Source of the DNA: a virus | Taxonomy: Duplodnaviria; Caudoviricetes | Virus record (IMG/VR): IMGVR_UViG_3300006735_000038 | Coordinates: 1 to 57,074 of that record | Length of the DNA stretch: 57,074 bases | Direction: 5' to 3' (one strand) | Translations under genes and position numbers: made by a program | The notes under the pieces: model-generated | The model's input: only the letters and a program-made list of their open reading frames with translations | The model's database searches: none | What the model was told of the DNA's origin: nothing | Shown here: one piece after another, positions 1 through 57,074 of the stretch | How positions within the stretch are numbered: position 1 is the first letter of the stretch | Layout: each line of letters begins with the position of its first letter

Positions 1-63
1 AAGGTCCTTGTCAATATCGGCATCAATCTCAACCTTTATGACTACCTTATCTGATACAGCCAT
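1..63 (-). CDS. Probable tape measure protein, N-terminus only (runs off window)
   Basis: Read by hand: GGAG RBS, then ATG at 63, giving MAVSDKVVIKVEIDADIDKDL... It lies directly downstream of the tail chaperone pair, the usual tape-measure position. Only 21 codons are visible. Confidence 0.55.
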   Translation of the reverse strand, partial: MAVSDKVVIKVEIDADIDKDL

Positions 64-119
64 CAAACACTCCTACAGAACTAATTCGTATTCTCTACAT
101 ATTCTATAGAAATTTCATA

Positions 120-332
120 TTATCCGTAGCCACCAACTGTTCCCTTTCTTTGCCTTTCTCGCTCTTTATGATCGTTAGAAAGTGCTTGTGCACAGGCTAT
201 TCTCAACAGCCAAGTATCTTCATCACAGTTCATTAATGCTATAGGATCAGTATGAAAAGCTTCCGCAAGCCTAGCCGCCGATATTATTCTAGAATCTTGG
301 GCCAGCTGCTCAACTAGCCCTTCGTAGGGTCT
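120..332 (-). CDS. Tail assembly chaperone frameshift extension (gpGT-like, -1 frame)
   Basis: 70-codon open frame (RPYEGLVEQLAQDSRIISAARLAEAFHTDPIALMNCDEDTWLLRIACAQALSNDHKERERQRKGTVGGYG*). It overlaps the last codons of 314..844, has no start or RBS at its 5' end, and sits between chaperone and tape measure. Confidence 0.65.
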   Translation of the reverse strand, partial: RPYEGLVEQLAQDSRIISAARLAEAFHTDPIALMNCDEDTWLLRIACAQALSNDHKERERQRKGTVGGYG

Positions 333-844
333 TCAGCATCCACTTCGTCGCCGTAGCCTGCATAATCTAGAATCTTCAAAGCAGTTGACTCAAGATGAGG
401 ATCTACAGCATAGAAAGCTCTAATAGCATCAGGTAAAGGCTTTGTTGTATTAGTCATCTCCATAATTGCAGGAGAAGCAAAGTTCAAAGCATAACCAGCA
501 TCATCTTCAACAAGTTCATCATTAAAATAGATTCCAGTAACAGTCTGGCCAATCACATAACAAGAAAACTTAATTGAATCCAATTCATCTGTCTTCCTAT
601 TTGTAGAATTACGTCGCCAAGACTTCAGTTGCTCATTTGAGATATTAGGCGAGAACCTAACACTAACCCCGTCACGCTCAGGAACAGGCACCTCAATATC
701 TGGTCGAGTTACTTCTCGAGTAATTTCTTCACGTAACTGATCAAGTATTGAGCCTTTAGCTACTTTTTCTTCTTTAGCTTCATCAGCTTTCTTAGCTTTA
801 GGAGCCGCACTAGGTATTTCTATGTCTTCTTTTATATCATCCAT
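314..844 (-). CDS. Tail assembly chaperone (gpG-like)
   Basis: Acidic 176-aa ORF between tail tube/lysin and the probable tape measure; ends EDPTKG* with an overlapping -1 frame downstream. Confidence 0.65.
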   Translation of the reverse strand: MDDIKEDIEIPSAAPKAKKADEAKEEKVAKGSILDQLREEITREVTRPDIEVPVPERDGVSVRFSPNISNEQLKSWRRNSTNRKTDELDSIKFSCYVIGQTVTGIYFNDELVEDDAGYALNFASPAIMEMTNTTKPLPDAIRAFYAVDPHLESTALKILDYAGYGDEVDAEDPTKG

Positions 845-876
845 GTTTATATCCTACTCAAAATAGTATTTCAATG

Positions 877-1611
877 TCAAGCGGTAAGCTCTGCCCATGT
901 CTTTTTACCAACAATTCCATCAGCAACAAGGCCTTCATCTTTTTGGAACCTCTTAACAGCTCGCTGTGTAGCAGGACCAAAATCACCATCAATACCTGTA
1001 CGGTTCTTGTGACGAGTTAGCTTATAGCCCTGAGCGACCAAAAGTTTTTGCAAAAGCTCAACAGCTTTACCCTTACTACCTCTACGCAAAACCTGTTTGG
1101 TACAAGCAGCAATATATTTACCAACAGCAGTCTCTGGCTTTTCAACAGCCTTAGTAATTTTCTTTTCACCCTTAATCTTAGAAGCCTCAAACCAAACAAA
1201 CTTACCACCAGAAACATATCCGGGTTGGTGATGCCACCACTCAGAAGGCACAGTCTTTTGAATACCATACTCTTTAGCAATCGCATTAACTTGGGTAGTA
1301 GATATGCCTTTACCAGTAATTCTAAAATCGACAGCATAACCGTATGAACCAAATGAAGGTTGAGCCATGTGATAGCTGCCTTGGAAGCCATTCGACTTCT
1401 TTCTATCAGGGTTTGCCGCTAGGTTAAATCCCGGTTTACGCTTAACCCATCCATCATACAGGTGCTTTTGCTGTTGATACGTGCGAACCCCTGAAACAAC
1501 CTTAACTTTTCCTTTGATACGCGGATCAGCAAAAAATGCTTCTAAACGATCTTTGAAACGAGGATGCAACTCTTCTAAGCGCACCCACTTGCTTGTTGTT
1601 GGTATAGCCAT
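877..1611 (-). CDS. Endolysin: M15-like Zn peptidase plus C-terminal peptidoglycan-binding domain
   Basis: SGVRTYQQQ..LY, SYH..AVDF and EWWH peptidase motifs; C-terminal DGDFGPATQRAVKRFQ...ADGIVGKKTW (PG_binding_1 type). Confidence 0.85.
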   Translation of the reverse strand: MAIPTTSKWVRLEELHPRFKDRLEAFFADPRIKGKVKVVSGVRTYQQQKHLYDGWVKRKPGFNLAANPDRKKSNGFQGSYHMAQPSFGSYGYAVDFRITGKGISTTQVNAIAKEYGIQKTVPSEWWHHQPGYVSGGKFVWFEASKIKGEKKITKAVEKPETAVGKYIAACTKQVLRRGSKGKAVELLQKLLVAQGYKLTRHKNRTGIDGDFGPATQRAVKRFQKDEGLVADGIVGKKTWAELTA

Positions 1612-1684
1612 TGTACTTCCTTAAATAAATAGTTCCTATATATATTTTATAAAAATTCTAAGGTCATGCAAGTGGTACTACACA

Positions 1685-1710
1685 AGAAAAGCCACTGCAA
1701 TGCAGTGGCC
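1685..1710 (-). terminator. Intrinsic terminator after tail tube
   Basis: GCCACTGC-N3-GCAGTGGC perfect 8-bp stem (1691-1709) followed on the minus strand by TTTTCTT. Confidence 0.75.
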
Positions 1711-1741
1711 ATCCCTGTAGTAATCTAAGTATTATTTAATT

Positions 1742-2233
1742 TTATAATGCGCCAGCGCTAGTACTTCCCTCTGAAGCTACAGTACTAATTGAAAAAGTCA
1801 ATGAGTAGGTAGCAGGAGCACCTGAAGCGGCATCACCGTCAGGCTCAGTTAATCCAACAAGCAACGCTTTTGGATAAACTCTCTCTGTACCAGCTACTTT
1901 CAAATCACAATCAGTTGTGTAGACAGCTAGGTCGTAGTATACTTGGCCAACAAGTGGACGAAGTTGTGCTATTTTAGAAGCATCATCACCACTAGCAACA
2001 TTATTATCGTAAAACCTGCTTACCGTAATATCGCCTATTTCAGCGGGAGCACAGAGTACTTCTGGAAAACTACTGTTTCCATCATACACTTTCTCAACTG
2101 AAGCGCTTATTTCGCCACCACTAACAGTAGCAAAATAAGTATCAAAAACTGGAACAGCAGCATGCCCTCCATTTTCAGCCTCAGGACGAGCTATAATCTC
2201 CGCTATAATTTGTCTCTGGGTTACTTTTGCCAT
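1742..2233 (-). CDS. Tail tube protein (contractile tail)
   Basis: 163 aa directly after the sheath; FATVSGGEISA...GDITVSRFYD resembles T4 gp19-like tube proteins. Confidence 0.75.
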   Translation of the reverse strand: MAKVTQRQIIAEIIARPEAENGGHAAVPVFDTYFATVSGGEISASVEKVYDGNSSFPEVLCAPAEIGDITVSRFYDNNVASGDDASKIAQLRPLVGQVYYDLAVYTTDCDLKVAGTERVYPKALLVGLTEPDGDAASGAPATYSLTFSISTVASEGSTSAGAL

Positions 2234-2244
2234 TTATATTCTCC

Positions 2245-3735
2245 TTAGATTACTGGGGTCGTAAGATTACTCTTAGAGATAGTTACTTGAATAAGATCTG
2301 CAACACCAGACACTCGCACGCCAACCTGTGCTTTAACAAGTCCGCCCGCAAGCTGTGAAGCAGGATTAATTGTACTATCCACGACTACACTGTAGCCCGG
2401 ATCAATCAATCTATTGTCATCATCATACGCTTCATAAAGGCCACCAGCGACACGAATTGGGTCTAGGAAACCTTTAATTGACGCTCTAATTCTACCAAAC
2501 AGATTACCACGAGAATCAATAGTGGAGAAAACATACTGTTCCATCCTATCTTGAACACCATAAACCAAATAGTTTATTGTGTCTCTCTGTGTAATGTAAC
2601 GCCAGTTAGATTCATCATTAGATATGGACCTAGCACCATAAACTCTGATACTATTACCAATTTTACGCAAAGCATTAATCCTTGCATCATCTAACAAATC
2701 ACCAGCTGTTGGTGAAACTTCTTGAGCTAAATCTGTAACTGTTCTAGCCGCAGAAATAAGTCCAGCCCCTGCTCGCCATGGTCCAGTCGAAACTTGAACT
2801 GCTCTTGTTCGAGCAGCAGCCGCATAAGACTCTGGTGAAATTGTTACAGTAGCTGCACCAGTCGAAGACGTGCCAGTAGCCAATTCGCTAGCAGCAGGTG
2901 CATCAACTTTAACATGTGGCCAGTAGAAAGCCATGTATGATGCTTTTGCATCAGTATAATACGCTGATGCGTTTGTTTTCGCAGTTGCCGCTGCATCACC
3001 TGAAGCAAAACCACAAAGTGCAATTCTATTATACGCTTCAGCATGATCACGCAGACCATTCCAAATAGTAGAACCATTAGCTCCGGGAATACAAACAGCC
3101 CCTGACTTAAGATTCTCACCAAACAGCGAAAGTCCTGTCACACGGTTGGCATCGGAAACTGCAGAACCGTCAGATCCACCTGACAAAGCAGTAGCAGCCG
3201 CTGTAGCTGGATTTGCTGAAGATGTTGAATCGTCAGAAACAACAATAAGATGACCAACATCTGGAGACGTGTTAAGAACATCAATAGCATCAGCCACTGA
3301 AGTTAAGTCTCTAGTTGTAGTCAACAACACTTCATCTAGATAAATTTTTATCTTAAATCCTGACACATCTGCAGCAGCAACCTGAACATCAAGATTAGCT
3401 GCCCATGCGCCCGGACTCTTTGCCGTGACAACCATGGTTGCCGAAGCTGACGAGTCATTTAATGTTATGGCCCCTGTAGCACTACCTGAACCCAAAACTC
3501 TTTGAACATAGCATCGTGTGCCACCCTCATCAAAATAGGTCTTTACATGTGCATATAAATTACCTGTCTGGTAATTTCCGTAGTAGGTCGTGTAATCACT
3601 GAAGCTGCGTAAAAGCGTAGGGGCTGTTATCGAACCTCGTTCGGCTTCTCCAGCCATGAATACTTGACCTGCCACAATGTCTCCAGTACCCACAGGACCC
3701 GTGCGTACCGCAGTGGTGACATTTACTCCCGGCAT
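2245..3735 (-). CDS. Tail sheath protein
   Basis: MPGVNV N-terminus, SFSDYTTYYG, YFDEGGTRCYVQRV, and C-terminal INALR..IRVYGARSIS..WRYI sheath signatures. Confidence 0.92.
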   Translation of the reverse strand: MPGVNVTTAVRTGPVGTGDIVAGQVFMAGEAERGSITAPTLLRSFSDYTTYYGNYQTGNLYAHVKTYFDEGGTRCYVQRVLGSGSATGAITLNDSSASATMVVTAKSPGAWAANLDVQVAAADVSGFKIKIYLDEVLLTTTRDLTSVADAIDVLNTSPDVGHLIVVSDDSTSSANPATAAATALSGGSDGSAVSDANRVTGLSLFGENLKSGAVCIPGANGSTIWNGLRDHAEAYNRIALCGFASGDAAATAKTNASAYYTDAKASYMAFYWPHVKVDAPAASELATGTSSTGAATVTISPESYAAAARTRAVQVSTGPWRAGAGLISAARTVTDLAQEVSPTAGDLLDDARINALRKIGNSIRVYGARSISNDESNWRYITQRDTINYLVYGVQDRMEQYVFSTIDSRGNLFGRIRASIKGFLDPIRVAGGLYEAYDDDNRLIDPGYSVVVDSTINPASQLAGGLVKAQVGVRVSGVADLIQVTISKSNLTTPVI

Positions 3736-3865
3736 ATTTAGCCTCCATTTTCCTTGTTATAACTTAAAATACGTATTTTTGCCCCTGTGGGCAACTAGCA
3801 AAAACGATTGCTTTCAAGTATTATATTACCACGCAGTATGCTTTGAAGGCTGGAACTAATGGTTT

Positions 3866-4303
3866 CTAGATAGTATCTTCTTTTAAACGTTTTATCTTTT
3901 GTTCTAACAAAAATTGGTCAGCCTCCGATTGGCTTTTTGCACGCCTTTGCCGCTCTTGTGCAGCGTATTCACCGAAATATAAAGAAACTGGCTTACCTTC
4001 TGGACCCATACGGCGTTTATCTAAAATTTCAGGTTTCGGGTTATTAAGGCTTTCTATACTGTATTTTTTAAGTAAAAGTCTTAATTCATCATTAGTCATA
4101 TCAGAATCAACAACTTTTTGTTGCATTTCTGTATACTGCGGATTAATTATGTCGATCATAGGTAATCCTCGGTTGAAAGCTTCTTCTGGTAATAACTGCG
4201 CAGCATCATCCAGAGCTTTCCTTACCTCTCTCTCTGTTTTTTCTTTATCATCATCAAAGAAAACATCGATCATTCTTTTTTTATCTTTTGTTGTCATAGC
4301 CAT
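3866..4303 (-). CDS. Hypothetical protein with its own leaderless promoter
   Basis: 145-aa ORF; TATAAT lies 6 nt upstream of the ATG; immediately downstream of the 2,366-aa protein. Confidence 0.65.
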   Translation of the reverse strand: MAMTTKDKKRMIDVFFDDDKEKTEREVRKALDDAAQLLPEEAFNRGLPMIDIINPQYTEMQQKVVDSDMTNDELRLLLKKYSIESLNNPKPEILDKRRMGPEGKPVSLYFGEYAAQERQRRAKSQSEADQFLLEQKIKRLKEDTI

Positions 4304-4334
4304 AACACTATTATACCCTCACACATTTAAAAAT

Positions 4335-7300
4335 CTAACGATCCCAACCAGCTGCTTCAGCCTCCGCAAGCCTAGCTGCTCTTTCAGCGGCTATTCGAGC
4401 TTCCGCTTCTGGTGTCAACTTACCTAATGCTTCATTAACTTTTTCTTGCAGCTCTGCAGGTAAATCAGGTATATCAGGATTTTGACTTGGATCAAAAATT
4501 CTTTCTTCCTTAGCTAAGCCTTCAAGTACTTTAAGAGCTTGAGCTTCTCTAATTATCCTCCATTGTGTTTCCAAAGGCAAATCCGGAAAAGTTGATACAA
4601 CCTCAGGATTTTCTTGTAAATACTCTGGCATTCCAATTAAAGTTTTCCACTTGCCAGTTTCTAAAGTTTGTTCCATCTTAAGTTTGACATTATCCTTTGT
4701 GCTACCAACACTCATATATTCTAATTGAATATCTAAACCTAAAGCTCTAATTTTATTAGCAAAGTCTTCTCTCTCTTTAGCGTACTGAAGCTCTGTCATA
4801 GCTGTAGATAAATCAGAAATTAATGTAGGCTGGTCTACTCCTGAAATAAAATATGGATAATTAATAACTGATTCTAAACCAAGTAAGGGACTCACACCAT
4901 TTTCCTCATAAAACTGATTTGCTACTCCTTCCTCTCCTGATAAGAACTCAGTTGTGCCATAGCCAGCTCCGCCTCGGCCATTAAGGGCTTCAACAGTTAA
5001 ACCTAAATCAAATTCTCTAATAATTTTATAATATTGATCAGGATTGTTTGCTTTTAATTCTCTAAATTTTTCGGTAGCTTCTTCACTTAAGCCTCCAGAT
5101 AAAATAAGTCCTTCAATTGTTTCAGTCCTTTTTTCTAATTCAACTTTTTCAGCATCGGTAAAATTAGACAGAACCTTACTATTGCCAAGGCTTGGTACTT
5201 TTTTAGCGTTAGTGGTACCTACGTTTGTATTATATTTTCGGGTTTCAAGTTTTTGAATATCACCAATATCAAAGTTGCCAAATGTAAGAGTTTCAAAATA
5301 TGAAGCATCACCAGAAATAAGTTTAAAAAAGTCTGCTTCAGCTTCACTAAACCCTGCTCTAGTTATGTCTGTCTGTTCCCTGTTAGAACGAAGATTTAGC
5401 GTAGGTATTGCTTTAGAAATCCTAGCTTTATTCTCATCTGAAGACCTCATAGCATCTCCAATTACCAGCAGTTCAATCAGCCTATTTAAGCCTCCTCCAG
5501 ACTGCCCCGTGTCTTGCTCTAACCCAATCTTAAATCCTTTATTTGCTGTATTTGTAAAATAAAAGTTAAAAAGCTCTTCAGGAGTAGCATCTTCAAGTCT
5601 GGTTGACAAGCCACCCATATTTGCTGCATCCCCAATAACTAATTTAGTTCTATCTCTCACTTCTGGTTTCAAAACAACAGACTCGCTTCCATACATATCA
5701 GCAAATCTACTAATATATTTACTTCTTTTTTCAGCTTCTGATGCTCCTTCCTCGAACTTATCGTCAGAATAAAGCTCATGAATATCTTTTGGAAACAAAT
5801 AACCTGAAGATGGAGACGCTTGTATCCTTGACGTAAACCCCGAATCAGCTTGACCAACCTCTTTATAACTTCCTACCCTTGGAAGTCCATGCTGAGCCTC
5901 TAAATCCGAACGTATACCAGATTCAGAATGGCTGCTTCTCAACTGACCAAATCTACCTACATCGTCTAACTGCTGAAAATGAGTATTTTTATAAAAGCCA
6001 TCAGCAATCATCTGATCTAAATCTGCTATTTGTACACGTATCTCTGCATCGTCATTGTTTACGATTCCATCTATAGCAAACGTAGCCTCTTCAAATAACT
6101 CCTCAGGAGTCATATTAATTAACTTATCCAAGTAGGTATCGTATATTTCTAAAGCAGCAACAAATCTAGGATTATTTAAATCTTCATCACTTACGTTAAT
6201 TTTATTTGTACCAGATCTATCCTCCGGCATAAAAACATATGCAGAGTCTACAATCCATTGCGCCCTAATATAATCTTTAAGAGTATTCTTCTCAGGATCA
6301 TTACGATCATACAGACCAAGCCTCTTCATAAGGTCCAACTTATTAACCTCTTCACCGCCCCAAAACATAACGGCTTCTAGAAAATCACCCCCCTCTACTT
6401 TTCCTTCATCAGTAAAAGTTTGAAAAACGATATCAGGCAAAGGTGAGTTAAATTCTTCTTGTCGTGTTTTTAAACGTTCAACAGCAGGTTTAGGTTTAAC
6501 CACCTTAAATAAACCTGAAGAAACAAACTCACCATAGCCTAAGTCTTTCAAAACTTGATCTTTGCCGTCTTGATTTAACTCATCCCAGTTATCGGGAAGA
6601 ATCGAATACAACTCATCAGGGTCCCAAAACCCGCCAAGCTCTCTAATTATTTGTTTAACCTCATCGTTTTTTTCCTCAATAGTATCTGCAACAATAAACT
6701 GACCTTGTGCAGTATTCGTAAGAGTCTCCTTTAACACTTCAGATTTAACCGGACCCGTACTACCTTTAGGAATCTCAGCATTAGGATCAATACCTAAACG
6801 CTCTCGAATCTCCGCATCACGCTCTTCTACCTCAGCCTGCGTCAAGGCTTTAGGTCCTAATCCACGATACGCTCCACCTTCTATAGCTAAAGCATCATCA
6901 ACAACATTTATCCAACTATCAATATCAGCAACATGGTTAGTTGATTTACCGTTGTTAGCGTTCTCGGCATCTAACTCCTGCAACGCTACTCGTAGCTCGC
7001 CTAACCGTTCATCTCTAGTCACACCAGCCGTATACGCACGATTAAGCGCAGCAAGTATTCCTTCATCTTCTAAAAACTTCTTAGAAAGCTTAGTTGCATT
7101 AGCTTCATTAATTGTTTCATTACCACGATCATCTACTGAAGTAACATCTGGATTTCGGTCAAACCTCTCAGAAACAACTTCTAACCATCTAAAGCGTTCA
7201 GGGCGTCGATTAATGTTAAGAACTCTTTCTACAGGATTATCCCCACTAGTAGTAATCTTAACTTTCATGTCATCAATTTCTTCAACACGCCCTGCAATAG

Positions 7301-10300
7301 TTACAAACGGATCTTGGGCTTCTAACTTTCTTTTCTCAATAACTTCTTTTGAATTAGCCTCTGCAAGCCTATCCGCTGATTTTAACAACACATCTGCTAA
7401 ACCAGCCCAATCAAAGTTATCTCCACGAAGCTCCTCAGGCCAATCATTCGACGTAGTGTTAAGGCCTACTTTAAGTGTATCAGCACTAAAAGTATCTCGC
7501 AAATAATTAGCAAGCGCTACTTTATCATCATCTGAAATATCATCTTGAGATAAAAGATTAATTACTTGTGTACGAAACAAATTTATATCGTCGCCTACAT
7601 CTGAAGTAAAAATAACACTATTAAAACCTCTCTCATTTATAAGAGGTATCGGAGAATTTGGATACTTCTCAATAAACTCTTGCACACTTTTATTAACTTC
7701 ATCGTTTATCTGAGCATCAGAAGGAAACTGGGCCATTTCAACAATAGACCCATCAGAACTACGCCGCCTCTTAGGCTTAAACTTTTGTCGAACAGAAGAC
7801 CCATAACTTTGACGCAGAGAAAAAGAGAGACTTCTTTGATTGCGTCCAACTATAGATCCAGATGGTAATGCTGGTGTAGGAGCATCAGCAAGATCTGTTG
7901 ATAGCATATTAGCTATCGTCGGAGAAACTAACTCATCAAACTGAACAAAATCAGATGTAGAACTATAAATATTTGTCATATAAGGGGACTGTGACGCAAT
8001 CATTCGTAAAAGATAAGCAACTTCCGTAGGATTATCGCTAAACTTTGCTATTGCTTCAATTTTTTCATCTAAATTTCTTGTTATCTCTTCAGGATCTGTA
8101 TAAATAGCTTGACTAAACGCTATCGTTTTAGCAAACCTGTCTATAGCCTCTGGAGTAACACCATTTCTTTTTAAAGAAGATAGTAACACAAATTGTACTC
8201 CAGTCCTTGCCCATATTTCTTCAGGCTTAATCAAATAATCAGCTGACATTACAAATCCGGCTGTTCCCGAATTATCTAAACTTTCATTCGCAACAAAAGA
8301 TGTAAACGCACTAAAGATAGTATTCTTTGCTTGCGGAGGAAGTCCTTGTCTGCTAAATCCAAAAGGAGGTACAGTTTGGTCTGAAATAGTGCCATCAGGA
8401 TTTTCAACAGAAAATCTTGTAGAAGCATTGAAAAAAGGAGCAGGAACTCGAACTCTATTACCAGCATAGTTTGTTCTGTACACTGCGTTTCCTGAAGGAT
8501 CTGTCATAATTTGTTCTACCAAAACTAAATCTACTGCTGTACTCTGTCCAATAATGCTACGTAAATTAGGATCACTATTTGCCATCACATCTAAAACAAA
8601 TTCTGTTCTTTCAAAAAGCTGATCAAAGCTCCCATCCCAATCCTGCATATGTTTAAGATTAACTCCTGTTTCTACTACTGTTTGCTTAAGTGCCTCAATA
8701 GACTCGGGACTTCCTGAAAAAAATTCATTATACGGATCATCTCGAGTACTATTTCTAAGCTTAACAGCAAAAACTTGTAAGATACCTGTAACTTCATAAA
8801 AAGCTCTAAACATTTCAGTCTCTTCAGGAGTTAAGGGTCTTCCTAAATTCTTTTTATAATCCTCTATCTCGCCATTAGGATCTGATAAAGTTAGCATCGA
8901 TTCAGCTAGTGCATTTACTGCAGTTTTGGCTATTTGATTCCTTATAATCAAGTCAGGATCATCTGGTAAAAGATTAGACACTTCTGAAGAATAAAGATCA
9001 GTAGCTAGCACCGATTGCATTACACGCAAACCCTGAACATTCTGAGGAGACTCCGACTGAATATATTTTTCACCGTCAGGCAATGCAAGCATAGCTACGT
9101 ACCCAAATTTATCAGAATAGGCTTGTTGTAGCTTCTCAAAATAGTTATCATATTCACGTTGAGACATATTAAAGTCGGACGCAGAAAAAACTCTCTTAGC
9201 TTCATTTAAATACACCATGAGGCTTTGATAGTTTTTAACAAACGTCTTATATTCAGGCCTCAAATAACCTTCAGTAGGAAGCTCTTTAGGAATTAAAGGC
9301 CCACCAAGATCTTTCTCAAACAAAGCATCTTTTAACGTAGTCTGTAACGAAACTGAAGTTGCAACACTAGTCAGTCCTTCAACAGGGTTTTCCAAAACTG
9401 CATACGTCAGGTTGGGACTCCGTATTTGCTTTGAGGCAAGATACGCATCTGCCTCTTCTTTAGTCGCAAACGTTGCCTCAATTGTGCTAGCATTGTTATT
9501 TGCTTTATTAATTTTGTAAACTGCATACGATCCACCAATAAACTCTTCGTTATGCATTAACTCATGGATAATTGTAATAGCCCCGTTCGCAGACAACACC
9601 CTATTCGCGGGATTAACGCTCTCCGGAGTATCACCAGATGGTAGTAATGCTAGCGCTCCTTCAGGACTTAAATCTGGATCAGCCGACTCTTCAACAACTA
9701 TTGTAGATTTAGAAATATTTAAATTTATATATCCCGCTTTATTATTTTCTATCTGTGTGACAGTGTATCCTCCTGAACCTTCTAAGGCATCGTCTTGGGG
9801 TTGGGCAAGCTCATTCTTAAAGTCTATATGAATTTTCTTGCGTGCATTAGGAAACTCCTTACTACGCTCTGACTGATCTAAAGGATTACCTCTGTTTCCT
9901 CCTATAGCCTTCCCCACTAAATCAATAACAGTACTAGCTTGTTCTTGAAGACCCTCTTGTTCTTCTGGGGTAAGATTATCAGCCATAAAATCAGGAGACT
10001 CAACATCTACTTTCTCAGTATATTCTTGACCTGCTCTAATTAAAGCTTCATCAACATTAGCTTGACTTGGGGTTTTGCCAAACAAAGGCACCTGTTCCAC
10101 ATCGCCTTCCCCTCTGTCACTCGGCGATACATTCTTTTTAACATCAGCCAACAAAGCCTTAACAGTTTCAAGATCTGCCTTATCTTTAACATACTGCTCA
10201 CGCTTCGCTTCCCACTCCTCAATAGACCTCTGCTCAGCAACATTCTGCTCAGGAACATTCAACAAACGCCTAGTACCAGAACCATCAGGATCATTAACTT

Positions 10301-11435
10301 TCAAAAAATCAACTAAAGCCCAAAGCACATCACCCGTCATCTCAGCATCTTGATCTGCCTGATGATGATCAAAATCTTTCTTAATCCCCAAAAACTGCCG
10401 CAACTTATTTAGCGAAGAACTCTGCCCATCAGGGGCGACACCAGCTCGCTGCATATTCTTAAACAACAACTGCGTATCAACATACGGTGAATTAACACTA
10501 TCTAAAGTAAACCCTCCAACAGGTGCAGTCCTATTAACCTCATTCCTTAAACGAAGCATATCAAATTCAACATTCTGCCCCAAGAACAAAACAGGAGGCC
10601 CTCCACCAGTATTCTCTCTAAACCACCCAAAAAATTCTTCTAAAACTTCTTTCGTGGACTGTTGCGAATCTAAAAATTCTTGCGTTAATGGATCACCATC
10701 ATTAGTCTTAACATTATTTCGTACCCAATCACCAACAGAATCCCAAGGAGCGGCAATCCATTTATTAAACCTTGCCACCACTTCACCATCTCTATAAATA
10801 ACCGCACCCAACTGAATTATGCGATCATCATTCTCCTCTTCCGGAGTAATCTTACCTAAAGTTTCTACATCGAAAGATACGATAGTTTTACCCTTAAGGT
10901 ACGTTTCCAACTCATCAGGAGTATTAATAGCTTCCAACTCATTACGAACAGGCCTACCCAAAAAGTATCTTTCAGGATTCCTAGGATCACGAATCCTATC
11001 CAATAAATTGCCTTCATCGTCAAAAAGGTCCGGATATTCTCTGCGAAGGTCAGCTAGTTCCCGTGGAGATATTGGAAGCCTCGGCTCTGGTGCTCTACTA
11101 GGACGCACTTTCTCAGGCTGAACAGGCTTCCCTTGAAGCGTACCAATCTTGCTACCAAGCGTACCAAATGTCTCACCAATACTTATCTGTTCTTTTTTAA
11201 ACGAAGGCTCATAATCAACGGGCTCATTTTTCTCATTTACTAAACGCAACCCTAAAAGCTGAGAAGCATCAGTGCCATCAAGCCCACCAAGAAAAGCCTC
11301 TCCTGCCTCAGTAATAAACCTAGTTCCAGCAGGGCGCTCCCATATAGTCTGCTCCTGAACAATACCGTCATTATCGGCATCAACAGGATTGGGCTTATAA
11401 GGCTCAGGCCTGAGTTTCCAACGACCCATTACCAT
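4335..11435 (-). CDS. Giant polyvalent protein: DEDDh exonuclease, HExxH metallopeptidase-like and DUF3626-like domains
   Basis: 2,366 aa. N-terminal DADNDGIVQEQTIWERP motif. SFDVETLG / GQNVEFD / VDT / HHQADQDA exonuclease motifs (~10330-10880). IIHELMHNEE (~9543-9575). DGFYKN..R..LE..SGYL..YG..VLKPEVRDRT..GD (~5620-6050). Confidence 0.8.
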   Translation of the reverse strand: MVMGRWKLRPEPYKPNPVDADNDGIVQEQTIWERPAGTRFITEAGEAFLGGLDGTDASQLLGLRLVNEKNEPVDYEPSFKKEQISIGETFGTLGSKIGTLQGKPVQPEKVRPSRAPEPRLPISPRELADLRREYPDLFDDEGNLLDRIRDPRNPERYFLGRPVRNELEAINTPDELETYLKGKTIVSFDVETLGKITPEEENDDRIIQLGAVIYRDGEVVARFNKWIAAPWDSVGDWVRNNVKTNDGDPLTQEFLDSQQSTKEVLEEFFGWFRENTGGGPPVLFLGQNVEFDMLRLRNEVNRTAPVGGFTLDSVNSPYVDTQLLFKNMQRAGVAPDGQSSSLNKLRQFLGIKKDFDHHQADQDAEMTGDVLWALVDFLKVNDPDGSGTRRLLNVPEQNVAEQRSIEEWEAKREQYVKDKADLETVKALLADVKKNVSPSDRGEGDVEQVPLFGKTPSQANVDEALIRAGQEYTEKVDVESPDFMADNLTPEEQEGLQEQASTVIDLVGKAIGGNRGNPLDQSERSKEFPNARKKIHIDFKNELAQPQDDALEGSGGYTVTQIENNKAGYINLNISKSTIVVEESADPDLSPEGALALLPSGDTPESVNPANRVLSANGAITIIHELMHNEEFIGGSYAVYKINKANNNASTIEATFATKEEADAYLASKQIRSPNLTYAVLENPVEGLTSVATSVSLQTTLKDALFEKDLGGPLIPKELPTEGYLRPEYKTFVKNYQSLMVYLNEAKRVFSASDFNMSQREYDNYFEKLQQAYSDKFGYVAMLALPDGEKYIQSESPQNVQGLRVMQSVLATDLYSSEVSNLLPDDPDLIIRNQIAKTAVNALAESMLTLSDPNGEIEDYKKNLGRPLTPEETEMFRAFYEVTGILQVFAVKLRNSTRDDPYNEFFSGSPESIEALKQTVVETGVNLKHMQDWDGSFDQLFERTEFVLDVMANSDPNLRSIIGQSTAVDLVLVEQIMTDPSGNAVYRTNYAGNRVRVPAPFFNASTRFSVENPDGTISDQTVPPFGFSRQGLPPQAKNTIFSAFTSFVANESLDNSGTAGFVMSADYLIKPEEIWARTGVQFVLLSSLKRNGVTPEAIDRFAKTIAFSQAIYTDPEEITRNLDEKIEAIAKFSDNPTEVAYLLRMIASQSPYMTNIYSSTSDFVQFDELVSPTIANMLSTDLADAPTPALPSGSIVGRNQRSLSFSLRQSYGSSVRQKFKPKRRRSSDGSIVEMAQFPSDAQINDEVNKSVQEFIEKYPNSPIPLINERGFNSVIFTSDVGDDINLFRTQVINLLSQDDISDDDKVALANYLRDTFSADTLKVGLNTTSNDWPEELRGDNFDWAGLADVLLKSADRLAEANSKEVIEKRKLEAQDPFVTIAGRVEEIDDMKVKITTSGDNPVERVLNINRRPERFRWLEVVSERFDRNPDVTSVDDRGNETINEANATKLSKKFLEDEGILAALNRAYTAGVTRDERLGELRVALQELDAENANNGKSTNHVADIDSWINVVDDALAIEGGAYRGLGPKALTQAEVEERDAEIRERLGIDPNAEIPKGSTGPVKSEVLKETLTNTAQGQFIVADTIEEKNDEVKQIIRELGGFWDPDELYSILPDNWDELNQDGKDQVLKDLGYGEFVSSGLFKVVKPKPAVERLKTRQEEFNSPLPDIVFQTFTDEGKVEGGDFLEAVMFWGGEEVNKLDLMKRLGLYDRNDPEKNTLKDYIRAQWIVDSAYVFMPEDRSGTNKINVSDEDLNNPRFVAALEIYDTYLDKLINMTPEELFEEATFAIDGIVNNDDAEIRVQIADLDQMIADGFYKNTHFQQLDDVGRFGQLRSSHSESGIRSDLEAQHGLPRVGSYKEVGQADSGFTSRIQASPSSGYLFPKDIHELYSDDKFEEGASEAEKRSKYISRFADMYGSESVVLKPEVRDRTKLVIGDAANMGGLSTRLEDATPEELFNFYFTNTANKGFKIGLEQDTGQSGGGLNRLIELLVIGDAMRSSDENKARISKAIPTLNLRSNREQTDITRAGFSEAEADFFKLISGDASYFETLTFGNFDIGDIQKLETRKYNTNVGTTNAKKVPSLGNSKVLSNFTDAEKVELEKRTETIEGLILSGGLSEEATEKFRELKANNPDQYYKIIREFDLGLTVEALNGRGGAGYGTTEFLSGEEGVANQFYEENGVSPLLGLESVINYPYFISGVDQPTLISDLSTAMTELQYAKEREDFANKIRALGLDIQLEYMSVGSTKDNVKLKMEQTLETGKWKTLIGMPEYLQENPEVVSTFPDLPLETQWRIIREAQALKVLEGLAKEERIFDPSQNPDIPDLPAELQEKVNEALGKLTPEAEARIAAERAARLAEAEAAGWDR

Positions 11436-11444
11436 TTTAGAATC

Positions 11445-12338
11445 CTAAGAGCTAGCAGGCGTAACACCAATGCTTGCTGAAGACGCATCGCCTGTACCCG
11501 CAGCATTAATAGATGAAACTCTAAAGTAAATTTTAACTCCATTAGTAAGTCCAGTTGCCGTATAACTTCTATCCGTAGATCCTGTGTTTGCGACAACTGT
11601 TGACCAAGTTTCTTTTTCATCAACACTGCTTTCTATCTTATACCCAGTAACATCATACAATCCACCATCCCAAGTAGACGCAGTCCACCCTAGTGTAACT
11701 TGTGTATCACCCGCAACTGCTATAACATTAGTTGGAGCGTTCGGCAAAAAGGCCATTTTAGATATTGTATTAGAATGTGTTTGCATAATGCCAGCAGTAT
11801 CATGGTCTATGATCTCTTCCAGCGACAGGTCATACGCTATATAGGCTCCTGCTAAAAGTCTTTCACCTTTTATTAAAGTCAGATCAGAAAATTCTTCATT
11901 TATTGTACTTTCATTTATTTTGGGATAACACGGAACTCCTGCTATTGCGCTGGCCCCCTGATCGTACTTTGATAAAGAAGCACCATCCATCAAAGCTTCT
12001 CGTGTAACAGTAGTTAAATTATCTCTCATCTCAGTAACTTCTTGAGCACCTGTTGCTCTCGCCCAAATATAAGTACGCATACTGTACGTTACCCTAAAGT
12101 TCGGATCAAAGTCACTCTCATATGACTCTCGTCTAACTGAAGTAGTCCCCTGAACAAGTGTAATAACAGTAGGCCAAGCACTCAACGTAAAAGGCTCATA
12201 AGCCAAATACGACACAGGAGTCGGTAATTGACTGTCACTAAGATTCCAATAGTTTTTGTAAGTTAGCAATCTACTAGGCATATCTAATGCAAGGAAGTTA
12301 GTAACGTATTGCTTCGCAATTCTTGGTCCTGACATCAT
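11445..12338 (-). CDS. Tail completion/terminator-like protein with C-terminal fibronectin type III domain
   Basis: Neck-gene position; C-terminal PNAPTNVIAVAGDTQVTLGW..GYKIE..YTATGLTNG..YFRVSSINAAGTG is a canonical Fn3 pattern. Confidence 0.7.
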   Translation of the reverse strand: MMSGPRIAKQYVTNFLALDMPSRLLTYKNYWNLSDSQLPTPVSYLAYEPFTLSAWPTVITLVQGTTSVRRESYESDFDPNFRVTYSMRTYIWARATGAQEVTEMRDNLTTVTREALMDGASLSKYDQGASAIAGVPCYPKINESTINEEFSDLTLIKGERLLAGAYIAYDLSLEEIIDHDTAGIMQTHSNTISKMAFLPNAPTNVIAVAGDTQVTLGWTASTWDGGLYDVTGYKIESSVDEKETWSTVVANTGSTDRSYTATGLTNGVKIYFRVSSINAAGTGDASSASIGVTPASS

Positions 12339-12889
12339 GGCAGTAGCCCCCTTCTAAGAGTTGTGTAGGCATCGCCAACTTTAAATTCGTCTTTCTCACC
12401 GTAAAGAATATGCTCTAAAACAGCTAGTTTCATTTTATACTTAAAGAACTGTGGAACATACACTACTTTACGGGCAGGCATATCTCTTGTTCCTGTCTGA
12501 TGAAATTTTGCATACGGAAGATCAGTACCGAACTCGGCAGATGTAGTTCCCTCAGCAGTCGTGATAATGTTCCTTATCGAGCCTCTAGCATTATCAAAAA
12601 TTAAACTAGCTCTCAAATCACTTCCATCCGCACGCCTACCAACAAGTATACCTTCATTCCCATATCTTTGAAGCTTCCATGTAGCATACTCAGGATCAAG
12701 AGGACGCCATGGAGAATCGCTGGCTCTTCCTTCAGTTGCGAAATTTTTTAAGTGCGCTTTCTGTAACTGCTGAAATGCCCAACGCAAAACAGGCGTAAAG
12801 TTCTTAGCCCGCATCCGAAAACCAATAAAGCGTTTACGGACTTCTGTTGTATCGACTGAAACATTAGTCTTAACTTTTCTTTTAGCCAT
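12335..12889 (-). CDS. Virion morphogenesis protein (Mu gpG-like neck protein)
   Basis: WRPL..Y and GTDLPYAKFHQTGTRDMPARK motifs. Confidence 0.8.
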   Translation of the reverse strand: MAKRKVKTNVSVDTTEVRKRFIGFRMRAKNFTPVLRWAFQQLQKAHLKNFATEGRASDSPWRPLDPEYATWKLQRYGNEGILVGRRADGSDLRASLIFDNARGSIRNIITTAEGTTSAEFGTDLPYAKFHQTGTRDMPARKVVYVPQFFKYKMKLAVLEHILYGEKDEFKVGDAYTTLRRGLLP

Positions 12890-12890
12890 T

Positions 12891-13532
12891 TTACGACACT
12901 CTTACTCGTCGATATCTTTTTATGCTAAACAGCTCTCTATCGTTAAAACCAGTCTCCAAAGGAGCAACATTTCTAGTAGTTAAATCTTTCAATCCAACAA
13001 CATCATCATGCATATTCTGCATTTCTCTCGTAGCTGCACGAAGCATCAAAGTCTTAAACAACTTTATGTTCGCCCCATCCAAACCCGCAGTATACGTAAC
13101 AGTTATGCGATCATTAGCGTAAGCGTTAAATAAATCTAAACCATACTTTCTAGTAATATAATCCCTTTCAGCCACCTGTGCAGTAGCAGTAGCTGACGCA
13201 CTAGCAGGAGTTATAGTCACAGAATCAACCGACACAACAGGGCTATTATCCAAATACAACGTATACATTGGAGTATAAATAATGCCCGGAGATGTTAAAG
13301 ACGTTTCAGGATGCGTGGTATAGTTGTAGTAATACTGTTGATTAACAACTCCTCTTCCCACATCAGGCACCCTGTAAGTTTCCGTAAACGCAGTTTGTTC
13401 TACAGGTCTTCTCAGATAGGCTTCTAACTCGGCTTGCAAGCCGTCTATTATGAATTGTGCGGCATCTTCCTGAGTGTTAGTTAGGGAGATATCCATGTAT
13501 GTTTTGATATCTGCGACTGTTATTAAAGCCAT
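12891..13532 (-). CDS. Head-tail adaptor/connector protein
   Basis: MALITVADIKTYM N-terminus, SPVVSVDSV and ITVTYTAG motifs; first of the neck genes. Confidence 0.75.
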   Translation of the reverse strand: MALITVADIKTYMDISLTNTQEDAAQFIIDGLQAELEAYLRRPVEQTAFTETYRVPDVGRGVVNQQYYYNYTTHPETSLTSPGIIYTPMYTLYLDNSPVVSVDSVTITPASASATATAQVAERDYITRKYGLDLFNAYANDRITVTYTAGLDGANIKLFKTLMLRAATREMQNMHDDVVGLKDLTTRNVAPLETGFNDRELFSIKRYRRVRVS

Positions 13533-13541
13533 TTTATCCCT

Positions 13542-13937
13542 TTATTTTTTTGGTCGCTTTGCTTTTATGTTTTCTATTACTGCTTTGCGCTCTTCTTTAG
13601 GTAGGGCAACTAACTCATTTCTAAGATCTTCTGCACGCTTCTTTTGTTTATAACCAATCTCATTAAGTCCCCTAGTTATTTGTCCTTTTTCCGAAGGAGA
13701 TAAATCGGAAAACGTTCGTGCAGCGCCTTCCGCTGCATCGTCAGCTTCTTCTGCAGCCCTTAATGCTTCTTGCGCTGAAGCAAGATTACGTTGCTGAGCA
13801 GCTGTTGGCCGTCTACCAGCGTCAATACGATCCTGAATTGCGTCTTCAATGTCACCTAGCCTGTCTTCAAGCTCACTTAGAGGACCACGTCGTCGTCTTG
13901 GTCTTTCTATATCGTTGCCGTCACCTGTTTGTGGCAT
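13542..13937 (-). CDS. Hypothetical helical, charged protein
   Basis: 131-aa ORF with AGGAG RBS, co-oriented with the neck genes. Confidence 0.65.
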   Translation of the reverse strand: MPQTGDGNDIERPRRRRGPLSELEDRLGDIEDAIQDRIDAGRRPTAAQQRNLASAQEALRAAEEADDAAEGAARTFSDLSPSEKGQITRGLNEIGYKQKKRAEDLRNELVALPKEERKAVIENIKAKRPKK

Positions 13938-14073
13938 AATGAAACTCCTTTAACCCCGATGGCATAAGAAAACTATTACAACTCAATTTTAACAGTAGCA
14001 TTTTTCTCGCCTTTACTATTAACCTAACTATATGATACCTAAAGAAGCACGGCAACGAATACTACTAGTCGTG

Positions 14074-14547
14074 TCAAGGTAATAAAGGATAGAAAAAACT
14101 ATTATCCAAAAGCATCAAACCAATAACAGCATAACCCACAATATCCATGTAAGTATCATCAATCGCCTCATTCTTAGCTTAAATACCATTATTAAGCAAG
14201 TTCTCCAAACGAGCAACCTTATCATGAAGGCGCAATATGATCCCTTTGTGCATAAACCTAGCAATGTTCTCAGGACCATAATCATTTTGCTTCTCACAAA
14301 GAGTCCTTGCCACAAACTCCTTATCCATCTCATGAGACTTTACGCTAAGAGCACCAAGACGCAACCAGTAATTAGGCGAATCCAATTCATCATTCCCCAT
14401 GAAAAACTTATCAATCATTTCATCTATCGTGGAACGTATCGACACAGTTGGAGAATGATTTGGAAGATCATCGCTATACTCCCACACCTTATTAACATAC
14501 ATTTCGGCATAGTCATTCCAAGTTTTGTTAAGCTCCATTACGCTCAT
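14074..14547 (-). pseudogene. DUF1599/Nmad1-like (nucleotide-modification-associated) protein interrupted by an in-frame TAA
   Basis: KQNDYGPENI..G..LRLHDKVARLENL, then TAA (14179-14181), then in the same frame AKNEAIDDTYMDIVGYAVIGLMLL..., the expected C-terminal motif, ending at TGA 14074-14076. Confidence 0.7.
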
Positions 14548-14855
14548 CGCTCCCCCTTAAGGCCTTTAGTCGCTCCACTCTTTACAAGAACAAATCCCCA
14601 TGCAATCAAAGATAGCCAAAAAGCATCAGAGTATCCGATTGCAGGACTAAGCCAATCTATGCTAGGCCAAGCATTTATAATAATACGGTTAGCAACCATA
14701 AGTAGTACACCACTTAACCCGCTTAACAAGCTAAGAGATACCAAACCTGAAAAAAGGATCATAAGTTTATCACCTGCATGTCCTTTAGGGGGTGAGTCTT
14801 CTGTCGTTAACTTCGACAAAACTCTATCCCAATCTGCTGAACTTTGCTTACTCAT
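14544..14855 (-). CDS. Small membrane protein (about 2 TM segments)
   Basis: Two long hydrophobic stretches; ATGA overlaps with both neighbours. Confidence 0.65.
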   Translation of the reverse strand: MSKQSSADWDRVLSKLTTEDSPPKGHAGDKLMILFSGLVSLSLLSGLSGVLLMVANRIIINAWPSIDWLSPAIGYSDAFWLSLIAWGFVLVKSGATKGLKGER

Positions 14856-15232
14856 ACTGTCTCCTTAACTATTTGATGTATTCTTTGACGAGAAAGACCA
14901 AACTCTTTTGCAATACCTGAAAGAGAACTACCATTGTTATATTTAGATAGTATCTCTGCATTTCTTCTTACCACAAAATCTCTTGATTTAGGTCCGGGCC
15001 TAATAGGTCCCCAAGACCATGTTGGGACTTCTTCTAAAAGATTAATTCTATGATCGCTCAAACAACCTTGTTTGTATCGGGTCCGCATGTAACTTACCCA
15101 GTTACCCAAGTTTAACTCTTCACCAGAAGACAAAAACTCAATGTGCCCACTAGGCACTAAAGCATCTCCGTATCTTTCATAGTATGTCACTAGAGCGTCA
15201 TAATGTTTCTGCCAACGCTTATTATGATTCAT
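14852..15232 (-). CDS. Helicase-associated (HA) domain plus sigma70 region-4-like HTH; putative regulator
   Basis: WQKHYDALVTYYERYGDALVP..LGNWV..MR..YKQG.LS..RI..LE..W.W (HA repeat); SLSGIAKEFGLSRQRIHQIV (HTH). Confidence 0.75.
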   Translation of the reverse strand: MNHNKRWQKHYDALVTYYERYGDALVPSGHIEFLSSGEELNLGNWVSYMRTRYKQGCLSDHRINLLEEVPTWSWGPIRPGPKSRDFVVRRNAEILSKYNNGSSLSGIAKEFGLSRQRIHQIVKETV

Positions 15233-15238
15233 GTATGT

Positions 15239-15267
15239 ATACTATTTAATATAACGGCTCTTGTCAA
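15239..15267 (-). promoter_or_regulatory. Sigma70-type promoter, leaderless transcript
   Basis: TTGACA-N17-TAGTAT-N6-ATG (15232). Confidence 0.75.
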
Positions 15268-15282
15268 ATGGACATTATGAAA

Positions 15283-15636
15283 TTAAACAAACCTTATAAC
15301 GTTAGCTAAACTCTCCAAACTAGCTACAGTAGCCTGCTCACCCAGCTTCTCAGACCAAACAACAATATCCTCACCAGCCTCCATCTCTAAAGCCTCCCAA
15401 CACATAATAAACTTCTTAACATTCAGTGGAGGTATTTCTTCAAGAAGACTCTCAAAATCATCAGCAGAAGGAAGCTTACGCATACCACAAGACATGGCAA
15501 TGCCATACGAAATCGATATCCGCCCGTCCTCATCTTGAGGAACTGTATCAGACAAACCAAACTCGGTTATAAGATTCGCTAGATTCTCTATCTCAATATA
15601 GATCTTTTCTTGTTTAAAGTTGTGTAAAGTAAGCAC
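15283..15636 (-). CDS. Hypothetical protein
   Basis: 117-aa ORF; TAGAAT lies 6 nt upstream of the GTG start. Confidence 0.6.
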   Translation of the reverse strand: MLTLHNFKQEKIYIEIENLANLITEFGLSDTVPQDEDGRISISYGIAMSCGMRKLPSADDFESLLEEIPPLNVKKFIMCWEALEMEAGEDIVVWSEKLGEQATVASLESLANVIRFV

Positions 15637-15647
15637 ACCTTTATTCT

Positions 15648-15685
15648 AAAGCAAAGTGGGGCTCGCAGCAACTGGCGAACCCCAC
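15648..15685 (-). terminator. Intrinsic terminator
   Basis: Minus strand GTGGGGTTCGC-N8-GCGAGCCCCAC hairpin followed by TTTGCTTT. Confidence 0.7.
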
Positions 15686-15768
15686 TGTAGATATGACTGC
15701 TTTAGATCACCGGAACTTTTGATCTTTAAGCGAATCTCCTCCTTTTTGGGGCCGTCGTCTTTCCGGTA
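15650..15768 (-). ncRNA. Candidate small RNA (~115 nt)
   Basis: TATAAT at 15771-15776 with TTGCAA upstream (short 15-nt spacer), no ORF, ACCGGAA/TTCCGGT stem, ends in a terminator. Confidence 0.4.
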
Positions 15769-15830
15769 CAATTATAATCTAGTTCGATAACTTGCAACCA
15801 AGTGAAACTTTAAACCTTATAATAAAAAGT

Positions 15831-17792
15831 TCATCTAACTGGACAAGCCCCTGTAGCACACTCAATATCAAAGTCATCGTCAGAAATAATTGTCGAACCA
15901 GTAAGACGCTCACCTAAAGGAGTAGTAGTCTTTAACACTGTCTCATAATCTTCCTTAGTCAACTCTCCCATCGGAGCTTGATCAAAGCCATGCTCGCTAT
16001 GAAGCAAAAACGATACTGACTTCATCTCACTCCAATGCTCAGCCAGATAAGCTTTTATCTCATCAAGCTCCTCTAACCTATAGTACACCGTCACTGAAAT
16101 CGCATTATCAGCCCATGTCCTCTGAAGAGTCCTAACCAAATCCATTTGGTCAATAGCACTCATGTCACTTGCCAAAATAGTTCCTTCTGGAAACGCACAA
16201 GGAAACTCTATAACAACTGTTCGATGATCTTCGGTTCCATCAAAATTTCTCAAAGGCTCAACATAATAACCTTTACTCTTGCAATAGTTAACCAAAACAT
16301 CTGACGCAGACATTCTCATTCTTTTAACAAAATACTGACTAAATCCGGGATGGATTCCGGGAGTAACTCCGGGAAGTAAGCTCAAAGTACCTGAAGGCTT
16401 AATCGTAGTTAACCTAACAGATTCTGGCCATCCTCTATAGTCAGACCATTCTGCATCAAACTTTCTAAGTTCTACATATGCCTCATCAAGCCAACCAATC
16501 TTATCCATAGCCTGCGCAACTCCAGTTATACCAAGCCCTAAACGCATATTCTGGGAAGTAATTTTATCTGAAGCAGAGTCAAGATATGACAAAGCAGAAG
16601 TTGCTTTCTGAACTTTATATAACAACCTAGCTACATCGATAAGCTCTTCCTTTGAGTCAATCATCGGTAAGTAAATTTCTGACAGATTACAGGACTCCCT
16701 ATTTGCCAAAGGAATCTCTGCGCAAGGATTAACACCAACTATTGATGAATCTTGACGCTCTTCACCCATCCTGCCATACTTTTTTGATGCCTCTAAGTTA
16801 AAGAATCCATAAGGCTCACCATTTCCTTTATAACCTTCCCAAATAATCTCAGGCATGTCTTTCATCTGCTCAGAAGAAACAAACACTGTGTTGTTCGACA
16901 TGGCACGCTCAATAGGGATATTTCCTAAATCCCATCGCTTTGCCATAAGATAAGCCTCATCTTCAATGTCCCCTACCGCAATCTCAGCACTACGCCTAAC
17001 ATTTCCAGCAACTACAATTGATCCTATAATATTCATGCAGTCTAAAACCTCAACAGAAGTCATAGTCCTTCCAACAGCACCGTCTAAAACTTTACAAATC
17101 TTTTCAATTCCAGAAATCAAAATATCAGGCCCAGAAGCAGTACCGCCAAATGTTTTTATAGGAACACCTGCAGGTCGAACAAGATGGGTTGCGTAACTCA
17201 TATTTTTAGAATGATCATCATCTCCTAAATAGCATTCGAAAACTTTTCGTATAACCTCTCCCCAACCTTCTCTTTTGTCGGGAACAATATAGTCAGCGTC
17301 GTTTTCGTCACAATGCTCAACCCAAGCACTACGAACAACGCCTAGCCTTTCTGGCTTGTCGCAAGAAAACCCTACGCCACCACCAAGCATGAGTCGCTCA
17401 ACTGACCAAGAAAAATCAGAAGGCTTGCTTATATCAACAAACCAACAATTTACCAAACTATCTCCACCAAGTCTCTTATTGTTATCAGTACCTAACTGCC
17501 AAAGCATTCTTCCAGCAACACACCCCTTAAGATTAAAAAGGTAATCAAACAAACGAAGCATCTCATCCTCAGTTAACTGAGCTCCAATGTTCTGGGCTCC
17601 GTTAACAACTCGTTGCACAGTCTCATGCCACTCTTCAGTTCTCTCAATCTGATCAGTGCCCTCAATAAAAATAGGTCTAGCATATGTTCGCTTATAGGTG
17701 ACATACCCTAATCCATTAAAACCCCAAGGGGGCATTTTATCTGCGTAAGATTGCGCATGGGAATCGGATATTAAAACTTTGGGGCTTTGCAT
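15831..17792 (-). CDS. nrdJ: Class II (adenosylcobalamin-dependent) ribonucleotide reductase, monomeric RTPR type
   Basis: YKRTYAR, NCWF, LMLGGGVGF, VVAGNVRRSAEI, GVNPCAEI, ESCNLSEI, TTIKPSGTLSLL and C-terminal CATGACPVR. Confidence 0.93.
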   Translation of the reverse strand: MQSPKVLISDSHAQSYADKMPPWGFNGLGYVTYKRTYARPIFIEGTDQIERTEEWHETVQRVVNGAQNIGAQLTEDEMLRLFDYLFNLKGCVAGRMLWQLGTDNNKRLGGDSLVNCWFVDISKPSDFSWSVERLMLGGGVGFSCDKPERLGVVRSAWVEHCDENDADYIVPDKREGWGEVIRKVFECYLGDDDHSKNMSYATHLVRPAGVPIKTFGGTASGPDILISGIEKICKVLDGAVGRTMTSVEVLDCMNIIGSIVVAGNVRRSAEIAVGDIEDEAYLMAKRWDLGNIPIERAMSNNTVFVSSEQMKDMPEIIWEGYKGNGEPYGFFNLEASKKYGRMGEERQDSSIVGVNPCAEIPLANRESCNLSEIYLPMIDSKEELIDVARLLYKVQKATSALSYLDSASDKITSQNMRLGLGITGVAQAMDKIGWLDEAYVELRKFDAEWSDYRGWPESVRLTTIKPSGTLSLLPGVTPGIHPGFSQYFVKRMRMSASDVLVNYCKSKGYYVEPLRNFDGTEDHRTVVIEFPCAFPEGTILASDMSAIDQMDLVRTLQRTWADNAISVTVYYRLEELDEIKAYLAEHWSEMKSVSFLLHSEHGFDQAPMGELTKEDYETVLKTTTPLGERLTGSTIISDDDFDIECATGACPVR

Positions 17793-17913
17793 TTTCTCTC
17801 CTGCTGTCTAAGTGTAAACACACTCTAAAATAGGTGGTTTCAAATTTTGAGGTATTAGTATTCTAAAGCTAACACTGCACGCAATAACTGTCAAGTTCTC
17901 GTGAGATCACTAA

Positions 17914-18636
17914 TTATTTTGACAACTCTGCAATTGTTCGAGCCATATCTAAACGACCCGAAAAAAGTAAAAACAATCCTGCTGATTCACGATTGATACT
18001 TACAAAAGCTTTTCCATTTTTACTAATAGTTGTTGACATCAATCCAATCTCGCACATCTTGCGAATAAAATCAATATACTCTAATTCTGTTTTAAACAAC
18101 AACTCTTTAGCAGTTGTATACAGCATCAGATTACTTATAGTATCAACCAATGTTTCTTTTGTCAACATGATTTCTAATATTGCTACCGCAGCAAACTCCC
18201 AATGACCAAACAATGCCAACGTGGGACGAATAAGGGGATCGGCTAATATAGACTTTTTATTAGAAGATAAACACACTGCTGCATCCAAAGCAAAGTCTGC
18301 TTCATCATGTATAGCCAAAAATAGCACTGAGTTGTCTTGCAAAGTGAGCTTTTGAATAGACTGCCCTGTCTTGTAGCAGTCAATCAAGCAGAACTCACTG
18401 GCAGTAGCAAGAAGCATATCAGTTTGATCGAACGTGTACGTCTGACTGCTAGCATTAGCAACCGAGTGAAAGAGTAAAGACAAATCTACTGGAGAGTTTT
18501 TTATCTTACCACGCTCAGACACAATATACTTAATTGATGTTAGTATGCCTTGTATATATTTTTCATCGATAGAACACAGAACTCTTACATCATCAGCCGA
18601 CCAAACGTTTAAGTCGTTATCATCAAAAAAGTCCAT
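17914..18636 (-). CDS. Hypothetical protein
   Basis: 240-aa ORF; TATAAT lies 7 nt upstream of the ATG (leaderless). Confidence 0.65.
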   Translation of the reverse strand: MDFFDDNDLNVWSADDVRVLCSIDEKYIQGILTSIKYIVSERGKIKNSPVDLSLLFHSVANASSQTYTFDQTDMLLATASEFCLIDCYKTGQSIQKLTLQDNSVLFLAIHDEADFALDAAVCLSSNKKSILADPLIRPTLALFGHWEFAAVAILEIMLTKETLVDTISNLMLYTTAKELLFKTELEYIDFIRKMCEIGLMSTTISKNGKAFVSINRESAGLFLLFSGRLDMARTIAELSK

Positions 18637-18649
18637 GATGCTTATTATA

Positions 18650-18685
18650 CAACAAGAAGCCCCCGACCACTAGGGCCGGGGGCTT
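18650..18685 (-). terminator. Intrinsic terminator after major capsid gene
   Basis: Minus strand AAGCCCCCGGCC-CTAGT-GGTCGGGGGCTT stem followed by CTTGTTG. Confidence 0.75.
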
Positions 18686-18739
18686 AAGTTTTTATTCGTT
18701 ATGTCTCTAAGACTTAACTCTATCCTATTCCGTTATGGT

Positions 18740-20029
18740 TTAGGATGGAGCCGCATCGAAGGTGACTTTTACGAATGACTCTGGTCGCTTAACAGCGAGA
18801 GCTATTCTTTCTTCAGCAAGGATCACAATTGCGTTCCTTACGAAGAAGTCTGAATGCTGCTCCGAAATTCGGATTGTTGCAGCCTCTCGGTCATACAGTT
18901 GAGCACCTGTACCAAAGGCACCAATCAAAGCAGTACCAGAAGCGATGGCAGGAGTATCAATGACTGGAATTCTCCAGACTCTGGACTCTGCGCCACCTGC
19001 TACTGACATAGCAAGAAGGTAGGTACCTTGAGTGTTCTTGGTAAGTTCAATGTCTTCCCAGTCATTTGGGTTAACAATGATACCAGTTGGCTCATAGTAT
19101 GCAAGGTATGATAGCGTTGCTGCACGACGGATTGCATCAGCTTTGGTATCAGCAACCGGAGTTGTTGAACCAGCAGACCATGAATAGGTTTGGATGCCTG
19201 TCGTGTTTAGAATACCTGTAAGGTCTTCACCAGTACCAGCACCTGAAAGGATTTGGTTATCTTCTGTTAGTCGCAGACCATAAAGAAGTTCGTTGTCAAC
19301 GATGGACCGAAGTTGCGGTTCATCAGCAAGAACGTTACGGTGTGCAGCTTCCCAGTGAGCAATCGTCCGAACTGGAGCCTGCTCGCCTTTGAAAGTCATT
19401 GTTGACTGTGGCTTGGCACCAAATGCGCTGGACGAATACTCAGGAACAACAGAAGCGTTGTTCGTGAAACCTGTTTGACGGAAGTATTCAATGATTGCAG
19501 CGTTTGTGCTACGTGCTGGGAAAAGATCCCGCACACGGCTTCGACGCTGAGCGATAGGAACAATCCCATCACGCTCAACCGCACCAAATTGGCCCGGAGT
19601 TCCAGTAGGAAGACCTGAGTAGATATCTTTCTGCTCTAGGCTCTTTGTTTGGAACGGAGCAACCATGTTAGCACCATTTTTGCCTCCCTGAAGGGATTTA
19701 AATTCTGGTGAATTTAGGAAAGCCTCACCTACTGAACCGAAGTGTGACTTAACTTCCGCTTCAACACCAGCTGCAACTTCAGCTGCAACTGATTTGTATT
19801 CAGCTTCGCTTGACCATGATTCAACATCTCGAAGAGTTTCGATATCTTGAATATAGCTTTTAATTTCGCGAATATCTGACATATTCTTTTGGAAGGCGTC
19901 TTTTTGACCATCTTCCACTACAAGGGTTTCCCCCTCCATTTTAATCGAATCAGCGATCTCTTGCTGCTCTGCCATTTTGGCTTGTAGAGCACCTTTGAGT
20001 TCGTCGAGCCGACTCTCATCAAAGCTCAT
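18740..20029 (-). CDS. Major capsid protein, HK97 fold with N-terminal delta (scaffold) domain
   Basis: Coiled-coil N-terminus; VRDLF, VRTIAHW..LADEPQLRSIVDNELLYGL..EDNQILSG.G.G..LTGIL; FVRNAIVILAEERIALAVKRPESFV. Confidence 0.95.
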   Translation of the reverse strand: MSFDESRLDELKGALQAKMAEQQEIADSIKMEGETLVVEDGQKDAFQKNMSDIREIKSYIQDIETLRDVESWSSEAEYKSVAAEVAAGVEAEVKSHFGSVGEAFLNSPEFKSLQGGKNGANMVAPFQTKSLEQKDIYSGLPTGTPGQFGAVERDGIVPIAQRRSRVRDLFPARSTNAAIIEYFRQTGFTNNASVVPEYSSSAFGAKPQSTMTFKGEQAPVRTIAHWEAAHRNVLADEPQLRSIVDNELLYGLRLTEDNQILSGAGTGEDLTGILNTTGIQTYSWSAGSTTPVADTKADAIRRAATLSYLAYYEPTGIIVNPNDWEDIELTKNTQGTYLLAMSVAGGAESRVWRIPVIDTPAIASGTALIGAFGTGAQLYDREAATIRISEQHSDFFVRNAIVILAEERIALAVKRPESFVKVTFDAAPS

Positions 20030-20176
20030 GTGTAATCTCCTTAAAAATAGTTAACATGTTCTATAATGACAGGCGGCCCACTTTGACATGAGTTACACCA
20101 GTCAATTATTATGCTACCAGCACATTAAAGGTATCTACAGAAACTTTTACAATAATATCTTTCATGTATATACTTT

Positions 20177-21727
20177 TTACTTCCGAGTGCTTCTCCTGTG
20201 CTTCTTGGGAAGTAAGTCATTATCAGTTGTGTATTTCGAATTCTTAGGTTTGCCAGAAGAAACTAAATGAAGGAAAGCATTAACACGGCCCATAGCCCAC
20301 TGCTGTCTGCCCATTTTTGGTCGGTGAGTTGCTGAAAAAGCGCCTGCCCCTCTACGCCAAACTGAACGCAGCATTCCTTGAGTAACTCTCAACTCCGGCT
20401 TGCCTCGTTTCTTCATCTTCTCATTATGCTCTTTAACCTTAGCTGCTAACGATTTATCTATCTGAGCAGATAACTTAATCTTACCTCTCGTATTCGATGC
20501 ACTGCCGGGTTTATTAGCTCGTGACCCTCTTATTCTCTCAGAAGGTTTTGCAGGGGTTTTGGGATCATTAGGACCATACTTTTTAGCTTTAACCGATATG
20601 TCCTCTGTAAACTCACTTTTGGTTCGCTTCTTCCAATTGTCAGGAATCTCTTCTAGTCGTCCAAGCTGTCTCGCCCTTTTCATAATATGTCTTTTGGCTG
20701 CTGCACGATTCTTACCTAAACCAAAAGCCTGTATCGCATTCCTTAAATCACCAACATCTCGTATAGGAAAAGATCCATCAGGTAAGGCCCAACCTCGTTT
20801 AGCATATTCGGTACGGCGCTTTCTTGTATAGAATCGCTTTTCTTCAAAATCAGAAAAATCTTTTTTCTCTGAACCCTCAACTCTCCTAACAATATTTTTA
20901 GCCCATGTATAACCTTCGTCCCCTGCCCAAAGAGCGTGCGCAATCCTGCCGTTCGATGGATATCCTTTTTCTCCCGGCCTGAAACCTTCAGCTTTTGCAT
21001 CGACTTGGTGCCTGTCAAAAAAGGCTTTCATTCTTTTAACTGTTTTATAGGGCAAGTTTTTTCCGTTAGATATATCTCTGGCTCGAGCTATACCTACACC
21101 TGTTCCTCCCCTACCAAATTCGCTTCTCCAAGCAAGCCCTCTTTTTGCTTCCCTAATCATGCCTGCAGTTGGTTTAAACGAATCTGATTTAGTGACAGAC
21201 TTCCCAGATACAAGCCCTCCGCCGGGTAAAGTTTCAATTCCTCTAGGACCTCTTTCACGTAAGCTATCCCAAACTCTTCGATTATTCACAATACGGCGTG
21301 TAGGCCGTTGCATTCTTAAAACTGTCGAGCCTCCAACAGCGGAGTGAGCTTTAGCGGCATTGTATATTTCTGGAGTGGCACAAGGTAGCCACACACCTTG
21401 CCTAACCATGTGTGCGCCGGAGCAACCTAATCTAACGCCAGCTTTTTCAGCTAGCTCTCTAGTTGCAAAAGTTTTTTTAGTACCACCACTCGCTTTAAGT
21501 TCCATTATATCACTTATAGCTTTTCTATTTTTTTGCTTTTTCTTCCACTCTCTAAAAGCAGGATTACCTAATTCAATAAGCTTCATTAAATCTTTCTCAG
21601 ACTCACACGGACCCCAAAAGTCACCCTTCTTGTGAGCACCAGAACAACCTAATAGTTTGGAAACGTTTTCTGCAGATTCTTTTGTCGGTAAAGTTTGATC
21701 TGCTATAGGGTCTTTTTCTTTAGCCAT
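20177..21727 (-). CDS. Basic multi-module head-associated protein (2x GCxGxH..PC module, PDGSFPI module, DUF5824-like C-terminus)
   Basis: LGCSGAH..W.PC twice; GGTGVGIARAR..RMKAFFDRH..IAHALWAGD; ALPDGSFPI..DL.NAI..HIMKRA; VWRRGAGAF..HRP..QWAMGRVNAF. Confidence 0.7.
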   Translation of the reverse strand: MAKEKDPIADQTLPTKESAENVSKLLGCSGAHKKGDFWGPCESEKDLMKLIELGNPAFREWKKKQKNRKAISDIMELKASGGTKKTFATRELAEKAGVRLGCSGAHMVRQGVWLPCATPEIYNAAKAHSAVGGSTVLRMQRPTRRIVNNRRVWDSLRERGPRGIETLPGGGLVSGKSVTKSDSFKPTAGMIREAKRGLAWRSEFGRGGTGVGIARARDISNGKNLPYKTVKRMKAFFDRHQVDAKAEGFRPGEKGYPSNGRIAHALWAGDEGYTWAKNIVRRVEGSEKKDFSDFEEKRFYTRKRRTEYAKRGWALPDGSFPIRDVGDLRNAIQAFGLGKNRAAAKRHIMKRARQLGRLEEIPDNWKKRTKSEFTEDISVKAKKYGPNDPKTPAKPSERIRGSRANKPGSASNTRGKIKLSAQIDKSLAAKVKEHNEKMKKRGKPELRVTQGMLRSVWRRGAGAFSATHRPKMGRQQWAMGRVNAFLHLVSSGKPKNSKYTTDNDLLPKKHRRSTRK

Positions 21728-22412
21728 CGCTCTCTTCTAACTCTCTTCTCAAATTTTCAAAATCTTCTAAGTCCGCAGAAATATCTGTGTACACTGTATT
21801 TATTCTATCTTGAACATCCTCAGTAGATGTCATGGTATTTGATAATCTTTCCGAAGCGTTTTCATACACGCCTCTAGGAATTTGGATTAAAACATCTTCA
21901 ATTAACTGTCTATCCCGTGTTAAAGATGCTTCATACAATAAACCAAAAACATTATAGGCAACTTCAGGAGAGTAAACAGCATCATCTTCCTCATCATAAA
22001 TGTTAAGGTCTACACCATCAACACGTAACCTTCCAAGCATTATTATTCTATCTAATTCACGAAATGTTAGCAAGTCAGGAAAGCGAACAGGAAACATGGC
22101 TATAAATGTATTCACCTCTTCAATGGGAATTCTCTTAATCTCTTCCATTCTCCCATCAGATACTTCGTTGTATTCATCTATTTCCCGTATACCTCTTTCA
22201 AAGGAGTTCTTATTTATTTTTTTCGTAGTTGGAAAGAACCTTTTTAAAAATGCTAAGTCAGGTTGAAATGATATAGCATTTTGTTCGTAACGCACAATTG
22301 CATCTTTAAAAGTGTCTGCTTGTTTGCGCCAAGGTCCTTTTGAAAAAATGGCTACTTTACCTGAGTTATTTATAGAGGCTAGCATTCCTTCACCTAATTT
22401 AAAATACTTCAT
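21720..22412 (-). CDS. Hypothetical protein (possible immunity or accessory partner)
   Basis: 230 aa, overlapping both neighbours, second gene downstream of the kinase-tipped giant ORF. Confidence 0.6.
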   Translation of the reverse strand: MKYFKLGEGMLASINNSGKVAIFSKGPWRKQADTFKDAIVRYEQNAISFQPDLAFLKRFFPTTKKINKNSFERGIREIDEYNEVSDGRMEEIKRIPIEEVNTFIAMFPVRFPDLLTFRELDRIIMLGRLRVDGVDLNIYDEEDDAVYSPEVAYNVFGLLYEASLTRDRQLIEDVLIQIPRGVYENASERLSNTMTSTEDVQDRINTVYTDISADLEDFENLRRELEESDG

Positions 22413-22810
22413 TCTTTGCCTCCAACTTGGTAGCCAGTTTGATCTTTGAACAATTCAAATTCAGCTAAGTCATCAGCAAAACCACCAGACTCCCTTAAAG
22501 TTACCGAGTCCATATTAGGTATGTCTAACTTTATGTCTTCAATAATGTCACCATCAAATGTTATTGGATTGTTTTCATTATCTAACTCTACAGCAGCAAG
22601 AGTACTACTATTATCTAAAATTTGATTTAAATACTTAGGGTACTCATCAAAGACTTCTCTGTATCTTTCAATCCGTTGATTCAATAGGCTTGCATCGCCA
22701 GCGCTAAAGCCTTGTTCAGAAATAACAGTTCCATCATCGTTAAAATTAAGAAATGCTCTTACACGCTGTGGAGATACATCAAACTGATTTATTATTGCAA
22801 ATCTATTCAT
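22409..22810 (-). CDS. Hypothetical acidic protein (possible immunity partner)
   Basis: 133 aa; start overlaps the stop of the 3,497-aa ORF. Confidence 0.6.
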   Translation of the reverse strand: MNRFAIINQFDVSPQRVRAFLNFNDDGTVISEQGFSAGDASLLNQRIERYREVFDEYPKYLNQILDNSSTLAAVELDNENNPITFDGDIIEDIKLDIPNMDSVTLRESGGFADDLAEFELFKDQTGYQVGGKE

Positions 22811-25800
22811 CGTTGACCACCTCGTCGAATGGCGCTTGAATTGTTTCGTAAGCTTCTTCTAACAATTTAATTATATCTTCTCTACTGGCTTGTTGCAACC
22901 ATCGGCGTCGTTCTTGAAACGCTCTTCGGACGTCAATAACTGCATCACCTAAGTCACCGAACTCTCCCATCTGACGATCTATAGTACCGAAATTTCTTTC
23001 TATATCAAGTATAGATTCATCATCAATAGTATTACCTAACTGTGCGACTTGTGAAAGAATGTCATCAACTACAGAGTTTAACTTTGATTTATCAATCTTT
23101 ATTTCAGACGTGTCTTTTCCTCTTACAGAATCTTTACCAAGAACTTTAGCTAATCCCATCCTCCTTAAGTTAGGAGTAGTATCAAAGGTATCCATTAAAT
23201 GCGCAACAATTATTTTCTTTAATTGCTCCCGCCCGTCCTCTTCTATACGTATAATTTTACTTTCATCAGGAACAGTAGGTCCCATATAGGTAATTCCTAT
23301 CTTTCCATCTACTGCTCTACTGGTCCTAGAATAAACACCTCGTCCAGCATCTATAGGCAACAATGATACAGTTCCATCTGGATTTCTCTTAATAAACAAA
23401 TTGCCAGCATTCCTATCAGAGTTATTAATGACACCATCAAGTAACAACAACCTTACAATATCTGCAGGATCAACAGACCCTAGCAACTCTACATATTGAG
23501 CATCAGTTGGACTTGGAGGCAGCCCTCCATTAAATTCATCATTTAAGGGAACAATATCAGGCCCATGAATATTTTGAAGAGGCTCAATAATTACTGCATT
23601 TCGTATGTTGTTGATATCCCCTGCTGATATCACGGCACCAACTTCAAAACCAAGTGCGTTAGCCATTGCTGCACCCAACGCTTCATTAGTGCCACCATTT
23701 TCCTCAGTGTTCTCACCACCGCCAAAAGCTGGATGATCAAACGTAGCTCCACCATCTCCAACAGGGCTATACTTAGTAATATACTTTTTACCAGTTTCTT
23801 TATCTTCAAACAAAACAGTATTATTACCGCTTACAAGACCCGTTCTAAAGAAACGGCTATCATCGCCACGGTCCTCCGAAGAGTTTAAAACAAAGAAATC
23901 AAACAAAAAATCTTGCTTGATTTTATCAAGAGGCGTGTCACTAGGAATATCAGCTGGAGTCAAAGGATCATTAGGACCTGCAGTAGACGGGCCTGTTGTT
24001 CTTAACTGACCACGGTCTTGGAGAGTACTTGTATTCACAGTCCCTGTAAACACCACTGCACCATACGCATCCTTTTTAAACGCTCTACCAGTGGTAGGAC
24101 TTTCAGTAACACTCTGCCTACCACTGAGTATCTTTGAAATTTCCGAGGCGGTTCTATCAGAAGGCAAAGGGGAATCAGGCGATGAAAGAGGATTAACTCC
24201 AGTTAGATCCCGATTCCCATACACAAGGAATGCTGAATCAGGCAAATCTAAAGGTAGATCAAGAATAGGATCATCAACAGTTCCTAAATTCTCAATTTCA
24301 ATGTCTGGGTTTTGCTCAATTACTTGTTTCAACTTTGCAGAATCAAAAACATTCTGAGAGAAAAATACAAAAGCTGCAGTATTTTTTCCTTCACCACTTG
24401 GATCAAGTGTCCTAATATAGTCAACATGCTGTGGCCTGTTAACAGATGGGCCAAAATTAGCCATTGCTTTTATAGCCTTAGCCCTAGAAATATTCCCAGT
24501 TATTAAGGCTGCATGCTTTTCATCAGGAGTAGTATCAATACCTGCATCACGTTTAGTGAAAAATGCTATAGCCAAGTCAGCTACTTGATTCATCTCCCTG
24601 TCAAGCGAATCTAACGTAGCAGTGTCAGGAGTTATTACCCCTGCTCTAGCCCATGCTGCAGACCCGTCAAGACTTGCACCCATTGTCCACTTATCAACAC
24701 CAAGTGCATCATAGAACAGCATAGCATTGTCATTCATTACCCTTGAAAGACCTGAACCTCGTGCATCCACTACTATAGGGTCACCATTGACAGGGGTAAA
24801 AGTTGCCTTACCCGCAAAAAATCCAGCATGAGTAGCTTCGCTGGTGCCTCCACTACTCGTAATTTGTCTCTTAAAATTACCTCTATTAAGAGCTGGCCCC
24901 TGAGTACGGGCCCCTTTAATAGCAAAATTATTTAACAAATCCTGACCTTCAGGAGAAAACGCCCCTAGCTCATTAACTTGTTCAAGAACATCGCTTGGAA
25001 CCAAATAATGGGTGAATTCTCCATCAATAGTAATACTATAACCGCCAGACGCTGGAATCTTTGCTCCACCAGCATCATAAACTTCTGGCTTAGTAACTAA
25101 CGTATACTGTTTTAATCCTTCTCCAAAATCTGCTTCAACAGTTTTGTTCAAGGGAATGTAAATTCCTGATAAACCAAAATTATCTTTAAAAGTTTTAATA
25201 GACTCATTATCTACTGTAGAAGGCTCTGGATCTACGCTTATACTTGGTCGAGGCGGCGTTATCCCAGTTGTAAGATCAGGAGGAGCCCACGGCGTTATAC
25301 CACGCTCAATATCGCCACCCCAAATATTTACTGCTTGAGAAGCTACACGTGCTTCCGTTGCAGTATCTAGCTGGTTACGTGCATTATCAGCTGATTCTTC
25401 TCCCCATACATTTGGGACTTCAGCTTTACTAGCTACCCTACCCCTTGCTCTTGCTTTAGCAAAAGAATTCCTGATCCTCAAATTTCTCCTACTTCGTATA
25501 CGTAGTTCTCTATCCACTTCCCCTGAAAAGTATGCAATATTACCATTAAAACGAAAAACGTTTGGGGCAATTTCGCCTCTAGCCTCGTATCCCTTAGGAT
25601 TGCTAATTGGGGATGAAAGCGTACCCCGAAGTGATATAATCTCATCATTTAATTGCTTTATATGTTGTAAATTAAGTCTTTCTCCTTTGAGATTCTGCCT
25701 AAACCATTCTGCCATAGGGCCATCAAGCTCACCATTATGAAACTGTTCCTCTAATGCGTACAAGTCATCAATAAACTTTTTGGCTTTATCACTCATGGGG

Positions 25801-28800
25801 CCGAAAGAGGATGTGTCGGGTGCATCTGTCCATATTTCGTCACTATCATCAAAAACTGTAGATGATAAAAATTGAGTATCCCCTATTATGCCAAGATCCT
25901 TTAAAGTAATTCCATAAGCCTCAAGTCTAGCATAAATGGCTTCCAACATGTCATCGTCCAAAAAGTCATCTTCAATGACACCAGAATCAATACCAAACAC
26001 TTCATCAGGAAAACCTGCACCAGTCTCCCCGTCAAATTCCCTTAGACTAAGTATGATACTACGTCGGCTTTCGTACCCTTCAAGCAAATATGCTAATGCC
26101 ATTTTCTGCAGACCCTCTTTCACTTCTGATTCATCAGGAGTCCGTAAATCAATTCCCAAAAGCTCCAGTATCGGTGAATTATTAGGATCATCCCCAACAA
26201 CTCCTCTTATTTGATCATTACGAAGTTTTATAGCAATTGCAATATCATCAGATATTGCAGGACGCAAAATATTTCTAGCCCTTTCAAGATCTCCTACTAC
26301 CCATGCTTCAAGAGCCATATCAACCCTAGCTGTCATTGGTTCTGTCCGTTGGCTGACTCCAGAAATAGGATTTAGCAAATCCACAGTAAAAGCATTTGTA
26401 CTCTTTTCAATTGGCCTACCATCAACACCTCGTCTATTAATGACGCCCAAGTCTTTCTGAAGGTTATCTATAACGCCAAGAGCATTTAGTAAATTATCAC
26501 TAACCCCATCAGCGTCTAATTGCTCTAAAAGTATTTGTTTCATTCTAGGTAAGTCCCTTTGCGCGACACCTAATTCTGCAAGGGTTATGAACTGATAATT
26601 CTCAAAATCTCCCAGACTTAATGCAGCTATCGCCAGTTTTCTATCTATCTCTAATTCTAGATTCTTAAGTTGCCTAGTTAGTCTTTCTCTAGTCGCTGGC
26701 TGTATAAAAGGATCATCATTTAGCTCAGTGCCATATAAAAGGCGATCTATTTTTGCAGCAGCATCTCTAAGACCTTCAATTGACATATCTCCCATACTGC
26801 GTGGAGCTAAAGTAGCCGAAACATACTCTGGAAGTTCCGGTTGCCTAGCGTAAGGTGATCTTGTGACTAGGTTTCTGCCCGCCTCAGGTATTGCGATTTC
26901 TAGAAGAGCGTCTGTCAATGGAAGGTATCTGTCCGTCTGATACAGCCAAGAGTTACCAACTATATCTCTATCTACGTTAATTTCAAAAAACGCTTTATCC
27001 ATTTTTCGCCTGTTAAGACGTTCCGCACCAGTTAAATCTCTTGAGGACATGCCTTTTAACCGCTCATATGCTGAATGAAACTCTTTTATTTCCTCATTTG
27101 TTAAAGTCGATAAGAATCCTGATATGTCTAATGATCTATGTGTTCTGATAGAACCAATTCCAAGATTTTCATTATCTTGACCAGTCATTCTTCTGATGTA
27201 AGTATCAAAAATATTTCCAGCTTCAGCAATTGATATAAGATTGCCAAGCCTTTCAGCGCCTAAAGTTCTTAAAGTTTCTGGCGCAATAGCTCTAGCCCAA
27301 CCTGTATCTATAGGGTCTAAATCATCTAAGTCATCTAAGTCATCTCTGTACCTTATAGCGTCAAGAAGGCCTCTAAGAGAATGCACTCTTGGGTCTACTT
27401 GATGTGCAAACCCAAAATTAATACCAGTTCCCTCAATGTCATACGAGGAAGGAGATCCAATTTCTCTTATAGCACTCTCACCAATTAACTGATTTTCGTT
27501 GATCTCTAAAGCTAATTCATCAAGCATATTAGAAATTTTACTCAACCGTCGATAACGTATAGTATTTCGCTGCGTTTCTTCAGCTAGAATGCTTTTCATA
27601 TTTAATCGCATTGTATCTAGCTCTTTGGAAGTCATCTTAGCATAAACTATTGTTCTTAGTTTATCAATAAGCTCCGCCTCAGGAAGTTGACCTAATCCAA
27701 AACGATTTTCAATATTGGGATTATGGGTTAGTATCTTTTCAGCGATACCGTCAGTTTCTTGCTCAAAAATATTAATAACATCCCTAGTGGTTTCTTCAAC
27801 AGTTCTTCTAGCTATTTCCTCATTTACAAGTCTTTTAAAAATATCAAAATCCCTAAGAGGAGGATTACTGGTAAAACCAATATCCAAAGCAGCCATAGTA
27901 GTATCAGAAAAATCAATTTCACGAGTTTCCCCATCAGACATTACTAAAGAAAATACAGTGTTAGTAGGGTCCTCTAAAGCCCTTCTTTCAAAACCTTCAA
28001 GCTGATAAGCTAAGTTTAATATGTTTTGGCGATCTTCAGGATTACTAAAAGAAAGATCAGACTCTCTAACTAATTCAGATAGGATCGCTTGTGCAGGGGC
28101 AGACCCGCCTCTTTCCCTTACTCGAGTTGGAAGCAAGTTACCAGCAGAATTAGTAAAAAACAATTCTTCCAAAGCATCCGCTAAACTATTTAACTGCTCT
28201 GAATCTAACCGATTTAAATTTTCCTTTATCTTTGATTGCACTGTTGGATTATCTATATTAACGTTCTGGACGCTTAATAAACGATCAACAACTGAATCTT
28301 CACCACCCAAAATAATATCTAATAATTTTCTTTTATCGTCAGAAAGATTTACAGTTTCCCCATCCCTATCAATAAACTCTATATTTAAATCAAACGGCCT
28401 TAAGCTTTCAAATAGTGCTTGGGAATAAGGCACAGATCCAATATCCAGTTTCTCTTGGATTCTTTCACTAAATTGACTTTCTTTTCGGTATTTTGCAAGC
28501 AATGAACCTGCCAATAGTTTTTGATTAATCTTTTCAAAAGTATCTATATTAGACACTGAAGTAAACTCTTCATCGGTATTAGATGGTAGAAAACGAGTTA
28601 TGTCGTCTTGCCACGCAAAAACAGACCCCTCTATGTCTATAAGGAAATTAATATAGTTATCTAACTCTTCCAAACTTAAATCAGAGTTTTCCAGTTTATC
28701 CGCTATTTCTGAAGGTTGAATATCAGGCGTATTTTCATACGGGTAAACATCTTTTTCTCCACCAAAAATAGCACGTGTTACCTTGAGAGCCGTCACAGAG

Positions 28801-31800
28801 TCTATCCTGCTAGATATATTACGAAAGTCATCATCTACGAGGTTATTGGTGTTGTCTATAGCGTCAAGTGCGGTATCGGTATCAGAAGGGATACCAAGCA
28901 ATAGCCCCATCTTTCGTTTTAGAGAACTGTCTTGTTCCGGTCCCTCAAGAGCGGTGTTATACAAAGTAACACCTAGTTTCGTTAACAAATTATTGTATCT
29001 TGATTCACCAGTAAACGTCGGGTTAGCCTCCAACAGCCCTCGTTCTCCTAAAAGGTTCGTGCCATCTGAATCAAGGTATCTTTGAAATAGGGCGACACCT
29101 GTGTTTCCATTTATACTCTCCAGTACCCTTTCAGTGTTTTGACCAAGTTTTCTATGATTTGCATCTACCACTCTAGACAATACTTTAGCTACTTCATAAA
29201 AAGCTTCATCACCTATATCACGTTTTAGTTCAGAAAAATCACCATCAATCATCTTCTGAAGCGAATCCTGATCTTTAGCGTAACGATTCAAAAAGTCTAA
29301 AAGAAAATCTTCAGGAGTGTCGATTAGAAAAGTTCCTACAAGTTTACCTTTTAAATCATTTATTTCTTCTTGAGTGAATCCCGTATCTTGCCATTCTAAT
29401 CCAAAGGTGTCTTGAAAGAGAGCATTATCTTTCCATGAGTTACGTAAGCTAAGTCCTTCGCCAATTGGATTTCTCCGAACGGCTCCAATACCAATATCAC
29501 TTATACCTTCAGATACAAATTCTGGTCCTGAATTTGGGGTAGCAGTTCCAACTGATAGAAGTCTACGTGTTTCATTTAACAACTCAGGATCAAGTGCAAG
29601 TATCGAACTATTTAAAACCGTGCCATCTGCTTGCCTAAGCTGAGACATGATCGCTGGTAAGCTAAATGAGCCAAATCTTTCATCAAAGTCTGTCCTAAAA
29701 TCTCTCACTTTACCGTCTTCTATAAAAAAGTTTTTAAGAATTTGACGTCCTACGGCTTTAGCAACATCCCGCTCATCCATATCATCGAAATAATCGCTAA
29801 ATTCCCCTTCTGGTAGCCGAAGCTCAAAAATATCTTGAATCATAGCAGCTAAGCGTTCAGCGGTTCTGCTCTCAGCTGAGTCCCGTAAGCTGGTTGATCT
29901 GTTGTGATAACCATCTCCTTGAATCCGATCAGCATCTCCATCAACAAAAGAAGCTAACTCTGCCAAAATAGTTTGCCTAATAAGAGAATTAAAAATTTCT
30001 TCACGCCTATCACGCTCAGAAGAGTCAGGCGGAAGTCTTTTTATTTTTTCCCTCATTGCAAAAAGTCTAGGATAATCATTTGGACTTAGACTTGCTACAG
30101 AATCGACATCATCTATAGCAAACTGTATAGCATCTTGTAACAGAAAATTAAACCCAGAGTCATTTTCAAGTTTTCTCGCCTCTGCGAGTTCTCGTATGGC
30201 CTGTATTTTTTCAGGGCCATCAGGCATTGCAGCAATGCGTTCTATTTCTTCGACTGGAGCGTCGTTGGTCCCTAAATCAAGTATAACCCCCTCTGCAATA
30301 TTATTAATTACAGGGGCTAACGGATTTCTTGTAGGAGGAGTGTCTGCATCAGCATCTTCAATATTAATTACTGGATTAGGTATCTCATTAACTGCGTCTG
30401 CTACTGGTTCAACAATGTCTCTGTCCGTGGACATTAAGCCGACTGTTGGATCTTCGGCAACATCTTCATATGAGAATGATTCATATCCTATTTCCGGACT
30501 GGATTGCCTAGAACCACCTCCTATGCCAAGTAGCCTATCAATATCAATTTGATCTTGTTTACGTTGCCTAGCATCTAGTTCTCGCTTGATGGCTTTGTCT
30601 AAATTAATAGTTGCTACATCCCCAACTTCACTATCAGTACGCTCCCCTAAATCACTACGAATAAACTTATACTTATTCTTAAGAAGTTCTCTATCAGCAT
30701 CAGTAAAGTTATCTACCAATTCTTGAATTTCGCCACCTATTTCACTCAACCTAGCATAGTCACGCTCATCAGGTTCCAAAGCCATTATAAACTGAAACTC
30801 ATTCAACAATCCCAAATATTCAGAGCGATCCACATCATCAATATCAAAGTCCTCAGCTGAAGTCAAAGCCTCTATTCTATTCAAACTCTCCACATATAAA
30901 GCAACTAAATCATCATCAGAAAGTTCTTTTAAAGCTTTCTCAGTTGAAGCATTAGTATTTCTGAATTCTTCATCAATCTCATCAATCCTGCCATAAATTC
31001 TTTCCAAAGCAGGACCAAACGGAACTCCAAAATCTGACCTAGCTCCCAAACGCTTAACGTTTTCTTCTATCTCAGTACCCGTAAATATATCTGCAAGTTC
31101 AGTATTCGTAGTCAAAATAGCAGACAAACTCGTAACTTCTTCACTTGGATTATCCAAAACGCTAAGTCTATTAGCAAAATCCCGCTCAGCTTCCCCCAAA
31201 AGCTGAATACCACTTTTATCAAGTTCAGGTATACGCTGCACATTCGCCAAATTACCGATGGCTTCCTCAACTGTAAACCCATCAGACTCCGCCCTAGCAA
31301 TGTACCAAAGTAATTCTTTCTCAGACTTAGACCACGGCTTTCCTTGTGGATCTGAAAGAACTGAGGCTTTGTTTATCATCTTTCTTTGCTTAATTTCTTC
31401 TAAGAAGACATGGGCTTTAGCAATTTCAGGGTATCTCTCCATCAATCCTGCTTGACCAAATTCGCCTCCAGATAGAATAATATCTAGCTCTCTCTCGTCT
31501 ATAGATTGCCCTAGTTCAAGTAAAGTCACATCATCAGTGTCATCTGCCAAAACATCTATAAAAAGATCACGGTCTTCGGGACTCATTTTAAAAGCTTCAT
31601 CATGCAAGTCGAGTATGCGCTCAAACTCTGGAGTAAATGGGATACCGCCATCATCCCTAGGAAGTCTTTCATCATCACCCATACTTGGACGATCCAAAGA
31701 AAAAGATATTGGAGGCGGAGGTGGAGTAGGGGGTTCTTCCAGCATCGAATCTGCTAATGGATTAAATGGTGGAGGAGGAGAAGGCAAAGGCTCTCTAAAC

Positions 31801-33296
31801 TCAGGCTCATCTACCTCTAGCTCAAAGTCAGAAGGAATATCGTACCTAAAGCGAGTACCATCAGGATTTAAAGCTATCGAACGTTTCCTATGTGTACTAA
31901 GCCTACCAACATGGTCAATATAAAGGCCAAGTTCTTCTCTTCTTCTCAAAAAAGGCGTACCAAAATTATGAGCATCTAGAAAATCTTGACGACTCTCATA
32001 ATCGTCATACAACCCAGCATTTCGTTCATCAATATACTTAACCAACGAACTTAATTCAACAAAGTCCTTATACCTAGACATATTCAGTCTATGCGCATCA
32101 GAATCATCAGCAGATATAGCCAAAAAATCTAAAATATCTTCTTCAGTTATTTCCGACTCATCGTAATTCCTAGGTATTCTTCTACCCACACTATCTACAC
32201 GCTCCCTCTCAGGAAGCAGCTGATCTATCCAAAAATTCTTTAACTCTGTGTGCTCTTGCTTAATTCTGTCATCTAACTCATTTCTATCACGAGAATGCAT
32301 AGACAACGCACGCAGCTTCCTAGGCTTTCTTTTTCGGTCCTTTAATTCACCTTTTCGATTCCTCAAATTAAATTTTCTACGACGTAAACTTTGAGTATTA
32401 TTTAAAGACCGCCTAGTGTACCTTCTAGTTCCATCAACAATTCCATATCGCTCAGGAGAATAATCTGGCCTCAAATAATCTGGCATACCCCTCTCGTCAA
32501 CTCCAATGCCTTGACGATCAGGGAGAACAGAATTAATAAATACGGGCGGAGGAGCATCAGGAAGGGTTTCATCAACAGAATCTATGTCTCTAGGAGTAAC
32601 AGGCCTAGTGTCTCTCCTTCTAGCACTAAGAGCATTTAACAAACTTCCATTTATGGCTTCAATCTGTCGCTGAACTTTACGGTTATCTCTTGCCTCACCA
32701 GAAGTCAAAGAAAGCCTTCCAGCTTCAGCTTTCATAGAGCGCTCAATAGCATCAACAATTTTAGTATATGTAGCGTCATCAATATTTTCAAAGTCAGGCA
32801 TATTGATTAAACGTTGCAAATTGTTTACATCTTCAAAAAAGGAATCACCTTTTAAGACATCTCTATCTTCACGTGACATCCCTGACAACTGGGATAACTC
32901 CCCAATCGACCTACCTAGTATTCCTCTAGTTTCATACTGAGCGGCAACATCATCTAAATTCTTGGAAGAAGCCAATAAAGAATCTATAGCATTATCCAAA
33001 TTATTTTTATAAATATCTGGTAAATCCCTAGACCTTTGCTCAGGTCGCTTAGGAAGCAGCCTGCCCCTTCTTCTAGTTGTATTAGTTATTGCCGCTTGTA
33101 ATTTAGCAATAGAATCAACAACCGAATCAGCCAACCTATACCCACAATTAGTACCAAACCTATCAGTAAAGGTTCCACCCCGTCTAGTTCCGGGTGGGCA
33201 CCTAAATCTGTTCGCCCCCGCATCAAAAATAGCAGCACTAGATGCACGACGCCCTACCCTAGCAAGCCGTCTAGGAGCACTTTGTTTCTGATCCAA
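22803..33296 (-). CDS. Giant acidic polyvalent protein with GNAT-like and C-terminal HipA/PI3-4-kinase-like domains
   Basis: 3,497 aa. N-terminal FRCPPG..GGTFTD..CG. RGSGLSR..FYDALGV..ASLDGSAAWARAG (~24640-24780). YITKYS, NEALG..ANALG, LLDGVINNSDRNAGNL and LPIDAGRG kinase motifs (~23340-23800). The frame stays open upstream to the T9 run at 33395-33403. Confidence 0.8.
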   Translation of the reverse strand: MDQKQSAPRRLARVGRRASSAAIFDAGANRFRCPPGTRRGGTFTDRFGTNCGYRLADSVVDSIAKLQAAITNTTRRRGRLLPKRPEQRSRDLPDIYKNNLDNAIDSLLASSKNLDDVAAQYETRGILGRSIGELSQLSGMSREDRDVLKGDSFFEDVNNLQRLINMPDFENIDDATYTKIVDAIERSMKAEAGRLSLTSGEARDNRKVQRQIEAINGSLLNALSARRRDTRPVTPRDIDSVDETLPDAPPPVFINSVLPDRQGIGVDERGMPDYLRPDYSPERYGIVDGTRRYTRRSLNNTQSLRRRKFNLRNRKGELKDRKRKPRKLRALSMHSRDRNELDDRIKQEHTELKNFWIDQLLPERERVDSVGRRIPRNYDESEITEEDILDFLAISADDSDAHRLNMSRYKDFVELSSLVKYIDERNAGLYDDYESRQDFLDAHNFGTPFLRRREELGLYIDHVGRLSTHRKRSIALNPDGTRFRYDIPSDFELEVDEPEFREPLPSPPPPFNPLADSMLEEPPTPPPPPISFSLDRPSMGDDERLPRDDGGIPFTPEFERILDLHDEAFKMSPEDRDLFIDVLADDTDDVTLLELGQSIDERELDIILSGGEFGQAGLMERYPEIAKAHVFLEEIKQRKMINKASVLSDPQGKPWSKSEKELLWYIARAESDGFTVEEAIGNLANVQRIPELDKSGIQLLGEAERDFANRLSVLDNPSEEVTSLSAILTTNTELADIFTGTEIEENVKRLGARSDFGVPFGPALERIYGRIDEIDEEFRNTNASTEKALKELSDDDLVALYVESLNRIEALTSAEDFDIDDVDRSEYLGLLNEFQFIMALEPDERDYARLSEIGGEIQELVDNFTDADRELLKNKYKFIRSDLGERTDSEVGDVATINLDKAIKRELDARQRKQDQIDIDRLLGIGGGSRQSSPEIGYESFSYEDVAEDPTVGLMSTDRDIVEPVADAVNEIPNPVINIEDADADTPPTRNPLAPVINNIAEGVILDLGTNDAPVEEIERIAAMPDGPEKIQAIRELAEARKLENDSGFNFLLQDAIQFAIDDVDSVASLSPNDYPRLFAMREKIKRLPPDSSERDRREEIFNSLIRQTILAELASFVDGDADRIQGDGYHNRSTSLRDSAESRTAERLAAMIQDIFELRLPEGEFSDYFDDMDERDVAKAVGRQILKNFFIEDGKVRDFRTDFDERFGSFSLPAIMSQLRQADGTVLNSSILALDPELLNETRRLLSVGTATPNSGPEFVSEGISDIGIGAVRRNPIGEGLSLRNSWKDNALFQDTFGLEWQDTGFTQEEINDLKGKLVGTFLIDTPEDFLLDFLNRYAKDQDSLQKMIDGDFSELKRDIGDEAFYEVAKVLSRVVDANHRKLGQNTERVLESINGNTGVALFQRYLDSDGTNLLGERGLLEANPTFTGESRYNNLLTKLGVTLYNTALEGPEQDSSLKRKMGLLLGIPSDTDTALDAIDNTNNLVDDDFRNISSRIDSVTALKVTRAIFGGEKDVYPYENTPDIQPSEIADKLENSDLSLEELDNYINFLIDIEGSVFAWQDDITRFLPSNTDEEFTSVSNIDTFEKINQKLLAGSLLAKYRKESQFSERIQEKLDIGSVPYSQALFESLRPFDLNIEFIDRDGETVNLSDDKRKLLDIILGGEDSVVDRLLSVQNVNIDNPTVQSKIKENLNRLDSEQLNSLADALEELFFTNSAGNLLPTRVRERGGSAPAQAILSELVRESDLSFSNPEDRQNILNLAYQLEGFERRALEDPTNTVFSLVMSDGETREIDFSDTTMAALDIGFTSNPPLRDFDIFKRLVNEEIARRTVEETTRDVINIFEQETDGIAEKILTHNPNIENRFGLGQLPEAELIDKLRTIVYAKMTSKELDTMRLNMKSILAEETQRNTIRYRRLSKISNMLDELALEINENQLIGESAIREIGSPSSYDIEGTGINFGFAHQVDPRVHSLRGLLDAIRYRDDLDDLDDLDPIDTGWARAIAPETLRTLGAERLGNLISIAEAGNIFDTYIRRMTGQDNENLGIGSIRTHRSLDISGFLSTLTNEEIKEFHSAYERLKGMSSRDLTGAERLNRRKMDKAFFEINVDRDIVGNSWLYQTDRYLPLTDALLEIAIPEAGRNLVTRSPYARQPELPEYVSATLAPRSMGDMSIEGLRDAAAKIDRLLYGTELNDDPFIQPATRERLTRQLKNLELEIDRKLAIAALSLGDFENYQFITLAELGVAQRDLPRMKQILLEQLDADGVSDNLLNALGVIDNLQKDLGVINRRGVDGRPIEKSTNAFTVDLLNPISGVSQRTEPMTARVDMALEAWVVGDLERARNILRPAISDDIAIAIKLRNDQIRGVVGDDPNNSPILELLGIDLRTPDESEVKEGLQKMALAYLLEGYESRRSIILSLREFDGETGAGFPDEVFGIDSGVIEDDFLDDDMLEAIYARLEAYGITLKDLGIIGDTQFLSSTVFDDSDEIWTDAPDTSSFGPMSDKAKKFIDDLYALEEQFHNGELDGPMAEWFRQNLKGERLNLQHIKQLNDEIISLRGTLSSPISNPKGYEARGEIAPNVFRFNGNIAYFSGEVDRELRIRSRRNLRIRNSFAKARARGRVASKAEVPNVWGEESADNARNQLDTATEARVASQAVNIWGGDIERGITPWAPPDLTTGITPPRPSISVDPEPSTVDNESIKTFKDNFGLSGIYIPLNKTVEADFGEGLKQYTLVTKPEVYDAGGAKIPASGGYSITIDGEFTHYLVPSDVLEQVNELGAFSPEGQDLLNNFAIKGARTQGPALNRGNFKRQITSSGGTSEATHAGFFAGKATFTPVNGDPIVVDARGSGLSRVMNDNAMLFYDALGVDKWTMGASLDGSAAWARAGVITPDTATLDSLDREMNQVADLAIAFFTKRDAGIDTTPDEKHAALITGNISRAKAIKAMANFGPSVNRPQHVDYIRTLDPSGEGKNTAAFVFFSQNVFDSAKLKQVIEQNPDIEIENLGTVDDPILDLPLDLPDSAFLVYGNRDLTGVNPLSSPDSPLPSDRTASEISKILSGRQSVTESPTTGRAFKKDAYGAVVFTGTVNTSTLQDRGQLRTTGPSTAGPNDPLTPADIPSDTPLDKIKQDFLFDFFVLNSSEDRGDDSRFFRTGLVSGNNTVLFEDKETGKKYITKYSPVGDGGATFDHPAFGGGENTEENGGTNEALGAAMANALGFEVGAVISAGDINNIRNAVIIEPLQNIHGPDIVPLNDEFNGGLPPSPTDAQYVELLGSVDPADIVRLLLLDGVINNSDRNAGNLFIKRNPDGTVSLLPIDAGRGVYSRTSRAVDGKIGITYMGPTVPDESKIIRIEEDGREQLKKIIVAHLMDTFDTTPNLRRMGLAKVLGKDSVRGKDTSEIKIDKSKLNSVVDDILSQVAQLGNTIDDESILDIERNFGTIDRQMGEFGDLGDAVIDVRRAFQERRRWLQQASREDIIKLLEEAYETIQAPFDEVVNDE
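27316..27346. repeat. 9-bp tandem repeat encoding DDLDDLDDL
   Basis: Three near-identical TCATCTAAG-type units inside the giant ORF. Confidence 0.6.
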
Positions 33297-33385
33297 ATAA
33301 TCACTAAAAAGAGAAGCCCTGAAATTTACTTCATCAAAATATGAGCTGTCTGCTTTTAAAGCTAAAGCAATCTCTTTAGTCGAAT

Positions 33386-35092
33386 TTAACTGACTTTTTT
33401 TTTATGTGAATAATCGTACATATGTGTACGTCGGAAAGAAGGATCTAGCGCTTTCTTCCCATTCTCAACAACTTCGAAAACTGGTGAAGATTTTGGTCTA
33501 CGGGGTGCAGACCTAGACAAGAAGGTTTCATAAACCCACCTAGGCACAACTTGTACTTTATCGCCAGACTGAACTCTAACAAGCTCACGCATCTCTTTCG
33601 TTACAGTCGCAAACTTTCCACCGGAAACCTCACCAAAGTCTAGTTTAAAACGCTCTTCAGTTATCTCTGAAAAGTTTCTTAAAAATGCTGTTGGATCAGG
33701 AATGTCCGCAGCCCTACTAACCGCAGATTGAATATTAGTTTTAAGGCTACCAAGCTCTTCAGGTGAAAGCTCTCCACCATCTCTATAAATTCTTATAGCC
33801 CCCACATCCGGAATAGCTACATAAATGTCCCTCAATCCAGTACTGAAAGCTTGAACAGCGTCCCTTCCAATGTTCTTCTCAGCTCTATCACGAATTAACA
33901 AAGAGCCATCAGCTAAATCATCAAACTCATCTAGTTTACCTAAAGCAGCAAATGAAACTGCAGGCTCAAGAATCAAACCATCACGGCGTATAATTCTAGA
34001 ACCAAGCGATTCAGTATTATACGCAGTTAACAATAAATCTAGTGCCTGTTGCTGTCTAACAAAAGAATTCTTCTTTGGGGCAGGTTGAATTAGCGTAGCA
34101 TTAGTAGCTGCGCTAATATTGAATCCTCTAGATTTTCCAACCTCAGGAAACATAGTGCGCATTCTAAATAATCTTGATAACGCCCCTAACAAATCTCCTG
34201 ATGGAGATCCCGGACCTATTCTTGGGACAGATAATATTTGCGCACCACAAGTTGAGAACTGTGAATCAGTAAACGTTCCACCTTTCTCAAATCCCGGTGG
34301 ACACCTAAACTTATTCCTAGCTCCCCTACCAGTGCCTCGAACCAACCTACGAATCCTTGACCTTGCACGGCCTCCGCCCGGAGTTAATGCTTCATAAACT
34401 TGGGATCGAGCAAAACGCCTAGGATTCCAAACGCTTATATCAGAAACATTTCCCGGAGCTATAGCAGTACCAACACCTTGTGCTGCTTGAAGCAACGGGT
34501 TAGAAGAACCAATAGTACCAACTCGTTTAACATCAATATTAGCAGGCAAACTATCCTGCATCTTATTAAACATAGCTGCCTTAAATTCAACAGCCGCCTG
34601 TCTTCCAGCAATCGGCTGATACAAGACACCGCCAAAATCTCTAGACTCTTTCAAAGCCATTTTATACTCAGATACTTCAAACGTATCAGAAACAAAGTCA
34701 TCTGACTTTGCCTTACGAGCAGCTTTACGAATCTTTCGAGTTACTTTACGAGCCTTAGGCTTTTTCTTTTTACGCCCATGATGATTACCTTCATTAGGCC
34801 ACTTACCAGTTACCTCATGGTGCAACCAAGCACAAATTCTTTGAGGAGGGTACAGTTTAGGCTTATCAGCTAGAATCACAACACAGCGCCTAAAGCCACC
34901 GGGTTTTTTCATTATGGGTCGCCAGTATTTTAGGAGATCTTCTAGATTTCCTCGCCTTGGTCCTCGACCTCTTAGAATGTCACCAGTGATGCGCTCTTGA
35001 GGAATACCAATAACTTCTGGTGCTTTTACAGACTGCTCGAAAGCTTTTTCTAGTTTTTCAAATGCTTCGAGTTCATCTTCAAAAATACTCAT
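33386..35092 (-). CDS. Head-associated protein; probable N-terminal part of the giant protein
   Basis: 568 aa. GNLEDLLKYW..PGGFRRC..ICAWLHHEVTGKWP module and FRCPPG..GGTFTD..CG module; ends HKKKVS* across an A9 run. Confidence 0.7.
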   Translation of the reverse strand: MSIFEDELEAFEKLEKAFEQSVKAPEVIGIPQERITGDILRGRGPRRGNLEDLLKYWRPIMKKPGGFRRCVVILADKPKLYPPQRICAWLHHEVTGKWPNEGNHHGRKKKKPKARKVTRKIRKAARKAKSDDFVSDTFEVSEYKMALKESRDFGGVLYQPIAGRQAAVEFKAAMFNKMQDSLPANIDVKRVGTIGSSNPLLQAAQGVGTAIAPGNVSDISVWNPRRFARSQVYEALTPGGGRARSRIRRLVRGTGRGARNKFRCPPGFEKGGTFTDSQFSTCGAQILSVPRIGPGSPSGDLLGALSRLFRMRTMFPEVGKSRGFNISAATNATLIQPAPKKNSFVRQQQALDLLLTAYNTESLGSRIIRRDGLILEPAVSFAALGKLDEFDDLADGSLLIRDRAEKNIGRDAVQAFSTGLRDIYVAIPDVGAIRIYRDGGELSPEELGSLKTNIQSAVSRAADIPDPTAFLRNFSEITEERFKLDFGEVSGGKFATVTKEMRELVRVQSGDKVQVVPRWVYETFLSRSAPRRPKSSPVFEVVENGKKALDPSFRRTHMYDYSHKKKVS

Positions 35093-35262
35093 AAGGTATC
35101 CTGTTCATATTCGCTTGGAATAAACTCCAAAACATTTTCGTCTTCATCATATTGTATACGATTGTCTTCATCTACATGACCAAGAAACGCTTTTGCACCC
35201 AAGTTTAATAGCAAGTCATTAACCAGCCCTATGCGCATGTTTGCACGTTTAGAGTGCATCAT
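35089..35262 (-). CDS. Small hypothetical protein (57 aa, not in ORF track)
   Basis: GGAGG RBS; MMHSKRANMRIGLVNDLLLNLGAKAFLGHVDEDNRIQYDEDENVLEFIPSEYEQDTL*; ATGA overlap with the gene starting at 35092. Confidence 0.6.
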   Translation of the reverse strand: MMHSKRANMRIGLVNDLLLNLGAKAFLGHVDEDNRIQYDEDENVLEFIPSEYEQDTL

Positions 35263-35277
35263 TCCTCCAAAAACTGT

Positions 35278-36999
35278 CTAAAGACCTTCCTCTGATTTTA
35301 GTGCTTCAAATTCTGCTAACTGCTCTTCCAAAGACTTCTCATCTTCCATTCTACGTGGAGCAGGTGCAGGAGCGTCTCCGCCTCCGCCTGCAGCAGGGGC
35401 TGGAGCAGCAGCAGGGGCTGGAGCAGCAGCAGGTGCAGCTTCACCTTCTTCCCCTTCTTCTCCTTGCATCATTTCTGGTGGAAGCATATCTTCTAACCCT
35501 AGCTCTTTAGCACGCTTCATAATATGTGCTTTAGCAGCAGCTTGATCTTTTGCTCTTGGTAGTGCAACTATTGCATTTTCCAAATCAGCTTGATCAGCAA
35601 TTGGGAATGAACCATCAGGTAGTGCATCTCCGTTTTCAGCCATTTGCTGTCGCTGTTCACGAGAGTACATACGCTTGATTGATAGCTCAGCTTCAAGTGC
35701 TTTTATTTCTTCTTCTTCGCTAAGCTCCGCTTCAGTCTCTAGTTCATACTCATCGTAACCTAGAACTTTACCGTTTACCGAAACAAAGAAATCATAGCTC
35801 TTTTCATCAGCTGCTTCAATCTCAACCACATAAACATCTTCATTACCAAAGACATCTACCATTACACTTGAAATAGAGCCTTCAATTTCTCTATCAGCAA
35901 GTTCTTTAATGGCAACATTTTCAGCATCTTGTCTGGAAATTATGTTTAGGTCTTCAGCAGATTTTTCATCCATGATAGAAGGATCTATAGTGAGCCATCC
36001 TAACTCTTCACCTTCGCCAGACATAAATACCTCAATGTACTTACCTGTGTCTTGCTTAATATCTACAACATAAATATCATCCAATGATGAATATCCTGAA
36101 TTGATAACCTCAGAGTTTGCATATAGTGACTTAACTTGATTTTCTATGTCTGCAAGTCCGGGTAGGCCATCTACAGAAGCACAACCACCTTCACACATGT
36201 CACAAGGCTCATCCAGCATCTTTTTCTGTAAGCCACATAAGCACGCTGATTTCTCACCCTCAGCCATTGCTGCTTGATATGCTTCCATAGTTCCACATGG
36301 CATGAACATTCCATTGCTATGCTGGTGAGCGCCTTCACAGCCAAGCTGAGCTGCTCTTGCAACTGCTTGTGCTTCACTCTCAAACATGTCCTTGTCAGCC
36401 TCATCTTTTCTCTTCATTTTATCTTTGTCATGAGGTTTACCATAATGCTTTTTTCTGTCAGTGTTTATTTCTAGAGGGCTTCTACGGCGATATCGAGTCC
36501 CGTAACCTTTTCCGTCATTTTCTTCAAATACACCAACTTTTTCATAAGCATACTTAGCGTCTTCATCTAATCCATCAAAAGACTCTCTCATAAGAAGTTC
36601 GCCATTTTCCATCATTTCTTTATAACGAACATCAGATAGGAACAATACGGGCATGTCTGATTCTGATTCTTCTTCAGAGATTTGTTGCATAATGCTCATT
36701 GCTTTTGCGCTTATCTCTTTATCATCCGACTTTTCTTCGCCTTCATGATTATCTGATGAATCCTCTTCTTCTTCGACTTCAGCTTCATCTTCGCTATCAG
36801 CTTCTTCAACAACCTCATCAGATTCCTCCCCATCCTCTGATTCTTCAGCTTCTTCTTCTTCTTCAGCTGGGGCTTCTTCCGTAGTCTCTTCTACAGCTTC
36901 TTCCACAGCTTCTTCATCATCTGACTTGACCTCAACTTCTGCAAGCTGAGATTCAAGCTCTTCAAACTTTTGAAGTTCTGCCTCTATATTGTCACTCAT
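35278..36999 (-). CDS. Highly acidic scaffold-like head protein with GCxGxH..PC, two PepSY-like repeats and a PDGSFPI module
   Basis: E/D-rich N-terminus; AAQLGCEGAH..MFMPC; ISRQDAENVA..YVVEI..YDFFVSVNGKVLGYDE; ALPDGSFPI..DLENAI..HIMKRAKELG; directly after the protease. Confidence 0.7.
   Translation of the reverse strand: MSDNIEAELQKFEELESQLAEVEVKSDDEEAVEEAVEETTEEAPAEEEEEAEESEDGEESDEVVEEADSEDEAEVEEEEDSSDNHEGEEKSDDKEISAKAMSIMQQISEEESESDMPVLFLSDVRYKEMMENGELLMRESFDGLDEDAKYAYEKVGVFEENDGKGYGTRYRRRSPLEINTDRKKHYGKPHDKDKMKRKDEADKDMFESEAQAVARAAQLGCEGAHQHSNGMFMPCGTMEAYQAAMAEGEKSACLCGLQKKMLDEPCDMCEGGCASVDGLPGLADIENQVKSLYANSEVINSGYSSLDDIYVVDIKQDTGKYIEVFMSGEGEELGWLTIDPSIMDEKSAEDLNIISRQDAENVAIKELADREIEGSISSVMVDVFGNEDVYVVEIEAADEKSYDFFVSVNGKVLGYDEYELETEAELSEEEEIKALEAELSIKRMYSREQRQQMAENGDALPDGSFPIADQADLENAIVALPRAKDQAAAKAHIMKRAKELGLEDMLPPEMMQGEEGEEGEAAPAAAPAPAAAPAPAAGGGGDAPAPAPRRMEDEKSLEEQLAEFEALKSEEGL
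35390..35433. repeat. 18-bp tandem repeat encoding a PAAAPA linker
   Basis: GCAGCAGGGGCTGGAGCA repeated twice plus a partial copy. Confidence 0.7.
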
Positions 37000-37032
37000 T
37001 TTGTTTACTCCTAAAATCTTTCTCAGCTTATT

Positions 37033-38571
37033 TTACTCAACACCAGAATTGGTGTCAACATCTTTGGGTTTTGTTACCGATAAATCAGGGTCAAAGTCTA
37101 AAGTAGACAATGAGGTAGCTACCTTTTCAAGTAGTTCTTGATGATCCATTTTTGTTGAAAAATGAATATCAACCCCAGAGTCACTCTTGAACGAGAACAC
37201 TGGAATATGGGCAACAGATTGCGTTACATCTAATGATTGCAATTCATCACACTTTACATGGAGAATGAACCCTGACTTTGCGCCTTTTTCTAACTCTAAA
37301 GAAGCAGGGGAATCAGCTAAATAACGCCCAACTCCTTCAATCAATTCTAGTGTAGAGTCTCGAAGTTCACCTGCTCCTCTAAGAGGAATCATTTCATTAT
37401 ACGCCATCATCAGCAATGCTAATGGATCTTTTAAGTAATCCGGCTTTTTCCTCATCCTCATTCCACATGATGGACAAGACCCTCCCATGTGGCCTTTATA
37501 GCCATCTTTAGCTTCCTCCACTTCGACACCTCCAAGATAATTATTGTGTGAATTTAAATTAGCGTTATCGTCGAAAGCTGCTAATGCTTTTCGGTATTCT
37601 TCAGGGGTTTCACATGGAAGATATCCTGCGCCTTCGGAGTGATAACCTTCACATCCAAATGTTTTTGCCCATGCAAGAGCAATATCTGGAGTAGCCCATG
37701 TGCCTTCGTCTGGTTCTGCATCTCTTATGCCTTCTGGCTCTTGTACGTTTTCTTTACGCATCATGTTTGCAGGAGGTTTTGCTTCATCTTCTTCAACTGG
37801 AACATAATTTGCTCTAACTCTGACTGGTTTCCCAATTTGGACTGATCCTTCAGTCATGTTAAAAGGAGCACGCCACATCATATTCGGTCCTGATTGGAAT
37901 ACAACCATTCCTTCATCAGAACTAATAATTTCTACTGGTTTACGCAATGCTTGAGAAATAGCTCTAGAAAGCATTGCAGACATTGATCCCATTTCCATTG
38001 AAGGTTTGTTCATGCCACCTTTTTCATCTTTAACTGATATAGTCCCTGTAAGTTGATTTGCGCCATGCAAAACTGGAGAAATCTCATATAGTTCAACTTC
38101 TTTTAAAACATTTGCTTGATTATTTGTATCAAAGTCAGCAGTTAGCGTTTTGTAACCTATTGACCACTCTTGTTCATTTCCGTAAAATGCTACGTTTGCA
38201 AAAGCTTCACGTCCTCTTTCAGTATTTAGATTAAACTGAACTTTTGCAAAAAGGCCCCCAATGCCAGCTTGTTTCATTTTGTTAGGTAGTCTTGGGTCAG
38301 ATGCAGGAACTTCATATATTTCTAAAACTTTTCCTATTGGCTGATTCCAGTCATGGCCCCAAACTACTCGTGGTTTTCTTCTTTTTAGGGAGCCATTGAA
38401 TGCTCCGCTCATAACTATGTCCCCAACAGAGTCTTTATTTCCTATTCCAGATACAAAACACTCTACGATTCCTTCAGCTTTGTCAATACCAATTTGACCT
38501 GATATTGCTTTAAACACAACATTGTCTTCAATTCGTCGTGCATCTTCCATATCAAAGATTGTTGCAGACAT
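37033..38571 (-). CDS. HK97-family prohead protease with long C-terminal extension
   Basis: GNKDSVGDIV..GAF, VVWGHDWNQPIG, EWSIGY, LKEVELYEISPVLHGAN. Start moved to ATG 38571, which has an AGGAG RBS. Confidence 0.9.
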   Translation of the reverse strand: MSATIFDMEDARRIEDNVVFKAISGQIGIDKAEGIVECFVSGIGNKDSVGDIVMSGAFNGSLKRRKPRVVWGHDWNQPIGKVLEIYEVPASDPRLPNKMKQAGIGGLFAKVQFNLNTERGREAFANVAFYGNEQEWSIGYKTLTADFDTNNQANVLKEVELYEISPVLHGANQLTGTISVKDEKGGMNKPSMEMGSMSAMLSRAISQALRKPVEIISSDEGMVVFQSGPNMMWRAPFNMTEGSVQIGKPVRVRANYVPVEEDEAKPPANMMRKENVQEPEGIRDAEPDEGTWATPDIALAWAKTFGCEGYHSEGAGYLPCETPEEYRKALAAFDDNANLNSHNNYLGGVEVEEAKDGYKGHMGGSCPSCGMRMRKKPDYLKDPLALLMMAYNEMIPLRGAGELRDSTLELIEGVGRYLADSPASLELEKGAKSGFILHVKCDELQSLDVTQSVAHIPVFSFKSDSGVDIHFSTKMDHQELLEKVATSLSTLDFDPDLSVTKPKDVDTNSGVE

Positions 38572-38662
38572 TTTTCTCCTAAAATAATTGAACTTCTTTA
38601 AGTATCCTATACCTTCAAACAAAGGCTAGTTTGACACATTATATAAACTCACTTTATATAAT

Positions 38663-39460
38663 CTATCTTACAAATTTTAGAACGCATCTGCAGTTAATAG
38701 TTAGATTTGGTGATGCTAATGGATCTTTAGGGAACCTGATTGGGGCTCCATTCACATAAAATGCACTGTTAACAGGTACTTCTTCGCCATTTAGATCTAG
38801 ATGTTGAATCCTAACCTTACCGTCTTTTCTAGAAACCCACTGCTTTTTTAGTGTAGGATCTCTCCTAAACATGCCCACACCTGCATCAAAAATACCCATA
38901 TTATAGGCTCCAAGAACCCCTGTCTCAACTATAAGATTTTTTCTCTTATTTCTTAGTTTATTGAAAATCATTTTAATCAAAATAGCAGCTATGTATGCTT
39001 TATAAACAACGTCTGTATCTCCATTCGCTTCATCACCCGCAAAAGATGCCGCAGTCTGTAAAGCAGTAATGACTTCCTCTTGCGTAGTGCTATTGAAGTT
39101 GTTTACAACTGCTAAATTTTCTGATAGTGCCGCATCGGCTATTTCTTTATCTACTTTAGTGCCAACACCCTCTTCAATAGTGTCTTCCACTCCCTTAACA
39201 TACGCCTTACTCATTTCATTTAATAATGGATTAGTCGATAATGTTAAGTCAGCTAAAGGTGCAACAGAAGAAAAGTCAGCGTCTTCACCAAGACCTAGCA
39301 ACGCCAAAGTAGTTGGCGAGTTCAAGTTATTGACAACAATTGCTTCTTGACTATCAATAATGTTGTCTAAAATTTCACCAAAAGACTTTTCTAAAGATTC
39401 AACTCGATAAAGAGTCTTTTCTTCCCAAGTAGCTATATTCTTATCATCAAGATTCTTCAT
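38663..39460 (-). CDS. Minor head protein, MuF/SPP1 gp7 family
   Basis: KQWVSRKDGKVR..H..LNG..V..F..P.DP..INCRC. Start is uncertain (ATG 39460 or 39499). Confidence 0.85.
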   Translation of the reverse strand: MKNLDDKNIATWEEKTLYRVESLEKSFGEILDNIIDSQEAIVVNNLNSPTTLALLGLGEDADFSSVAPLADLTLSTNPLLNEMSKAYVKGVEDTIEEGVGTKVDKEIADAALSENLAVVNNFNSTTQEEVITALQTAASFAGDEANGDTDVVYKAYIAAILIKMIFNKLRNKRKNLIVETGVLGAYNMGIFDAGVGMFRRDPTLKKQWVSRKDGKVRIQHLDLNGEEVPVNSAFYVNGAPIRFPKDPLASPNLTINCRCVLKFVR

Positions 39461-40949
39461 TAGAAAGCTCACTAGGTACTTGGGCGGCAGGTACTTCAAC
39501 CTGCTGAGTTCCTTGTACGTTTGCTAAACCTTCTCCACTAGGTACTTGAGCCGCAGGCGCTTCAATTAACTGTGTGCCTTGTACCTGACCTAAAGGCACA
39601 TATCTACCTGTTTCTGGATCAAATTCCCCAAGTTGTTGATTGCTTGCTGCTTGACCTTGCTGACCAAACGGAACTCCTGCTTCCAGAACATCTTCTGTGT
39701 CTTGATTCATTGGTTTTTCAGTATTAGCGATAGGTGTTTGATTTGGATTAGATAGTAGCGAATCAGCAATATCTGATTCTACTTTCTTTCGTCCAGCTGA
39801 CTCTCTATATTCATTGACACTGATTAATCCTAGCTGAAATTCAGTTAGATTATGCTTTTCTCTTTCTTGACTAGCTAGAACAAGCACAGGTACGTTAGTT
39901 ATGTCAAAATCAATAAAATTATCAGGATCAATTGCATCAAAAGACCTAGCTATCAAATCTAGATGAGGTGACATGGTTTCCATCCAAAAAACTTTACCTT
40001 CTTCCATAGCATTAGAGAAAGTCCTATTAGCAGAGTTACCTATAATTGATTCAGGCACACCAAACGCAGCTAGTATTTCTTCTTTGGTTATATTTCTCAT
40101 TTGCACATATGCCGCATCTCTAGGACTTGCCGCTGTGTCTACAAAGTCGGCACCATCATCTGATGAAATAACACCAACTGAACCAGCACGCCCAATGTTT
40201 CCTTGAAAACGAGATCTTAGCTCATCTTTGTCTTGCTCGTCTATTTCACTTCTTATGACTAGCAATCCTCCGGGTCGTCCGTCATTTATCAAAAAGTTTC
40301 TATTGTAAATTTTAGCTAAGCTTTCAAGCTCTATTGCAACTCCTGCTGCTTCCATAGGAGTCATGGACAAGTAAGGGTCTAGCGGATGGGGGCGTCTTAT
40401 CCAAATAACGTTCTGTGGTTTTATCGTTCTTTTCTCGTGAGCGCTTATCTTTACTTCAAACCCTTTTACAAACTTGTTAACATCAGGAATCGGTGAAGTG
40501 TTCTGTGGAGGCAGAAGATGTAACGCAATAGGCATCCCGCCTCTTCCTCTAACAATTTCAACAAACACCCCTCTACTGCTCATAAGAAGCTGAGATGATA
40601 ATCGATATCTAAAAGCGAAAGCGTTTTCTCCATTATTAGCTGTGTTGTTAAAAAGTTTTAACAAATCATCTTCTTGAACTATCTCTCCAAAAGGACTGTT
40701 GTCTTTACGGAGAATCATAGGTAATCGTGCTTGATTAGACGATATAACGTCAATGCACCTAAATACCCATGTTACCTGAGATACACCCTCTTTATATGCC
40801 TTTACAATATCCCAACCATCATGGTAGCCTGATCCTTTTTGCAGAGAAGGGCTGTATGAAATTGGAGCACCTACTGAAATAGGCATGGCTTTTGACGCTG
40901 CGTTACGTAAAGCGTCTTCCAAAGATTTGTTAGAAGTGTTCCAAGCCAT
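39447..40949 (-). CDS. Portal protein, HK97 family
   Basis: WVFRCIDVIS..ARLP, NFLINDGRPGGLL, EEILAAFGVP..IG, GLISVNEYR. Confidence 0.92.
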   Translation of the reverse strand: MAWNTSNKSLEDALRNAASKAMPISVGAPISYSPSLQKGSGYHDGWDIVKAYKEGVSQVTWVFRCIDVISSNQARLPMILRKDNSPFGEIVQEDDLLKLFNNTANNGENAFAFRYRLSSQLLMSSRGVFVEIVRGRGGMPIALHLLPPQNTSPIPDVNKFVKGFEVKISAHEKRTIKPQNVIWIRRPHPLDPYLSMTPMEAAGVAIELESLAKIYNRNFLINDGRPGGLLVIRSEIDEQDKDELRSRFQGNIGRAGSVGVISSDDGADFVDTAASPRDAAYVQMRNITKEEILAAFGVPESIIGNSANRTFSNAMEEGKVFWMETMSPHLDLIARSFDAIDPDNFIDFDITNVPVLVLASQEREKHNLTEFQLGLISVNEYRESAGRKKVESDIADSLLSNPNQTPIANTEKPMNQDTEDVLEAGVPFGQQGQAASNQQLGEFDPETGRYVPLGQVQGTQLIEAPAAQVPSGEGLANVQGTQQVEVPAAQVPSELSNEES

Positions 40950-40952
40950 TTA

Positions 40953-41111
40953 TTAATCTGCTCCTAAAAGGACTCCATATATTCCACAACACAAGCCACC
41001 ACTTGCTAAACCCCACCCTAAACTTAGTATACTAATACCAACTAGGATTAGACCTATAGAAATTACCATTAAGGTATGGGCCGCAAATGTACGACTCAAA
41101 AATTTCTTCAT
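40953..41111 (-). CDS. Small 2-TM membrane protein upstream of portal (52 aa, not in ORF track)
   Basis: MKKFLSRTFAAHTLMVISIGLILVGISILSLGWGLASGGLCCGIYGVLLGAD*; TAAAGT lies 6 nt upstream of the ATG. Confidence 0.7.
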   Translation of the reverse strand: MKKFLSRTFAAHTLMVISIGLILVGISILSLGWGLASGGLCCGIYGVLLGAD

Positions 41112-41152
41112 AATAATACTTTACCGTTATTTTGCACAGGAGACAAGCAAAT

Positions 41153-42469
41153 ATGTCCACAGAAGCAGCGGATTGGCAAAAAATCAAAGAATACTTAGAA
41201 CCTAAAGGGTCAAACTATTGGATAGAAGAGCCGTCTTTGACACAAAAAGTCTTTCTGAAGTCTGAAACAACAGAAGTTCTTTTTGGTGGTGCAGCAGGTG
41301 GGGGAAAGAGCTCAGCCTTACTTATGGCAGCTTTACAATATGTTGATATCCCAAATTATTCTGCTATTCTCTTTCGACGGACATATGCTGACTTAGCTTT
41401 GCCCGGAGCACTCATGGACAGGTTCAGAGAGTGGGTCAGTGAATACGATGACGTTCACTGGAACTCTAATATGTACACAGCCACATTTCCCAGCGGGGCA
41501 AGAATAACTTTCGGATACTTAAATAATGTAAATGACTATCTTCGATATAAAGGTTCAGAGTTTCAGTTTATTGGCATGGACGAAGTTACAGAAATTAGAG
41601 AAGCTGATTATAGGTATATGTTCTCTCGTTTACGTCGCCCTGCGAATGGTCCACTATCTACGGTTCCGCTTAGAATGCGTGCCGCAACAAACCCTGCTCC
41701 AAATTGGGTAAGGCAACGTTTTCTTGTCGAAGGTAAAGAACACGGACGAATATTTATACCGTCTAAACTAACAGACAATCCCGGAATTGACCCAGACTCA
41801 TATCGTGCAGTACTGGCAGAACTAGACCCAATCGAACGTAAGAGGCTTGAGTTCGGTGACTGGTGGGCAACTACCTTAGGATCAATGTTCGACAGAACTA
41901 GCTTTATTACTTTAGAGCCAAACGAGATGCCAAGCTTTTCAAAAAATGCGTCACTAGTAAGATTCTGGGATTTAGCCGCAACTGAACCAACTCCGTCTAA
42001 TCCAGATCCTGACTGGACAGTCGGCTGTCTCGCAGCTTTTGAAAATGGAATATTCTACATAATAGATATCAGACGAATAAGAGCTAAAGGTGATAAAATA
42101 GAAAGCTTTATACGGCAGACCGCAATAGAAGACGGTCCTGAGATACCTATACGAATGGAACAAGAACCCGGATCTGCTGGTAAAAACTTACTTGACCAAT
42201 ATGCACGTTACGTTCTTCAGGGATATGATTTTACTGGACAACGTGCTACAGGTGATAAACAAACAAGAGCAAAACCACTATCAGCCGCAGTAGCAAACGG
42301 AAATGTTCGATTATTAGAAGGAGCATGGAACACTGACTTTATTGACGAGATGTCTGCGTTTCCTGAAGCTAATGTTCATGACGACCAAGTGGATGCAGCA
42401 GTCCATGCTTTCAACCATTGCGCAGGGCTAGGTATGGGCCTAAGGCGCAAAATAGAAATTATAATCTAG
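41153..42469 (+). CDS. terL: Terminase large subunit
   Basis: Walker A FGGAAGGGKS, Walker B FIGMDE, ATNP coupling motif, nuclease motifs RFWDLAAT and HDDQVDA; AGGAG RBS before ATG 41153. Confidence 0.95.
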   Translation: MSTEAADWQKIKEYLEPKGSNYWIEEPSLTQKVFLKSETTEVLFGGAAGGGKSSALLMAALQYVDIPNYSAILFRRTYADLALPGALMDRFREWVSEYDDVHWNSNMYTATFPSGARITFGYLNNVNDYLRYKGSEFQFIGMDEVTEIREADYRYMFSRLRRPANGPLSTVPLRMRAATNPAPNWVRQRFLVEGKEHGRIFIPSKLTDNPGIDPDSYRAVLAELDPIERKRLEFGDWWATTLGSMFDRTSFITLEPNEMPSFSKNASLVRFWDLAATEPTPSNPDPDWTVGCLAAFENGIFYIIDIRRIRAKGDKIESFIRQTAIEDGPEIPIRMEQEPGSAGKNLLDQYARYVLQGYDFTGQRATGDKQTRAKPLSAAVANGNVRLLEGAWNTDFIDEMSAFPEANVHDDQVDAAVHAFNHCAGLGMGLRRKIEIII

Positions 42470-42636
42470 TCTACTTCCATTTCTTGCATGAAGATTCTTT
42501 GAGCATCATAAAGCTTTTGCCGATATTCAGTTCGTTCAGGGTCTACTCTATCCTTAGACGCTTCTATTGCCGATAAGGCTGCAACAGCTACATCAAAAGG
42601 CAAAGTTATTGTGATATCTTTTTTATCGCCATCCAT
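42466..42636 (-). CDS. Small hypothetical protein (56 aa, not in ORF track)
   Basis: MDGDKKDITITLPFDVAVAALSAIEASKDRVDPERTEYRQKLYDAQRIFMQEMEVD*; TAATG coupling to the upstream gene; its stop overlaps the terL stop. Confidence 0.6.
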   Translation of the reverse strand: MDGDKKDITITLPFDVAVAALSAIEASKDRVDPERTEYRQKLYDAQRIFMQEMEVD

Positions 42637-42857
42637 TAAAACAAAGTTTCTGTTTGCTTAAATCTTCCACTTTTAATTTGCTTTTGCCTATCAATGCACG
42701 CAGAATGCGCCCATGCTTCTGGCTCAGACATGAAGGCTAATGAGTTGCTACCGCCTTGTTCACGAATTTGTGCCCACCCCGAAACTTTTCTATAAGCGCC
42801 GACACTAATTTCAACGTAGTCATCACAATAGTAACACTTCTTTTTTTCTTTTGCCAC
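42636..42857 (-). CDS. Small Cys/His (Zn-binding?) protein
   Basis: CYYC...HSAC; coupled to both neighbours. Confidence 0.55.
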   Translation of the reverse strand: MAKEKKKCYYCDDYVEISVGAYRKVSGWAQIREQGGSNSLAFMSEPEAWAHSACIDRQKQIKSGRFKQTETLF

Positions 42858-43804
42858 TAAATCTCCTTTAAAAAGTTAAAAAGCTGTACTTTTAGTCTAT
42901 GGCTAAAATTATCTATCTCTAAGCAGTGTTGCGCCGCTTCTGCATCTGGAATATTTCTGTGGAAGTCAATGTACTCGTTTAATGCATTTAAGAGCGCCCA
43001 CTTTGTCTGACCAAACACACCTTTGTTATAATCTGTTCTAAACAACTCATTTATTTTCTCATGCACAGACTCTGCATGCTGTCTTTTCTTTTTAGTGTTT
43101 GCTTTATCCAAAGACCAAAATTTATTCAAAGTAAGAGTAACTTTATCATCTGTAATCTTAACTTGCAAATCTTGTAAAGCAGAAACTACCTCAGATGACC
43201 ATTCTTCTCTCATATGTAAAACTTCTTGGGCTTCCTCCAACCTATCTTTAGCATTTGGAGTATGCCTCTTTTTCAAAACAAAGTCATGCTGTTTAGAGTC
43301 TATTCTGTAAACTGATTTGTTTTTGCGACGAACATCTAAATTGTAGTAACACACTGGCATGCTACCATCATGGGAAGTCATTACGACTACATACGAGTCT
43401 ATATATTCAAGTACATCTCCGACTTGTAACGAGTGCCCTGAAGTTTTAATGCTAACGTAGAACTTTCTACCGTCATCTAAAACGCCACAGTTATGCAAAG
43501 ATGTTGCACTAGAAGACTTTTCTACAATTGCTAAGGCTTTATCAACAATTAAGCTGTTGGGCAATATTTCATATCTACCTTTTACAACTTCCCAGTTATC
43601 TAAAAAATCTGTTTCTGGATTGATTCTTCCAGTAACGTATCGGTCTGGAACAGAAACAAAAGCTTCAAGGTTCTTATCATAAACTTGAACTGGATTCAAA
43701 ACAACAATGTAGTCTGCTTTACTTTTTGATAGGATTTCTTCCTTAGTGAAAGACTCATTAATTGAAATTCCAAGAGAGTCCCATTGCTTTTGCTTGGGAG
43801 TCAT
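42857..43804 (-). CDS. DUF932/DUF945-like phage/plasmid protein
   Basis: GVLDDGRKFY, YVVVMTSHDGS, RHT.NA, TKWALLNALNEYIDFHR. Confidence 0.75.
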   Translation of the reverse strand: MTPKQKQWDSLGISINESFTKEEILSKSKADYIVVLNPVQVYDKNLEAFVSVPDRYVTGRINPETDFLDNWEVVKGRYEILPNSLIVDKALAIVEKSSSATSLHNCGVLDDGRKFYVSIKTSGHSLQVGDVLEYIDSYVVVMTSHDGSMPVCYYNLDVRRKNKSVYRIDSKQHDFVLKKRHTPNAKDRLEEAQEVLHMREEWSSEVVSALQDLQVKITDDKVTLTLNKFWSLDKANTKKKRQHAESVHEKINELFRTDYNKGVFGQTKWALLNALNEYIDFHRNIPDAEAAQHCLEIDNFSHRLKVQLFNFLKEI

Positions 43805-44322
43805 ACGTGATCTGGTAAACCTGTGCGTCTCTCTATATGAATTTCTTCACCAGTTTTTGACTCTATCGGCACCCATGCTTTTGAGTATGAGTACTTTTTA
43901 AGGTTTCTTGATTTCAAAAGGTTGCCTGTCTTCAAAATATCAAACTCTTCTGGTTCCATAATAAGCATATCTTGTATTTCAGTATCAGTATATTTTTCGG
44001 TCATTCTAATGAACTTCATAACTCTGGCTAAATACTTTCCAACCGAAATACTTCTATACCTATTTAACTGAATATGCAGTATCATGGCATCCACATCATC
44101 AACGTCTACAACTACAACTGGAACTTCTTTTATATTGTTTCTGTGTGCAAGCGCCCAACGATGGTAACCATCAATAATTGTGCCATCAGGTTTAATAGTC
44201 AAAGGATGCAACATCCCGTACTTTTTTATTGATTTGACTAAAACTTTTCTATCTGATCCGGGCACATGTCCGATTGTTTGCCACTTTGAAGGTTTTAAGT
44301 CAGATGTTTTTGCATAGTCCAT
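43801..44322 (-). CDS. ParB/Srx-domain protein, IbrB-like
   Basis: LVKSIKKYGMLHPL..IIDGYHRW..VPVVVV..LNRYR; follows the IbrA-like gene. Likely start ATG 44322. Confidence 0.75.
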   Translation of the reverse strand: MDYAKTSDLKPSKWQTIGHVPGSDRKVLVKSIKKYGMLHPLTIKPDGTIIDGYHRWALAHRNNIKEVPVVVVDVDDVDAMILHIQLNRYRSISVGKYLARVMKFIRMTEKYTDTEIQDMLIMEPEEFDILKTGNLLKSRNLKKYSYSKAWVPIESKTGEEIHIERRTGLPDHV

Positions 44323-44353
44323 AATTATAGAATATTCTAAATTTTGTAAAAAG

Positions 44354-45469
44354 TCAACTTTGGTCTTGTCTTCGGAGTCGATCTGATCTTGTTCTTGGCC
44401 CAATCGGAACAGGTGATCCCCAAATCTCAGAGATCATCAAAGTCCTAACACAACTTTCAATCGGATATCCGTATGGGTCTTTGGCTCTTGCTTGTTTGAA
44501 TTGATGTGCAAATACCATAGCTCTTTTTTTCAAACCCGGAGTCATATACGTATTCTCAATGCATTCTCTCACTCCATCCCATCCATTTGAAGCATATGAC
44601 ATAATAGCTTTTTCAACATCGTACTCAGGCCAAAGACGTCGGTGTCCATCCATGTGTGGGAAAATTTCAATAATCCTGTCGTAAAACTCTGGCTCAGTTC
44701 TGATAACATCCGCTATTCTTCGTGCAGCAATAATGTGTACAGCCATACCAACTCTTTGATTAGCTCTACCTAAGTAAGCTAAATCATAATACTCTGAAAA
44801 AGTTCCATTATGCTCTTCAGTGACAAACTTCATAACATCATCGGTTCCCCAGTCATATATAGGTCTAGTTAGTCTTAATGGGATAGATTTAGATAATCCC
44901 TTAGGTCGAGTTATATAGTTCTCATGAAGTTTTTGCACAACAGTTCTGTAACGAAGCATTGACTCATTTGCTCTAATACCTAGAAGAAAAGCTACTCTTC
45001 CTGATTTGCCTTGCATCAGGTATTCATCCATTTTTCTAGAAATCGTTTTGGTCCGATCTTCACCAAAGTGTTCAGCAGTTATCGCATGTTTTGGTATGTC
45101 AGTAAACAGTCTTCCTTCTGACTCTCGCATTGCGCTCCAAGTTAATAAGAACTCTCTTTGTCCCAAGCAAAACAGTTCGCTAAACGTAGGCAAGCAATAC
45201 CATTCCATATCAACCCAGTCATACTCACTCACTTCTTTAACAAACTTAGTCACAGAAGGGGCAACAAACTCTTCATCTCTGTACAAAACTTTAACAGGGC
45301 CTAGCCCTCTTTTCTCATGGATCTCTTTAGCTAAATACAACATCGCAGTTGAGTCTTTACCACCAGAAAAACAAACACATACAGTATCAAACGTGTCATA
45401 AATGTGCTCTAATCTTTTTCTGGAAGCATCAACACAGTTTATGTCTAAAAACATTCTTTTTCTTGGCAT
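44354..45469 (-). CDS. PAPS-reductase-superfamily PP-loop protein, IbrA-like
   Basis: FSGGKDST PP-loop, YRDEE, WYCLP, LGIRANES..RYR, PIYDW..DV. Confidence 0.85.
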   Translation of the reverse strand: MPRKRMFLDINCVDASRKRLEHIYDTFDTVCVCFSGGKDSTAMLYLAKEIHEKRGLGPVKVLYRDEEFVAPSVTKFVKEVSEYDWVDMEWYCLPTFSELFCLGQREFLLTWSAMRESEGRLFTDIPKHAITAEHFGEDRTKTISRKMDEYLMQGKSGRVAFLLGIRANESMLRYRTVVQKLHENYITRPKGLSKSIPLRLTRPIYDWGTDDVMKFVTEEHNGTFSEYYDLAYLGRANQRVGMAVHIIAARRIADVIRTEPEFYDRIIEIFPHMDGHRRLWPEYDVEKAIMSYASNGWDGVRECIENTYMTPGLKKRAMVFAHQFKQARAKDPYGYPIESCVRTLMISEIWGSPVPIGPRTRSDRLRRQDQS

Positions 45470-45471
45470 GC

Positions 45472-46257
45472 TTATTGATCCATATTTTGGTTGATAAAGT
45501 CAAGAATTTGCTCAGCAGAAGTGTCACCCGAGTATTTATCTGACGACTTAATGTGTCGTAAAAAGTCATACCATTCTCTTTGCTGATTTGTGTCTTCAAA
45601 AACTAACGTATATTGCACTGTTACTTTTTTATTAGACGTCACAGGCGTGACAGTGCTTCCTTGAGTCACTATATCCTCAGTACTTGATGTTGGATTAAAA
45701 GACTTTCCGCCTTCACCACTATCAGGAAGCTCATCTACAAACTTATGATCTGAATCATCTGGCTGTGGCGAAACAATTATTTGAGGTGCTTGCCATCCCT
45801 CATTACTGTCTAAAGCTCTAGACTCTTGTATGACAGAATTTTCAATAGCTGTAACAGCAAAATCATCCCAACCTAACAAATCAAAAAACTCAGGGTCAGC
45901 CTCTGAAACATCTGAAATAAGGTCATACAGGCTCTGCTTATCTATTTCCCCAAGTTCAGATATCCTATTATCTGCTAATGAAAATGCAATTGCGTCTTCC
46001 TCATTCAAGTCCACTATAGAAACAGCTATCTCATCCCAGCCTAATTCTTTAGCTGCTGCCAACTGATGATTTCCTGCTATAACCGTAACTTTCCCACTAA
46101 GATCTCTCACCGCTACAATTGGTTTTAGTTGCCCAAATTTATTGTAAGAAGCTTTGATAGCATCAACATCTCCAATTCGTGCATTGCCTTCTAACGGAGT
46201 AAGCGAGTTTATATCTACCGCTAAGTACCTTATCGCATCATCTATTTTGTCTATCAT
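45472..46257 (-). CDS. ParB-like N-terminal domain protein
   Basis: L.P..GNAR..V.AIK.S..KFGQ..PIV..VIAGNH..AAKELGW..LADNR. Confidence 0.8.
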   Translation of the reverse strand: MIDKIDDAIRYLAVDINSLTPLEGNARIGDVDAIKASYNKFGQLKPIVAVRDLSGKVTVIAGNHQLAAAKELGWDEIAVSIVDLNEEDAIAFSLADNRISELGEIDKQSLYDLISDVSEADPEFFDLLGWDDFAVTAIENSVIQESRALDSNEGWQAPQIIVSPQPDDSDHKFVDELPDSGEGGKSFNPTSSTEDIVTQGSTVTPVTSNKKVTVQYTLVFEDTNQQREWYDFLRHIKSSDKYSGDTSAEQILDFINQNMDQ

Positions 46258-46613
46258 TAAAACTTCACCTGAGATCTAACATTAGCTGCAAGAGTTCGTA
46301 AAGCATCACAAGCAGTTCGTAGGGAATGCAACTTTTCTCTCTTGGCTTTTACTAAAGCTTCAGCAACTAATGTTTCGTAGTGCAACTCGCTTGTCTTGTA
46401 ACCCGCCCAGCTTTCTTTTTGCTTTACTGCCCCTTCAGCAGCAAGATATTCTTTAAACCAATTCTTCTTGTATTCCGCTTCTTTTACAGCATGCTCTTTA
46501 ACTAAAATTTCAAAGTCTTCAGTTTCTTTTTCCATCTGCTGGGTAATGCGTATAAGCTCTGTTTCTATTTCGACTGAGCTAATTGGTTTTGATCTATTAA
46601 ACGAATCATTCAT
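46257..46613 (-). CDS. Hypothetical coiled-coil protein
   Basis: 118 aa, helical; TAAAAT lies 6 nt upstream of the ATG. Confidence 0.6.
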   Translation of the reverse strand: MNDSFNRSKPISSVEIETELIRITQQMEKETEDFEILVKEHAVKEAEYKKNWFKEYLAAEGAVKQKESWAGYKTSELHYETLVAEALVKAKREKLHSLRTACDALRTLAANVRSQVKF

Positions 46614-46622
46614 AACTATATT

Positions 46623-47003
46623 TTATTGATTATTTGACATCTCGTCAAGAATTGTTTGAAGCCTATCAACTTCAGAATCCCAGTTTACCTTGACACCTGC
46701 AACCCCTTTACTTAACAAATAGTCAAGATGCTCATTGCCAAGCTCTTGCTCTAACCACCTTGCCCACACCAAAGGATTTTTAGACTGCTTCCAATGACAC
46801 GAAGCACAAAGAGCTAAAGCATTTAGCTCATCAGTTCTAGTGGCTGAAATACTCCGAGAAATAATATGTGCACACTGAATCTGCTTGCCTTCTCCTCTAG
46901 TTATCCCACACCAACGACAAGTAAAATTATCACGTGTTCTAACGACGAGACTATGCAACTTAGTTGCTTTAGCTTTCGCCTTCTTGCCATAGTTGGTAGG
47001 CAT
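46623..47003 (-). CDS. NinG/Rap-like HNH endonuclease
   Basis: VRTRD..TCRWCG..QCAHIISR..TR..ELN..ALCASCH; start at 47003 by TAATG coupling. Confidence 0.75.
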   Translation of the reverse strand: MPTNYGKKAKAKATKLHSLVVRTRDNFTCRWCGITRGEGKQIQCAHIISRSISATRTDELNALALCASCHWKQSKNPLVWARWLEQELGNEHLDYLLSKGVAGVKVNWDSEVDRLQTILDEMSNNQ

Positions 47004-47896
47004 TACAAAGGAATGTTTTGATTCAATGGAAAGTACCAACCTCCTTGTTGGTGCTGTATTGCTGGCGAAGGCATATCAGGTCTATGATTAACGCCAGAGT
47101 AATGCAGAATTGCCGTCTCTCTCCACAAGTCAGGATCATTAGGAATTGAACCACGATGCATCAGCCTAGCATGCCAAAGCAAAACATCGCCTTTTTTAGC
47201 TAAGAACTTCTCAATCTCTAACTCACCTCTATTTAAGATGTCTTCAAACATGGGAGTAAGAAATCTCTCTGAATATTTCGGCCATAAAGGATCACGCCTC
47301 TCAGACTCCTCTAATCGAGCCAAAGTCTTGTCTTGCGTAATAATAGGTAAAACATGTGATCCACGAACATACTCAAACGGTCCAGAATCTTCATGAATGT
47401 CATCAAGCGCTACCCAGATTGCTAAATAGTGATCATAGTTTGAATCAGGATTCAGATAACCATCTTGGTGCCAATTCCTTTGAGTTGATTTCCACCCAGT
47501 TAGATTCAAATGCACCCCCATCGGTTCACCAATCAAAGAACGCATAACGTCTTGTAGTGGACCAAATGTTGAGATGTTCATCAAACTTGGCACTTGATAG
47601 TAGGCGCATTCTCCGGGATATCCTAAAGGCCTGTCATGGTTTACTCTGTTGTGTTGAATCCAATCAGCACGATATGCTTCAATCAGTGGCTCTGGTATGA
47701 AGTTATTTAGTATAACCACTCCATCTTTTCGCCAATCTTTTTGCATCTGTGACAACGTAGATTCATCCACGTCTTCTCTATCTAGTAACGGCAACAGGCC
47801 GTCAGGAATATTACCCGCTAAAGAATTCATTTCATCTAACAAGTCAGGATGATTTTTTAGTTTTTCACCTAAAAAAGTATTTAATCGTTTATTCAT
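47003..47896 (-). CDS. PhyH-family Fe(II)/2-oxoglutarate dioxygenase
   Basis: WHQD, IWVALDDI..SGP..YVRGSH, GDVLLWHARLMHRG. Confidence 0.88.
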   Translation of the reverse strand: MNKRLNTFLGEKLKNHPDLLDEMNSLAGNIPDGLLPLLDREDVDESTLSQMQKDWRKDGVVILNNFIPEPLIEAYRADWIQHNRVNHDRPLGYPGECAYYQVPSLMNISTFGPLQDVMRSLIGEPMGVHLNLTGWKSTQRNWHQDGYLNPDSNYDHYLAIWVALDDIHEDSGPFEYVRGSHVLPIITQDKTLARLEESERRDPLWPKYSERFLTPMFEDILNRGELEIEKFLAKKGDVLLWHARLMHRGSIPNDPDLWRETAILHYSGVNHRPDMPSPAIQHQQGGWYFPLNQNIPL

Positions 47897-48359
47897 TTGT
47901 ATTCTCTTTCAACCAAAAAGGTATTTCAGGAAGCCCATTTTTCCAACTATCTCTGATGCGCTCTGCTTCTAAATAGTGGCGATCAGAATTGCACCAACTT
48001 TCTAAGTGCAGTCCAACAAGTTCAGCCTGTTTTGGATTATCAGTGACCCTCCTGTGACATTTACGGCATATAGCTAATAAATTCTTCTTATCTAATATGC
48101 TACCATTTTGAGATCTATTTATAATCTCATGGACATCAACAGTTTGATTTACTTTAACAATTCCTGATTTGCCGTCATAAACGCTAAATATTATGCATGC
48201 CTCACAGGACTGATACTCATTAAGCATGTTTGAAACTATCTTACGCCTATCCACATACTTAGATTTCATTTTGTCAGATCTTGGTTTAAGTGGTGTGCGC
48301 TTAAGCTGTTTATTTCCTCGTTTTAAAGGAGTTCTTCTTAAAGGCTTACCTCTTTTCAT
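47889..48359 (-). CDS. HNH-type endonuclease with basic N-terminus
   Basis: CEAC..DVHEIINRSQ.GS..NLLAICRKCH. Confidence 0.75.
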   Translation of the reverse strand: MKRGKPLRRTPLKRGNKQLKRTPLKPRSDKMKSKYVDRRKIVSNMLNEYQSCEACIIFSVYDGKSGIVKVNQTVDVHEIINRSQNGSILDKKNLLAICRKCHRRVTDNPKQAELVGLHLESWCNSDRHYLEAERIRDSWKNGLPEIPFWLKENTNE

Positions 48360-49450
48360 CTTGCGGCTTTTACAAGTTTTTTAATAGTTGAAAATAAAAG
48401 TTTAGCCCCTTGAGCTGTATCAAAGCTTTTAACTTTTTTAAAATTATTATCAGATACTTCTTGCCTATACTCAGGGTCAACAAACTTTTTTAGTAGTGTT
48501 ACATAGTCTTTAGGTGATTTAGCAATGACTCCAATTCCATGTTTTTCTGCTAACTCAATGTATTCTGGAGAAGCAGAGGCAACAAAAGGAACTCCTCCAC
48601 ACGCATATTCAATTCCTTTTATATATGACTTAGCATGATTAAAAGGTATGTCTGTCAAAGGAACTATGCCTGCATCAAAATTAAATCCTAAGTGTAACTG
48701 CTCAGGTGGTAAAAATGCACTCACAGAGACTTCAGAACCATTTGCACCAACTGCGCTTGAAAAGGTAGGAATGTGCGGACTTGAGATATGACCTGTATGG
48801 TGCCATGTTGCATATTCACTAATTTGTTGTGCATGCGGACGTAAAATTTCAAGATCACCACTTCTGTGAGAAGTAGATCCCATCCAACCAACTACAATTT
48901 TTTCAGTAGAATTTGTATGGACTCTTGAAGCGTATTTATTAGCTTCTACATGGTTCTTATGGATTAGCGTGTTTTCATTCCAAAGTTTCATCTTCTCATA
49001 TAAGAAATCGGTAGAAGCTATGATACCATCACTAGCCTTTATAATATCTCGATACCAATCTGTGTTTTCTCTAGGGTTCCTAGAAGGTAACGATGCCTCA
49101 TAAGCAGCATTTAACGGGCTTAGCCCCCAATACCAGTCATCAACATCTTGCAATATTATTTGACCTGAAGCTTTTGCTCGTATCAAATCAGTCAAAGCTT
49201 GCATATGCATGTACCTTTGCATGACAATAATATCACAATCAAAATGGTCTACACCATTCCAACAGTGTATCCCAAAAGTGCCAGTCATGTTATTTTGCGC
49301 TAAAATCCCACACTCCGCATCTACTCCTTGCTTTCTAAGATACTTCATGTACTGACCAATTCTAATATGCCCTGATCCGCCCATTACAGGGTGACCATAC
49401 ATATTAACCACACTTCTAGACCAATCATTTGATGCAAAACCTATTTTCAT
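48356..49450 (-). CDS. Glycosyltransferase (GT-B, GT4-like)
   Basis: DVDDWY, VGWMGS.SH..DL, DAGIVPL..PFNHAKS.IK.IEY..G.PFVAS. Confidence 0.85.
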   Translation of the reverse strand: MKIGFASNDWSRSVVNMYGHPVMGGSGHIRIGQYMKYLRKQGVDAECGILAQNNMTGTFGIHCWNGVDHFDCDIIVMQRYMHMQALTDLIRAKASGQIILQDVDDWYWGLSPLNAAYEASLPSRNPRENTDWYRDIIKASDGIIASTDFLYEKMKLWNENTLIHKNHVEANKYASRVHTNSTEKIVVGWMGSTSHRSGDLEILRPHAQQISEYATWHHTGHISSPHIPTFSSAVGANGSEVSVSAFLPPEQLHLGFNFDAGIVPLTDIPFNHAKSYIKGIEYACGGVPFVASASPEYIELAEKHGIGVIAKSPKDYVTLLKKFVDPEYRQEVSDNNFKKVKSFDTAQGAKLLFSTIKKLVKAAR

Positions 49451-49902
49451 TAGAATTTCCATTCTCCATCGAGTGCCGCATACAAGTAATCGTCACCTTC
49501 AGAATTAACTATACCTTTATCTTTGTTCCAATCACGATGAGCTATAATCGCTTGGCGTAAAAAATCGATTAGCTTCCCATCTTCATTTGTTTCAGATCCT
49601 ATGCCAATAAGCCTGTCTACTTCTGCTAACTTCTTTTCGGCGTGGAATCTAAAGCGATTTGCTTTTGTGCGTTGCTCATCTAGCCCAGTAGCAGGGTCAA
49701 TTTCGAATCCAGAGTATGTGCTTCGTAAAGCATGAATCTCATTGTCTAGCTCTTTAATTTTATGTGACACTGTTTGTACAATTACCAGCAGAGCATCTCG
49801 CCATTCCTCTTTATGAGATTTTAAAAACTCTCTATCTGTTTCAGAAGATTTATTTTTTATATCTTCTGATACAATTATTTCAAAGTCTTTCATAGATGCC
49901 AT
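49450..49902 (-). CDS. Hypothetical protein
   Basis: Likely start 49902 (GGAGG RBS, TAATG coupling). Confidence 0.6.
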   Translation of the reverse strand: MASMKDFEIIVSEDIKNKSSETDREFLKSHKEEWRDALLVIVQTVSHKIKELDNEIHALRSTYSGFEIDPATGLDEQRTKANRFRFHAEKKLAEVDRLIGIGSETNEDGKLIDFLRQAIIAHRDWNKDKGIVNSEGDDYLYAALDGEWKF

Positions 49903-50693
49903 TACTTCCTCCATGCAGGGCATATTTTCTGATAGTTGCACCAGTTACACAAAGGGCCTGTCCTAGTCTCAAACTCACCAGACTCGCAACTAACTTTTAG
50001 CTGATCCCATGTATCCGTAACTTCTTTTGTCACAGCGTCTTTCATCTCTTCAGAAATGTCATACCGTGCAAAACTTCCTGATTTTAAGTATAGCAACTCA
50101 CCCCTGTCAATATTAAGACCAGTTTCTTTTTCAAGAAGAATGCAATAAATTGAAATTTGCATTTTCTTTTCCCACTCATATTGAGGTCTTGGCTTTTTGC
50201 CTGTCTTGTAATCTGAAATTATTAACTTGTTGTCATCTGACAGCGACCATCTATCAATAATTCCAAAAATAGGAACCCCATTAATGTCCCCGTCCATCTT
50301 GGCTTCAATCCCTTCAGCTTCAAAAGAAGTAGGGTCTTCCATTATGAAATAATTTTCAACACACCACCATGCTTTCCACCTAAACTCATTTTCAGTGGAA
50401 TCTTTTTTAGGTAGATCATGGTACTCTTTAGACCATTTATCATTCCAAAGACCTTTAGCTATTTTTCTAGCATTCTGCTCAGTGCGCTCATCAGCGTCTA
50501 GCTTAAAAAGATCTTCTAATATTTCATGCACAAATGAACCTAAAATCTGTGGCTCTGTAGAAGGCTCAGGTATTTTATCTAGTTTTGCATACTTATACCT
50601 CATTGGGCATTGATTAAATGTTCCTATAGAGCTTGGCGATAAGTATTTTGGCAGAGCGTATGGAACTGGCTCCATCGGTAAGCTGTCTTGCAT
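49902..50693 (-). CDS. RecB-family PD-(D/E)xK exonuclease (Cas4-like)
   Basis: LSPSS..F.QCP, GSFVHEILE, GIIDR..ISDYKTGK, Q..IY, C-terminal CNWC..ICP. Confidence 0.88.
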   Translation of the reverse strand: MQDSLPMEPVPYALPKYLSPSSIGTFNQCPMRYKYAKLDKIPEPSTEPQILGSFVHEILEDLFKLDADERTEQNARKIAKGLWNDKWSKEYHDLPKKDSTENEFRWKAWWCVENYFIMEDPTSFEAEGIEAKMDGDINGVPIFGIIDRWSLSDDNKLIISDYKTGKKPRPQYEWEKKMQISIYCILLEKETGLNIDRGELLYLKSGSFARYDISEEMKDAVTKEVTDTWDQLKVSCESGEFETRTGPLCNWCNYQKICPAWRK

Positions 50694-50698
50694 ATCAA

Positions 50699-51328
50699 CT
50701 ACTTTAGATTATTTTTTACAAATGACAACATTTCTGAAAGCAAAGCATTGCTTATATTGCTTTGCTCAAACTCAAGATTATTAGAAATCTTATCCCAATA
50801 GTCTTTGGCCTCTGACCTCTTATCAGGCTCTAAAGAGTTTAGTAGCTCTCGCAACTTTTCAAAATGCTCATTCGAAATAGCGCTTTGAGCTTGCTCTTCA
50901 TATGCTTCTAAATTCATAGACTCTTCAGATCTAGCTAAATAAAGGCCCACTCCAAAATGCTGTGCAGCTTTCTTTAACGCATCTGAAACTGCCCCTTTCA
51001 TTTCATCGCCTAAGTCTAAGATGTCTCCATTTCGAGTTCGTTTTATTTTCTGACCACCTATACCATCTTTAGTTATGACAATAGAAGGTGCATCATCAGT
51101 TGGAACAAAGGTAGCCGTAAGACGAACATGGGCAACTACAAAATCAGGATCAAGATCATCCCTATAACAGCTAACAATCTCATAGGACCACATATCTACG
51201 CCTAAAACTTTATTCAAACGTGTAATAACTTCACTAACTGGAATGTAAGTTAAACTAGCGCCTCCCTTTTTGAGTTGCTTCTCAACTTCACTTGGGAAAG
51301 GCTCCGACAGAGCATTTAAAATATTCAT
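50699..51328 (-). CDS. Rad52/Rad22-family ssDNA annealing protein (Sak-like)
   Basis: LTYI..VITRLNKVLG..W, KGAVSDALKKAA..FGVGLYL. Confidence 0.85.
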   Translation of the reverse strand: MNILNALSEPFPSEVEKQLKKGGASLTYIPVSEVITRLNKVLGVDMWSYEIVSCYRDDLDPDFVVAHVRLTATFVPTDDAPSIVITKDGIGGQKIKRTRNGDILDLGDEMKGAVSDALKKAAQHFGVGLYLARSEESMNLEAYEEQAQSAISNEHFEKLRELLNSLEPDKRSEAKDYWDKISNNLEFEQSNISNALLSEMLSFVKNNLK

Positions 51329-51852
51329 TCTGATCTCCTAATAACTACGCTCTTTTTTGGAGCACTAACTTCACAATATTCATCTGCATCAATAGCAATC
51401 TTTTTAAGCTCAGTAACCTTCCAATATGAAACGCCCATAAAGCCTACCATCTCCTGCATCATTTCTTCAGCAGATTTAGTTACTTCTCCAGTGTCAATAT
51501 CAACGCTTCGTTGAACAATTCTTCTGCTTACATCTGCAGCAAGATCCTTGTGCGCCCATGTCTTCCTAGAAGAGCCATTCTTAATTTCAACTGTCGCTCC
51601 ATTAACTTGGACAGGTTGAGTGACTAAGCCAACATTAGAGGAAACTATATCTTGATATTCAGAATAGATATCGCTTATTTTTTTCTTCAAAGAGTGCAAA
51701 TCAGCAATTCTTTGTAAGAACTCTTCATCTTCCAAAGGAACTTCTTTTAATGTTGCGGCTCCAGACTCTTCAAATATGCAAGTTTCAAGATCTTCTAACT
51801 TGCCAGAAATCTCATTTATAAGATCTGGAACAGTATCATCTTTTTTATTCAT
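51325..51852 (-). CDS. Hypothetical protein in the recombination operon
   Basis: 175 aa, GAGG RBS, ATGA overlap with the Rad52-like gene. Confidence 0.6.
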   Translation of the reverse strand: MNKKDDTVPDLINEISGKLEDLETCIFEESGAATLKEVPLEDEEFLQRIADLHSLKKKISDIYSEYQDIVSSNVGLVTQPVQVNGATVEIKNGSSRKTWAHKDLAADVSRRIVQRSVDIDTGEVTKSAEEMMQEMVGFMGVSYWKVTELKKIAIDADEYCEVSAPKKSVVIRRSE

Positions 51853-51907
51853 TTTACCTCATAGTAAATAGTAGTTAGTAATAGAGTATCCGAAAGTGAC
51901 AGAAAAG

Positions 51908-52330
51908 TCAAGAATCTAAAATTTCAGAAATACTCTCATCAATAGACGCTGACCTAAAACTTTCTATTTTACCTTTCGGAGAAGAAATCAAACTTTTAAG
52001 TATCTTGCTAAGATTATCGCTCATAGCGTCAATAGCTTTTTCTCTAAAGTCTGGATGGTCTTCAATATCGTCTATCTGGCACATATCAGTGTCAACTGTA
52101 GACTGCATATCTTTTAAAACATCATTCATAATTATTTCGTTAAAGTGATGATGCAAATATTGATATGACAATCCAACCAAAACAGCACTCTCATCCCAAA
52201 GCAGTAATTTATAGGGCTCTGGTCCAAGAGCATCATTGTCACACACAATAAACGTAACCTTCACTCCATTTTTATTCATAACTGCTAAGACATCATTATC
52301 TAAAAAGTCTACTTCTTCATTCTTACTCAT
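51908..52330 (-). CDS. Hypothetical acidic protein
   Basis: 140-aa ORF overlapping the whiB stop. Confidence 0.6.
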   Translation of the reverse strand: MSKNEEVDFLDNDVLAVMNKNGVKVTFIVCDNDALGPEPYKLLLWDESAVLVGLSYQYLHHHFNEIIMNDVLKDMQSTVDTDMCQIDDIEDHPDFREKAIDAMSDNLSKILKSLISSPKGKIESFRSASIDESISEILDS

Positions 52331-52563
52331 ATGTCTTAACCAATCTTTCTAGCTGTGGGCCCGTCTTTCCACCCCATACTCCTATTTTAAGATTTTCTGA
52401 TACAGCAAACTGTAAACAATCATTAACACTTGGACAAAAATCGACACACACTTGGCATGCTTTCTTTCTATCTGAAGGATGACTTGAAAAAAACAATTCA
52501 TTTTGCCCTGAACATGGCGCATCCTCAAACCAACTAGGCATTTTTAAATTAAGCATGCCCATA
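52323..52563 (-). CDS. whiB: WhiB-family Fe-S transcription factor
   Basis: W..APC..ELFF..C..C..CP....CL..A..GVWGG. Start is uncertain (ATG 52563, 52557 or 52542). Confidence 0.88.
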
Positions 52564-52605
52564 TGATAAAAAAGATTTGTCAAGAAAACAAATGGAAAAT
52601 ATGGC

Positions 52606-52634
52606 TTGACACTATTCGCTTGTAATTATAAAGT
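52606..52634 (+). promoter_or_regulatory. Sigma70-type promoter driving the non-coding region
   Basis: TTGACA-N17-TAAAGT. Confidence 0.7.
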
Positions 52635-52639
52635 AACAT

Positions 52640-53045
52640 GCAACAAGACAGGAGAGAAATTTTTAAAGCCTTCCGAGAAATCTCGATGACATAAAGGCTT
52701 GCTTGGACACTGGTGGGAAACACGTTACGCAACTGGTGATATAAACGGGCACGCCTACCCAAAGAGTGAAGATTTGAATCGCACGATACACTGGATCAAA
52801 GTGCTAGGCAGCACTCCAGTCACTGCACGGAGAACATTAGGACTTGAGGAGTAGGTTCGGAACTAGCAAAAGCCCAAGCGGTTCCGGCACACGGGCTACC
52901 AGAGCCAAATCTGGGGAGTGTTGCGTCGCTGAAAAAATAGGCGGCGTTGGAGTTGAAGAGCAAGTAGATCGTATTTTCATTACAGGATCAGCCTAGTGCC
53001 GTTCGTAGGGTATCGCCTAATACCACACGAATGGGTAGGTAGTCT
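52640..53045 (+). ncRNA. Candidate large structured non-coding RNA (~400 nt)
   Basis: No credible ORF, visibly higher GC than the flanks, many local hairpins and long-range complementary segments; bounded by its own promoter and by the next gene's promoter. Confidence 0.6.
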
Positions 53046-53074
53046 TTGCCAAAAACAAGTCAGGGCTATAGAAT
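53046..53074 (+). promoter_or_regulatory. Promoter of the methyltransferase operon (leaderless)
   Basis: TTGCCA-N17-TAGAAT-N7-ATG (53082). Confidence 0.7.
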
Positions 53075-53081
53075 AAATCGT

Positions 53082-53576
53082 ATGCAAACAAAAGAAGAGC
53101 TAGAAGAGTGGTACGGAACATCCGACCCTTGGGATTACCAAACCAACTCAGACGATATCTACCGAAAAAAATTCTACCTGACAGTTCTGGAAGATGTAGG
53201 CCCCGCATTTGCTCAAGCATTGGATATCGGAGCTGGAGAAGGGTGGATCACAAAAGACCTACCCAGCGACACAAAGCATGCTTTCGAGATTAGCGACGAA
53301 GCCGCAGGCAGACTTCCAGAAGGAGTCGAGCGAGTCCAACAGATAACGCACAAGTACGACCTAGTGCTTGCAACCGGAGTCCTATACGAACAATACGATC
53401 ATGCGCTTGTAAATCGAATAATTCATGGAGCGTCATCTCAAACTCACGGGACCAAGATCATGATTGCGGGTATAAAAGGCTGGCTTAAGCCTTACGGATT
53501 CGGTAGACGAATAAGACATTTTGAGATACCCTACAGAGAGTACACACATGTGGTTGACGTATGGGAGTACGCATGA
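53082..53576 (+). CDS. SAM-dependent methyltransferase, NodS-like
   Basis: N-terminal DPWDY, motif I LDIGAGEG, YDLVLATGVLY. Confidence 0.75.
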   Translation: MQTKEELEEWYGTSDPWDYQTNSDDIYRKKFYLTVLEDVGPAFAQALDIGAGEGWITKDLPSDTKHAFEISDEAAGRLPEGVERVQQITHKYDLVLATGVLYEQYDHALVNRIIHGASSQTHGTKIMIAGIKGWLKPYGFGRRIRHFEIPYREYTHVVDVWEYA

Positions 53577-54094
53577 GGTTAGCACACAACATAGGAAATG
53601 AAGATCATTCAAACTACCACACCCGTGAGCAAATCCTTGCCTGTAATGAGCCAATTGGGTTCGATGGGGTGTACTCGAATGTGTACGAAAATCAAGATGT
53701 TCTAGAGGGCAAGTCAGGAATCATGTTTGTCATGGGTGATTATATGGGCAAAGACAACGAGTTTGACTTAGAAAACGTACCCAAACTAGAAACATTCTGC
53801 ACGCTCTTGCAAGTGAAGCAACTCTGCTTTACCTACAATTTTGAAATAGGATGGCACACTTGGTCGCATAGAAACTTGACTGAACTTTCAGATAAAGAAG
53901 TGCTACAAGAAATTACAGCACCCTTCCCTACAAAATATTTAAGGTATCCATATGGTGAGTACGATGATAGAGTTGTAAGCCTAGTTAAAGAAGCAGGCTA
54001 CGAAAAAGCATACGCAGTTACTCAGGGAGAACAAGATGAATTTGCCCCTGACGCCAGATACAAAATATACAGTGATTATGTCCCTTTCATCTAG
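53573..54094 (+). CDS. Polysaccharide deacetylase (NodB/CE4-like)
   Basis: IGFDG, EIGWHTWSHRNL, RYPYGEY..V..AGY..A; ATGA overlap. Confidence 0.8.
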   Translation: MRLAHNIGNEDHSNYHTREQILACNEPIGFDGVYSNVYENQDVLEGKSGIMFVMGDYMGKDNEFDLENVPKLETFCTLLQVKQLCFTYNFEIGWHTWSHRNLTELSDKEVLQEITAPFPTKYLRYPYGEYDDRVVSLVKEAGYEKAYAVTQGEQDEFAPDARYKIYSDYVPFI

Positions 54095-54809
54095 TAAAGA
54101 AGTATTCTTAGAAAAAGGGGTGGTAGTCATTCCTGCGGTTTTCACAGAAAAAGAATGTGATTTGATGAAAGCTGCCGCCTACTCAGTTACAGACGAAGAT
54201 ATAACTAGCGCAGGATATCCGCATGTTCCAAGCGAAAAAGCCTACAATAAGAAATCCTTAATCTTCTACCCTGCATTAGCTAACGATTATTTGAACGTGA
54301 TTAGAACTGACCCAAGAATGCTACATATTGTTAGCACATTTTTAGGACCTAATGTAAGACAAATAAACAATCAAGTGTATTTTAGAGAAGCAGAAGATAT
54401 TGATACATTTGCTTGGCACCGAGATACAATTTTCAGAGAAAGCTCTCAATTCAAAGATACTGTCGAGACAGATTACCTACAAACAATAATAGCGATAGAC
54501 AATATTACGGATGAAAACGGAGCCGTGGAATTTATTGAGGGATCGCACAAATGGGATACTTTTGATGCGCCTGATAACCTTAGAAAGTTTGAGCGAAATG
54601 AACTATTTGGGAAAAAGCACATAGCGCTAAAAGGCGATGTTATGATTTGGTCAGTTATGATTGTACACGGAAGTGAAGCAAATACTTCTGATCAATCTCG
54701 CATGACATACATGAATGGCTTTTGTAAATCGGATAGCGTACTAGACTACCCTGACTACTTAGTAGACGGACGGTTAGTTCCAAATATTGATCCAAACAGG
54801 ATACCGTAA
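54078..54809 (+). CDS. PhyH-family Fe(II)/2-oxoglutarate dioxygenase
   Basis: WHRD, IAIDNIT.ENGAVEFIEGSH, GDVMIW..VHGS..N.S..SR. Confidence 0.88.
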   Translation: MSLSSSKEVFLEKGVVVIPAVFTEKECDLMKAAAYSVTDEDITSAGYPHVPSEKAYNKKSLIFYPALANDYLNVIRTDPRMLHIVSTFLGPNVRQINNQVYFREAEDIDTFAWHRDTIFRESSQFKDTVETDYLQTIIAIDNITDENGAVEFIEGSHKWDTFDAPDNLRKFERNELFGKKHIALKGDVMIWSVMIVHGSEANTSDQSRMTYMNGFCKSDSVLDYPDYLVDGRLVPNIDPNRIP

Positions 54810-55432
54810 TGCTAACAGTTGTAGTCGCATCATACTATTACGGGCACCTTGCTTCACACTGTATTGAAAGCTTACTATCACAAACTGTACACCCAGAAAA
54901 AATACTTTTTGTTGACGACGGTGTTGGAGATTGTGCTCACCTTCCAAAAATTTATCCAGAAGTTGAATACACCCTTAGAAAGAAAAACTTAGGCACAGTG
55001 GATAACTTTCAAGATATGCTTATGAAAGTTGAAACCGAATACACGATGTTCCTTGGGGCAGACAACTGGCTAAGATCAGACGCAGTTGAAACCTTGCTAA
55101 AACAAGACACTGACATAGTGACGTATCATGTAATGGTTACAGGAGAACATAAAATGGGGCATAGAGACGCTAAGGAAGAAAATATAGTTGACGGCGATGT
55201 TTACTGGCAATGGGATGGGCACCATGGATCAATGATGTACAGAACTGCCCTTGGACAAAAAGCAGGATACAAGCGACACGAAGATTTTCAAGAAGGTGAC
55301 GCAGCATGCGAAGACTGGGCACTATGGGACAAAATGTTAGAACTAGGAGCAACGGTTTCACACATAGAAGAGCCGTTACTATATTACAGGCGTCATAGAG
55401 AAAACTTTATAGACTGTAAAGTCACTGATTAG
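54809..55432 (+). CDS. Glycosyltransferase family 2
   Basis: TVVVASYYYGHL..CIESLLSQT..ILFVDDG, FLGADN, CEDWALW, PLLYYRRH. Confidence 0.9.
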   Translation: MLTVVVASYYYGHLASHCIESLLSQTVHPEKILFVDDGVGDCAHLPKIYPEVEYTLRKKNLGTVDNFQDMLMKVETEYTMFLGADNWLRSDAVETLLKQDTDIVTYHVMVTGEHKMGHRDAKEENIVDGDVYWQWDGHHGSMMYRTALGQKAGYKRHEDFQEGDAACEDWALWDKMLELGATVSHIEEPLLYYRRHRENFIDCKVTD

Positions 55433-55772
55433 AAATTCTTTTTACCTGCTGAGCATCTAAAAACACAGTTGCCGTACCCCATGCGAAGTCAACCTGCTCT
55501 ATCTGCACATCAAAATGAGATGCAATCGCTGCTCGTATTTTTAACTCCGACAATGGGTCAAGCTCCTCGCCTAGGTCAACAGGTATGGTAGCGATTTCAG
55601 TCGAAACAGGATTTAAACACGCCTTACAGGATAGCTTTGTTTCATTAATTTTAGGCTTGCGTTGAGAGTCCAAAGAATGCCCACACTCTAACTGTAAGTG
55701 CCACTTTGTATTTCCATATGTGCCAATTTTAACTGCTTCAGTGACAAGTTTTCTCGGCCCTTTTTTGTCCAT
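55422..55772 (-). CDS. Hypothetical protein with CGH..CKAC Zn-ribbon-like motif
   Basis: Likely start ATG 55772 with TACAAT 6 nt upstream. Confidence 0.6.
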   Translation of the reverse strand: MDKKGPRKLVTEAVKIGTYGNTKWHLQLECGHSLDSQRKPKINETKLSCKACLNPVSTEIATIPVDLGEELDPLSELKIRAAIASHFDVQIEQVDFAWGTATVFLDAQQVKRISNQ

Positions 55773-55793
55773 AAAGTTATTGTATTTAAGCCC

Positions 55794-55822
55794 TTGACCC
55801 ATTGCAAGGGAAACCATACAAT
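55794..55822 (+). promoter_or_regulatory. recA promoter (leaderless)
   Basis: TTGACC-N17-TACAAT-N6-ATG (55829); no SD. Confidence 0.75.
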
Positions 55823-55828
55823 AAACCT

Positions 55829-56803
55829 ATGAATAAAGATCAATTACTTAGTGATGCACTAAATCAAATAGAAAAAGAATTTGGCACAGGAACTGTCATG
55901 CGATTAGGTGATGCCAGTTCAATGGAAATAGAAACAATATCCACAGGATCAATTGCGCTTGATATTGCGCTTGGAGTTGGCGGATTACCTAAAGGCCGTG
56001 TATGTGAAATATATGGTCCGGAGTCATCTGGAAAAACAACGTTAGCTTTGCATGTAGTTGCTGAAGCACAAAAACTTGGTGGATCTTGCGCATTTATTGA
56101 CGCAGAACACGCACTAGACCCTGTATACGCTAAGGCTATTGGGTGTGACGTAGAAAACTTGCTAGTAAGTCAGCCGGACACTGGGGAACAAGCACTGACT
56201 ATTACTAACAAACTTATTGAATCCGGTGCAATCGATGTTATCGTTGTAGACTCTGTTGCTGCCCTAACACCTGCAAAAGAAATTGAAGGTGAGATGGGTG
56301 ACAGTTTCGTGGGGCTTCACGCAAGGCTGATGTCCCAAGCCATGCGCAAGATAGTGGCTAACCTAAACAACTCTAAGACGATCCTTATAATGATTAATCA
56401 AATTAGAGAAAAGATCGGTGTCATGTTTGGTTCACCTGAGACAACAACAGGTGGGCGTGCTTTGAAGTTTTACTCATCTGTTCGATTAGACATTCGACGA
56501 ATAGAAACACTTAAAGCAGAGGGCGAAGCTTCAGGAAACAAAACAAGAGTTAAAGTTGTGAAGAACAAAGTTGCCCCTCCGTTTAGACAAGCAGAGTTTG
56601 AAATAACCTATGGAGAAGGAATTAGTAGAACTGGAGACATTGTTGATATCGGCGCATCATTAGGAATACTCGATAAAAAGGGTGCTTGGTATGCTTACAA
56701 CGGTGAAAATATTGGTCAAGGAAGAGTGAACACAAAAGCTTTTCTTGATGAAAATGTTGATATTAGAGAAGAAATAGCAGATAAGATATATGCCTCGATT
56801 TGA
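55829..56803 (+). CDS. recA: Recombinase RecA
   Basis: [71 protein letters not shown]. Confidence 0.97.
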
Positions 56804-56828
56804 CATCTGGTAACATATAGTGTAATCT
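56800..56828 (+). promoter_or_regulatory. Sigma70-type promoter
   Basis: TTGACA-N17-TAATCT overlapping the recA stop. Confidence 0.65.
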
Positions 56829-56855
56829 CGTAATATCAACCAAGGGGATTACACC

Positions 56856-57074
56856 ATGAAAAATAAAAAAATAACCAGAAGAAAAAAATCATCAAAAGTT
56901 AGAGAAGAATGGGCGCACCTTCCTGTAGAAAAGCGACCTGTAATTTTAGACGAACTCAAAGTAAAGGGATTCAGATATCCTTTAGAACGAAACAGAGTTT
57001 TTAAAGTCAATGCCAACAAGCGTCATGCTGGTAGGGGCTGGTGGAAGTGCAAACGAATAATTCAATGGCCCGAT
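56856..57074 (+). CDS. Hypothetical basic protein, truncated by the window end
   Basis: AAGGGG RBS; MKNKKITRRKKSSKVREEWAHLP... open to the end of the window. Confidence 0.55.
   Translation, partial: MKNKKITRRKKSSKVREEWAHLPVEKRPVILDELKVKGFRYPLERNRVFKVNANKRHAGRGWWKCKRIIQWPD

What the first reader, a model, noticed from the sequence alone, without database searches (positions are those of the whole stretch)
52606..53045. Candidate novel ~400-nt highly structured phage ncRNA
Seen: in an otherwise gene-dense genome, a GC-richer gap without a credible ORF follows TTGACA-N17-TAAAGT. The next gene has its own leaderless promoter, so this is not simply its 5' UTR. Local stems: AAGCCTT 52666-72/AAGGCTT 52694-700 enclosing CGAGA/TCTCG; ACTGGA 52790-95/TCCAGT 52815-20 enclosing GTGCT/AGCAC; AGCCC 52871-75/GGGCT 52893-97; CCAGA 52899-903/TCTGG 52910-14; GCGTCGCT 52923-30/GGCGGCGT 52940-47; CCGTTCGT 52999-53006/ACGAATGG 53027-34 enclosing GGTAT/ATACC. 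Long-range pairs: GCCTACCCA 52753-61/TGGGTAGGT 53032-40; ACGCAAC 52727-33/GTTGCGT 52920-26; AACGGGCAC 52744-52/GTGCCGTT 52996-53003 (one bulge). Possible pseudoknots: CTAGGC 52804-09/GCCTAG 52991-96 and CGGAAC 52858-63/GTTCCG 52881-86. Some pairings are mutually exclusive, hinting at alternative folds. I could not match it to tRNA, tmRNA, RNase P or group I/II intron consensus. Established: phages encode large ncRNAs of unknown function (GOLLD, ROOL). Inference: a new large RNA class, a ribozyme, or an RNA-polymerase-binding RNA (Ms1/6S-like), transcribed divergently from whiB.
Basis: partly seen in the sequence, partly recalled or inferred. Interest (0 to 1): 0.8.

Follow-up and report, generated by a model that had tools for sequence, protein, structure and literature searches.

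The report
New large structured phage RNA family
A gene of about 400 bases for a folded, non-coding RNA of no known family sits beside the whiB gene in a group of uncultivated tailed phages, and evolution has preserved its intricate shape, so it probably does an important but still unknown job during infection.

Summary
The gap is real and holds a conserved structured RNA element on the + strand, about 52640-53040. Homologues were found in 45 of 45 pattern-matched IMG/VR viral contigs (37 distinct cores) and in no GenBank phage. The one match in 185,579 prokaryote species genomes was a chance hit. On 34 distinct sequences an 87-pair model is 97.3% paired, against 31-39% when partners are slid. 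43 pairs show compensatory changes, against 24.3±2.6 in shuffles (0 of 500 reach 43).

The fold has three nested long-range helices, a long central arm, a pseudoknot, and a 4-6 bp kissing contact between two hairpin loops that has switched sequence about 8 times. A TTGAC-N17/18-TAnnnT promoter is conserved in 34 of 36 sequences. A single-stranded AAGGAG lies near the 5' end. In 12 of 37 variants the next gene is convergent, so this is not a leader. No frame is open, and Rfam 15 gives nothing.

Folding energy is not exceptional (z = -1.15). No transcript was seen and the function is unknown. My best reading is a stand-alone, trans-acting architectural or RNP RNA, possibly self-associating. The main rival is a primer RNA at a replication origin.

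The parts
52606..52634 (+). Promoter of the RNA: -35 TTGACA (52606-11), 17-nt spacer, -10 TAAAGT (52629-34). The start is predicted near 52640-52642.
   Evidence: TTGAC[ACT]-N17/18-TAnnnT is present in 34 of 36 homologues with 14 different -10 hexamers. Of the two misses, one is cut by its contig end and one has TTGACG.
52640..52673 (+). Unpaired, sequence-variable 5' leader that carries an invariant Shine-Dalgarno-like AGGAG (52650-54).
   Evidence: GGAG is present in all 35 rows of A5, 14-20 nt after the -10. No conserved start codon or ORF follows it. No conserved partner was found for it.
52674..52685 (+). Hairpin H1 (CGAG/CUCG).
   Evidence: helix 1: 100% paired, 3 of 4 pairs compensatory (CGGG/CCCG, UAGG/CCUA).
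52686..52695 (+). Nearly invariant unpaired block AUGACAUAAA.
   Evidence: Only the L116/L118 type differs, by one base.
52697..52965 (+). Core domain closed by three nested long-range helices: H2 52697-702/52960-65, H3 52708-11/52951-54, H4 52720-23/52918-21. It also holds the small hairpin H5 (52726-38).
   Evidence: RNAalifold predicted these helices unaided. H2 is 98% paired with 4 of 6 pairs compensatory; H3 is 93% with 4 of 4; H4 is 100% with 1 of 4.
52753..52856 (+). Long central arm, helices H6-H12 (GCCUA/UAGGU at the base, ACUGG/CCAGU, AGUGC/GCACU at the tip).
   Evidence: helices 6-13: 94-100% paired, 15 of 28 pairs compensatory.
52805..52810 (+). Kissing loop 1 (UAGGCA), at the tip of the central arm.
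   Evidence: (helix 15: 5 of 5 pairs compensatory).
53014..53019 (+). Kissing loop 2 (CGCCUA), at the tip of the 3' arm, complementary to loop 1.
   Evidence: across 12 loop combinations (about 8 sequence types) a sequence's own loops match over 4-6 bp (mean 5.6). Loops of different types match over a mean of 3.1 bp, and 0 of 110 such comparisons reach 6.
52857..52896 (+). Pseudoknot: S1 UCGGAAC 52857-63 with GUUCCGG 52881-87; S2 GCCC 52872-75 with GGGC 52893-96.
   Evidence: S1 is 100% paired with 3 of 7 pairs compensatory, including a register change in the L117 clade. S2 is 100% paired, but 3 of 4 pairs never vary and 1 varies on one side only, so S2 rests on complementarity alone.
52899..52946 (+). 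Two hairpins: H14 (CCAGA/UCUGG, loop GCCAAA) and H15 (GCGUCGC/GCGGCG, invariant A-rich loop UGAAAAAAUAG).
   Evidence: helix 18 is 100% paired; helix 19 is 97% paired with 3 of 7 pairs compensatory.
52966..52999 (+). Linker between the core and the 3' arm. Its sequence varies; its length is roughly constant.
53000..53040 (+). 3' arm (H17 CGUUCGU/ACGAAUG, H18) followed by a G-rich tail (GGGUAGGU). Conservation ends here, so this is the inferred 3' end.
   Evidence: helices 20 and 21 are 97% and 85% paired.. No terminator-like site on the + strand.
52323..52583 (-). whiB, the divergent neighbour. It leads the operon whiB, 140-aa protein, 175-aa protein, Rad52-like protein, Cas4-like nuclease.
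   Evidence: Pfam Whib E = 2e-11, Rad52_Rad22 E = 1.9e-13, PDDEXK_1 E = 3.5e-31. whiB lies directly beside the element in the loci that hold left flank, except in the L013/L014/L020 clade.
53046..55432 (+). Inserted accessory cassette with its own leaderless-type promoter (53046-74): SAM methyltransferase, polysaccharide deacetylase, PhyH dioxygenase, GT2 glycosyltransferase. It is not part of the RNA.
   Evidence: The cassette is absent or different in other members.
55422..55817 (-). p131, a small basic protein with a conserved C-x-H...C-x2-C pattern. It is always the first conserved gene after the RNA and always convergent with it. Bacterial-type RecA follows at 55802-56803 (+).
   Evidence: 32 of 37 cores have it; it directly abuts the RNA in 12; RecA E = 1.6e-136.

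Best explanation
This is a stand-alone gene for a trans-acting, highly structured non-coding RNA of about 400 nt on the + strand, roughly 52640-53040. It belongs to a lineage of uncultivated whiB-encoding myoviruses.

Inferred: host RNA polymerase transcribes it from a conserved sigma-70/sigma-A-type promoter that faces away from whiB.

Shown by covariation: the RNA folds into a core closed by three nested long-range helices. The core holds a long central arm, a pseudoknot and two hairpins. A separate 3' arm is tied to the tip of the central arm by a 4-6 bp loop-loop kissing contact.

Inferred: the many invariant unpaired blocks are tertiary or protein contacts, so the RNA works as a folded architectural or ribonucleoprotein RNA. 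It does not work as an mRNA, a leader or a base-pairing antisense RNA.

Inferred from precedent: the invariant AAGGAG about 8-13 nt from the predicted 5' end binds the 30S subunit without translation. That would either shield the RNA from 5' exonuclease, as STAB-SD does, or recruit ribosomes.

The cellular target is unknown.
For: Family. The element was confirmed by profile search in 45 of 45 pattern-matched viral contigs, giving 37 distinct cores. It is single-copy in the window.

Selection. The RNA core is 75-81% identical at nucleotide level between the window and six diverged relatives. In the same pairs whiB is 59-62%, the methyltransferase gene 62-69% and the 140-aa gene 56-64% identical.

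Structure. 87 pairs are 97.3% paired. Shuffles give 89.4±0.3% (0 of 500 reach the observed value) and slid partners give 30.8-38.8%. 43 pairs are compensatory, against 24.3±2.6 in shuffles (0 of 500) and 4-10 when slid. The covariation score is 0.292, against 0.145 in shuffles. RNAalifold found 82 pairs unaided, 28 of them compensatory.

Kissing loops. About 8 co-varying sequence types were seen.

Strand. 207 G-U cells would be A-C mismatches on the other strand: 97.3% paired on +, 91.3% on -.

Promoter. Present in 34 of 36 sequences with 14 different -10 hexamers.

Not a leader. In 12 of 37 cores the next gene is convergent and abuts the RNA. In 20 of 37, different cassettes of 1.2-3.1 kb with their own promoters intervene.

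Not coding. No known family.

Precedent for the 5' motif. STAB-SD passages in PMC4113751 and a mycobacterial polypurine stabiliser in PMC2358910.
Against: No transcript was seen. The only RNA run holding part of the stretch covers the methyltransferase gene alone, at depth about 2.5, so neither the ends nor expression are shown. No intrinsic terminator was found on the + strand.

The minimum free energy is ordinary (z = -1.15).

The model was derived from the same sequences on which it was counted, and the 34 sequences fall into roughly 8-10 clades, so cells are not independent events. S2 of the pseudoknot is invariant apart from a one-sided change at one pair (C-G to U-G), so it is not supported by compensatory change.

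The role proposed for AAGGAG is argued by analogy only. No partner protein was identified: the model of p131 is mediocre (pLDDT 68.7) and matches no solved fold.
Confidence: 0.78

Rival explanations
1. The element is a replication-origin primer RNA of the ColE1 RNA II or T4 R-loop origin type. The promoter drives a structured transcript whose G-rich 3' tail forms a persistent hybrid with the DNA. That hybrid is processed to prime leading-strand synthesis at the point where the genes change strand.
For: The element sits exactly where gene orientation flips and where cumulative GC skew reaches its minimum in the window. It lies among recombination and replication genes: Rad52-like, Cas4-like nuclease, RecA. 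It has a strong promoter but no terminator. A conserved G-rich 3' tail, GGG-N1-2-GG, ends the conserved stretch.
Against: A skew minimum at a switch in transcription direction is expected without any origin. No iterons or AT-rich unwinding element are conserved downstream. What follows the 3' end differs between members: cassettes in some, the end of a convergent gene in others. A pseudoknot, a kissing contact and about 45% invariant positions exceed what R-loop priming is known to need (this last point is from my own knowledge).
Confidence: 0.1
2. The element is a cis-acting leader or riboswitch-like regulator of the downstream + strand genes, transcribed through into them.
For: No terminator separates the element from the methyltransferase gene in the window. 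In 20 of 37 cores + strand genes follow it. One RNA-library contig starts at 53067, before the predicted leaderless start; it has low depth and could be DNA.
Against: In 12 of 37 cores the next gene is convergent and abuts the element. The downstream cassettes are unrelated to one another. Where checked (window; flanks printed), the following + strand gene has a promoter-like site placed for a leaderless start. The methyltransferase family occurs in 54 other viral loci that lack the element.
Confidence: 0.05
3. The element acts at DNA level, for example as single-stranded DNA hairpins for packaging, recombination or a protein-binding array, and the apparent RNA structure is incidental. Alternatively it is a decayed or unusual protein gene.
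For: Stems can also form in single-stranded DNA. Spurious minus-strand ORFs of up to 116 aa occur in some members.
Against: There are 207 G-U cells and a strand asymmetry of 97.3% against 91.3% paired. A promoter with the correct orientation is conserved. No frame is open in all members and there is no codon periodicity. No repeats or iterons were noticed by eye in the alignments; the repeat finder was not run.
Confidence: 0.03

Closest known systems
GOLLD and ROOL RNAs (large ornate phage or prophage RNAs; Rfam families)
   Same: They are large, phage-borne, intricately folded non-coding RNAs of unknown function with covariation-supported kissing loops. In both, kissing loops first inferred from covariation proved to be bridges between RNA copies in RNA-only cages (bioRxiv 10.1101/2024.12.08.627333, passages read).
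   Different: Their covariance models give no match. This RNA is smaller, about 400 nt against roughly 600-800. It lies next to whiB and recombination genes, not next to tRNA islands; no tRNA is present in the window. Oligomerisation is untested here.
phi29-family packaging RNA (pRNA)
   Different: pRNA is about 120-174 nt and belongs to small Bacillus podoviruses. It gives no Rfam match here. This phage is a large myovirus with a tail sheath. The RNA lies in the early DNA-metabolism region.
ColE1 RNA II and T4 R-loop origins
   Same: A promoter-driven transcript at a likely replication start zone. RNA II is also long and structured and uses a G-rich stretch (recalled).
   Different: No antisense partner promoter was found. 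No conserved downstream origin DNA was found. The tertiary structure is far richer.
STAB-SD and polypurine 5' stabilisers (cry3A; mycobacterial katG)
   Same: A Shine-Dalgarno-like polypurine near the 5' end that is not used to start translation (PMC4113751; PMC2358910).
   Different: Those sit on mRNAs, and in katG translation is also required. Here the motif heads a non-coding RNA, and binding to the 30S subunit is untested.
6S RNA and Ms1 (RNA-polymerase-binding RNAs)
   Different: No Rfam match. The consensus fold is multi-branched with a pseudoknot, not a rod with a central bubble.

Membership tests
Any Rfam 15 family (4227 models, including GOLLD, ROOL, OLE, HEARO, raiA, 6S, Ms1, RNase P, tmRNA, SRP, group I/II introns, pRNA, riboswitches) | A score at or above the family's gathering threshold against its covariance model. 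| tested here: not met
   There were 0 matches over the whole window at gathering. At E ≤ 10 on 52500-53150 the only match was 'drum', 14.4 bits against a threshold of 43, E = 5.1. There were 0 matches at E ≤ 5 in six loci holding other members.
tmRNA / tRNA-like | A tRNA-like acceptor and T-arm with a tag reading frame. | tested here: not met
   ARAGORN found 0 tRNA and 0 tmRNA genes in the window.
Self-splicing intron (group I or II) | Interrupts a gene or RNA, with exons on both sides and a catalytic core. | tested here: not met
   The element starts at its own promoter and ends at a cassette promoter or at the end of a convergent gene. It gives no Rfam intron match.
6S/Ms1-like RNA-polymerase-binding RNA | A mostly double-stranded rod with a central open-promoter-like bubble. 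| tested here: not met
   The consensus fold is a multi-helix junction with a pseudoknot and a kissing loop. Binding itself cannot be tested here.
Cis-regulatory leader / riboswitch | Lies upstream of, and on the same strand as, the gene it controls, consistently across members. | tested here: not met
   12 of 37 cores are followed directly by a convergent gene, and the cassettes in the other members are unrelated to one another.
Cis-regulatory leader / riboswitch | An expression platform (terminator or sequestered ribosome-binding site). | tested here: not met
   No terminator-like site lies on the + strand. In the window the downstream gene has a -10 hexamer 8 nt before its ATG and so no room for a ribosome-binding site. 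The other flanks printed look alike.
Self-assembling RNA (ROOL/GOLLD/pRNA-like behaviour) | Loop-loop complementarity that co-varies. | tested here: met
   About 8 loop-pair types, 4-6 bp in each. Helix 15 has 5 of 5 pairs compensatory.
Self-assembling RNA (ROOL/GOLLD/pRNA-like behaviour) | The contact forms between molecules, giving a defined oligomer. | not testable with these tools
   Covariation cannot tell contacts within a molecule from contacts between molecules. The loops are two different hairpins and are not palindromic.
STAB-SD-type 5' stabiliser | A Shine-Dalgarno-like polypurine near the 5' end with no start codon at initiation distance. | tested here: met
   GGAG is present in all 35 aligned rows, 14-20 nt after the -10. 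No conserved start codon or ORF follows it.
STAB-SD-type 5' stabiliser | 30S binding that blocks 5'-3' decay. | not testable with these tools
   This needs toeprinting and half-life assays.
Origin primer RNA (ColE1 RNA II-like) | A persistent RNA-DNA hybrid processed into a primer at a mapped origin. | not testable with these tools
   Only circumstantial evidence is available: the strand switch and GC-skew minimum and the G-rich tail.

The most novel reading that the evidence does not exclude
This is a new class of large phage RNA that self-associates. The 5' AAGGAG would tether 30S subunits, so that the phage uses an RNA-only assembly to capture or reprogram host ribosomes early in infection. 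An alternative bold reading that the evidence equally leaves open is a new ribozyme.
Probability: 0.22. Interest if true: 0.92.

Novelty: categorically new. Interest (0 to 1): 0.76.

Why it matters
Bacterial and phage RNAs that are both large (over 350 nt) and intricately folded are rare. Nearly every one whose function has been solved turned out to be a ribozyme or the core of a major RNP (a recalled generalisation). The unsolved phage-borne ones, GOLLD and ROOL, were recently shown to form RNA-only cages.

This element adds a new, well-delimited, covariation-supported example from phages that probably infect Actinobacteria. The host assignment is inferred from whiB and from leaderless-type promoters. 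The element offers a clear experimental handle: two loops whose complementarity can be swapped. Its size suits cryo-EM.

It also marks a hot spot where accessory-gene cassettes are inserted. It sits at the genome's strand-switch point, so it may bear on how these uncultivated phages start replication or take over the host.

Tried and rejected
**Closed or failed tools**
- Scans of metagenome contigs gave no answer three times, so that collection was not searched.
Host genomes could therefore not be searched with the model. Only one pattern was scanned over the prokaryote species genomes, and its single hit, L108, was not confirmed.

**Expression**
- One RNA run (X1) held 0.08 of the sampled words.
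- Laid on the window, its two 151-nt contigs cover only 53067-53217 and 53334-53484. Runs X8 and X9 laid nothing.
- These are contigs at low depth, so this is no evidence for or against transcription of the element.

**Homology searches that found nothing or little**
- GenBank phages, blastn 'distant' with three members: no match.
- Two 18-mers found only two near-identical contigs.
- The sub-domain model R1 found only the window's own copy in 60 sources: the window, 54 methyltransferase loci, L108 and four p131 loci without the element.

**Pairings considered and rejected**
- A terminal 5'/3' helix (GCAA with UUGC) is not conserved.
- The G-rich tail does not pair with GCCUACCC: its variation is uncorrelated.
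- A small ORF from AAGGAG to the invariant UAA was rejected by my reading of L092, where an in-frame UGA precedes it, and because no frame is conserved.

**Single-column covariation**
- Ranking single column pairs was swamped by clade structure. Scanning whole helices worked.

**p131 as a partner**
- Pfam and PHROGs gave no hit. The Atlas returned only unnamed viral clusters.
- The model has pLDDT 68.7 and no PDB match at E ≤ 0.001.
- The Atlas gave nothing for the 140-aa protein.

**Literature**
- Supplements were closed and not consulted. Motif lists in the supplements of RNA-discovery papers could hold it.
Full report
**What is at the coordinates**

The window is an IMG/VR virus record of 57,074 bases that CheckV rates 32% complete. 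Between whiB (52323-52583, minus strand; Pfam Whib E = 2e-11) and a 164-aa SAM-methyltransferase-family gene (53082-53576, plus strand) lie about 500 bases without a credible ORF. GC there is 0.52, against 0.34-0.37 just to the left.

The scan confirms TTGACA-N17-TAAAGT at 52606-52634. It also finds a second site, TTGCCA-N17-TAGAAT, at 53046-53074, ending 8 nt before the ATG. Folded alone, the + strand gives -120.6 kcal/mol with z = -1.15, and 15 of 100 shuffles fold as well. The minus strand gives z = +0.26. Single-sequence energy therefore gives no support. Rfam 15 gives nothing at gathering thresholds over the window. In the permissive mode it gives only a chance-level 'drum' match (14.4 bits against 43, E = 5.1). 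ARAGORN finds no tRNA or tmRNA.

**Homologues**

The methyltransferase gene led to two close relatives. In L003 the neighbouring protein is 88% identical, while the intergenic stretch showed only scattered changes, one of them a compensatory G-C to A-U change. An alignment of 30 methyltransferases fetched 71 viral loci. nhmmer found the element in 17 of them and not in the 54 loci whose methyltransferase is 56% identical or less.

Two patterns built from invariant blocks then found more contigs:
- The first pattern matched 35 viral contigs.
- The second matched 45, which include all 35.
- All 45 were confirmed by the profile.

Together with the window these give 37 distinct cores. The first pattern, scanned over one genome for each of 185,579 prokaryote species, gave a single hit in a Cyclobacteriaceae MAG. 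Neither nhmmer nor the covariance model confirmed it. blastn of three members against 50,697 GenBank phage records found nothing. The metagenome collection could not be searched: three requests did not complete.

**Is it under selection as an RNA?**

Between the window and six diverged relatives the RNA core is 75-81% identical. The flanking genes are less conserved at nucleotide level: whiB 59-62%, the methyltransferase gene 62-69%, the 140-aa gene 56-64%.

No reading frame is open through the element in any of 34 distinct sequences. The longest stop-free stretch is 55-116 aa of about 143, in varying frames and strands. Variable columns show no codon periodicity (p = 0.26).

**Structure**

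RNAalifold on 28 sequences predicted 82 pairs, 28 of them with compensatory changes, including three nested long-range helices. A helix-level scan of my own added a loop-loop contact as the best-covarying helix of all.

I counted an 87-pair model on a 35-row alignment holding 34 distinct sequences. L115, which carries a 48-nt duplication, and the truncated L100, L102 and L111 were left out. The model comprises nested helices, a pseudoknot strand pair and the kissing loops. Results:

| Measure | Observed | Shuffled | Partners slid by 1-3 columns |
|---|---|---|---|
| Cells forming a standard pair | 97.3% | 89.4±0.3% (0 of 500 reach it) | 30.8-38.8% |
| Pairs with change on both sides | 43 of 87 | 24.3±2.6 (0 of 500) | 4-10 |
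| Covariation score | 0.292 | 0.145 | 0.03-0.06 |

Three caveats apply. The model was derived from these same sequences. The sequences fall into perhaps 8-10 clades. The measure 'further pair types' is not above shuffles (190 of 500 reach it).

The kissing contact is the most telling single feature. The 6-nt loop at the tip of the central arm (UAGGCA in the window, 52805-10) and the loop of the 3' arm (CGCCUA, 53014-19) are complementary over 4-6 bp in every sequence, through about 8 different sequence types. Examples are UUGACG/CGUCAA, UGGACG/CGUCUA, CUGC/GCAG, UACCG/CGGUA, UGGUAG/UUACCA, UAGCG/CGCUA and GUAGUG/CGCUAC. Loops taken from different types match over only 3.1 bp on average, and 0 of 110 such comparisons reach 6 bp.

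G-U pairs fix the strand. 207 G-U cells would be A-C mismatches on the other strand, so 97.3% of cells pair on the + strand against 91.3% on the minus strand.

Eight local stems hold across the family, among them one proposed pseudoknot (CGGAAC/GTTCCG). A ninth, GGTAT/ATACC, holds only weakly (76% paired).

The following fail:
- The hairpin AAGCCTT/AAGGCTT is paired in 39% of cells. Its 3' half makes the long-range helix H2.
- The three long-range pairs are paired in 72-77% of cells, and their partners do not co-vary.
- The CTAGGC/GCCTAG pseudoknot is paired in 50% of cells.

Nothing supports alternative folds.

**Anatomy around the RNA**

A TTGAC[ACT]-N17/18-TAnnnT promoter precedes the element in 34 of 36 sequences, with 14 different -10 hexamers. 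The two exceptions are a contig cut at its end and one TTGACG. The same promoter type is enriched in the window: 16 matches against 5.7 expected, and 2 of 100 shuffles reach 16.

An invariant GGAG, usually within AAGGAG, lies 14-20 nt after the -10 hexamer. That places it about 8-13 nt into the predicted transcript, inside an otherwise variable, unpaired leader. No conserved start codon or ORF follows it.

Conservation stops after a G-rich tail (GGG-N1-2-GG). No terminator-like site lies on the + strand.

**Context**

On the left lies the conserved minus-strand operon: whiB, a 140-aa protein, a 175-aa protein, a Rad52-like annealing protein and a Cas4-like PD-(D/E)XK nuclease. On the right, the first conserved gene is always the convergent p131, followed by bacterial-type RecA (E = 1.6e-136).

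The distance to p131 differs among the 37 cores:
- In 12 cores p131 abuts the RNA.
- In 20 cores a cassette of 1.2-3.1 kb lies between. Here that cassette encodes a methyltransferase, a polysaccharide deacetylase, a PhyH dioxygenase and a GT2 glycosyltransferase. Other members carry unrelated genes. Where I looked the first + strand gene after the RNA has a leaderless-type promoter.
- In 5 cores no p131 lies in the DNA held. Two of these have ample room downstream.

The element is therefore an independent gene and not the leader of whatever follows. Its 3' side is an insertion hot spot.

The phage is a myovirus: tail sheath, major head protein, portal and terminase were all found. Its terminase is at most about 44% identical to that of any GenBank phage. 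An actinobacterial host is inferred from whiB and the promoter style. It is not shown.

**Mechanism**

Shown:
- a conserved promoter;
- a conserved multi-domain fold;
- a pseudoknot helix S1;
- a co-varying loop-loop contact;
- large invariant unpaired blocks (AUGACAUAAA, CGUUACGCAA, GGGCACG, CACACGGGC, UGAAAAAAUAG, CCACACGA).

Inferred: a stable trans-acting RNA whose function depends on a precise three-dimensional shape, that is, an architectural or ribonucleoprotein RNA or a ribozyme.

The AAGGAG resembles STAB-SD. That is an untranslated Shine-Dalgarno-like sequence that binds the 30S subunit and blocks RNase J1 (PMC4113751, passages read). A polypurine stabiliser is also documented in mycobacteria (PMC2358910, abstract and passages read). 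I therefore take its role to be 30S binding for stability or for ribosome recruitment.

The kissing contact may lock the 3' arm onto the core within one molecule, or it may join separate molecules. For ROOL and GOLLD, kissing loops first detected by covariation proved to be intermolecular bridges in RNA-only cages, and GOLLD is reported to bind ribosomes in pull-downs (bioRxiv 10.1101/2024.12.08.627333, passages read). Sequence alone cannot decide between the two.

**Rivals**

The strongest rival is a primer RNA at a replication origin. The locus is the gene strand-switch point and the minimum of cumulative GC skew in the window. It lies among recombination genes, lacks a terminator and ends in a G-rich tail. 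Against this, nothing downstream is conserved, and the tertiary complexity exceeds what R-loop priming needs.

The leader, DNA-level and coding readings are each contradicted by specific tests.

**Comparison and novelty**

No Rfam family matches, in the window or in six other members. The sub-domain model R1 (152 positions, 35 pairs) finds only the window's own copy in 60 sources. Five accepted literature searches found no description, and supplements could not be read.

In behaviour the nearest things are the large phage RNAs GOLLD and ROOL and, for the complementary loops, phi29 pRNA. It is a member of none of them.

I rate it a new RNA class. Confidence that it is a real, selected, structured RNA element is high. 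Confidence in what it does is low.

**Limits**

- No transcript or RNA ends have been observed (one search is uninformative).
- No host is known.
- The metagenome collection and host genomes were not searched with the model.
- The structure statistics come from an alignment made without structural realignment, and from related sequences.

Noticed in passing
window 53046-55432; L095, L103, L104, L083, L084, L099 (other cassette); L085, L086: The 3' side of the RNA is a hot spot for swapping accessory cassettes. Here the cassette encodes a SAM methyltransferase, a polysaccharide deacetylase, a PhyH dioxygenase and a GT2 glycosyltransferase. Other members carry unrelated three-gene sets, or nothing. 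Where I looked, a leaderless-type promoter begins each cassette.
   Followed up: partly
window 55422-55817 (-): p131 is a small protein whose likely true start is MDKKGPRK.. here (MSKRGPKR.. in most relatives). It has a basic N-terminus, conserved Cys and His in a zinc-finger-like pattern, and a conserved C-terminal TATVFLDAQQ motif. It is always convergent with the RNA. 35 of 39 viral loci holding it also hold the RNA, and the other four are cut within 0.5-1.6 kb. No family or solved fold matches (pLDDT 68.7).
   Followed up: partly
L115:5415-5884: One member carries a tandem duplication of about 48 nt inside the variable joiner between H5 and the central arm. That site therefore tolerates insertions.
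   Followed up: no
window 52714-52935 in run X2: In one run of unrecorded kind the summed contig depth over the RNA core is 93-166, against about 25 on the flanks. Several variant contigs are present. This suggests that many co-occurring relatives share the conserved core.
   Followed up: no
window 1-57074: Cumulative GC skew falls steadily to about 52-54 kb and then turns. Almost all genes left of whiB are on the minus strand. The RNA sits at the strand-switch point.
   Followed up: partly
window 22803-33296 (-) and 4335-11435 (-): Two giant ORFs of 3497 and 2366 aa lie in the structural region of this myovirus. They were not analysed.
   Followed up: no
L080/L101 (= L014/L015), L081 (= L020), L091 (= L013): In this clade about 1.1 kb separates whiB from the RNA (seen in L080/L101, which hold the left flank). 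In all three an extra stretch of about 200 nt that begins with ATG lies between the RNA and the methyltransferase gene.
   Followed up: no
window 55794-55822 (+) and 51883-51911 (-): Further TTGAC-N18/19-TAnnnT sites lie just upstream of recA and of the 175-aa gene. They suggest leaderless or short-leader early promoters throughout this region. The window has 16 sites, against 5.7 expected.
   Followed up: partly
window 47003-47896 (-), 54036-54809 (+): The window holds two PhyH-family dioxygenase genes. It also holds an HNH endonuclease (47889-48359), a ParB-like gene (45472-46257) and a PAPS-reductase-like gene (44354-45469).
   Followed up: no
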